A stretch of DNA of 32,000 nt from Candidatus Lokiarchaeum ossiferum. GTDB taxonomy: Archaea > Asgardarchaeota > Lokiarchaeia > Sigyniarchaeales > Promethearchaeaceae. The DNA is taken from the NCBI GenBank assembly GCA_025839675.1, contig CP104013.1, positions 1,980,001 to 2,012,000 of the forward strand, read 5' to 3'. The translations under genes were made by a program, and so were the position numbers. A model generated the notes under the pieces. It was not told the origin of the DNA. It worked only from the letters and a program-made list of their open reading frames with translations, and searched no databases. Positions 1 through 32,000 of the stretch are shown here, one piece after another; position 1 is the first letter of the stretch; each line of letters opens with the position of its first letter.

Positions 1-169
1 GTACCCCTCAAAAACCAGTCGGTCCATGTATGGTTTCGCATGAGGGAAGTTGTAAGATTGCATACACATTTCGAGATATTTAAGAAAAAAAACAGCCGTA
101 TTTTTTTTTTGATATTTTCCTTTTACCCATAAAAGCGATTAATTTAGTAAACGCGTGAATAGAATTGTG

Positions 170-180
170 AAAAAAAAAAA
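170..180 (-). terminator. Oligo-U tract after the permease pair
   Basis: A11 on the plus strand gives U11 on the minus-strand transcript, about 45 nt downstream of the OppC-like stop. A further U9 lies at 204-212. Confidence 0.35.
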
Positions 181-224
181 CCCTAAAAGAAAATGTGTGC
201 TCATTTTTTTTTAGAAGGAAATTT

Positions 225-1340
225 CTAAGCTTCAACTTTTTTAGATTTCTTTTTCTTCTTAATCTTTTTCTGCTTATGACCTTGAATACGGGGATCCATA
301 GCATCCCGTAACCCATCACCAAAAAGCATGAAACCTAGAACGGTTATAAAAATACCAACCCCAGGCACAAGTGCTGCCCAAATAGCATTATACAATCGAT
401 CTCGAGCAATATTGATATCATTTCCCCATTCGATCAAAGTAGGATCATTAAATCCGAGGAAAGCTAAACCAGCCAACCCAAGAATCATACCTCCAATGTT
501 AAAAGTTACTGCGACAACAACAGGAGCAATGCAATTTGGCAAAACATGTTTAAACATGATCCGACCACTCTTTGTTCCCGCGACTTTAGCCGCTTCAACA
601 TAAGTTTTTCCAATTTCTTGAAGTGCCGAACCTCGTATCAAACGAGCATATCCAGGAATACCCAGAAATCCGAAAATTATTAATATTGTCTGCATGGAAG
701 TCCCCACAATTGAAAGAATGATGATAACAATAATTAAACCGGGAAACGCCATAATAATGTCCATCACTCGCATTATAATATTATCTACAATTCCTCCTTG
801 ATAGGCAGCATAGATCCCTAACATCACTCCAAAAACAGAGCTAATAGTTAAGGAAAATAATCCCATTGTGATCGAAGATCTTGCGCCCCAAATAAGCCTT
901 CCATAAACATCCCGACCAAATTTGGATGTTCCTAATATATATGTTGAATTAGGTTCAGCCCATGGAGGTATTTCTTCATTTACTCCAACCAATTGGGAAA
1001 AAGGAAATTCTGATACTATCCAAGGAGCAAAAACAACCCATATTAAAATTGTTGTAATGATCAAAATACCAAAAATCGTGAGGGGATTATTCAATTTGGA
1101 AGCAAATTTACGTTTGCTTTTAAGCTTATTAAATTCAAAATCTCGCCTGACCAATTCTTCATTATGTGCATTTGGTGTTAGGATGAATTTTAAAAAATCA
1201 GCCTTTATTTCACGAAGTTGCTCCTTATATCCATCTGGCTTATACAACTTACTTTGTCGAATAGCCCACGCTTTTTCCCCATCAATAGATTCAGAAGTTA
1301 AACCAGTTGATCGGGATTCATAATCGATTTTACTTGACAT
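225..1340 (-). CDS. ABC transporter permease, Opp/Dpp family (OppC/DppC-like)
   Basis: 371-aa ORF with multiple hydrophobic spans. It carries an EAA-loop signature (YVEAAKVAGTKSGRIMFKHVLPN) and the typical GTSKFGRDVYGRLIWGARSS segment. A GGAGG Shine-Dalgarno (revcomp of 1348-1352) sits 7 nt upstream and overlaps the stop of the preceding permease gene. The C-terminal tail is lysine-rich (KQKKIKKKKKSKK). Confidence 0.85.
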   Translation of the reverse strand: MSSKIDYESRSTGLTSESIDGEKAWAIRQSKLYKPDGYKEQLREIKADFLKFILTPNAHNEELVRRDFEFNKLKSKRKFASKLNNPLTIFGILIITTILIWVVFAPWIVSEFPFSQLVGVNEEIPPWAEPNSTYILGTSKFGRDVYGRLIWGARSSITMGLFSLTISSVFGVMLGIYAAYQGGIVDNIIMRVMDIIMAFPGLIIVIIILSIVGTSMQTILIIFGFLGIPGYARLIRGSALQEIGKTYVEAAKVAGTKSGRIMFKHVLPNCIAPVVVAVTFNIGGMILGLAGLAFLGFNDPTLIEWGNDINIARDRLYNAIWAALVPGVGIFITVLGFMLFGDGLRDAMDPRIQGHKQKKIKKKKKSKKVEA

Positions 1341-1351
1341 TTTTTTTCCTC

Positions 1352-2395
1352 CTAGTACCTTATTCGGGGATCAACCATCCCATAAATTAAATCAGTGATC
1401 AAATTGACGACAACAAAAATGAAGGTCATTAGAAACACCGAAGCATTGATAACATAGTAATCCACCGCTCGAATAGCCAATAATGTGGTAACACCCATTC
1501 CTGCTAAGTTGAAAGTCGATTCGGTTAAAATCGCTCCACCCATCAACCCCGCCACATTTAGTCCAACTATTGTGATGGTAGGAATCATAGCATTACGCCA
1601 AGCATGCTTATAGATAACTTGTTTTTCGGTACACCCCTTAGCCCGAGCAGTTCGAATATAATCAAGTTCTAATACTTCCAACATACTGGAACGCGTTTGG
1701 CGAGTAATACCCGCAATTGTTATAAAGCTTAAACAAAATATGGGTAATAATAGATGCAATGCAGTATCGAAGAACATGGGAAAATTGAGATTTAGTAATG
1801 AGTCCAATAACCGCAATCCAGTTATTTTCTCATTAATATAAGTTATTTCAAAGGCTGTTGTATTATAGTTTGTGGCAAACGGTAAAATTTTTCCCTTAAT
1901 AACCAATAAATATTGCAACATTAGTCCCATCCAAAATACTGGAATGGCAACACCTGCAAGTGCAATAAATCGGATAACAGTATCTTTACCTTGATTTCGA
2001 TTAACTGCAGATATAATTCCTGCACGAATTCCAATAATGGTGGCAACGACCATTGAGATAATTGTAATTTCAATTGACTTTGGAAAAGCATCCATTAATA
2101 TATCCCAAACATCAGCACCATTATTCATTGAAATAGATGTTCCCCAATCACCTCGGAAGAGTGCGCCTACATATATCAGAAATTGAGTAATCACGGGTTT
2201 ATTTAACCCCAATCGTTCAACATTATTTAAATATTCTTGTCGTTGTGTATCAGACCGAAATCCACCTTCACCTATTAAAAATTTATAGGGATTATCAGGC
2301 ATTGCCCGTGTTAACACAAAAGACATGAATAATACACCAAATAATATCGGAATCAGGGCTAAAATCCGTCTAATTGTATATTTGAGTAAACTCAT
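1352..2395 (-). CDS. ABC transporter permease, Opp/Dpp family (OppB/DppB-like)
   Basis: 347-aa ORF. The N-terminus MSLLKYTIRRILALIPILFGV..F is classic OppB/DppB. The conserved loop is present (IRTARAKGCTEKQVIYKHAWRNAMIP) and the protein ends ...DPRIRY. The gene is translationally coupled to the OppC-like gene downstream. Confidence 0.88.
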   Translation of the reverse strand: MSLLKYTIRRILALIPILFGVLFMSFVLTRAMPDNPYKFLIGEGGFRSDTQRQEYLNNVERLGLNKPVITQFLIYVGALFRGDWGTSISMNNGADVWDILMDAFPKSIEITIISMVVATIIGIRAGIISAVNRNQGKDTVIRFIALAGVAIPVFWMGLMLQYLLVIKGKILPFATNYNTTAFEITYINEKITGLRLLDSLLNLNFPMFFDTALHLLLPIFCLSFITIAGITRQTRSSMLEVLELDYIRTARAKGCTEKQVIYKHAWRNAMIPTITIVGLNVAGLMGGAILTESTFNLAGMGVTTLLAIRAVDYYVINASVFLMTFIFVVVNLITDLIYGMVDPRIRY

Positions 2396-2760
2396 TTTTT
2401 TTCAACCATTTTTATTTATTTTCAAAAAAAAAAAAAAATAAAAAATAAAGCTAGAGTTTCATAATGATTTATTGAAGTGGTAATTAATCACAGAGAGTGC
2501 ATTTTTTGTGATACTTAATATAATAGAAATCACGAAGAATAGAAATATAAAGATTTTCATAAATATGTAATTTTGAAAGGTAAAAAAGTTCATTTTTTTT
2601 ACACCTTCACACAAATTAAGCGCGCTTATTTCGAGTAAGACCACATTAAAATGAACTTTTCTAAATTTCATGAAGTTGATAAAAAAATTTAATAAATTGA
2701 AAAAACAAACAAAAGCCAAAAAGAGTAATAATTTGAAAAAAAAGTGAAAAATTAAGCCTA

Positions 2761-4101
2761 TTAATCTTCTAAACTTGGAATTAAACCCCATTTTTGTCCT
2801 GCCGGATCACCTAGACCGAAGAAATCGTTAGTGAAAAAAGCTAAGGTACGAGATTCAAAAGGATTCTTTGGCGTTCGGCAAATAATTGGTTTATAAGATA
2901 ATAACTCCTTAAAATCACTTTTCTTCATTCCTAAAGCATATTTTAATCCTAAAGAATGATGAGCAAACTCTTGTCGCTTTTTTGAATAATTTGGTTCCAA
3001 AAGATATTGTTGGTATTCTGGAGATACAAATGTATTAGAACTTGCATAATAAGTGGAGATATCCCTACGGATATGATCGGTGGGAATCGTTTCACAAGAC
3101 AAAATTTTTGATTTATCAGCCATCATGATATTATAAGCATTTGGATTAGGTTGTGCGTAAGTAGTCTTATATGCTTCTTCTATATTATGCGAATTTGTTA
3201 AGACCATTCGAGATAAAATTCCAGTTGGAATTGTATATTCTCCGGGAATAGTGCATTTTATAATATTTATGCAACATTTCAAACCCCACCCATTCTTTCC
3301 GGTCGGCAAGGAAAGCATACCCCCTAAACGGAGCGAAAAAACTTTTGGAGAATTCCCCACTTTATGTAAAACATAACATAGACTTGGTTTAAATGAAAGG
3401 TTGAAATCAAAATTTTGGCCAATATACGGCATTTCAATTGATTCGGAATGATTTAGATTATTATTTTTAACCATCGCACCAAAACTTGTACAACCAAACT
3501 CGTATTCATTTGGAATTCCCGCTTGAAATGGAAGCAATTCACCATATACAACATCAATAAAACAATTTTGTAAAAAAACCTCTTCAAAAGAGATTCCAGA
3601 TATTCCATCAGCGATACCTTGGATCTCATCAATAATGTTTCCAAAAGAACCTTGTTTTAAATATGAATCGGGAATGGAATCTTCATATGAACGAGCCATT
3701 TCGAGAAATCTCGCATATTCATACCCCTTTTTTCGTGTTGTAGTTGCAATTGCTTTAATTAGAAGTCTTTGTGATCGAATTTTTTTCAATAAATATTTTC
3801 CTTCCAATAACCCCAAATTGTAATAGTCAGAAGCACTAATTTCGAGATACTTCTGATTGTTATTTTCCTGCCATGATGCTTCATCAAGATTTAATTTGTT
3901 CTTGTCAATTTCACGATTGCGTTCTCTATGAATATCTTCAATTTGTTGTGAAATATTGCGAATGCTTTTTTTTACCTTTGATTTTCGAATTTTAACTTTT
4001 TTTGTCGATTCAGAATTTTTCATATTGAAATTTGAATCTTCCATGAGAGACATAAGGAAAAATATGGCAATAAATATTAAGGAAAAAAGAATATAATGCA
4101 A
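2761..4101 (-). CDS. Membrane-anchored C45-family / Ntn-hydrolase-like protein (acyl-CoA:6-APA acyltransferase-like)
   Basis: 446-aa ORF with an N-terminal hydrophobic helix (MHYILFSLIFIAIFFLMSL) followed by a charged K/E-rich segment. The core resembles peptidase C45 / choloylglycine-type Ntn hydrolases: a putative nucleophile context (EFGCTSFGA) and later GILSRMVLTNSHNIEEAYK and AYNIMMADKSKILSCE blocks. Assignment is by remembered family pattern only. Confidence 0.55.
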   Translation of the reverse strand: MHYILFSLIFIAIFFLMSLMEDSNFNMKNSESTKKVKIRKSKVKKSIRNISQQIEDIHRERNREIDKNKLNLDEASWQENNNQKYLEISASDYYNLGLLEGKYLLKKIRSQRLLIKAIATTTRKKGYEYARFLEMARSYEDSIPDSYLKQGSFGNIIDEIQGIADGISGISFEEVFLQNCFIDVVYGELLPFQAGIPNEYEFGCTSFGAMVKNNNLNHSESIEMPYIGQNFDFNLSFKPSLCYVLHKVGNSPKVFSLRLGGMLSLPTGKNGWGLKCCINIIKCTIPGEYTIPTGILSRMVLTNSHNIEEAYKTTYAQPNPNAYNIMMADKSKILSCETIPTDHIRRDISTYYASSNTFVSPEYQQYLLEPNYSKKRQEFAHHSLGLKYALGMKKSDFKELLSYKPIICRTPKNPFESRTLAFFTNDFFGLGDPAGQKWGLIPSLED

Positions 4102-4110
4102 AAAAGTAAT

Positions 4111-4902
4111 TTATTTCAATTGTTGACCGCAAGATTCACAAAAGAGATGATTACTTCTGTTTTTTACACCACAAGCGGGGCAAAAAATAGATTCTTGGCT
4201 ATTATCAGTTGTTTTCACAATTGTAGGTGTGACATAAGAAGGTTCTGAATAGTTTGGTACTGGTCGAATCATTGGCCTAATATGATAGGTATTCTTTTGA
4301 ACTCCATTAACAATTAAATATGTTAATCCCATGATGGGAATTGAGGGGATCCAGAACCATAAGAAATAACCCCCTGTGACCAGATCAACAAAAAGTAGAA
4401 ATATACACACCACAGCAGAATACCACACAGCATGTAAGGGATGGACAGGCAATCCTTTTTCCAGATTGGAAATACGTTTGTATGCAACAAAATGTTCCCC
4501 TATAGCAACACCTAACACAGAAATAGGCCACATGAACCAAGGATATCCAAACCCTGTTACAATATATAAGAATAGAAAGAAGCCCGAAAGAGTTAGAAAT
4601 ACAGAAAAATGAATATAGAAGCCTCGATCCGAAATAGAGTGATATCGCTGTAAAACATATAAAACTGCAGTATGGATTGAAATTCCAATGCCCCAAGATG
4701 CGAGGGGGAATAAATGCCAAGGATAGTAATACCCTGTGAAAATATTAACTAAGAAAAGAAAAGCATTTACCAATAAATATACAACCCAATGAATTTTTAA
4801 CCCTTGTTGTTCATGATAAGGAAGCGCATTCACAAAAGAACTCACAAAATTTGAAGATCCTTGTGTGCGCTTTGAATAATAGTTATTTTCAGTCATAATC
4901 AA
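4111..4902 (-). CDS. Membrane protein with three tandem 2TM-like hairpin domains and a C-terminal zinc ribbon
   Basis: 263-aa ORF. A unit of about 50 aa occurs three times (IHWVVYLLVNAFLFLVNIFTGYYYPWHLFPLASWGIGISIH / IHFSVFLTLSGFFLFLYIVTGFGYPWFMWPISVLGVAIGEH / AVWYSAVVCIFLLFVDLVTGGYFLWFWIPSIPIMGLTY), matching the 2TM-domain pattern. The C-terminus CPACGVKNRSNHLFCESCG is a CxxC...CxxC zinc ribbon. Confidence 0.6.
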   Translation of the reverse strand: MIMTENNYYSKRTQGSSNFVSSFVNALPYHEQQGLKIHWVVYLLVNAFLFLVNIFTGYYYPWHLFPLASWGIGISIHTAVLYVLQRYHSISDRGFYIHFSVFLTLSGFFLFLYIVTGFGYPWFMWPISVLGVAIGEHFVAYKRISNLEKGLPVHPLHAVWYSAVVCIFLLFVDLVTGGYFLWFWIPSIPIMGLTYLIVNGVQKNTYHIRPMIRPVPNYSEPSYVTPTIVKTTDNSQESIFCPACGVKNRSNHLFCESCGQQLK

Positions 4903-5036
4903 TCTCTCATAAATATGATTAAGTAGTATTTAACTCGAAAAATATAAGAAAAATGTGGACACCAATTTTTAGCAATAATAAAATCTGTTTATACACGGAG
5001 AAAAAAAGTTTTAAGACGAGTAAAAATGAAATATTC

Positions 5037-5636
5037 TTATATGTAAGCATTTTCCTTGAAAATTTGCACAAATAAAGCCACAATTTCATCACTGAGAGAT
5101 TTCATTTTAGGATCCATATTAAAATCATAAAATGGTATATTCGGATCAGCTTCTTTTGCATCTAAATCATATTCATCTTCTTTATACAGCTTATAAGATT
5201 CCAGAAATTGCAAAGAATAAGGACATATCCCGAGCAATATCATTTGTAAATTTGGCACACCTATTTTACACCGATCCACAAAAACTGGTAAGGGCATACT
5301 ATGGCTCGAAATGGGTAAATAATTGAGCATCTGTTTTTCTTCGAACAAACCGACGGATCCGGGAAGATTATCAGTGCCTACAACATCAATTACAATCATC
5401 AAATTTGGTTGGAAATCCAATATTTCAGAAAGTCGTTCTTCGGGAGTAATCCCCCCATTAATAATACAGATTTCAGGAGAAGTAATTTGTTTGTCAAGAT
5501 TGAATGAAATCCATTGCCCCGCCCCATCATCACCCATTCGATTCTCTCCAATCCCTAATATTAAAACTTTTGGATGAGAGTTAAAAAGAGTCTGGAGCTG
5601 TCGTTGAATTTCTGCATACTTTGCCAAATAACCCAT
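5037..5636 (-). CDS. [NiFe] hydrogenase maturation endopeptidase (HycI/HyaD/FrhD family)
   Basis: 199-aa ORF with the family N-terminal signature VLILGIGENRMGDDGAGQWI (GxGNxxxGDDGxG-like) and a later histidine-containing block (LPISSHSMPL). It is divergent from hypE. Confidence 0.8.
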   Translation of the reverse strand: MGYLAKYAEIQRQLQTLFNSHPKVLILGIGENRMGDDGAGQWISFNLDKQITSPEICIINGGITPEERLSEILDFQPNLMIVIDVVGTDNLPGSVGLFEEKQMLNYLPISSHSMPLPVFVDRCKIGVPNLQMILLGICPYSLQFLESYKLYKEDEYDLDAKEADPNIPFYDFNMDPKMKSLSDEIVALFVQIFKENAYI

Positions 5637-5681
5637 GATTTTATTAAAAGCACGACGTTATTAAAAGATGAGGATCAGAAA

Positions 5682-6722
5682 ATGGAAGAAACACCCGAGA
5701 AAAAAATTGTGCAATTGGGTCATGGAGGGGGAGGAATAATGCAAGGCGAACTTATTCGCTTTATTACCGAAAATATCCCCATCAAACAGATTTCAAACGG
5801 TATTGGTGTTGATGCATATGATGACGGTGCAACAATTCCTTTAGAGAATTATGATTCAGAAATCGTTGTCACTGCAGACGGGCATACTGTTGACCCCTTG
5901 ATTTTCCCGGGTGGAGATTTAGGAAAATTATCCGTTTGTGGGACTGTAAATGATATTATTATGATGGGAGCCAAACCTCTTGCTTTAACCTCGATAGTTC
6001 TCATTGAGGAAGGACAAACATTTGAATTTGTTGGTAAAATAATGGATTCATTTAATAAAACAGCAGGAGAAGCAGGAATTGCCATATTAGCGGGTGATAC
6101 AAAAGTTATGCCCCGAGGAACTCTAAAAGAAATGGTAATTAGTACCAGTGGTATCGGAATTAAACCTAAAAATCTTATTATTCGTGATTCTAATTGCCAA
6201 CCCGGAGCAAAAATCATTTTAACAGGCAGTATTGGAGATCATGGCGCAGCCTTAATCGCTCGACGTGAAGGAATTGACTTACAAACAGAATTGAAATCCG
6301 ATGTCGCCATGCTTTTACCTCTGTATAATATTATAAAGGATCAAGAAGGAATATTAGCAATGAAAGATCCCACTCGGGGGGGGCTTGCATCTGCTTTAAA
6401 TGAATGGGCAGAAAAATCAAAGGTTAGTATTTGGATCAAAGAAGAGCAAATCATAATTAAAAAAGAAGTCAAAGCCATTTGCGATATATTGGGATTAGAT
6501 CCCTTAGAAATTGCAAATGAAGGAAAAGCCATTATTTGTGTGGAAGCAACCTTTGCAGACCACCTTTTAGAAAAAATTCAAACCACATCCATCGGTCATG
6601 ATGCACGCATTATTGCAGAAGTGAAAGAAGAAAAATCGGGATTGGTTGTAGTGCAAACACCATTAGGTGGAAAACGAATCGTTGAAAAACCCATGGGTGA
6701 ATTAATTCCACGTATATGTTAA
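5682..6722 (+). CDS. hypE: Hydrogenase maturation protein HypE (carbamoyl dehydratase)
   Basis: AIR-synthase-like fold motifs are present (LGHGGGG, DDGA, GDTKV), and the invariant HypE C-terminus ...IPRIC is immediately followed by the stop. I place the start at ATG 5682 (MEETPEKKIVQLGHGGGG). The tracked ORF start at 5574 would overlap the divergent protease gene and adds a non-protein-like N-terminal extension. Confidence 0.92.
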   Translation: MEETPEKKIVQLGHGGGGIMQGELIRFITENIPIKQISNGIGVDAYDDGATIPLENYDSEIVVTADGHTVDPLIFPGGDLGKLSVCGTVNDIIMMGAKPLALTSIVLIEEGQTFEFVGKIMDSFNKTAGEAGIAILAGDTKVMPRGTLKEMVISTSGIGIKPKNLIIRDSNCQPGAKIILTGSIGDHGAALIARREGIDLQTELKSDVAMLLPLYNIIKDQEGILAMKDPTRGGLASALNEWAEKSKVSIWIKEEQIIIKKEVKAICDILGLDPLEIANEGKAIICVEATFADHLLEKIQTTSIGHDARIIAEVKEEKSGLVVVQTPLGGKRIVEKPMGELIPRIC

Positions 6723-6751
6723 CAAAACGATTATGAAATCTTGGGATCAGG

Positions 6752-9166
6752 ATGAAACAACAACAAATTATCATAACAGGAATTGTTCAAGGTGTTGGGT
6801 TTCGTCCTTTTTTATTTAATTTGTTAGATAGCCACCATTTAACTGGAACGATTAAAAACACCGGTAATTTGGGAGTTACATTGGATCTTCAATCAACCAA
6901 TCCAAAATTCAATTTTGAACGTCTTGCTCTCGAAATTCGCGCAAAAATCCCCGCTATGGCTTTAATTGAAGATATTACAGTTTCATCCCCGAAGGAAGTT
7001 ATGACAAGTGAATTTAAAGAATTAAAAATAATTCCAAGTAATGATGGAATCGGGAAAGGACTAACACTTCCACCCGATATTGCAATGTGCGATGAATGCT
7101 TTAAGGATTTCACAAATCCAGATCAAAAACGCTTTTTTCACTACCCATTTATCGCATGTGCTCAATGTGGTCCCAGATACACTATCATGAAAGCATTACC
7201 GTACGATAGACCTAATAGCACAGTGAAAGATTTCCCCTTTTGTGAAGGATGCGAACAAGATTATTCTGATAGGTCTAATCGCAGGTTTCATGCGCAAACA
7301 TTTAATTGTAATCATTGCGGACCGTTCTATTTTCTTGCTACATTGGAAAGCCCCAATCCAAGGTTTCCCGAACCTAATGCATTGAATGAACTGATAATTG
7401 CCATAAAGGAAGGAAAAATTGTAGCAATTAAAGGAATTGGAGGCGTGAATTTAGTGTGTCGAGCGGATGACGAAAAAGTAATCCAAAAACTTCGTAATCG
7501 CAAACGCGAGCGCAAAAATAAGCCCTTTGCAATTATGGTCGCTGATCAACAAGCAGTTCTTAACTACTGCCACGTGACACCAAAACAAATGGAAATCATT
7601 TCTTCCTTTAGAAGGCCCATTCTCCTTCTACCTAAAAAAGAGAAGTCCTTCCCAGAGAATCTTGCTCCAGGATTGCACAACATCGGAATTCTACTGCCTT
7701 ATATGGGATTACATCACTTACTCTTTCAGAACCTCCCCAATATTCCCTTAGTTTTCACCAGTGGAAATATTTCATCATTGCCAATGGCAGTAGATAATAT
7801 TGAAATATTAACTCATTTGGACGGAATCGCCGATCTCTTTTTTTTACACAATCGTGAGATATTCCAGCGTTGCGATGATAGTGTTATTAGACCTATTTTG
7901 AATAATCGGGCAATCATTCGTCGTTCCCGAGGCTTTATTCCGGAATATATAAAACTGCCCTTCGAACCCAAATGTGATGCGATTATTGCCGTCGGCGCCG
8001 AATTAAACAGTACAGGAGCAATTTCAAGGGGCCCCCGCATATTTCCAACGCAACACATCGGAAATGTGCGCAATTTGGAAACGTATGAATTCCTTGAATC
8101 CGCCCTTCACCATTTACAAACTCTTTTAAAAATTGACGACTGTGAAATTGGATGTATCGCTCGAGATCTTCACCCCAGTTTTCAATCGACCCGTTTAGCT
8201 CAAAAAATTGCAAAAGAACTCCGATCTCAGTCAGATGAACGGCAAATTATTCCGATACAAACCATTCAACATCATCATGCACATTTAGCATCATTGATGG
8301 TGGATCATCAACTTCCCTTAGAAGAAAAAATTCTGGTTCTCACATTAGATGGGGTAGGATATGGAAAGGATCACCAACCCTGGGGGGGAGAAATTCTCTT
8401 AGGAGGTTACTATTCTTTTACTCGTATTGCACATTTAAACCCTATTGTGATGATTGGAGGTGATTTATGTGCGAAAAATCCCGCTAGAATGTTGTTATGT
8501 GAGCTCTATTCTGCAGCAACATCAGATATAGATAGGGAATTAATCGAAGCGCTCATCCAGAAACTCGATTTAGTCTCCTATTTTCCCCATAAAACCACCG
8601 AGTTAAAAGTTTTAAAAACCCAAATCACCAATCTTCCCCAAACAACTACAATATATCCGTTTACATCAAGTCTTGGTCGATTGTTAGATGCGGCAGCGAG
8701 TCTTTTTAACGTCTGTCATCAACGAACATATCGAGGGGAACCCGCAATGCGTTTAGAAGGGTTTGCATGGGGTAGTAAGTATGAAAAACGATTCGACCTT
8801 ACCAAATTTCACACTAAGGAGATTATTTACGGAGAGAAATTGCTCTTTGAATATGCCAAGCTTCTCTTTCAGGCCACCAAATCACACACTCGTGAAACCA
8901 TGAAAAACCTTGCTTACGGTTTCCATTGTGATATTGCTGAACTATTTACAAATATTGCCATCTCAACTGCTAAAACCCACAAGATCCAAAAAATAGGAGT
9001 GTCGGGTGGCGTTGCCTATAATGAAATAATTATGCAAACCATCAAAAAATTAGTCGAAGACGCTAATCTGACCTTTTTACAACATAACCGGATCCCACCT
9101 GGAGATGCAGGTATTAGCGTAGGACAAATCGCTATTGCTGCGGCTCAAACAACAAATGAAACCTAA
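6752..9166 (+). CDS. hypF: Hydrogenase maturation carbamoyltransferase HypF
   Basis: 804 aa. It has an N-terminal acylphosphatase domain (IITGIVQGVGFRPFLFNL), two zinc-finger motifs (CDECFKDF...CAQCGPRYTI and CEGCEQDY...CNHCGPFYF), a YrdC-like segment (KGIGGVNLVC) and a Kae1-like C-terminal domain (HHHAHLAS, DGVGYG). Confidence 0.95.
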   Translation: MKQQQIIITGIVQGVGFRPFLFNLLDSHHLTGTIKNTGNLGVTLDLQSTNPKFNFERLALEIRAKIPAMALIEDITVSSPKEVMTSEFKELKIIPSNDGIGKGLTLPPDIAMCDECFKDFTNPDQKRFFHYPFIACAQCGPRYTIMKALPYDRPNSTVKDFPFCEGCEQDYSDRSNRRFHAQTFNCNHCGPFYFLATLESPNPRFPEPNALNELIIAIKEGKIVAIKGIGGVNLVCRADDEKVIQKLRNRKRERKNKPFAIMVADQQAVLNYCHVTPKQMEIISSFRRPILLLPKKEKSFPENLAPGLHNIGILLPYMGLHHLLFQNLPNIPLVFTSGNISSLPMAVDNIEILTHLDGIADLFFLHNREIFQRCDDSVIRPILNNRAIIRRSRGFIPEYIKLPFEPKCDAIIAVGAELNSTGAISRGPRIFPTQHIGNVRNLETYEFLESALHHLQTLLKIDDCEIGCIARDLHPSFQSTRLAQKIAKELRSQSDERQIIPIQTIQHHHAHLASLMVDHQLPLEEKILVLTLDGVGYGKDHQPWGGEILLGGYYSFTRIAHLNPIVMIGGDLCAKNPARMLLCELYSAATSDIDRELIEALIQKLDLVSYFPHKTTELKVLKTQITNLPQTTTIYPFTSSLGRLLDAAASLFNVCHQRTYRGEPAMRLEGFAWGSKYEKRFDLTKFHTKEIIYGEKLLFEYAKLLFQATKSHTRETMKNLAYGFHCDIAELFTNIAISTAKTHKIQKIGVSGGVAYNEIIMQTIKKLVEDANLTFLQHNRIPPGDAGISVGQIAIAAAQTTNET

Positions 9167-9906
9167 ACCGATTCTTGGATTTTATTTAAAATATCAGGTA
9201 AATTTTCGGGAATTTTTGTCACATCTTGAAAAATGAAATCCGGATTCGCTTCCTTCATCGTTTCAAGAGTACAAAACCCAGAAAGAACTCCAATGGTGGT
9301 AGTTCCTGCATTTTTCCCCGCTTCTACATCTGCACTAAAATCCCCAACCATAACCAAACGGTTTGGCGGGATCCCCCACTTTTTACTTAGCTTCAAAATC
9401 CCTTCCGGAGCCGGTTTAGGATTTTTAACGGTATCACGACCAATGAGCGCTCCATTAAACTGATCTAAAAATTCAGGTCTATTCTGGAAACGGAGTTTGA
9501 TTTCTTCTTCACTACTCGTCGTACAAATACCAATAGGAAAATTATTTTTTTGAGTCAAAACGTTCAGCATATCTTCTGCACCGGGTATCAGAGACATGTT
9601 GGTAATTCCTTTTTTATAGACTTGATAATTAACTTTTAAAAACTGAAGTCTCTTATACCAAGGGATGTTGTATAATTTGGCAGTTTTTAAGATTGCCCGA
9701 AGAATCGGTGTTTTTCCTTTAAGTTTCGATCCTCCAAATGCCTCAAACATCATCGATTTCACAAATGTTTCCATTTCTGGAGTAAATTCGGAACCATAAA
9801 ATTGAGCCACTTGTCTAGGCATATCTCGAAGGAAAAAATCCATGTTATCAAGCAAAGTACCATCCAAATCGAATATGAAACCAATCTTTCCCGATTCTAA
9901 ATTCAT
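9163..9906 (-). CDS. HAD-superfamily hydrolase (phosphatase, PGP-like subfamily)
   Basis: 247 aa. Motif I is FIFDLDGTLLDN, motif II-like is ICTTSS, and motif IV is MVGDFSADVEAGKNAG. Its stop codon overlaps the hypF stop on the opposite strand. Confidence 0.8.
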   Translation of the reverse strand: MNLESGKIGFIFDLDGTLLDNMDFFLRDMPRQVAQFYGSEFTPEMETFVKSMMFEAFGGSKLKGKTPILRAILKTAKLYNIPWYKRLQFLKVNYQVYKKGITNMSLIPGAEDMLNVLTQKNNFPIGICTTSSEEEIKLRFQNRPEFLDQFNGALIGRDTVKNPKPAPEGILKLSKKWGIPPNRLVMVGDFSADVEAGKNAGTTTIGVLSGFCTLETMKEANPDFIFQDVTKIPENLPDILNKIQESV

Positions 9907-9968
9907 ATAGAGTCAATTATGTTTTATTCTATTTAACTCATTTCCGAAAAAATTTAGAAAAAAACATT

Positions 9969-10211
9969 TCACACATAATCGGCTTTATCAACCAAGTTTT
10001 TCTCTAACATTTCGCGCCATAAAGTTAAGGTTTCTTGAGCAGCTTTTTCATCAACAATTTCAATTGCCATTCCAGCATGCACAATCGCATATTGTCCGAC
10101 TGTAATACTAGGAACTAAAGCCACAATTATTTTTTTCTGGGTACCATCAAAATCAGCTAAGGCTTGATTGCCTTCGATGGATAAAATTCTTGCAGGAATT
10201 GCTAAGCACAC
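9969..10211 (-). CDS. hypC: Hydrogenase assembly chaperone HypC/HupF
   Basis: The sequence MCLAIPARILSIEG...AIVHAGMAIE matches the HypC family throughout. The family needs Cys directly after the initiator Met. That is obtained only by starting at GTG 10211..10209, which gives 80 aa. The tracked ORF (start 10250) and the ATG at 10217 would bury the Cys at position 15 or 4. Confidence 0.85.
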   Translation of the reverse strand: MCLAIPARILSIEGNQALADFDGTQKKIIVALVPSITVGQYAIVHAGMAIEIVDEKAAQETLTLWREMLEKNLVDKADYV

Positions 10212-10373
10212 ATACATAAAAAAAGAGGGAATATTCAAAAAGATGATCATTATTTTCTAAAATAGCACTTTGCATAGCGCCAACTTTACTAAACAAAGAT
10301 ATCTGATGAGGGAAACAAATAAAGTTCCATATTCGAGGTAAAAAACAATGAAAAAAAAGGATGTTAAACTAGT

Positions 10374-11390
10374 TTAATTAATTTTCCACTCAAAAGGAGT
10401 ATAATATTCAGCCGCAAGTTTAAATAGCACATTTTGCAGCGGATCAGTAGATGAAGTATTAAATTCCTTAATAGGGACTAAACAAAGATTTATTTCCAAG
10501 CCTTGTTCACTTTCAATTAAATTTTTACCATCGATAATTACGGTTGTTTCTCCGTCTGGATTTCGTTGGGAAGAATAAATACCTTTGTCAGTGAATACAC
10601 CTAACCCATGATCTTGCTTTTCATCCCAAAGACAGAGCACTTTATCGTGGGCTACCACATCACATTTCAATGAAGTGGGATAAATAAAGGATACATTGTG
10701 TGAAGTTAATTCTTTTGGTAAACAGGAGTGAATTCGAATGACTGGTTTCTCACCCTTTTGAATATCAATAAAGGTGGTGATTGGGAATTTTGCTCCACTT
10801 TTTGCCATTAACGTCGCTTTAACTTGAATTTTGCCGCCAAAATCACTGGCTTCCATTAAATCATACTTAACATCCTCCATGGAGAGAATTTCGGAATCAA
10901 CTTGAATTTGATGCAATTTAGGATAATAATAAAAAGAATCCCCTGCCCAAATTGATCCATTCCCCAACTCTTCCCCCATGATAATTAATTTTTGGTCTTC
11001 AGGAGTCTCTTCTTCTTCATCTTTATCCATGATAGTCAAAGACCCATCGACTTCAACAATAATACGCAATAAATCATTTTCTAAATAATACTCATTACCA
11101 TCTAACAAACCTTCTTCTGGAAGATGTAAATCAGCAGTGGTATCCCGTGCCTTGATGAAGAATTTTTTTTTTCCACTCGCTGGAATATTCTCTGCCACAA
11201 ATCGAACTTGACACCAGCCATCGACTTCAGGATCCATTTGGGATAATAACTCACAATTTGCATCATCATAGACTTGTAATCCTGAAATATGCAAAGTATT
11301 TTCAAAGGAGACTGACACCAACGAAGTTCTGTCCCATGGATGAGGATTTGAAATAGTTATCGGAATCATATTAATTATAGAATTATTCAT
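10374..11390 (-). CDS. Hypothetical beta-sandwich protein resembling the C-terminal domains of GH38 alpha-mannosidases, with no catalytic domain
   Basis: 338-aa ORF. The N-terminus ITISNPHPWDRTSLVSVSF...VYDDANCELLSQ...VRFVAENIPASGKKKFFI, followed by YYLENDLLRIIVEVDGSLTIMDKD, resembles the remembered GH38 C-terminal pattern (NPLswer..v.v / leNe.l.v.id..G.l.si.dk). No N-terminal GH38 catalytic region is present. Confidence 0.35.
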   Translation of the reverse strand: MNNSIINMIPITISNPHPWDRTSLVSVSFENTLHISGLQVYDDANCELLSQMDPEVDGWCQVRFVAENIPASGKKKFFIKARDTTADLHLPEEGLLDGNEYYLENDLLRIIVEVDGSLTIMDKDEEEETPEDQKLIIMGEELGNGSIWAGDSFYYYPKLHQIQVDSEILSMEDVKYDLMEASDFGGKIQVKATLMAKSGAKFPITTFIDIQKGEKPVIRIHSCLPKELTSHNVSFIYPTSLKCDVVAHDKVLCLWDEKQDHGLGVFTDKGIYSSQRNPDGETTVIIDGKNLIESEQGLEINLCLVPIKEFNTSSTDPLQNVLFKLAAEYYTPFEWKIN

Positions 11391-11540
11391 ACTTGTTTAA
11401 ATATCGCATAGTTCTTAAAAAAATTCTTCAGCATATGTATGAAACTTACTGATAGTTCACTATCCAAAAATGTTAATTTTCATCGAATATCCATTCATAT
11501 CCAAAACCTTAATTTTCTTCCCGCCAATATTTTTACAGAG

Positions 11541-11963
11541 ATGACACCCAAGGCGAATACAAAAAAATATACAATTTTACTAGAACGATTAGATGGGTGC
11601 TGTGACAATGGGCAAGCAAGTTATGACGAATTGGTTAAATTTCGTGAACAATTCTTAGCGGATGAGAAAAAGCAACAAATTATTGCGTTTTTAGAAGCTA
11701 TCGGAAATCAAGAACGATATTTAATTATGGAAAGTTTAAGGGACCAAGCCCGATGTGTGTGTGAATTAGAAGCTCTTTTACAAAAATCCCAACCCACAAT
11801 ATCGCACCACTTGCGCGTATTAGAAAAACAAGGGCTGATTTTAGGAATGAAAAAAGGCAAGTTTACTTTCTACTCTTTAGTGAGACGACCATATGAAAAA
11901 ATGTCGAATGAATTTTCAAATTGGGTAAAGCAAGTATCTGCATGGTTTGGAGAAAATCTTTAA
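11541..11963 (+). CDS. ArsR/SmtB-family metalloregulatory transcription factor
   Basis: Winged-HTH core ERYLIMESLRDQARCVCELEALLQKSQPTISHHLRVLEKQGLILGMKKGKFTFYSL, including the CVC metal-site motif and the SHHL recognition helix. I prefer the start at ATG 11541. The tracked ORF start at 11439 adds 34 low-complexity residues and would leave only 48 bp for two divergent promoters. Confidence 0.8.
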   Translation: MTPKANTKKYTILLERLDGCCDNGQASYDELVKFREQFLADEKKQQIIAFLEAIGNQERYLIMESLRDQARCVCELEALLQKSQPTISHHLRVLEKQGLILGMKKGKFTFYSLVRRPYEKMSNEFSNWVKQVSAWFGENL

Positions 11964-11979
11964 TCATTCCTTCTAATTT

Positions 11980-12744
11980 TTATTCATTTATTGCACTTAA
12001 AATAGCTTGCAAAGTCGCCCCTGCACTTTCATGGAAACATAGATCTGCTTCAGAATCATACATAGTTTCTTGATGATTTATAATGATTAATTTGGAGCCA
12101 TTTTCTTTGGCAATCAAGGGAAAGGATGCCGCAGGCATTACTGCCAGTGAAGATCCAATAACAATTAACACATCTGCAGCCATTGAATGGTGTTGAGCAA
12201 GATCCATTTCTTTTTGAGGCATAGGATCCCCAAAATTGACAACAGAACTAATAAGTCGTCCCCCACATGCTGGACATCCCGGTTGATTATCGCGTATTGG
12301 TGATGTGCGGTAGCCATTACCCCACTTCGTAGAATCCCACAAATAATCTTTTGGATGTTGACGATCACATGTTAAGCATCGCATAAGGTGACGATTACCG
12401 TGCAATTCTGCTATGATCTCGGAAGAAATTCCCGACCGAAGATGTAGTCCATCCACATTTTGTGAAATCAGAAATTTTAATAGCCCTCGGTTTTGCAACT
12501 CTACTATCGCTTCATGTCCAGAATTGGGTTGAACTTGATCCATAGTCATTTTCATTTTCAGGGGAGGTAATCCTTTATCCCGACGTGTCCAAACACCATC
12601 AGGACCACGATAATCGGGAATACCAGACTCGGTACTGATCCCAGCGCCTGTAAAAACCACGAGATGCTGCGAATTTTGAATCCATTTTACCGCTAATTGA
12701 ATCCGTTCTTCATAGGATAGATCTTGTTTTGTAGGAGACATCAA
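11980..12744 (-). CDS. NAD-dependent protein deacylase, Sir2 family (sirtuin)
   Basis: 254 aa with GAGISTESGIPDYRGPDGVW, QNVDGLH and the catalytic HGN. A Zn ribbon is present (CLTCDRQ...CPACGG), as is a C-terminal GSSLAV Rossmann block. Confidence 0.9.
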   Translation of the reverse strand: MMSPTKQDLSYEERIQLAVKWIQNSQHLVVFTGAGISTESGIPDYRGPDGVWTRRDKGLPPLKMKMTMDQVQPNSGHEAIVELQNRGLLKFLISQNVDGLHLRSGISSEIIAELHGNRHLMRCLTCDRQHPKDYLWDSTKWGNGYRTSPIRDNQPGCPACGGRLISSVVNFGDPMPQKEMDLAQHHSMAADVLIVIGSSLAVMPAASFPLIAKENGSKLIIINHQETMYDSEADLCFHESAGATLQAILSAINE

Positions 12745-12795
12745 TTATGCTTACGATCCAAACACACTAATTTAAAATTGCACTAATACTTACCC

Positions 12796-13515
12796 ATGAA
12801 ATATATTGGAGTTGATGGATGTCGATCTGGTTGGATGTGCGCCATTATTGAAGAACAAACGAAATTTTCGATTTCAATTTATCCAACTTTAACCTCCCTA
12901 TGGAAGAACCATTCGGACGCAACCCGAATTTTTATAGATATTCCGATTGGGTTGCGAGATTCAGGCTCAACCCCTCGAAAATGTGATCACCTTGCAAGAA
13001 AAATTCTTACCCGAGCACGTTCATCCAGCATATTTCCACCACCTTGCCGTAAGGCACTATATGCGACAACTTATATGGATGCAAATCGAATAAATCGTGA
13101 ACGAACCACCAAAGGGCTTTCCAAACAAGCATGGAATATTTGTGATAAAATACGAGAAATGGATCAATTATTAATCTCTGATACTTCTGCGCGCCCCATT
13201 TTCTATGAAAGTCATCCTGAAGTGTGTTTTTGGGCATTTAATCAAGGAAAACCTATGGAACATTATAAAAAAACACAAGAAGGAATCCAAGAACGAAAAG
13301 AGGTATTACAAAATCTAACTTCTGCTTCCTTTGACCTATTCTCAATACAAAACCACAACATAAAAAATGGGAAATTTGAGTCAGATGATATTTTAGATGC
13401 ATGGGTTCTTGCTTTTGCCTCCTCGAAATCAGCAAGTCAAATCAAATCCTTGCCAAATCCACCAGAATATGATAGATTAGATCATCCAATGCGAATTGTT
13501 TACGCTATGAGATAA
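12796..13515 (+). CDS. DUF429-family protein (predicted RNase H-like fold)
   Basis: 239 aa. The N-terminus MKYIGVDGCRSGWMCAII, and later HPEVCFWA and DDILDAWVLAF, match the remembered DUF429 pattern. Confidence 0.6.
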   Translation: MKYIGVDGCRSGWMCAIIEEQTKFSISIYPTLTSLWKNHSDATRIFIDIPIGLRDSGSTPRKCDHLARKILTRARSSSIFPPPCRKALYATTYMDANRINRERTTKGLSKQAWNICDKIREMDQLLISDTSARPIFYESHPEVCFWAFNQGKPMEHYKKTQEGIQERKEVLQNLTSASFDLFSIQNHNIKNGKFESDDILDAWVLAFASSKSASQIKSLPNPPEYDRLDHPMRIVYAMR

Positions 13516-13708
13516 AAAAAAAGAGTGCTTCTCAACTTTTCTAAATCGCTCTAAAATATTTTTTGACTAATCTAACAAAATGATCATCCTAAAATCAACA
13601 ATTTTGAGTCATCTTAGATTCTTTTTACAATTTTCATTGGTAATCAATTTTGAATATCTTTGATCTCGAACGATTTATTAAGAAAAATGAAATACGTTAG
13701 AACAGAAT

Positions 13709-13715
13709 AAAAAAA
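13709..13715 (-). terminator. Oligo-U tract, a probable archaeal terminator of the hydrogenase operon
   Basis: A7 on the plus strand gives U7 on the minus-strand transcript. It lies about 12 nt after the last GC-rich hairpin of the vhuU 3' UTR. Archaeal RNAP terminates at oligo-T tracts. Confidence 0.4.
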
Positions 13716-13742
13716 GATGAAAAAGGTGAGCATCCCCGGACA

Positions 13743-13794
13743 GGGGTCTCCAGTTTCTCCAGAGTTTGTGAGAAACGTTCATCGAACTCAACCC
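13743..13794 (-). promoter_or_regulatory. Candidate SECIS element (kink-turn / eukaryote-like type) in the vhuU 3' UTR
   Basis: The minus-strand RNA is ...GGGUUGAGUUCG-AUGA-ACG-UUUCUC-ACAAACUCUG-GAGAAA-CUG-GA-GACCCC. UUUCUC (13775..13770) pairs perfectly with GAGAAA (13759..13754), plus a closing G-C. The 10-nt loop is A-rich. The 5' AUGA (13782..13779) faces a 3' GA (13750..13749), allowing tandem sheared G.A/A.G pairs. GGGU (13794..13791) can pair with ACCC (13747..13744) as a lower helix. This was hand-folded only, and a competing GAG-A-CCCC-UGUCC-GGGG-AUG-CUC hairpin exists at 13728..13750. Confidence 0.4.
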
Positions 13795-13801
13795 ATGAAG
13801 T

Positions 13802-13951
13802 TTAACCGCAGTCAACTTCTAACTTGCGAACAATGCGCTCAGTACCATCAGGTTCCACAACGGTTATATGAGCAGCACACGATAATCAGCAATCATAACA
13901 GCGGATTACCATTTCGAGCAAGTTTAAGATACCTTCATTTACTTCTACCAT
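13802..13951 (-). CDS. vhuU: VhuU-like selenopeptide: a separately encoded C-terminal Ni-ligand segment of the [NiFeSe] hydrogenase large subunit, with in-frame UGA (Sec) at 13888..13886
   Basis: Hand translation of the minus strand gives ATG(13951) MVEVNEGILNLLEMVIRCYDC-TGA-LSCAAHITVVEPDGTERIVRKLEVDCG-TAA(13804..13802). With TGA read as Sec this gives ...VIRCYDCULSCAAH, the conserved ...VIRxYDP(C/U)xxCxxH terminus that the upstream large subunit lacks. A 21-aa post-His tail follows, typical of the endopeptidase substrate. The gene is missing from the ORF track because the TGA splits it into pieces shorter than 60 aa. Confidence 0.85.
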
Positions 13952-13977
13952 ATTAGGTCACATTTTAGGTTGTTCGA

Positions 13978-15315
13978 TTATTTTATCCAAGGTTCAGGTA
14001 ATTTAAGTTTTGATAAGGCATCTTGCTCAAAGATTTGTTGAGCGGCATGCTTTACACTTTTCTCAATTCCTGCAATATTATGGTTGGTTGCAACAATGAT
14101 ATTTAATTTACGACAAATCCCATCGGCATCGGTAGCCATATCATAAATTAAATTACCCCGAGGCGCATCAACCATTCCCACACCACGTCCTTCCTTAGGT
14201 TTAACATCAAGAGTTTTGATATCAGTACTTAGGATTTGAGGATCTTTGAGAAGAGTTACAATATTTTCAAAGGCTTCAACAGTTTCGATAATTCGAGCCC
14301 AATGGTAAGCGAAAGTATTGTGAATTACGCCACAATCCGCACCACAGACTTTTTGATACATTTCTTTTCGAGCAGCTTCTGCCAATGGAGTGGACATTTC
14401 ATCACAAGCATTCAACATAGCAAGGGAATTGGTTCGATAAATTCCATCGGGATATCCTGCGGGTTTGAAGTAAGTGTGGCTTGCATAATTATGATCAACC
14501 ACTTTCTCTCCAATTGCTTCAAGATAGTCTGCTGGTTTATAAATGTGCTTTTTACCTTCAGGAGATACGAAAATGATATCACCATCATAAATATCGTGCA
14601 CAATCTTGCCATTGACTTGTTTACCCACACCACAATAATAAGTTTCGGTGGCTGCAACATTTGCAATAACATCCCAATAATCAGATACCACTTTCTTTGC
14701 AATATCTACGGTTTTCTTCACAAATTCTAATTGTTCTGGAATTTGAGCGATATTGGCATCACGAACTGCAGATGACAAGGGATTTCGCATCCCACCGACA
14801 ATTCCTGCAATAGGACCAACAGATTTACCACCAATAGCAGTACAAATGTTTTGGCCAAAATCCATCATTTTTAATGCCATTGCCCCAACTTCAGGCATAT
14901 CCTTGATGATATTCACAACATTACGTTTTCCAGCAGGAGCAAACGGACCATAAATAAAATCAGGAGCAGCCAATGCAAAGAAGTGCAATAAATGAGAACT
15001 GTATTGCTTTGCATTAATAAACAACTGACGCAATTTATAAGCGGCTTCTGGAATTTCTACCCCCCATGCAGCTTCCACAGATTTAGTAGCTGCTAAATGG
15101 TGGGGAATTGGACAAATTCCACAAATTCGATTCGTGATTCGAGGTACATGCTCTGCATATCGCCCTTCACACAATTTTTCAAAGAATCTGGTAGTGGTGA
15201 TGTTGAATTGGACATCCTTTACGGTTTTCCCATCTTCACCCAATACCAGTCGTAATCCACCATGTCCTTCTAATCGAGTGACAGGTTCTATTTCATATAC
15301 TTTATCTGGAGACAT
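13978..15315 (-). CDS. vhuA: [NiFe(Se)] hydrogenase large subunit, group 3 Mvh/Vhu-like, C-terminally truncated (split form)
   Basis: 445 aa. The N-terminal Ni-ligand motifs are present (TRLEGHG and RICGICPIPHH, i.e. RxCGxCxxxH), and the body is hydrogenase-like. It ends ...NHNIAGIEKSVKHAAQQIFEQDALSKLKLPEPWIK with no DPCxxCxxH motif. An AAGGTGA Shine-Dalgarno lies upstream, and its start is 1 nt from the hdrB stop. Confidence 0.9.
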   Translation of the reverse strand: MSPDKVYEIEPVTRLEGHGGLRLVLGEDGKTVKDVQFNITTTRFFEKLCEGRYAEHVPRITNRICGICPIPHHLAATKSVEAAWGVEIPEAAYKLRQLFINAKQYSSHLLHFFALAAPDFIYGPFAPAGKRNVVNIIKDMPEVGAMALKMMDFGQNICTAIGGKSVGPIAGIVGGMRNPLSSAVRDANIAQIPEQLEFVKKTVDIAKKVVSDYWDVIANVAATETYYCGVGKQVNGKIVHDIYDGDIIFVSPEGKKHIYKPADYLEAIGEKVVDHNYASHTYFKPAGYPDGIYRTNSLAMLNACDEMSTPLAEAARKEMYQKVCGADCGVIHNTFAYHWARIIETVEAFENIVTLLKDPQILSTDIKTLDVKPKEGRGVGMVDAPRGNLIYDMATDADGICRKLNIIVATNHNIAGIEKSVKHAAQQIFEQDALSKLKLPEPWIK

Positions 15316-15316
15316 T

Positions 15317-16204
15317 TTAAAGATTCACCTTAGCTAATGCTTCTTTCCCTTTATTACGGTGGAAGTTCAATCCAAGAGATTTTGGATCTTTACCCATGGC
15401 TAATGCCAATAATTCGGTAATATAGAAGATTGGAAATTTATATTCTTCCCCTTCTGCAGCCAGGGCTTTTAATTTCGGTTGTTCACTATCAAATTGCTGG
15501 AAACATGAAGGACAGTTCACAGTCAAACAATCTGCATCTGCTCGTTTGGCTCCATCAATTTTTGATTTTAACATGATGTTGGCAGTGTTCACATCAGAAT
15601 TTCGCACTACATTCCCGCAACACAAGTTTTCTTCTGCAAAGGAAACAGCAGTAGCACCAGTAACTTCTACAAGTTGATGCAAATACTTCAAATCCATCGG
15701 ATCCTCTTCAACCTTTAAAATATGTGAAGGTCGAGCATAATGACATCCTGGATGACAAGCCACTTTCAACCCGGTTAAGGGATGAGTGATTTTTGCTTTA
15801 ATCGCTTCCAAACCAACTTCTTCTACTAATACACGCACGAAGTGCTTTATATTAATTGTTCCATTGTATTCTTTACCAACTTTGGCAAGGATTTCATTTA
15901 CGCCTTTTTTCAAGACAGCATCATGTTTCATTTCATGATCCGCCACAATCATCGATTGAGCACATCCATTACATAAAGACATAATGTCTTTATTTTCTTT
16001 TTCAGCTACTGAGATGTTTCGAGCAGCTAAAGAAGCCCATGTTTTTTGATCCACAAAGCGCAATCCAACAGGATTAGGACAACATGAAAATTCTCCAGGA
16101 GAAGTTACTAAGCCTAATTCATCGAACACTACTTTTGCGGAAGCTTCTAAGAACGGTAGACGATTGGTCATTAAACAACCAGGAAATAATTTGTATTCTG
16201 CCAT
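15317..16204 (-). CDS. hdrB: Heterodisulfide reductase subunit B-like protein (two CCG domains)
   Basis: 295 aa starting MAEYKLFPGCLMTNRLPFLEASAKVVFDELG. Cysteine-rich CCG-type motifs are present (FSCCPNP, LCNGC, ACHPGC, LCCGNVV, NCPSCFQQFD). Its start overlaps the hdrC stop by 1 nt. Confidence 0.85.
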   Translation of the reverse strand: MAEYKLFPGCLMTNRLPFLEASAKVVFDELGLVTSPGEFSCCPNPVGLRFVDQKTWASLAARNISVAEKENKDIMSLCNGCAQSMIVADHEMKHDAVLKKGVNEILAKVGKEYNGTINIKHFVRVLVEEVGLEAIKAKITHPLTGLKVACHPGCHYARPSHILKVEEDPMDLKYLHQLVEVTGATAVSFAEENLCCGNVVRNSDVNTANIMLKSKIDGAKRADADCLTVNCPSCFQQFDSEQPKLKALAAEGEEYKFPIFYITELLALAMGKDPKSLGLNFHRNKGKEALAKVNL

Positions 16205-16728
16205 TACGCGGAACCCTCCTCTTTTTCTTTAATTGTATTTTCAATACCGGTCGCAGCCATAATTGCTTTCACTTCATCAACGGGAATCGCTGGAGGCAAT
16301 CCAATACCCAACTTTTCACGTCGTTTATTTATTGCGGGTTGCACAGGAATTGCCATCCCATTATCGCGAATAGTTCGACACGATTGAGGATAGAATTCAG
16401 GTGTTGCTCCTGCAGCACAAGCTGCGTTTTTTAATACACAAATAATCTCCGTAATTGGAATTTCGGCAGGGCACATTTCATCACATGTTTCACATGCGGT
16501 GCAGCCCCATAATGCAAATGGGTCTCGTCCCACTGCAGCAAATAGTGCTTCCTTATACCCTAAGGCAGAGAAAAGCACCAAATCACGTGGATTATAGCGT
16601 GAACCATGTTGTTGACTAATGGGACATACGTCATTACAAACTCCACACTGCATACAGTATGATAATTTGTCTCCACCCATCATCAAATCCAAAACGGCTC
16701 GTTTTAAGTTTAAATCTGCTTTTACCAT
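16204..16728 (-). CDS. hdrC: Heterodisulfide reductase subunit C-like protein (2x[4Fe-4S] ferredoxin domain)
   Basis: 174 aa with two ferredoxin-type cluster motifs, CMQCGVCNDVCP and CTACETCDEMCP. A strong AAGGAGG Shine-Dalgarno overlaps the end of the upstream small-subunit gene. Confidence 0.85.
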   Translation of the reverse strand: MVKADLNLKRAVLDLMMGGDKLSYCMQCGVCNDVCPISQQHGSRYNPRDLVLFSALGYKEALFAAVGRDPFALWGCTACETCDEMCPAEIPITEIICVLKNAACAAGATPEFYPQSCRTIRDNGMAIPVQPAINKRREKLGIGLPPAIPVDEVKAIMAATGIENTIKEKEEGSA

Positions 16729-16740
16729 TTTTATTCCTCC

Positions 16741-18093
16741 TTATTTTTCCTCCAATTTATGCCCAAGGGTGCTAGTAGGCACACAAAATCGGGCAAATAA
16801 TCCCGCAGGATCAGAGAAGAATTTCTTAATATTTTCAGGGGAATCCCGACAAATTGAAGGGAACAAGCTCATAGCTTTGGCTGCGTAATCATCAACATTT
16901 ACTGCAGGACCATAACAACCTAAACAGGGAGAATTGGCGCGCGGACAGGTTGCTCCACAACCACCTTTGGTGATCGGCCCCATACACACATACCCTTGAA
17001 TTAAGAGACATTTATCTTGATCTGGGAAACCTTCATAATCACGTTTATATCGGACTACTTCTTTATTTTCCACATTCCGTTCACAAGCAGAACACACAGT
17101 CTTGGCAGAATCATCATAATCAGGATTATCTTTTAAATTGGCCATAGAAGCACCAATAATATGATTCACCATCTCAGGATAACCTTCGGCGGTGTAATCT
17201 ACAATTTCTTTATTGTTAAAAGTTTTCATCTTGATTGACTCTGGATCTAATTTCACGGCACGAATTGGATCTGCTTTACCAACCAAATAACCTAAAGGTA
17301 CAGATGAAAGAGTCATCATTAAAGCAGTGACAGTTTGACTTACTTCGTCTTTGGTCAATGGTTTTTCAGTTAGTTTTGCAAACAATTTATTGGCATTTCC
17401 TTCGTGGATTGCTTTGGTTAATCCGAATTCACCACTCACGGGATAACCTGCAGCAAGTTTTCCAATTGGATCTCCAGCAGCAGTAATAGGGCCATAACAG
17501 AGCGTTCCAGCATCCAATAAACAGTTTTCTAATGGGCAAACATCACACATACTTTTACTTGCATCAACCTTAGTATCTGGAGCACCTAATACATGAGCGA
17601 TTAGTCCAACAATGTTTCCTGGTTTTGGTGGACATCCCGGTAAATCAACATCAACTTTCACTTGAGTGTGGAGATCTGGAATAGCATCCATAAACTTAGG
17701 AACATGTTGATCAGGCACTTTGGCACCTGCATCAACGAATTCAGTATCTAAAAATTTTCGTTGGGTTAATTCTTCGATCGTATAGAGGTTAGCCAATCCA
17801 GGACATCCCCCTAATACAGCACAAGACCCCATTGCGACAATTATTTTGCATTTTTGACGCATTAATTTTGCATTCGCAAGATCACCTTCGGTTCGAATAA
17901 ACCCTTCTAAAAACCCAACGTCGACTGACCCATCTTCATAGCCTTCTAAATCTTTAATTTTGAAATCTACTACGGCTGGCCAATAGACAAACTCGAGTTC
18001 CGGTAATACATGCAAAAGCGTTAAATGCGAGTCAAGTAGGGATTGATGGCAACCCCAACAACTTGAAAGTTGCATAAAGCTACATTTTACCAT
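16741..18093 (-). CDS. vhuG: [NiFe] hydrogenase small subunit, group 3 MvhG/VhuG-like (unusually long)
   Basis: 450 aa. The proximal-cluster cysteines are in the expected contexts (MQLSSCWGCHQSLLD, AMGSCAVLGGCPG, DLPGCPPKPG). The C-terminal half is Cys-rich (CDVCPLENC...C, CSAC, C..C...GGCGATCP...PCLGC). There is no Tat or signal peptide, so the protein is cytoplasmic. A GAGGT Shine-Dalgarno lies upstream. Confidence 0.88.
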   Translation of the reverse strand: MVKCSFMQLSSCWGCHQSLLDSHLTLLHVLPELEFVYWPAVVDFKIKDLEGYEDGSVDVGFLEGFIRTEGDLANAKLMRQKCKIIVAMGSCAVLGGCPGLANLYTIEELTQRKFLDTEFVDAGAKVPDQHVPKFMDAIPDLHTQVKVDVDLPGCPPKPGNIVGLIAHVLGAPDTKVDASKSMCDVCPLENCLLDAGTLCYGPITAAGDPIGKLAAGYPVSGEFGLTKAIHEGNANKLFAKLTEKPLTKDEVSQTVTALMMTLSSVPLGYLVGKADPIRAVKLDPESIKMKTFNNKEIVDYTAEGYPEMVNHIIGASMANLKDNPDYDDSAKTVCSACERNVENKEVVRYKRDYEGFPDQDKCLLIQGYVCMGPITKGGCGATCPRANSPCLGCYGPAVNVDDYAAKAMSLFPSICRDSPENIKKFFSDPAGLFARFCVPTSTLGHKLEEK

Positions 18094-19045
18094 ACATTTT
18101 TACCTCTTACCAATTATGATTTAAATAGATAGTCAAATAACCCCATTAGTATCAGAAATTCGAATACATATCAAATCTCCAATTTTCATATCTAATTTAA
18201 ATAATTTTATTAGTTAAACCTCACAAAATCCCATAATTAGATTTTCTAAGGCAATACTATGATATAGTGTAGGACAAGACTCCTTTTAAGATTAATTTCG
18301 AGCTTTTTTTGAATAAAAAAGAAAAAACAATTGATCCAAATAGCGAATTCCATGCAGAAAAAAAAAAATACAATGCTAAATTTCGATAAAATCACTGAGA
18401 ATCATGAATAAATGAGGTAATTTTAATATTTTCTATAGATTTTATCTGAATGAGTATTCAAATAAACGCTAATTCGCTGTTACAATAGATTGAAAATAAA
18501 AATTGAAAATAAGTCCAGATATATTCAAAAAACATTATTCAATCTTCAAAGCTCGGAAACTTAAGTAAGCATAATAATTAGTTTTTTAATTTTTCAAAAA
18601 CCCCACCGCTATAAGTAATCATTTAAAGAAGATTCTACGAATTCTTCGATACACCCAACTTTATATCCGAGAAGTGTATTTATTATCGGAAGATATAATT
18701 CCCACATACTTTTAGAAATTAGATCTTTAAATAGATCCAGATATTCAGTTTTAATGCAGTTTCTTATTTCTATTTTAATAAAATTCTAATTGGGTTGCGA
18801 CATCCCTAATAACTTGCTTTCTAAAAATTCTCTAATTTCTTACAATAATTGAAAGGATGTTTTACATATTTTTTAAAAACAACTTGAGCCGAATGATTTG
18901 ATAAGCATCAGAAAAAGAGAATGGAATGAATTTACCAAAATATTTTTATAGATACAATTCAGTCACATATAATACATGCGTGTGATTGTATCGATTTAAT
19001 TCAGTTTCTCAATTCACACCATGTTGAATAGTATGGGGAAATTTT

Positions 19046-21238
19046 ATGAGAAGAAATAAAAAAATATTATTTTTGTTGGTTGTTGTGGGACTATCGCCAT
19101 TTTTGGTATTAAATGCAATTTCAACTGCTAGCGCGAATCCAGGGGAGGTTTCCAAAACGTTCACTTTCAATGCAGATTTCGAAGAAGGTGAAATGGTTGG
19201 AGTAGAATGTGAATCGATTCCAGATCAATTACAGTTATCCGAAGAAACGTCAACATTTTCCTATTTATGGATAGCCAATGCAGGAGAGGATACATTATCA
19301 AAATGGGATACCGAAACGAATACCGAAGTTGCTCGTTACAATACATGGTTTAGCACATATCCAGACCATGATGCATGGACAGGAGCATCACCGTCTCGCA
19401 CATGTGTGGATGGTGAGGGAAATTGTTACGTTGCCAACAGGCATTTTGATGGTAGACCCACGGATGTCATGAAAGTATTGGTCGATGAATGGATAGATCG
19501 TAACGGAAACGGGATTTTGGATACTTCTTTTGATGCAAATTTTAACGGAGAAATCACTCCCGATGAAATGCAACCTATGTTAGATGGAAATGGCAATGGA
19601 ATTATCGAGGATTCTGAAATTCAAGATGAACGAATAGCTTGGATAGTGAGAGTTGGAAATCCAAATGGTATTGGCAGATCTTTATCAATTGATCCTGAGG
19701 GAAATATCTGGGTAGGATTATATTCTTCCCGACAATATTATAAATTAGATTCCATTTCAGGAGACATTCTAGGAGGTCCATATACTACATTAGGTAGCAC
19801 ACCCTATGGATCATTAGTCGATAAATATGGTATTTTATGGAGCGCATCGCTTTCTAACAGACTATTCTGGTTAAATACATCGGATCCATCGCAGTGTGGA
19901 ATGTTCACAGAACCATATTGTAGTACATATGGGATGGCATTGAACTATGATATATTTGGAAACACAATAGTTTATTTAGCAGATTCATCAACCGGTAAGG
20001 GATATATTCAGTTTAATTCGAGTTCAAAAATATTTTCTATCGGACCAGTAGTAAAACCAAATATGCGAGTGACTGGGATAGCTACCGATTCCTATGGAAA
20101 TATAATTATCGCAAGTTATACGCAAGGATATCCAATCAAATATTCCCCTGAAGGAATTGAACTCTGGAGGAATTACTCTACACCAGTAACAGAAAGTCGA
20201 GGTGTGATCGTTGATGGAGAAAATAATATATGGTTGTGCCACAGAGCAATCAGTAAACTTTCTAAACACTTAGGAGAGAACGGTAACTATGTAGGATCAT
20301 ATGAAACTGGTCTATTTCCATACACGTACAGTGACGCAACAGGACTTTCGTACCAACAAAGTATTAGCCAAAATGGATATTGGAGAATTATTTTTGATTC
20401 TGAAGAAGATAATTCTAAATGGGGAAGAGTATCTTGGACGGATTATATCCCAGTAGGGGGAAATCTTGAAGTTCGGGTAAGAAGTTCCAATGATGGATTA
20501 AGTTGGACAGGTTGGGAATACGTATCGAATAATATCTTCTTTGATTATATTCCAGATGGACGATATTTGCAGATCGATGTCAAATTTGAAATTGGAGATG
20601 AGGATCTCTCTCCAATCCTCTATGATTTAACAGTTCAAATCGGAGATCCGAAATCATTGAAAATGGAAGCTAAAAATATTTTGGAGGATCTTCACACAGG
20701 AATCCGTTGCATAGATGTAAACACACGAAATATAATTCATCAAATAGAATTAAGCTTATGTGGTAGATTATGGAAAGATGAGTCTCATTTAGATTTCAAG
20801 CACGGAGACCAAGTATTTGTCCATGAACGAAATGCAGTTAATCACATGGAAAAGATGATTGCCAAATATCAACGAATTATTGATGCCTATGAGGAACCAT
20901 TACCTACGATCATGTTGGAGAAGTCACTTTCAAAAATTGACCCAACAATACTAATTCCTCTTTTAGAAAATGTCATCATCACCTATGAAAAAGTGTGTAA
21001 ATATTTGACTATGGCAGATATGATTTTAGCTCAAATTGCCTCTGAAGAATCGGCAGCATTGCCAATTACTTCAGGAAAATGGGAAACCAGAGTGGAAATG
21101 TATTTAGAAAAGAGTACAAATTCACTGTTCACTGGAAATGAACAGTTTGAGCAAGGAGAATGGGAAAAAGCTGTAAGTGAATATCGCGATGCATGGCGGT
21201 ATGCAATGGATGTTGAATTCTGGGCATTGAAGAAATAA
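19046..21238 (+). CDS. Secreted or surface multi-domain protein: signal peptide, about six-bladed beta-propeller with inserted EF-hand/dockerin-like Ca2+ loops, beta-sandwich, and alpha-helical C-terminal domain
   Basis: 730 aa. The N-terminus MRRNKKILFLLVVVGLSPFLVLNAISTASA-NPGE is a signal peptide with an AxA site. Blade-like motifs recur (GNCYVANRH, GNIWVGLYS, GILWSASLS, NTIVYLADS, GNIIIASYT, NNIWLCHRA). EF-hand-type 12-residue loops are present (DRNGNGILDTSF, DANFNGEITPDE, DGNGNGIIEDSE). A beta-sandwich-like segment follows (WGRVSWTDY...VRVRSSNDGLSWTGWEY...GRYLQIDVKFE...SPILYDLTVQIG). Confidence 0.6.
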   Translation: MRRNKKILFLLVVVGLSPFLVLNAISTASANPGEVSKTFTFNADFEEGEMVGVECESIPDQLQLSEETSTFSYLWIANAGEDTLSKWDTETNTEVARYNTWFSTYPDHDAWTGASPSRTCVDGEGNCYVANRHFDGRPTDVMKVLVDEWIDRNGNGILDTSFDANFNGEITPDEMQPMLDGNGNGIIEDSEIQDERIAWIVRVGNPNGIGRSLSIDPEGNIWVGLYSSRQYYKLDSISGDILGGPYTTLGSTPYGSLVDKYGILWSASLSNRLFWLNTSDPSQCGMFTEPYCSTYGMALNYDIFGNTIVYLADSSTGKGYIQFNSSSKIFSIGPVVKPNMRVTGIATDSYGNIIIASYTQGYPIKYSPEGIELWRNYSTPVTESRGVIVDGENNIWLCHRAISKLSKHLGENGNYVGSYETGLFPYTYSDATGLSYQQSISQNGYWRIIFDSEEDNSKWGRVSWTDYIPVGGNLEVRVRSSNDGLSWTGWEYVSNNIFFDYIPDGRYLQIDVKFEIGDEDLSPILYDLTVQIGDPKSLKMEAKNILEDLHTGIRCIDVNTRNIIHQIELSLCGRLWKDESHLDFKHGDQVFVHERNAVNHMEKMIAKYQRIIDAYEEPLPTIMLEKSLSKIDPTILIPLLENVIITYEKVCKYLTMADMILAQIASEESAALPITSGKWETRVEMYLEKSTNSLFTGNEQFEQGEWEKAVSEYRDAWRYAMDVEFWALKK

Positions 21239-21248
21239 AATATTGCTA

Positions 21249-21255
21249 TTTTTTT
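21249..21255 (+). terminator. Oligo-T tract after the beta-propeller gene
   Basis: A T7 run begins 11 nt after the stop codon at 21236-21238, and a second T6 run follows at 21259-21264. Confidence 0.35.
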
Positions 21256-21360
21256 CAATTTTTTCTTTCTACATAAATAATCGAAGATAGTTTAAAATTC
21301 AGTATCAAAAGCAATAACTAAGCATTGATATTACTAAAATTGAAAAATCCAGTTACCCAC

Positions 21361-24039
21361 CTAGGAAAAATAGATTACTTTCTCACGATTAGATTCCATA
21401 CCTTTTGAACCCCAATTTTTTGCAAGATTCCGACTTATTCCACTTATTAGCGAAAAGGTGGAAATTGATATCAAGATACTATTCACCACCAGTAATTCAA
21501 TCCAATCGATGCTTATGTACGGTCCCGAGTTCCTAGGGATATTGGGGATGCTCATATATTTTAGTTGGAAAGCGACGCTGTTTATTATCCAAGCAAATAG
21601 TAATCCACTTACGATTCCTATTATTAGTGCAAAGGATAATATGATGAAAGATTTTGCGAGTTCTATTCGAATAATACGCTTTTTTCTTATCCCACGTCCG
21701 AGTAAATTGTTTGTAATGCGAGCGTTATTTTTGAAAATTAGGAGTTGAATAATGATGATTTCTATAATAGTAATCATACCAATTAGCAAGAAATCTTTAT
21801 ATACTAAAGCATAAAACCCGGATTCCCCTAATTCGAAAGATAAATTGGCATCTTGGGAAGATAATAATGGATTATCGATTGAAATTCCTTCTTCACTTTC
21901 AAGATTGCTGAAAAAATTATTCGAATAGAGTTGAGAATTGAATGTCAAATTCGAAGCAACTAAAATAGATGCAAATATTGCAAAAATGGCGCAGATTTTT
22001 GACCAATTTCTCTCACGTAATAATTCTAAGTGTGTTAAAAGATGATATTCTTTAGAACAGATAAAAGCCATTTTTTGTGAGAATTTTGTGAATAGCTTGA
22101 CTTCATATTGAGAAAAATACTTTACTAAACCGTTGACGAAAAAACCCAATCCAAAGAATACTAATAAAATGAAGAGAGGCAATTCTTCAACCATAAAGTG
22201 GATGACATCGATAAGAGAATCAGGGAAAGCAACTTTCAAACTTATATATATTAATCCAAATGGAACAATGGTAAGTAACCCGAATAGGATGCTAAGGCGA
22301 GTCCACCAAGAGAGCTTTTTCTTGGTATAAATCTCCAGATCACTTGTTGATTTCTTCTTTTTTTGAGAGAACAGTCGTGTATTTTTCACTTTCTCCTTCT
22401 TTTCCACTTTTTTCTTCTTTTTCACTTTTTCCTTCTTTTTCTTTTTATCTTTAGAATCAAGATATTCTTCAGAGAAGCGATCATCCGGGTCAAAATCATC
22501 ATTTTCAATATTAAAATTTTCGGTATTAATCCGTAAAAATTCAAATTTCTTCAAATTCTTTATCGAAGGAACAAGCATAAGAATGTTAATTCCAAAACTT
22601 AACATCACCGCAAAAATAAGTGAGAAGGATGATATTTTGGGTAATAAACGAGTGCTATCCAAATTGAAGAAAAAGGGACCAATAATTTCTTGAAACCCAA
22701 AGAAAGGCAATATTCCAAACACAATACCGAGAAAGGCACAGATTGCACCATATAGTAAATGTTTTTGAATATTTAATCGGATTAAAACTATTGCCGGGAT
22801 TCCTTTTGCCCTTAGAGTTAGAATTTCATTTTGTTTCTGTTTAAAATTGAAATTTGTGAACATTTTACTAAACAAAATAGCGAAAAGAAGCAGAGGTAGG
22901 TTTAATAATTGTATTATGAAGCGAGTTTTGCTAAGATCTCGTTGAAAATTTGCAATTTGAAGCCCTAAGTAATCAACTAATGATTCATCCGGAGGAATAG
23001 ATAGAGTGAGTTTCGCAATCTTGGTTGAAAGAACCGTATATTGAGAAGTTAATTCATCATAATCCAAGGAACTTCGGTCATATATCAATATATATCCCGA
23101 ATGGGTCCAAGTACTGCGGTGATATCGGTAAGCCATATAATGTTGATCTATATCATAGTATAACCTTTGAAATGGGTGCTCCCAATCAGGTCCAGAGAAA
23201 TTGTACCAAGAGAATACTGCAGGTTTATCAATTTCAGTAGATTCGACGAATTCTTTTTTGAGTAAGTAATCATTATACACGTAAGAATAAGTAAAATCAG
23301 TTTGATCTACAGAAAAATGGGGGTAAATCGGAAGATATATTGCAGAAATACAGACATTCTCAATTTTGAAATCATAAAGGGTGGTTTGAACAGGTTTCTG
23401 ATAATTCGGATCCTCAAAAAAGATTCCAGTTTTGACAGAAATATTTGTGATTTGACCAACAGATACATTTAGTTTCAAAGCAGTCCCATAATCAAGCATA
23501 ATATCCGTATTTTGCTTGGGAACTTCACCGTCAACAATTATAAAGAATTCTGAAAATCGAGAAGAATTATAGAAATTATCTTCAAAGACAGCCAGTTGCA
23601 TTTCAGTTGCATTAATTTTTTTTTTGTATTCCGATTGATAGATAGATTTTGCAGCGAAATCGGAATTTTCATCATTACAAATAAATGATTCTTCCAGATT
23701 CACGATCCCATACCGACATATTTCCTGAAAGTCTATCTCACTATCATCCAGCACATCTAATATAGCATCATCATCATCCGCGAAAACTTTGGAATATTCT
23801 ATCCGAGGTAAGGAAATAATGCTTTGAGTCACAGTTACCCACCATTCTTGTGGATGAATGATTTCGAAATCACTTAAACTCTGAAAATTCTGATCAAAAT
23901 TATATTCTTGGCTTGCCTCATAAAAATAGCCCAATCCCGATACCATCGAGATTGAAATTGAAATAGATAACAATAGGATCCAATCCCGCTTCGCATCAGA
24001 TATAATTTGATTCCGATAGAATTTTCTCAGTTTAAACAT
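21361..24039 (-). CDS. FtsX-like (MacB-type) permease with two FtsX domains and a large extracytoplasmic domain
   Basis: 892 aa. After an N-terminal TM helix comes a soluble domain of about 330 aa. The first FtsX block is QNEILTLRAKGIPAIVLIRLNIQKHLLYGAICAFLGIVFGI. A poly-lysine linker follows (DKKKKKEKVKKKKKVEKKEKVK). More TMs lead to a second FtsX block (LLGRGIRKKRIIRIELAKSFIILSFALIIGIVSGLLFAW). No ABC ATPase gene is adjacent in this window. Confidence 0.65.
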   Translation of the reverse strand: MFKLRKFYRNQIISDAKRDWILLLSISISISMVSGLGYFYEASQEYNFDQNFQSLSDFEIIHPQEWWVTVTQSIISLPRIEYSKVFADDDDAILDVLDDSEIDFQEICRYGIVNLEESFICNDENSDFAAKSIYQSEYKKKINATEMQLAVFEDNFYNSSRFSEFFIIVDGEVPKQNTDIMLDYGTALKLNVSVGQITNISVKTGIFFEDPNYQKPVQTTLYDFKIENVCISAIYLPIYPHFSVDQTDFTYSYVYNDYLLKKEFVESTEIDKPAVFSWYNFSGPDWEHPFQRLYYDIDQHYMAYRYHRSTWTHSGYILIYDRSSLDYDELTSQYTVLSTKIAKLTLSIPPDESLVDYLGLQIANFQRDLSKTRFIIQLLNLPLLLFAILFSKMFTNFNFKQKQNEILTLRAKGIPAIVLIRLNIQKHLLYGAICAFLGIVFGILPFFGFQEIIGPFFFNLDSTRLLPKISSFSLIFAVMLSFGINILMLVPSIKNLKKFEFLRINTENFNIENDDFDPDDRFSEEYLDSKDKKKKKEKVKKKKKVEKKEKVKNTRLFSQKKKKSTSDLEIYTKKKLSWWTRLSILFGLLTIVPFGLIYISLKVAFPDSLIDVIHFMVEELPLFILLVFFGLGFFVNGLVKYFSQYEVKLFTKFSQKMAFICSKEYHLLTHLELLRERNWSKICAIFAIFASILVASNLTFNSQLYSNNFFSNLESEEGISIDNPLLSSQDANLSFELGESGFYALVYKDFLLIGMITIIEIIIIQLLIFKNNARITNNLLGRGIRKKRIIRIELAKSFIILSFALIIGIVSGLLFAWIINSVAFQLKYMSIPNIPRNSGPYISIDWIELLVVNSILISISTFSLISGISRNLAKNWGSKGMESNREKVIYFS

Positions 24040-24386
24040 TTTTATATTGTGTTACATTTCTGTCATGTTTAAATAATTTTGTAAAAAAAAGAATTTCTAA
24101 AATGATGAAAAACCATATTTTCATGAACAATTTTGATTTATTTTTGCAAGGAAGTCGAATCAATTTTGTGAAAAAAAAGAACACAATTGTCTCTAGAATA
24201 TATATTTTCAAACTTGTTGCTGGAGTAAATTCATGATCATTATTATTTCTTAATATTGGGAACGGAATACTGATCATTTCACTATTTATGCACCATATCA
24301 CTAGCATTCAATTCGTTTTGCTGCCTTGAGAAACTCAAAGGTAGAAAAATATAGAAGATCAGTGAAAATAAGAAAAAAATTAAAAA

Positions 24387-25034
24387 TTACATCAGTAGTA
24401 AATGTTCAATCAAAATTTTAATCCCTAGCCCGATAAGGACAATCCCACCGAAAATTTCAGCACGACTTTGAAACAAAGTTCCTAATTTATTACCAAACGA
24501 GTATCCAAATAATGAAAATCCCAAGGTTGCCCCAAAAATAATAATAATAGTCCAAAGTATAGGAAGATCGGTTGCAATTAAACTAATTCCGGCCGCTAAA
24601 GCATCGATACTAGTAGCAATACCCATGGTAAATAGAACCAGCAAAGTAAGATCTTTTTCTTCACATTCTCCACCATTATTGTGGACAATTCCTTCTTTTA
24701 GCATATGTCCACCAATGAACCCAAGTAATCCGAAAGCAATCCAATGATCGATAAAGGCAATCTGTTCGGCAAAAAAACTCCCCAAAAAATAACCTAATAG
24801 CGGGGTAGAAGCTTGCACGAACGCAAAAATAAATCCTACTTTCAATGCCATTTGCTTTTTATTCTCGGTAGCCTGAAGTCCGCAAGAAACAGATAAGGCA
24901 AGGCTATCCATACTTAATCCTATGCCAAGCATGAGCATTGATATGATAGTTGTAAAAGTGATCATTATAACAAGATATGGAATTAGAAGATTACCAATAA
25001 ATTTTTCCATTCCAAATTGGGAGGATTTTCCCAA
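24387..25034 (-). CDS. mntP: Manganese efflux pump MntP (DUF204 family)
   Basis: The ORF is collinear by eye with E. coli MntP: LGIGLSMDSLALSV, the duplicated ATSIDALAAGISL motif, HWIAFGLLGFIGGHMLKEG, and AEIFGGIVLIGLGIKIL. The true start could be M1 or M9 of the tracked ORF. Confidence 0.88.
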   Translation of the reverse strand: MGKSSQFGMEKFIGNLLIPYLVIMITFTTIISMLMLGIGLSMDSLALSVSCGLQATENKKQMALKVGFIFAFVQASTPLLGYFLGSFFAEQIAFIDHWIAFGLLGFIGGHMLKEGIVHNNGGECEEKDLTLLVLFTMGIATSIDALAAGISLIATDLPILWTIIIIFGATLGFSLFGYSFGNKLGTLFQSRAEIFGGIVLIGLGIKILIEHLLLM

Positions 25035-25169
25035 TATTTGAAGAGAAATCAGTTATGTTAACGATTTTTATAAATTTGGACATGGATATTATTTGTATAC
25101 TCCCCATACAAGTGGAACATCAATGATTAAATATTTTGGGAAAAAAAGGAAAATTCAAAATAAGGGAAT

Positions 25170-26042
25170 TTATGCTAAGATATTATTTTTATCAACTGTT
25201 TCATCTTGGTCTAAGCAATTCAGAGATTTTGAGATTTCTTTTGCATTTTTAATCGAAGGAACTCCAAAATAAGTGAAGAGTGTAATGGCCAGATAAATGA
25301 GGTAAGCAAGGGTTTCAATTAGACTTGGATTTCCATTATATCCAAATATAGCATTTAGTAAAGATCCAAGAGTCCCTTTCTCATAAATCAATGGGTTAAT
25401 ATCGTAAATATGCTCAATAATTGTTGGGATAATATTTGCTTCTTGTAATTCGTGTATTCCATAGGATAATAATCCAGCAGCGACAATTATTAAGAAAAGG
25501 GATGTTATATTAAAAAATGCTCTCAAATTAATACTGATAGTCCCTTTGTAGACCAACATTCCAACAAAAATGGCAACGACTATTCCAGCTATAGATCCAA
25601 ACAGTGAAAAGGATTCTTGGGAAAGTGTTGATGCACTCAAAAATATGACTGTTTCAATCCCTTCTCGCAAAACAGAAATAAACGCGAGAAAGAATATGCC
25701 ATAGGATTGAGATTTATCTAAGGATCGATTTATCGTAGTTTCTATGTATTTAAAGGATTTTGATTGACGATGTAACCAAACTACCATAGTTGTAATCATG
25801 GTCGCACCAATGATCATCATAAACCCTTCAAAAACTTCTTCTACTTGACCTTCAAATCCACCTAAAATCGATTGAAATATTATGGCTCCGAGAATACTAA
25901 AAATAATTCCAAGAAAAGTACCCATAAAAACATATTTCCTCTTCTCAAATTGGTCAATTTTTCTCAAATAGGAGAATATGATACCAATTATCAAGGCTGC
26001 TTCGAAAGTTTCTCTAAATGTGATTAAGAATTCAATAAACAT
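25170..26042 (-). CDS. FTR1/EfeU-family high-affinity iron permease
   Basis: 290 aa and about 7 TM. It has the two signature REXXE motifs in TM helices (FRETFEAALI and LREGIETVIFL). A GGGAGA Shine-Dalgarno lies upstream. Confidence 0.85.
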   Translation of the reverse strand: MFIEFLITFRETFEAALIIGIIFSYLRKIDQFEKRKYVFMGTFLGIIFSILGAIIFQSILGGFEGQVEEVFEGFMMIIGATMITTMVVWLHRQSKSFKYIETTINRSLDKSQSYGIFFLAFISVLREGIETVIFLSASTLSQESFSLFGSIAGIVVAIFVGMLVYKGTISINLRAFFNITSLFLIIVAAGLLSYGIHELQEANIIPTIIEHIYDINPLIYEKGTLGSLLNAIFGYNGNPSLIETLAYLIYLAITLFTYFGVPSIKNAKEISKSLNCLDQDETVDKNNILA

Positions 26043-26076
26043 TTTGTGTTCTCCCTAACTCAATAGATAAGTTAGA

Positions 26077-26086
26077 ATATATATAT
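26077..26086 (-). promoter_or_regulatory. Candidate TATA box for the FTR1 permease gene
   Basis: An (AT)5 run is centred about 39 nt upstream of the ATG at 26042. That is compatible with a TSS about 25 nt downstream and a short leader carrying the GGGAGA Shine-Dalgarno. It is flanked by a direct GTTAGA repeat (26071-26076 and 26087-26092). The AT-rich background makes this weak. Confidence 0.25.
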
Positions 26087-26572
26087 GTTAGACATACCTA
26101 ATAAATGAATACTGACATTATGTCTTATAATTTAAAATAAGTAATCAGTTATATTCAACTTTCATGGAACAGATCAGATAACGATACACTCATTTTTGCA
26201 ATTATAACTCAATTCTTAATAAACATTAGATGATTTGAAATAGATGCAATACAACAGAAAAAACCAAATCTTATTCTTCCTATCCAAACTAAATCTCAAG
26301 AATTCAAATATTTAATCAAATTGAGCAATCCATAGATAATTCGACCCAAGTACAGAAAACGAATAAGAATAGAAAAAAGTTTTGAATAATTCTCTTGAAT
26401 ACCAAGAAATCGTGATGTAAGTAAAAACTTTTATTTATACTTGATCTCGACAAAAAGTCACTTACATATCAAGCCCTTAACATGAAATAATACGAATCAT
26501 TCTTAGAAAAATCAAAAAAATCTCTGACTGTGACATTTAATAACAAAAATTTTCCCTTACAAGATAATTGCC

Positions 26573-27838
26573 ATGCCAAGATCAAAAGCCACACAATACG
26601 TAGACAATGATAAATTGTCCACTTTCGAGCCCAATCAACTCACAGAAGAAATCCGTCGCCTCCGACAAATGGAAAAGCTCATCCTTCGCAAAAAACTCGC
26701 TATGGAAATGAAATTACAGAACGTCCTGGCAGATCGAGATATGTATAAGCGAAAATTTTTAGAAGCACAGACAAAATTGGAACAATTAAATTTAAATCCT
26801 CTTCCAGTAGCGGTTGTTGAGAAATTAATCACAGAAGATGAAAATCGAGCCGTAGTTCGCTTGATTTCAGGCCAAATGTTTGTGTGCCATTATGACCCAA
26901 ATTTGGCGATTCATGAAGGAGATAATGTCGCTTTACATCAAAGATCGATGAGTATAATGGAAGTGCTTCCGAGTTTCATCGATCCTAACGTAGTAGCTAT
27001 GGAATTAATGACACTACCAGATACAACGTATGAGGAAATTGGAGGATTGTCACAAGAGATTATGGAGATGCGAGAAGTGATAGAACTTTCTCTTAGTCAA
27101 CCGGAAGTGTTTAAGGAATTTAACATAAGCCCACCTCGTGGAGTGTTGTTATATGGTCCACCAGGGACTGGAAAAACGCTTTTAGCAAAAGCCACCGCGA
27201 ATGGAGCTCAAGCCAAATTTTTAAAGCTCGCTGCCCCAGAACTTGTACAAAAATTCATTGGCGAAGGAGCTCGTTTGGTGAGGGAAATTTTTAAGAAAGC
27301 TCGGGATGAAAAAGGACCTGTGATCGTGTTTGTTGATGAGATCGATGCCATCGCAGCACATCGAACAGCCGAAAATCAATCAGGTGAGCGAGAAGTAAAT
27401 CGAACTTTAATGCAATTATTAGCAGAAATGGACGGATTTGAAAATAATGATAATATTCGATTAATTGCGGCAACAAATCGCATCGATATTTTAGATCCAG
27501 CAATTCTGCGACCAGGAAGATTTGATCGCATCATTGAACTCCCCCTCCCAAATGAAGCGAGTCGCCAAGCAATTTTTAAAATACATCTCAAAAAAACACC
27601 CAAATATGGCATTCATCTTGAAGAACTTGCCCAACGGAGCGATGAGTTAAGCGGAGCAGATATTAAAGCCGTGTGCATGGAGGCTTCAATGATAGCTCTG
27701 CGTGATCATTTAAACAATACAAAAAAAGCCCGGAAACGGGTTTTACAAAAGGATCTTTTAAAAGCTATCGAAAATTTTAAAACTAAACGCAAAATTCAAT
27801 CAAATCCGCCAACTCAATCCGTTGGATTGTATGCTTAA
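26573..27838 (+). CDS. pan: Proteasome-activating nucleotidase (PAN, Rpt-like AAA+ ATPase)
   Basis: 421 aa. It has an N-terminal coiled coil, an OB segment, Walker A (GPPGTGKTLLAKA), Walker B (VIVFVDEIDA) and second-region-of-homology arginines (PAILRPGRFDR). The C-terminal HbYX motif is ...GLYA. Confidence 0.93.
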   Translation: MPRSKATQYVDNDKLSTFEPNQLTEEIRRLRQMEKLILRKKLAMEMKLQNVLADRDMYKRKFLEAQTKLEQLNLNPLPVAVVEKLITEDENRAVVRLISGQMFVCHYDPNLAIHEGDNVALHQRSMSIMEVLPSFIDPNVVAMELMTLPDTTYEEIGGLSQEIMEMREVIELSLSQPEVFKEFNISPPRGVLLYGPPGTGKTLLAKATANGAQAKFLKLAAPELVQKFIGEGARLVREIFKKARDEKGPVIVFVDEIDAIAAHRTAENQSGEREVNRTLMQLLAEMDGFENNDNIRLIAATNRIDILDPAILRPGRFDRIIELPLPNEASRQAIFKIHLKKTPKYGIHLEELAQRSDELSGADIKAVCMEASMIALRDHLNNTKKARKRVLQKDLLKAIENFKTKRKIQSNPPTQSVGLYA

Positions 27839-27847
27839 CCACAATTC

Positions 27848-27855
27848 TTTTTTTT
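27848..27855 (+). terminator. Oligo-T tract after pan
   Basis: A T8 run starts 10 nt downstream of the TAA stop at 27836-27838. Confidence 0.45.
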
Positions 27856-28098
27856 CATAAAAAACGAGGAATCTTAAAAAAAAACTCAAAAAACATCCCC
27901 ATTTTTTCATTTACTTTGAATACAACATCTATCTTTTGGGTTTTCAAAGCTTCTAAGTCGGAATGTTATATTTCTGGAAGTTCTAAAAAGATTTGCGCTA
28001 TATACCGATTGTAATTACGAGTTTGGATGGCAAATACTTTTTCTGCTTATAACTATAGGAAAAAGACAATCCGATTTGATTCTAATAATTTAAGATTT

Positions 28099-28692
28099 TT
28101 AAATCTCAGGAGTTTGGATTGAGATCTGTTTTCGGTGGGGAACTTGAAACATTTTTTGAGCTGCATACGCAAAATGCTTAGCGAAACTATAATATAGAGT
28201 ATCTTCAATCACTAACATGAAACTAACCACATACACCCGTGAAACAATATATTCGAGATCCTTCAGTGTTAATCCCCAGATGACGGCATACTTGGGACGA
28301 ATTGCAAGCATCTTATTAATAAAATCTTCTAAGGCAATTTCTTCAGGAATTTCTACCACCGAAGGAGCAAAATATTTTATTGGCTTAAAACGTCTTCCTG
28401 CAGGGAGTTCTTGTTCCCATTGATAATCAGATTCAATATGAACAATGTTTTCCAAATTATAAAGCACTTTGGCTCGGGTTGCATAATGACGGCTTTGCGA
28501 ATAATAGACAGTATCTCCTACTATTGCGACATATTGACATACCCAAACGCGTTTATGAAATTCTTGCATATCTTTTCCATGAACATCCCAAACAATAACA
28601 TATTCTGGTCGTTTTTTAAGTATCAAGCGAAGAAAAGTACTTTTGTCAGTTTCTTCAGGATTATCCATTAAAGCAGGTGCAAAGAATCTCAT
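28099..28692 (-). CDS. Hypothetical protein built from two tandem copies of an uncharacterised domain of about 95 aa
   Basis: In the 197-aa ORF, residues about 2-80 and 106-185 align by eye: RFFAPALMDNPEE..FLRLILKKRPEYVIVWDVHGKDMQEF.KRVWVCQYVAIVGDTVYYSQSRHYA versus KYFAPSVVEIPEE..FINKMLAIRPKYAVIWGLTLKDLEYIVSRVYVVSFMLVIEDTLYYSFAKHFA. I recognise no family. Confidence 0.55.
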   Translation of the reverse strand: MRFFAPALMDNPEETDKSTFLRLILKKRPEYVIVWDVHGKDMQEFHKRVWVCQYVAIVGDTVYYSQSRHYATRAKVLYNLENIVHIESDYQWEQELPAGRRFKPIKYFAPSVVEIPEEIALEDFINKMLAIRPKYAVIWGLTLKDLEYIVSRVYVVSFMLVIEDTLYYSFAKHFAYAAQKMFQVPHRKQISIQTPEI

Positions 28693-28763
28693 GATTTTAA
28701 CCTTAGATTTTAAACAATCCTACGCACTTTAAAAATTCACCCATCCATATTCGAGCGCTTTTT

Positions 28764-30728
28764 TTAGGAGTGATTTTGATCTTTGAAAACTTGAGAAATA
28801 AGAAGTTCTAAAGAAAGGCATCTCCCGGGGTTGATAACAGTTCCATTTTGGGCAGAAAAATATAAGCATTCCCAAGCAGATTTATTTTTGCGTAAAAACT
28901 TGGTAAATTGACGCATTTTTTGTTTTGCTAAGAAAGATTTTCCCTGAAAGACATAACAGATAATAATTGGATCTTCGTGTTTCAAAAGAATATTATATTT
29001 TCCAAATTTTGCCCGATCAAAAGATTCTGAAAAAAATTCTCCACTAAAAGATTGAAACGCGGATAGTAAAGCCCCAAATAATTGATCATCATATTGCCAA
29101 TCCTTAAGGAATTTGTAAGTAAAGATATTTGGACCGTTCTCACTCATGATATTAAGTAAAAGAGGGGTCTCTGGTTCAATTTTAGAATTATTTACGACGC
29201 CATCCCGCAACATCCGTTCCATTTGCGATTCAATTTGCGCCATATCAACTCTTTTGGAAAGGGAAACATCATTATCAGCCATTTTTTCCCACATTGATTG
29301 TTTTTCCACAAGTGTATCATGTTCGTTGGATATTTTGATGGCAAATTGTTTTAAACCCTGATTTTCAGCTAAAAGTTGAGCATTTTGATATAAGTGACGA
29401 GCTCGTTTATAATCCCATTGAATTAAAGCTAATTTCGCTTGAAGTGAATATATTTCGGCCCAAAGAATATAGGATTTTTGCATTTGAGCAATTTTTAATA
29501 ATTTTTCAATAATTTGGTCAATTTCATCTATGATTCTTACATCATCCGAAGTTCGGAGTTCAACTAACAATAAGTCACTTAAATTTAACATAGCGATAAC
29601 GGTAAATTCGTGTCGAATCACTGGATGAGCAATAATTTTTTGGAAGATGGTGGAGGCAATAAAAATATTCCGGGAGCGTAAATTCTGCCTAGTTATCAAA
29701 GCACGTGCGAGTTGATATTGAATTTTAATGCGAGGATTATTGAGAGAAGCACCAATTTTTTTTATTTTTGTGAAACAAGAATCCGCTGCAGCAAAATCCT
29801 TTTTATCTAACATTACAAGCAATTTATAGTATAAAATATCAACTAATATGATTGGATTACCAACTTCATTTACCAAGGAGAGAGATTTATTTAAATAATA
29901 CAAGCTGGTGTCCAAATCACCTTTTTGACGATATATTATTCCAATATTTGCAAGTATATCATGTAAATCCTTTTTAATTCCAATTTTTCTTAATAGAAGT
30001 TGGGCATCTTTTAAATATTTGAGAGCTACATCCAGATTCCCAAGCAGTTTATGAATCCATGCGATATTATTTAATATTTTTGCAAGAGCTTTCTGATTAT
30101 TTGTTTCAGTATAGATGGTCAATGCTTCTTCAAGGTAGATTAACCCACTTGATAGGTCGCCTTGTTCACAATAAACAACACCAATTTTTCCGAGGGATTC
30201 AGCAATTGAATTTTGATCTCCATAAACTTCTCGAATTTGAAGTGATTTCTGCACATTTAATAAAGCCTTATCCAATTCTCCTTGAAACCAAAAAATATCA
30301 CTGTGAATGGAACAAATATCTGCAAAAAATAATTTATATTGCTTTTTGTTAAGTGCCGAAGTTTTAATCAATACTTCTAGCTCATCTAAGAAGCTTCGAG
30401 ATTCAGATAGTTTTCCCAAGCATTTTAATGATCTTGCATGAATACATCCAAATTGAACTTTTTCAACTAATTCAGATGAATTTGATAAATTTTGAAATCC
30501 ATCATAAGAGTACTTCAAAGCAAGATTATAATCATCTAACTCGTATAACGTTTGGCAATGTAGAAGCTTGTATTGATTTCTTTCTTGAAATGATAGTGTT
30601 GAATTATTAGATAACGTTAAGATTAAATCCAAGGCCTCTAAATTAGATCCATCTTGGATAAGAGAATCAATTTTTTTGATCTGATTTAAAGCCATATCAC
30701 GTACTCTGCTTAATGTATTTTTTCCCAT
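28764..30728 (-). CDS. TPR-repeat protein with a distinct C-terminal alpha/beta domain of about 130 aa
   Basis: 654 aa with many TPR-like units (QGELDKALLNVQKSLQI, QGDLSSGLIYLEEALTIY, LGNLDVALKYLKDAQLL, KGDLDTSLYYLNKSLSL and others). The C-terminal region PLLLNIMSENGPNIFTYKF...DDQLFGALLSAFQSFSGEFF...FGKYNILLKHEDPIIICYVFQG has the look of a longin/roadblock-like small regulatory domain. That last point is inference. Confidence 0.7.
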   Translation of the reverse strand: MGKNTLSRVRDMALNQIKKIDSLIQDGSNLEALDLILTLSNNSTLSFQERNQYKLLHCQTLYELDDYNLALKYSYDGFQNLSNSSELVEKVQFGCIHARSLKCLGKLSESRSFLDELEVLIKTSALNKKQYKLFFADICSIHSDIFWFQGELDKALLNVQKSLQIREVYGDQNSIAESLGKIGVVYCEQGDLSSGLIYLEEALTIYTETNNQKALAKILNNIAWIHKLLGNLDVALKYLKDAQLLLRKIGIKKDLHDILANIGIIYRQKGDLDTSLYYLNKSLSLVNEVGNPIILVDILYYKLLVMLDKKDFAAADSCFTKIKKIGASLNNPRIKIQYQLARALITRQNLRSRNIFIASTIFQKIIAHPVIRHEFTVIAMLNLSDLLLVELRTSDDVRIIDEIDQIIEKLLKIAQMQKSYILWAEIYSLQAKLALIQWDYKRARHLYQNAQLLAENQGLKQFAIKISNEHDTLVEKQSMWEKMADNDVSLSKRVDMAQIESQMERMLRDGVVNNSKIEPETPLLLNIMSENGPNIFTYKFLKDWQYDDQLFGALLSAFQSFSGEFFSESFDRAKFGKYNILLKHEDPIIICYVFQGKSFLAKQKMRQFTKFLRKNKSAWECLYFSAQNGTVINPGRCLSLELLISQVFKDQNHS

Positions 30729-30837
30729 CTAAATAAATGTATTTCTTTGCAGAAACGGAAGCAACCCAACAATATTGGTGAAGAAAGAGATAAATTGTGG
30801 AAAAAAAATGTATTTTTTGCCAAGAAAATAGAAAAAA

Positions 30838-31161
30838 TTATTTAACTTGAAGATGAAATGCATCATCAAGGGGATTTTTTACTTTCCCTGAAATATATAA
30901 GAGCCCATTTTCATACTTTCCACTTACCGAATCTATATCAATTTCCCATGGAAAATGTCCATGAAGCGAATATTGCGCTTGATCTCGGATGGCTTCCAAA
31001 TCAAATAGAGTTGGGAGAACTCGAAATTTCACCTTTGATTTATCCACACCGGGAAGATGAACTTCAAGATTCCATTCTTTCTTTACATTTTCGTAATTAA
31101 AATGGCTAGTGGGGGTAATTTGATATTTAATTTCTGGCTTATCAGTTGATTTTTCACTCAT
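30838..31161 (-). CDS. Small heat-shock protein, Hsp20/alpha-crystallin family (minimal form)
   Basis: 107 aa with ACD signatures (WNLEVHLPGVDKSKVKFRV and YENGLLYISGKV). An IXI-like C-terminal motif is present (LQV). A GGAGG Shine-Dalgarno lies upstream. Confidence 0.85.
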   Translation of the reverse strand: MSEKSTDKPEIKYQITPTSHFNYENVKKEWNLEVHLPGVDKSKVKFRVLPTLFDLEAIRDQAQYSLHGHFPWEIDIDSVSGKYENGLLYISGKVKNPLDDAFHLQVK

Positions 31162-31172
31162 CGTTATTCCTC

Positions 31173-31532
31173 CTAAAAATTAATTTCTTTTGCTCCATCA
31201 AAAGGGTCAGGAATTTTGGCCCATATGGTTAATAATCCATTCTCATATTTTGCAGTGGTTTTTTCGGGAATAATTTTCTTTCCAAAATTTTGGTTAGCAC
31301 TGTACATAAGCTGTCCTCTCTTAGCATTAAGATGGAACCAGTTTGGTAAGGATTTAAGGCTTATATCTTCTTTTTTGACTCCAGGTAAACTTACTTCAAA
31401 AGTAATTTCCCGTTTATCATAATTTATATTTCTACGCATGTCTGGATAGACTTTGTATAATGTTTCTTGTTCTTCTTTTTTGGATTCTGATTCAGTTAAA
31501 TTTTCTTTTATATCACGTTGTACGATTGCCAT
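31173..31532 (-). CDS. Small heat-shock protein, Hsp20/alpha-crystallin family (minimal form)
   Basis: 119 aa with ITFEVSLPGVKKEDISLK and YENGLLTIWAKI. The C-terminus has an EINF (IXI-like) motif. A GGAGA-type Shine-Dalgarno lies upstream. Confidence 0.85.
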   Translation of the reverse strand: MAIVQRDIKENLTESESKKEEQETLYKVYPDMRRNINYDKREITFEVSLPGVKKEDISLKSLPNWFHLNAKRGQLMYSANQNFGKKIIPEKTTAKYENGLLTIWAKIPDPFDGAKEINF

Positions 31533-31563
31533 TTTTTTTCATCTCCAATAATTTAAAAAATTA

Positions 31564-31905
31564 TTATTCAATTTTTACCTCATAAGCATGTTCTAAAGGA
31601 TTGTATCGTTTCAATTCGATTTTCAATAACCCTTCTTCATATTCAGCTTTACTCACTTCTGGCTCTACTTTGATCATTTCAAGATCCAGAGTGTACATGA
31701 CTTCCCCTCGAGGTGCTCGTAGTGTAAAATAATTAGGTAGGACTTTCATTTCAATATCGGCTTTTTTGACACCTGGAAGTGCGACTTGCACAGTAATTTT
31801 ATCATCTTTACTCCACACTCCATAGCGAGGAGTCACTTTGTATTTAGGTTCAATTTTATGTTCGGCCATATCAGTACTTTCATTTTTTGTTTCAGTAATT
31901 GACAT
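31564..31905 (-). CDS. Small heat-shock protein, Hsp20/alpha-crystallin family (minimal form)
   Basis: 113 aa with ITVQVALPGVKKADIEMKV and YEEGLLKIELKR. The C-terminus has a VKI motif. A GGAGA Shine-Dalgarno lies upstream. Confidence 0.85.
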   Translation of the reverse strand: MSITETKNESTDMAEHKIEPKYKVTPRYGVWSKDDKITVQVALPGVKKADIEMKVLPNYFTLRAPRGEVMYTLDLEMIKVEPEVSKAEYEEGLLKIELKRYNPLEHAYEVKIE

Positions 31906-32000
31906 CTTTTTTTTCTCCGTTGTTAGACAACTATTTGTTGTCGTAATATAATAATATATAATAAATATGACTATTTAAAGGTTTTGAAAAATTTCATCTT

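Follow-up and report, generated by a model that had tools for sequence, protein, structure and literature searches.

A probable eukaryote-like SECIS element of the Lokiarchaeota type, with a kink-turn set on a three-way junction, follows vhuU in Candidatus Lokiarchaeum ossiferum

To our knowledge, no link between the archaeal and the eukaryotic reading of UGA as selenocysteine (Sec) has been described other than the SECIS elements of Asgard archaea. The lokiSECIS was described as an AUGA motif and a 9-bp stem capped by an 11-nt loop, the first five loop nucleotides preferring A and the last being G, with GA, or AA in VhuU, after the stem; the element adjoins the stop codon, VhuU is one of its founding families, and the UGA within the AUGA of VhuU.1 serves as stop codon (Mariotti et al. 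2016, PMC4989117). The same study found the AUGA / A-rich loop / GA signature to mark all other Loki selenoprotein genes, reported that eukaryotic, archaeal and bacterial SECIS models do not detect the element, and did not find an SBP2 homologue in Lokiarchaeota (PMC4989117). A later generalization of lokiSECIS, the type I eSECIS-like element, has a core GA_[G/A]A, an upper stem of 7–15 bp with no more than two mismatches and a loop of 8–20 nt, and includes a ‘lower stem’ [U/C]GG_C[C/U][A/G] in the frhA family (Huang, Xiao and Zhang 2024, PMC11227280). In the methanogen SECIS, which is defined by a GAA/A asymmetric internal loop between G-C clamps, both A’s of GAA are absolutely required (PMC11881835).

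We analysed a 32,000-nt stretch of the Candidatus Lokiarchaeum ossiferum genome, hereafter the window, which carries a vhuU gene on its minus strand; all nucleotide positions below are read on that strand. The gene (13951–13801, minus strand) lies directly after vhuA (13978–15315, minus strand; Pfam NiFeSe_Hases) and by translation comprises 49 codons and a UAA stop (13803–13801), reading MVEVNEGILNLLEMVIRCYDC-UGA-LSCAAHITVVEPDGTERIVRKLEVDCG-UAA, where the segment after the UGA starts with LSCAAH and ends with DCG. Its product is predicted to be the small C-terminal piece of a [NiFeSe] hydrogenase large subunit. The in-frame UGA, codon 22 (13888–13886, motif DC-U-LSCAAH), falls within the nickel-binding motif DxUxxCxxH, and we infer that it is a selenocysteine codon, the predicted Sec being a nickel ligand of the enzyme. 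The surrounding operon is vhuG-hdrCB-vhuAU, and the intergenic region beyond it is convergent. No further selenoprotein gene is apparent in the window as a UGA-interrupted reading frame.

A preliminary description of this locus had remarked on a GC-richer 3′ UTR after the vhuU stop, and base composition bears this out: GC content is 0.52 in 13725–13801, compared with 0.24 for the remaining intergenic DNA (13516–13723) and 0.35 for the window as a whole. Direct reading located every string and coordinate that it quoted on the minus strand. Here a kink-turn with its hairpin (P2), a closing helix (P1) and a second hairpin (P3) make up a three-way junction at 13794–13724, 7 to 77 nt past the UAA. 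Folded alone, the segment 13720–13797 adopts the three-way junction as both its minimum free energy and its centroid structure (−21.7 kcal/mol). We put the probability that the element is the SECIS of vhuU, of the ‘eukaryote-like’ Lokiarchaeota/Asgard type, at about 85%.

The closing helix P1 starts 7 nt past the UAA and pairs GGG(U)UGAGU (13794–13786, with U13791 bulged) with GCUCACCU (13731–13724), at a duplex energy of −8.8 kcal/mol (duplexfold). The C helix of the kink-turn follows, two pairs between U13785 and C13784 on the 5′ strand (13785–13784) and A13747 and G13748 on the 3′ strand (13748–13747). The kink-turn loop and the 5′ half of the tandem occupy 13783–13779, as L1 G13783, L2 A13782, L3 U13781, G1b 13780 and A2b 13779; the AUGA motif is 13782–13779 and begins 19 nt past the UAA. 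P2, the NC helix and main SECIS stem, opposes ACGUUUCUC (13778–13770) and GAGAAACUG (13759–13751) at nine positions, seven of them Watson–Crick pairs, including UUUCUC/GAGAAA and G13776-C13753, with A13778.G13751 and C13777.U13752 at the base. Its 10-nt apical loop ACAAACUCUG (13769–13760) is A-rich at the 5′ end and closes with G. G2n 13750 and A1n 13749 (13750–13749), which complete the G.A tandem on the 3′ side, follow P2, and P3 (13746–13734) consists of CCCC (13746–13743), the loop UGUCC and GGGG (13737–13734). Two oligo-U tracts can be read after the element, U5 at 13724–13720 and U7 at 13715–13709.

At the level of sequence the kink-turn signature is complete: C helix, a 3-nt loop G-A-U, the predicted tandem of sheared (trans sugar–Hoogsteen) pairs G13780.A13749 and A13779.G13750, then A13778.G13751 and the NC helix. 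The core thus appears to fit a textbook kink-turn, and the window copy conforms everywhere except at C13777.U13752. It has in common with a simple kink-turn such as Kt-7 the C helix, 3-nt loop, G.A/A.G pairs, A.G at 3b.3n and NC helix, in standard order (nomenclature PMC4005666). With the k-junction of the TPP riboswitch it shares a third helix on the non-bulged strand (PMC4005666); in a k-junction, however, that helix stands directly opposite the loop, whereas P3 begins after −2n, two C-helix pairs lower. We therefore read the element as more probably a kink-turn stacked on a three-way junction than a strict k-junction. The third hairpin and the junction go unmentioned in the main texts of PMC4989117, PMC11227280 and a 2026 review, although supplementary drawings may show them, and literature searches combining SECIS with ‘three-way junction’ or ‘k-junction’ returned nothing relevant. 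Two other readings of parts of the element were set aside. The string CGAUGA resembles a C box, but a C/D-box sRNA was rejected for lack of a CUGA D box, a guide architecture and an Rfam match; kissing of the P2 and P3 loops (ACA/UGU) was likewise rejected, the complementarity being present in the window only and, by eye, not conserved.

Point by point, the window copy resembles lokiSECIS closely. AUGA stands directly before the stem at 13778, the stem has nine positions (the basal one non-standard in 14 of 25 family members), the loop is A-rich at its start and ends in G, a purine-A dinucleotide lies 3′ of the stem, and the element adjoins the stop of a Sec gene. It differs in a loop of 10 instead of 11 nt, in GA after the stem where AA is reported for VhuU, in a U before the final loop G where A is usual, and from VhuU.1 in having its UAA stop 19 nt upstream of AUGA, without overlap. 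The published lokiSECIS is a hairpin only, to which the window copy adds a closing helix and a second hairpin. It agrees with type I eSECIS-like elements in every defining feature; the frhA-family ‘lower stem’ probably corresponds to P1, which reads UGG/CCA in many loci, and where the type I model has an internal loop between core and lower stem the window copy has the 2-bp C helix and P3. Eukaryotic type I SECIS elements (RF00031) have in common with it the order AUGA...AA...GA, a kink-turn core, the topology of helix 1 and helix 2, a place in the 3′ UTR and the ability to act from a distance. They differ in a larger internal loop, in place of the strict 3-nt kink-turn loop 5′ of G.A seen here; in addition, the element’s helix 2 is shorter, an extra hairpin sits on its 3′ strand, Rfam gives no match and no SBP2 is known in its host lineage. 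By these comparisons the vhuU element is very probably a further instance of an already published SECIS class, as the preliminary description had proposed in calling it eukaryote-like and of Lokiarchaeota type; position, covariation, invariant kink-turn nucleotides and the lokiSECIS and type I features all point the same way.

Taken alone, the window sequence says little. Its fold is no better than chance, with minimum free energy z-scores against dinucleotide shuffles (RNAfold) of −0.43 (104 nt) and −0.52 (78 nt). The loose published type I pattern, which we re-implemented as AUGA, 7–15 bp with up to two mismatches, a loop of 8–20 nt and GA/AA, matches at 13782–13749 (stem 9, loop 10, 2 mismatches) but is very unspecific, matching roughly 90 other sites in the 32-kb window. 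Tightening the pattern to an A-rich loop brought up no further element that convinced us, either in the window or in the Asgard loci. Rfam returned no SECIS or other credible family for the whole window at gathering thresholds and no SECIS family, RF00031 and its clan included, for 13600–13900 (301 nt) at E ≤ 10. The preliminary description had counted the lack of a significant covariance-model hit against a SECIS, and with Rfam alone there was none; we regard this miss as uninformative because Rfam has no Asgard SECIS model and because the original authors’ searches with existing models were also empty. Single-sequence support therefore comes down to position next to a Sec gene, and any test must be comparative. 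That comparison disposes of the simplest alternative, a hairpin arisen by chance where GC content is locally higher, with which an energy z-score of about −0.5 and some 90 loose matches would be in keeping: the position is conserved in 26 loci, and compensatory changes occur in three helices and the C helix, leaving chance a practically negligible probability.

Relatives of VhuA number in the hundreds in Asgard archaea and are annotated as Promethearchaeia, Lokiarchaeota, Helarchaeota and Odinarchaeota. Among the matches listed, species genomes provided 15 Asgard loci and 65 non-Asgard loci, the latter serving as controls; nine further loci came from metagenomes, and exact-protein look-up of the closest orthologues (72–98% identity) added 12 loci. 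The structural comparison covers 26 Asgard loci, some of them closely related, of which 25 were parsed in full and one (L086) by eye. A split vhuU 3′ of vhuA was found in about 30 Asgard loci, and every Asgard locus with vhuU after vhuA has an in-frame UGA (‘*’ in the alignment). In the non-Asgard homologues that match the motif, the large subunit is unsplit (fused) and has Cys at the UGA position. The Asgard vhuU genes fall into two clades. In the clade of the window the stop is UAA and the structure begins a few nucleotides further on; in the second the stop is UGA, the UGA of AUGA itself, an arrangement described for VhuU.1 in PMC4989117, and the P2 stem always begins right at the stop codon, with P1 made from the last codons of vhuU and the stop codon inside the kink-turn.

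The AUGA...GA hairpin recurs at the same place after every Sec-containing Asgard vhuU that we compared, and seven to eight of its nine pairs covary, in agreement with the upper part of the first fold drawn in the preliminary description. A stem of nine positions with at most two mismatches and a loop of 10–13 nt, set between NUGA (or NNGA) and GA/AA, is present in all 25 loci with enough sequence; the parse of these loci, P1 and P3 included, was structure-guided, which inflates percentages of paired positions but leaves pair-type counts and the flank-swap test described below unaffected. L086 has, by eye, a 3-nt bulge in P2 within the same architecture. When the 3′ ends of 11 orthologues are aligned by MAFFT, the RNAalifold prediction consists of precisely the AUGA hairpin and the CCCC/GGGG hairpin. 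Pairing holds for 92.3% of cells in this alignment, compared with 73% once it is shuffled; double-sided changes occur in seven of the nine P2 pairs, and the covariation score is 0.63, against 0.22 in shuffles and at most 0.22 in slid controls. An alignment of 18 sequences, nine of which had no part in model building, gives 93.9% of cells paired against 63% in shuffles, a figure favoured by the fitting of the alignment to the structure; pair-type counts and the slide control are less affected. Compensatory changes there involve 13 of 15 pairs overall, eight of nine in P2 and both C-helix pairs, and the covariation score is 0.84, against 0.21 in shuffles and no more than 0.19 in slid controls. 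A MAFFT alignment of both clades together (A3) was left unused, P2 being too poorly aligned in it. Covariation in homologous 3′ UTRs, which the preliminary description had named as a check, is thus present in the 11 orthologues and again in the 18 sequences.

The kink-turn positions are the most constant part of the element. G1b and A1n are invariant (25/25 each) and A2b is conserved in 24 of 25 loci, which upholds, at sequence level, the earlier proposal of tandem G.A/A.G pairs at the base of the hairpin; at 2n, 21 loci have G and four have A. L1 is mostly G (18, with A in six and U in one), L2 is A in 21/25 and L3 is U in 22/25. The C helix varies in sequence and keeps its pairing: −1b.−1n is paired in all 25 loci (C-G 13, G-C 11, U.G 1) and −2b.−2n in 19, with four Watson–Crick types (A-U 8, U-A 6, C-G 4, G-C 1). 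At 3b.3n, opposition is non-standard in 14/25 (A.G 11, U.U 3), the others having a U.G wobble (6), A-U (4) or C-G (1). The remaining eight P2 pairs form in 24–25 of the 25 loci; C13777.U13752 of the window is the sole mismatch at its position among them, shared by the near-identical relative L090. In the orthologue alignment AAAC and the final G of the apical loop are invariant. The loop has 10 nt in the window copy and in nine of the ten other members of its clade (11 nt in L100) and 10–13 nt in the second clade.

P3 is found in all 25 loci as 17 distinct stems (CCCG/CGGG, GUCUU/AAGAC and CUCUU/AAGAG among them); in the 18 sequences 98.5% of its cells are paired, again in an alignment fitted to the structure, and three of its four pairs have compensatory changes. 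The second fold of the preliminary description thus stands in its CCCC/GGGG core but not in its GAG/CUC extension, which is 81% paired without a compensatory change and gives way to the covarying P1, for which the same CUC is needed. The lower helix GGGU/ACCC of the first fold is rejected as well, with only 50% of its letter-bearing cells paired. Nor are the two hairpins competitors, as had been supposed: they are conserved together, and we conclude that they coexist within one three-way junction.

RNAalifold missed P1 because its flanks do not align column by column, and we relied on shuffle and flank-swap tests instead. We paired the 30 nt before the core with the 30 nt after P3 in each locus; the best duplex has a mean z-score of −2.4 and lies within 0–7 nt of core and P3 in 25/25 loci, usually 0–2 nt from P3. 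When flanks are swapped between loci with composition kept, the mean energy is −10.8 kcal/mol for native pairs and −4.8 kcal/mol for non-native ones, and none of 20000 permutations does as well. P1 covaries in every locus.

We built a covariance model (R1: 52 positions; 15 pairs in the C helix, P2 and P3) from the window’s orthologue clade only. In the window it finds one site at 70 bits, which is in the seed by construction, nothing else below E = 2.7 and no second vhuU-type element. With default filters it also finds the non-seed loci L090, L015, L081 and L008, yields nothing in the 65 control loci except one partial match (E = 0.29), and misses most of the second clade. With filters off, it was applied to 18 loci outside the window’s clade, and in 13 of these a full-length match falls precisely on the vhuU stop, eight with E = 0.005–0.18 and five weak (E = 1.4–7.7) yet correctly placed. 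The model, our own proxy for the authors’ lokiSECISearch, ties the window copy to VhuU.1-type elements. Across these comparisons, structure, conservation, covariation and exclusive association with Sec-containing vhuU are consistent features of the sequences, and the position and conservation of the element suggest a role in Sec insertion.

The shared vhuU context and the short G-C-rich stem of P3 invite comparison with the SECIS of Methanococcales and Methanopyrus, which has a GAA/A ‘KTL’ motif in the 3′ UTR of the vhuU family. If the element were such a canonical euryarchaeal SECIS, P3 would be its G-C-clamped upper stem, and the 3–4 consecutive G-C pairs of P3, like the GAA-CCC...GGG-A of orthologue L096, do recall that design. 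The conserved nucleotides and the fold differ, however. A scan of 13600–13830 (minus strand) for the GAA_A pattern gave 0 matches, in line with the preliminary description, which had already denied this type; G13748 and A13747, 5′ of P3, pair and covary in the C helix instead of forming an unpaired GAA bulge, and the two A’s of GAA on which methanogens depend are absent. Membership in the methanogen class is refuted by this evidence, and we hold it to be very improbable.

Kink-turn motifs are bound in archaea by L7Ae-family proteins. The element might accordingly be a protein site, for L7Ae for example, that controls how the hydrogenase operon mRNA is translated or how stable it is, with the true SECIS elsewhere or with recoding independent of a SECIS; the textbook kink-turn core, such binding in archaea and the lack of any known archaeal SBP2 would all suit this idea. 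We consider it improbable, since the motif strictly co-occurs with Sec-containing vhuU, its AUGA / A-rich loop / GA signature is common to all other Loki selenoprotein genes, and the 3′ UTR contains no alternative conserved structure or GAA_A element.

If the element is the vhuU SECIS, a ribosome would pause at the UGA (13888–13886), about 104 nt upstream of the element, and kink-turn and A-rich loop would recruit the Sec-specific elongation factor with Sec-tRNA, either directly or via a putative L7Ae-type adaptor that binds the kink-turn; the UGA would then be read as the selenocysteine that serves as nickel ligand of the [NiFeSe] hydrogenase. For the recruitment step we draw on the eukaryotic system and on the published interpretation. 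With P1 starting 7 nt past the stop, or inside the last codons in the other clade, a terminating ribosome would have to unfold the element, which would refold in each round. Several observations count against the SECIS reading: a lokiarchaeal SECIS was inactive in Methanococcus maripaludis (PMC11881835), and the window copy has the C13777.U13752 mismatch, a 10-nt loop, unremarkable thermodynamics and no Rfam match.

As a single copy the element adds little; the comparison is what sharpens the definition of the vhuU family, as a canonical kink-turn whose loop has 3 nt and whose 2-bp C helix covaries, together with a third hairpin and a closing helix able to reach into the coding sequence. Such a definition offers a more specific search model than the loose patterns, with their approximately 90 sites in this 32-kb window, and indicates which constructs and point mutants to use when assaying the binding of Asgard L7Ae-family proteins and of SelB. 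A bolder proposal, which we advance tentatively and think doubtful, is that, for VhuU in Asgard archaea, the SECIS that functions is more than the plain AUGA hairpin described so far: a kink-turn carried by a three-way junction with perfect pairing, of which the closing helix and P3 are obligatory parts. P3 could then be a docking site of an archaeal SECIS-binding factor or a remnant of the euryarchaeal G-C-clamped stem, and in the latter event the archaeal and eukaryotic designs would be literally combined in one element.

Transcription termination in archaea requires only oligo-T. The element is followed by oligo-U runs in the window and in most orthologues, the intergenic region lies between convergent genes and P3 is a short G-C hairpin, all of which would suit hairpins that terminate the vhuG-hdrCB-vhuAU transcript or stabilize its 3′ end and have nothing to do with selenocysteine. 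We give this explanation little credence: oligo-T alone suffices in archaea and no bacterial-type intrinsic terminator was detected, termination makes no use of the invariant G.A/A.G nucleotides of the kink-turn or of an A-rich loop, the second-clade loci L001 and L005 keep the structure without a following U-run, and the fused genes of Cys type in the 65 control loci lack the motif. The U-runs could serve as terminator without competing with the SECIS reading; situated right after P1, they probably act as the archaeal oligo-T signal that ends the transcript.

Among the homologous vhuA loci that we compared with the window, gene and SECIS overlap throughout the second of the two vhuU clades (L001, 4488-4560; L003, 4473-4540; L005, 4499-4565; and further loci in the clade). 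Kink-turn positions L3, G1b and A2b, which form the UGA of the AUGA core, double as the UGA stop codon, and the closing helix P1 takes its 5' strand from the last 3-4 sense codons, as in L003, where P1 pairs as GUAGGCUU / AAGCCUAC. Because vhuU codons and the stop contribute to P1 and the kink-turn, coding sequence and SECIS structure constrain each other. Mariotti et al. (PMC4989117) have already described the overlap of stop codon and SECIS in VhuU.1; a P1 helix in the coding region was not mentioned in the literature searched.

Two loci combine an apparently interrupted vhuU gene with a retained SECIS. In L003, an early TAA follows ...HITVVDE at about 4431 and the remainder of the gene runs on in another frame, with the SECIS intact 44 nt downstream of the premature TAA; either the assembly is wrong here or the gene has recently become a pseudogene. 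The vhuU of L086 (3796-4130) also appears to be interrupted, with IRIYD and F-UGA-LSCAAH lying in different frames and separated by ~30 extra nt. P2 of its SECIS is bulged by 3 nt, but the C helix, hairpin P3 and a P1 of 7 bp (GGUAACA/UGUUACC) are retained.

A variant element was found at 3238-3290 of L081, an orthologue with 82% identity, and in identical sequence in L094 and L095. In its core, AUGC replaces AUGA, position 2b being C; the stem is followed by AA, and GUCUU-GCCC-AAGAC stands in place of P3. R1, the covariance model built from orthologues in the window's vhuU clade, scored this element at only 33 bits, and it may be degenerate or in a different register.

The window's vhuG-like, hdrC-like, hdrB-like, vhuA and vhuU genes (13801-18093, minus strand) follow an order common to all close orthologous loci. 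In the 450-aa VhuG-like protein, the Pfam match (Oxidored_q6) is restricted to residues 12-167, so ~280 C-terminal residues are without Pfam assignment. Between the SECIS and the convergent DUF429 gene (12796-13515, plus strand), the intergenic region 13516-13723 has 24% G+C, with neither structure nor Rfam match detected.

The split Sec-containing arrangement is not universal among Asgard matches, since three Asgard vhuA homologues (L009, L013 and L088, one from a Thorarchaeota MAG) have no vhuU ORF directly after vhuA, although 480 nt or more of sequence lies downstream in each. Asgard-type vhuA also occurs under bacterial labels, in a contig binned as 'Bacteroidales bacterium' (L015, SLSH01000336.1), which additionally carries a Sec-vhuU and its SECIS, and as a protein labelled 'Candidatus Nanopelagicaceae bacterium' (cluster P0117). 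Both probably derive from mis-binned Asgard contigs.

Follow-up and report, generated by a model that had tools for sequence, protein, structure and literature searches.

How does a hydrogenase deliver electrons to a heterodisulfide reductase-type module when MvhD and HdrA, which serve as dock or wire in methanogens, are not encoded beside it? The question is raised by five genes of Candidatus Lokiarchaeum ossiferum, contained in the stretch of 32,000 nucleotides analysed here (the window), where genes for HdrC- and HdrB-like proteins are placed between those of the small and large hydrogenase subunits.

The operon and its metal-binding motifs

Judged by sequence, the operon is the Loki-type Asgard version of a cytoplasmic Vhu/Mvh-type (group 3c-like) [NiFeSe] hydrogenase. 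The operon and its accessory genes comprise the following features.

18094..18135, minus strand: putative promoter and ribosome-binding region, with TATA-like TATTTAAAT and GAGG 9 nt before the ATG
16741..18093, minus strand: small subunit G, VhuG/MvhG-like, 450 aa (Oxidored_q6; VhuG 239 bits)
17095..17547, minus strand: insertion in G, residues about 183-333, ~140 aa; an incomplete second copy of the C-terminal Fe-S domain with a helical region after it
16204..16728, minus strand: HdrC-like ferredoxin subunit, 174 aa (Fer4_8; TIGR03290 78 bits)
15317..16204, minus strand: HdrB-like catalytic subunit, 295 aa (two CCG domains; TIGR03288 264 bits)
13978..15315, minus strand: large subunit A, VhuA-type, 445 aa (VhuA 428 bits)
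13802..13951, minus strand: VhuU-type selenopeptide U, 49 aa (VhuU 56 bits; NF041786 VhuU E 1.9e-15)
13749..13782, minus strand: Loki-type SECIS by the published definition (AUGA, 9-position stem, 10-nt A-rich loop ending in G, return stem, GA)
13701..13724, minus strand: T-rich run CTTTTTCATCTTTTTTTATT after the SECIS, from its letters a probable archaeal terminator
10374-11390: 338-aa ORF preceding hypC, conserved in the clade, function unassigned
9969..10250, minus strand: hypC, accessory
6752-9166, plus strand: hypF, accessory maturation gene
5574-6722, plus strand: hypE, accessory maturation gene
5037..5636, minus strand: HycI-type hydrogenase maturation endopeptidase, accessory (PF01750)

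Domain and profile matches confirm the gene identities given in the first-pass annotation, all five protein scores lying below the NCBIfam equivalog cut-offs. The five genes are packed as tightly as it described, with exactly the same junctions: a 12-nt gap containing GGAGG between G and HdrC, a 1-nt overlap at 16204 between HdrC and HdrB, a 1-nt gap at 15316 between HdrB and A, and a 26-nt gap (13952-13977) between A and U. The 950-bp upstream spacer (18094-19045) is AT-rich at 27% GC and contains no ORF longer than 53 aa. It had been considered that mvhD or hdrA might lie just past this spacer; a divergent plus-strand gene is found there instead.

The large subunit carries the N-terminal motif RICGICPIPH, with C65 and C68, and ends before the C-terminal Ni-binding motif. 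Its best matches are VhuA 9sfi_g (380 bits) and MvhA 5odc_F (293 bits), and it is classed as group 3c-like on the strength of E = 1.7e-112 to VhuA, compared with 1e-14 to 1e-24 to group 1 large subunits. The C-terminal Ni ligands are supplied by VhuU (RCYD-C-U-LSC-AAH), whose frame is open only when the TGA at 13886-13888 is read as a sense codon, placing selenocysteine at the first cysteine of the Ni motif. Every recovered VhuU ORF, from 82 loci and the window, has an in-frame TGA, bearing out the proposed selenium content. The mature VhuU chain 9sfi_M stops at the position aligned to the His28 end, and the maturation protease probably cleaves off the tail beyond His28. The SECIS stem forms seven pairs out of nine positions in the window. 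In the alignment 93.7% of cells are paired and five of the nine pairs have changed on both sides; the covariation score was reached by none of 500 shuffles, and pairing fell to 34-64% in slid controls.

HdrC has two CxxCxxCxxxCP motifs (C25, C28, C31, C35 and C76, C79, C82, C86), their eight cysteines 100% conserved across 78 copies, and matches methanogen HdrC 8rvu_c with E = 3e-20. The ten cysteines of HdrB (C10, C41, C42, C78, C81 and C154, C195, C196, C231, C234) are predicted to serve two non-cubane [4Fe-4S] clusters, and are likewise 100% conserved, across 77 copies; the protein matches methanogen HdrB 8rvu_b over its full length (E = 6e-63), at ~40% identity as judged by eye from the alignment. 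The small subunit begins directly at its proximal-cluster motif (MVKCSFMQLSSCWGCH; C12, C15, C91, C154), and thus has no Tat signal. Its medial and distal motifs are canonical (C334, C337, C362, C370, C379, C383, C390, C393). As read from the sequence, all the metal-binding motifs of the five proteins are intact.

An enlarged small subunit

G aligns to MvhG 5odc_E and VhuG 9sfi_I in two stretches, separated by about 140 residues. This insertion arises from an internal duplication, detected by BLASTP at 50% identity over 36 aa (E = 9e-11). It retains four cysteines (C183, C186, C191, C199), suggesting one extra [4Fe-4S] cluster. A second four-cysteine motif is present in 87% of relatives, where the window has D208, K212, V219 and E222; a cysteine map of 78 family members places one extra motif in the window's clade and two in most others. 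The extra cysteines number 8, 4 or about 0 by lineage, and since they are not universal they cannot constitute an obligatory wire. AF2 pLDDT is 82-95 across most of the insertion, and a search of 1.8 billion representatives gave hardly any homologues of it beyond the family. The 120 listed G homologues are 310-491 aa long and all but five exceed 440 aa, compared with 288-308 aa for MvhG and VhuG. The insertion adjoins the distal-type motif, within the part of G that contacts MvhD in methanogens (5ODC).

How general is the arrangement?

We surveyed 80 species-level genomes, initially with 84 related loci and with 88 after the addition of L085-L088. All five genes are clustered in 78 of the 84, the other six being on contigs that end early and hold only G-A, G-A-U or G-A-HdrC-HdrB, and all five are present in each of the four added loci. 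Three gene orders occur; one has HdrCB between G and A, a second has it between A and U. The order G-HdrC-HdrB-A-U is shared by a complete genome resembling Lokiarchaeum and by about ten further genomes. Its recurrence in 10 related loci with large subunits of 63-86% identity, and in one genome that is 95-99% identical, shows that the arrangement is not due to chance.

The closest comparison is with the cultured Promethearchaeum syntrophicum MK-D1, where the orthologous operon has the same order (identities to the window: G 75%, HdrC 79%, HdrB 80%, A 82%, U 86%). It encodes the sole hydrogenase of that organism (DSAG12_03951-54), is tabulated gene by gene (Supplementary Table 4), and four of its genes are expressed at similar levels, with RPKM of 296-371 (Imachi 2020, PMC7015854). 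To call the order unusual, as was done at first, is therefore an overstatement. It is conserved throughout the Promethearchaeum/Lokiarchaeum clade and on record for MK-D1, yet it has not been discussed as such: Imachi 2020 (PMC7015854) passes over the missing D and A subunits and the long small subunit. For Loki-type Asgard archaea such a hydrogenase operon is standard, and its gene order is ordinary for the lineage.

The local absence of MvhD and HdrA stands. Pfam scans of all ORFs of at least 90 aa found neither in the window, and tblastn with an Asgard HdrA query gave no match there. The tblastn search met no HdrA beside 87 of the 88 related loci, within flanks of up to 8-10 kb; in the exception, L087, HdrA lies within about 10 kb together with its own HdrC and HdrB. 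No MvhD-like cluster recurs among the neighbour gene clusters. Three relatives provide a parallel case, an FdhA-HdrC-HdrB operon without HdrA.

Wiring and substrate of the enzyme

Tentatively, and at slightly less than an even chance, we favour a self-contained five-subunit module acting as a reversible, non-bifurcating H2:disulfide oxidoreductase. G, HdrC, HdrB, A and U would be made from one transcript and joined in one complex, with a predicted contact between G and HdrC. Electrons from H2 at the Ni-Fe-Se site would run along the proximal, medial and distal clusters in G, perhaps by way of the extra cluster in the insertion, to the two HdrC clusters and then to the HdrB active site, where a disulfide or persulfide would be reduced; in reverse, a dithiol would be oxidized and H2 released. 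The insertion might supply the docking or wire function of methanogen MvhD and HdrA, and the thiol/disulfide carrier may be common to the cell's separate HdrABC-type complexes. The substrate could be something other than CoM-S-S-CoB, perhaps a sulfur-carrier protein.

Several lines of evidence favour the self-contained module: the identities and motifs of all five proteins, their linkage in 78 of 84 loci and in L085-L088, the flanking of HdrCB by G and A in one order and by A and U in another, the similar expression in MK-D1, the family-specific extension of G with its duplicated Fe-S domain and confident AF2 model, and the FdhA-HdrC-HdrB operons. The lack of HdrA around 87 of 88 loci points the same way, as does the presence of dedicated HdrB and HdrC genes beside the HdrA of L087 and in the annotated HdrA/MvhD clusters of MK-D1 (Imachi 2020, PMC7015854). 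There are also precedents. The group-4 'HdrB-interacting' hydrogenases are Ehd, Ehe and Drh, of which Drh has been proposed as a direct H2:heterodisulfide reductase (PMC9723716). As is proposed for the window enzyme, the non-bifurcating TfrAB, HdrDE and Ehd/Ehe/Drh couple a CCG-cluster module directly to its redox partner, with no HdrA in between; however, Ehd, Ehe and Drh are group 4 and mostly membrane-bound whereas the window enzyme is a soluble group 3c-like NiFeSe hydrogenase, and TfrB and HdrD are fusions whereas its HdrC and HdrB are not fused. CCG modules are wired directly to their partner enzymes in thiol:fumarate reductase TfrAB, HdrDE, Isp2 and DsrK.

Almost as likely, though short of an even chance, is that the five products instead assemble with HdrA and MvhD encoded elsewhere into a bifurcating MvhADG-HdrABC-type complex (confurcating in syntrophs) coupling H2, ferredoxin and thiol/disulfide, and that the gene order is mere lineage-specific rearrangement. 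The nearest characterized homologues all belong to such complexes (5ODC, 9SFI, 8RVU). The methanogen Vhu/Mvh-HdrABC systems (9SFI from Methanococcus maripaludis, 5ODC from Methanothermococcus thermolithotrophicus), which give the top sequence matches for all five proteins, are likewise cytoplasmic [NiFe(Se)] hydrogenases, with the large subunit split into VhuA and Sec-containing VhuU, three [4Fe-4S] motifs (proximal, medial, distal) in the small subunit, two [4Fe-4S] clusters in HdrC and two CCG/non-cubane clusters in HdrB. Their units too are encoded at separate loci. In contrast, the window operon and its surroundings lack MvhD/VhuD and HdrA, and hdrC and hdrB are part of the hydrogenase operon itself. 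A duplicated Fe-S domain adds about 150 aa to the small subunit, the Ni motif is D-C-U rather than D-P-U/C, and the SECIS follows the Loki (eukaryote-like) pattern. Because the host is no methanogen, CoM-S-S-CoB is an improbable substrate.

Candidate partners are encoded at other loci. HdrA-VhuD tandem genes are conserved in Lokiarchaeota genomes away from the operon; HdrA and MvhD genes outnumber HdrBC pairs in MK-D1 cluster DSAG12_03717-26 (Imachi 2020, PMC7015854); and selenoprotein frequencies in Sec-utilizing Asgard genomes are similar for VhuU-type (68%), HdrA (58%) and MvhD-type (57%). Moreover the sole hydrogenase of MK-D1 must pass ferredoxin electrons to H2, for which confurcation is simpler, and Imachi 2020 (PMC7015854) reads it as a confurcating MvhADG-HdrABC. 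Thiol-driven H2 formation would work only with a couple of low potential and at very low H2, and the lineage-dependent cysteines of the insertion also argue against the self-contained module. Set against the bifurcating complex are the unlinked HdrA, the lack of a recurring MvhD-like neighbour, the HdrB and HdrC genes that accompany the listed HdrA genes, and an insertion in G that could alter the MvhD interface.

A further proposal concerns the substrate only, and is compatible with either wiring. HdrB might act on a persulfide, trisulfide or disulfide of TusA/DsrE-type sulfur-relay proteins rather than on a low-molecular-weight heterodisulfide, which we consider unlikely. Of 63 evaluable loci, 14 have a TusA-YeeE-DsrE-DsrF-DsrH cluster immediately upstream of the gene for the small subunit. 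These loci belong to both major gene-order clades, the cluster is found in either orientation, and in MK-D1 it shares the strand of the operon. The sHdr systems of sulfur oxidizers always occur with TusA/DsrE sulfur transferases (PMC11094781), and Asgard papers name the substrate 'an unidentified heterodisulfide'. The likeness to sHdr lies in the HdrB/HdrC-like genes linked to TusA and DsrE-family genes in a minority of the window's relatives; sHdr carries HdrA and lipoate-binding proteins, and no hydrogenase. However, no TusA-YeeE-DsrEFH genes were found in the window, 78% of evaluable loci are without the linkage, HdrB resembles methanogen HdrB over its full length, and a neighbourhood common to related genomes may reflect common descent.

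The likeness noted earlier to Isp-type group 1e operons (hynS-isp1-isp2-hynL) holds for the layout, with electron-transfer genes including one for a CCG-domain protein between those of the small and large subunits, but group 1e enzymes are exported by the Tat route and include a cytochrome b (Isp1) and an HdrD-type fusion (Isp2), whereas the window operon lacks both a Tat signal and a cytochrome b gene and has separate HdrC and HdrB and a group 3c-like catalytic subunit only weakly matching group 1, and a periplasm-facing, membrane-associated relative of that group is refuted, its likelihood being negligible. The parts do look cytoplasmic.

Two of our observations are new, the family-specific duplicated Fe-S insertion of G and the link of TusA-YeeE-DsrEFH to the operon in 14 of 63 relatives. 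If HdrB does act on a sulfur carrier, H2 would be tied to sulfane-sulfur or thiosulfate metabolism in the cytoplasm.

Composition and class of the operon

The operon comprises five genes on the minus strand followed by a selenocysteine insertion element, with product identities assigned by Pfam and NCBIfam profile searches:

16741-18093, minus strand: small subunit (G), VhuG-like, 450 aa
16204-16728, minus strand: HdrC-like di-cluster ferredoxin, 174 aa
15317-16204, minus strand: HdrB-like protein with two CCG domains, 295 aa
13978-15315, minus strand: large subunit (A), VhuA-like, 445 aa
13802-13951, minus strand: VhuU-like peptide (U), 49 codons, the frame being open only if TGA 13886-13888 is decoded
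13782-13749, minus strand: Loki-type SECIS, 20 nt past the vhuU stop, with 7/9 stem positions pairing

All five open reading frames lie where the first-pass annotation had placed them, and the tight packing that it described holds at every junction. The small-subunit gene and hdrC are 12 nt apart, with GGAGG in the gap, hdrC and hdrB overlap by 1 nt, and gaps of 1 nt and 26 nt precede the large-subunit gene and vhuU, respectively. The small-subunit gene is preceded by a non-coding spacer of 950 bp (27% GC) bounded by a divergent gene, and the operon therefore starts at 18093. HdrC and HdrB are firmly placed as co-transcribed with the hydrogenase genes, and for this reason the hydrogenase most probably assembles with them. 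Each of the five products scores below its NCBIfam equivalog cut-off (score/cut-off: VhuA 428/800, VhuG 239/450, VhuU 56/70, TIGR03288 for HdrB 264/345 and TIGR03290 for HdrC 78/160), so that these are divergent relatives of the methanogen proteins and not their orthologues. The window also carries the hydrogenase maturation genes for a HycI-type protease, hypE, hypF and hypC. As called, the protease ORF (5037-5636, minus) overlaps the hypE ORF (5574-6722, plus) head to head by 63 nt (5574-5636), and the true start codon of one of them probably lies further in.

By both profile and PDB sequence scores, MvhA/VhuA is the hydrogenase type nearest to the large subunit. It scores 428 bits against NCBIfam VhuA, compared with 141 for FrhA and 139 for sulfhydrogenase. 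Against PDB chains the E value is 1.7e-112 for VhuA and 2.9e-86 for MvhA, with 1e-65 to 5e-86 for group 3d, about 1e-31 for group 3b and 1e-14 to 1e-24 for group 1. On the same profile and PDB scores, this MvhA/VhuA-type assignment is group 3c-like. The nickel ligands are divided between two chains, with an N-terminal motif RICGICPIPH (RxCGxCxxxH) in A and a C-terminal motif RCYD-C-U-LSC-AAH in U, where Sec occupies the position of the first Cys and Cys replaces Pro; both are conserved family-wide. On its sequence the enzyme is firmly assignable as a predicted cytoplasmic [NiFeSe] hydrogenase of the Vhu type.

The first-pass annotation had likened the operon to the Isp-type (group 1e) hydrogenases. 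The likeness of gene layout stands, but it extends to none of the defining group 1e features tested. Group 1e has a Tat-exported small subunit, the cytochrome b Isp1, the HdrD-like Isp2 and a group 1 large subunit, whereas here there is no Tat motif and no cytochrome b gene, HdrC and HdrB are separate, and the group 1 matches are weak. Membership of group 1e was rejected on the lack of a Tat signal and of cytochrome b, and on the group 3-like catalytic subunit.

That the enzyme contains selenium, as had been proposed, is borne out by the in-frame TGA in vhuU and the Loki-type SECIS downstream. VhuU has been described as a Lokiarchaeota selenoprotein, and the Loki SECIS as AUGA, a 9-bp stem, a 10-11-nt A-rich loop ending in G, a return stem and GA/AA (Mariotti et al. 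2016). All the VhuU ORFs recovered (82 from related loci, plus the window) have an in-frame TGA, and a Loki-type SECIS was located after the VhuU gene in all but three of 83 sequences scanned, two further matches being weak and displaced. Among seven members of the window's clade 93.7% of stem positions are paired, with two-sided changes in five of the nine pairs; the covariation score was reached by none of 500 shuffles, and sliding one arm lowers the pairing to 34-64%. The thermodynamic fold of the region taken alone is not significant (z = 0.06). The support for the SECIS is thus covariation and not thermodynamic folding. Rfam and tRNA scans of the window returned no match, so that the SECIS is without an Rfam family match.

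At vhuU codons 21-22 (window 13886-13891) the motif reads D-C-U-xx-C-xx-H in place of the usual D-P-C/U-xx-C-xx-H. Within the family Sec directly follows a Cys in every member but one (Phe in the related locus L080), and a Cys-Sec redox pair is possible. In PDB 9SFI the mature VhuU chain terminates where it aligns with the residue following His28, so that the HycI-type protease of the window probably removes the 21-residue tail of the VhuU peptide.

Conservation and gene order among the Asgard archaea

For all the proteins, the closest relatives belong to Asgard archaea designated Promethearchaeota, Promethearchaeia or Lokiarchaeota. The 6.27-Mb complete genome CP163304.1 ('Candidatus Lokiarchaeu...') carries these five genes in an identical order, with amino acid identities of 98% (G), 100% (HdrC), 99% (HdrB), 95% (A) and 98% (U). 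A survey using one genome per species gave 80 loci, and the five window proteins were mapped onto 84 loci. All five genes occur together in 78 of the 84, while the remaining six end early and carry only G-A, G-A-U or G-A-HdrC-HdrB. There are three gene orders, G-A-U-HdrC-HdrB (60 loci), the window's G-HdrC-HdrB-A-U (10) and G-A-HdrC-HdrB-U (8). Four loci added later (L085-L088) each have the full set.

How unusual is the order found in the window? It had been called so on first reading, but it is shared across the window's clade and has already been tabulated for Promethearchaeum syntrophicum MK-D1 (Imachi et al. 2020). A neighbour-joining tree of the large subunit shows the order to be monophyletic, in a clade that includes MK-D1 (L009) and 'Ca. 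Harpocratesius' (L006); it is also seen in two more distant contigs, L085 and L087. The order is therefore typical of the lineage and not exceptional. For MK-D1, Supplementary Table 4 of Imachi et al. 2020 (PMC7015854) lists under 'NiFe hydrogenase' MvhA (DSAG12_03951, RPKM 346), HdrB (03952, 322), HdrC (03953, 371) and MvhG (03954, 296), and the main text terms this, the sole hydrogenase of the strain, an electron-confurcating MvhADG-HdrABC. The genes, the selenopeptide and the SECIS are already in published genomes and papers. We found no description in open-access text of the conserved five-gene package without MvhD and HdrA, nor of the duplicated Fe-S domain or long small subunit.

Some Asgard MAGs have two paralogous copies of the operon (pairs L021/L045, L034/L067 and L043/L078). 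Where the order can be read, vhuU follows the large-subunit gene in one copy and hdrB in the other; in the third pair the sequence of L078 stops after vhuU.

Further genes of the window were compared at the same loci. A 338-aa ORF without a Pfam match lies just upstream of hypC (10374-11390, minus). The clade retains it at this position (38% identity to L001 12953-13936), and it is present in CP163304.1; BLASTP found no homology with the 264-aa ORF that lies between hdrB and hypC in other clades. A 730-aa protein with weak beta-propeller matches (19046-21238, plus) is encoded between the upstream spacer and the gene of an 892-aa membrane protein. Its gene is absent at that position from the 95-99% identical CP163304.1, so that a recent insertion or deletion has occurred. 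Three small tandem genes (30838-31905, minus; 107, 119 and 113 aa) have weak HSP20/CS-domain matches.

An insertion in the small subunit

The small subunit is some 150 residues longer than MvhG/VhuG, a feature missed in the first-pass annotation. It has all 12 canonical Cys for three [4Fe-4S] clusters, and its N-terminus begins at the cluster motif with no signal peptide. The N-terminal 188 and C-terminal 120 residues align with solved MvhG and VhuG chains, leaving about 140 residues between them. This insert opens with a second CxxC...C...C copy (C183, C186, C191 and C199), conserved across 90% or more of the family; 87% of members have four more Cys after it, which complete a duplicate of the two-cluster domain. 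The internal duplication is detected by BLASTP (50% identity over 36 aa, E 9e-11). The second extra motif has been lost from the window's clade, with D208, K212, V219 and E222 in place of Cys, and both have been lost from some Helarchaeota-like members. The extra Cys content is thus 8, 4 or about 0 according to lineage, and from these motifs we infer that the small subunit would carry three, four or five [4Fe-4S] clusters.

AlphaFold2 predicts most of the insert with good confidence (pLDDT 82-95). A Foldseek search with the whole small-subunit model returned only known small subunits, MvhG being the best, and gave no separate structural match for the insert. All but five of the best 120 small-subunit homologues exceed 440 aa, and those that are named are all from Asgard archaea or unclassified metagenome samples; for the insert itself, a search of 1.8 billion representative proteins detected next to no homologues. 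Three ideas about the insert fared poorly. It is not a fused MvhD, having no FlpD domain in Pfam and duplicating the Fe-S motif of the small subunit itself. The window's gene order is not tied to loss of the second extra cluster, as L087 combines that order with all eight extra Cys. The extra clusters as an obligatory wire are weakened as a proposal because the Cys content varies between lineages.

Does the hydrogenase-HdrBC module work alone?

The closest known system is the methanogen Vhu-HdrABC enzyme. There MvhD, a [2Fe-2S] subunit that joins the hydrogenase to HdrA, and HdrA itself, the flavoprotein at which bifurcation takes place, form the electron-bifurcating bridge. The present locus differs in that both are missing, in that hdrCB is embedded within the hydrogenase operon, and in the extended small subunit, the D-C-U nickel motif and the Loki-type SECIS. 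The local absence of MvhD and HdrA reported earlier was confirmed for the ORFs, the gaps and the upstream spacer of the window. A Pfam scan of every ORF of at least 90 aa detected neither protein, no FlpD/MvhD-like ORF is present in the window, and tblastn with Asgard HdrA was negative across it. The upstream spacer has no ORF longer than 53 aa and the other non-coding gaps contain short ORFs only; concealment of either gene in the spacer, or its division by Sec codons, was rejected on these ORF lists and the negative HdrA tblastn.

The alignment of HdrB to methanogen HdrB is full-length (E 6e-63). None of the ten Cys of its two CCG motifs varies among 77 operon-linked copies, nor does any of the eight Cys of the two [4Fe-4S] motifs of HdrC among 78 copies. 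With these residues invariant the HdrBC module looks catalytically competent. It may be self-contained and non-bifurcating, operating with the hydrogenase and without MvhD or HdrA; we regard this as falling only a little short of an even chance.

The canonical alternative, which we consider credible though somewhat below evens, is that the module joins an HdrA-MvhD unit encoded elsewhere to form a bifurcating or confurcating complex. Every one of the nearest characterised homologues belongs to a bifurcating complex, whose units methanogens likewise encode apart. The literature places HdrA at other sites in related genomes, and HdrA-VhuD tandems are conserved in Lokiarchaeota (Mariotti et al. 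2016). Against this, HdrA was not found at 87 of 88 related loci using tblastn with Asgard HdrA and a motif search of flanks of up to 8-10 kb. Neighbour clustering gave no MvhD-like protein among the recurrent neighbours of these loci; the absence of MvhD, which draws on Pfam scans, ORF lists and this clustering, is less rigorous than that of HdrA. The one HdrA near any related locus is in L087 (7183-16494), a divergent contig with the window's gene order; 2.3 kb downstream of the operon, and on its strand, is a separate hdrC-hdrB-hdrA cluster. This HdrA thus has its own HdrC and HdrB, and the same is true of the annotated HdrA/MvhD clusters of MK-D1, which also argues against the canonical reading; in one MK-D1 cluster the HdrA and MvhD genes outnumber the HdrBC pairs, a point in its favour (Imachi et al. 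2020, PMC7015854). Confurcation is also the simpler account of a syntroph whose only hydrogenase must re-oxidise ferredoxin, and the variable Cys content of the insert speaks against an obligatory wire. The stand-alone reading is favoured by the position of hdrCB between the hydrogenase structural genes in two of the three gene orders, and by the family-specific extension of the small subunit, which adjoins its distal-type motif. There are precedents for CCG modules wired directly to a partner, in TfrAB, HdrDE, Isp2 and DsrK. The group-4 Ehd, Ehe and Drh hydrogenases provide more (PMC9723716).

A further argument for the stand-alone reading is an analogous operon in three relatives, in which hdrC and hdrB accompany the gene of a molybdopterin formate dehydrogenase alpha subunit (fdhA, ~689 aa) beside a FocA-type formate channel, again without HdrA:

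L032 539-3983: hdrC-hdrB-fdhA, HdrA absent
L049 819-4263: hdrC-hdrB-fdhA, HdrA absent
L074 2049-5504: hdrC-hdrB-fdhA, HdrA absent

This is the formate counterpart of the hydrogenase-HdrCB module.

The substrate is termed 'an unidentified heterodisulfide' in the Asgard papers. In 14 of the 63 loci with enough upstream sequence to be evaluated, a cluster encoding TusA, a YeeE-type sulfur transporter, DsrE, a DsrE/F-like protein and DsrH abuts the small-subunit gene upstream:

L009 (MK-D1) 2482-4822: sulfur-relay cluster

The cluster was also recorded at L008, L011, L015, L023, L035, L038, L039, L050, L056, L067, L069, L075, L082 and L083. It lies on the same strand as the operon in MK-D1, L008 and L075 and is divergent in the others, and it occurs within both major gene-order clades. 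Sulfur-oxidising Hdr-like (sHdr) systems always come with TusA/DsrE-type sulfur transferases (PMC11094781). The window has no sulfur-relay genes, and the linkage is therefore a lead on the substrate rather than a finding for the window itself. Encoded 1.8 kb downstream of the operon (11439-11963, plus), and also in CP163304.1, is an ArsR/SmtB-family regulator with a CVC motif; bacterial sHdr genes are controlled by sulfane-sulfur-responsive ArsR-type repressors (PMC11094781).

Taken to its fullest extent, the stand-alone reading would make the sole hydrogenase of the cultured Asgard archaea a previously unrecognised class, a self-contained five-subunit [NiFeSe] hydrogenase-HdrBC enzyme without MvhD or HdrA. 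The duplicated Fe-S domain of the small subunit would serve as the wire between hydrogenase and HdrC, electrons would pass in either direction between H2 and a thiol/disulfide carrier (a persulfide on a TusA/DsrE-type sulfur carrier is one possibility), and the parallel FdhA-HdrBC enzyme would do likewise for formate. We offer this combination tentatively, as possible but rather doubtful when all its parts are taken together.

Promethearchaeum syntrophicum was the first Asgard archaeon to be cultured, and current models of how eukaryotes originated give a central place to syntrophic hydrogen transfer by cells of this kind. The orthologous operon encodes its only hydrogenase, and the mechanism thus bears directly on syntrophy models of eukaryogenesis. 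Metabolic reconstructions label the enzyme a confurcating MvhADG-HdrABC, while the genes show a different and conserved set, namely a hydrogenase with HdrBC, a lengthened Fe-S small subunit and no MvhD or HdrA. A package that docks with HdrA-MvhD from other loci would be a modular variant of a known complex. If it works alone, the energetics of Asgard H2 metabolism need to be redrawn, including the carrier that feeds it, the potential and the involvement of ferredoxin. Either way there is a concrete question that can be tested with the cultured strains. Should the fullest form of the proposal be true, syntrophic release of H2 and formate by Asgard archaea would proceed via a thiol/disulfide pool, and not by electron confurcation at the hydrogenase.
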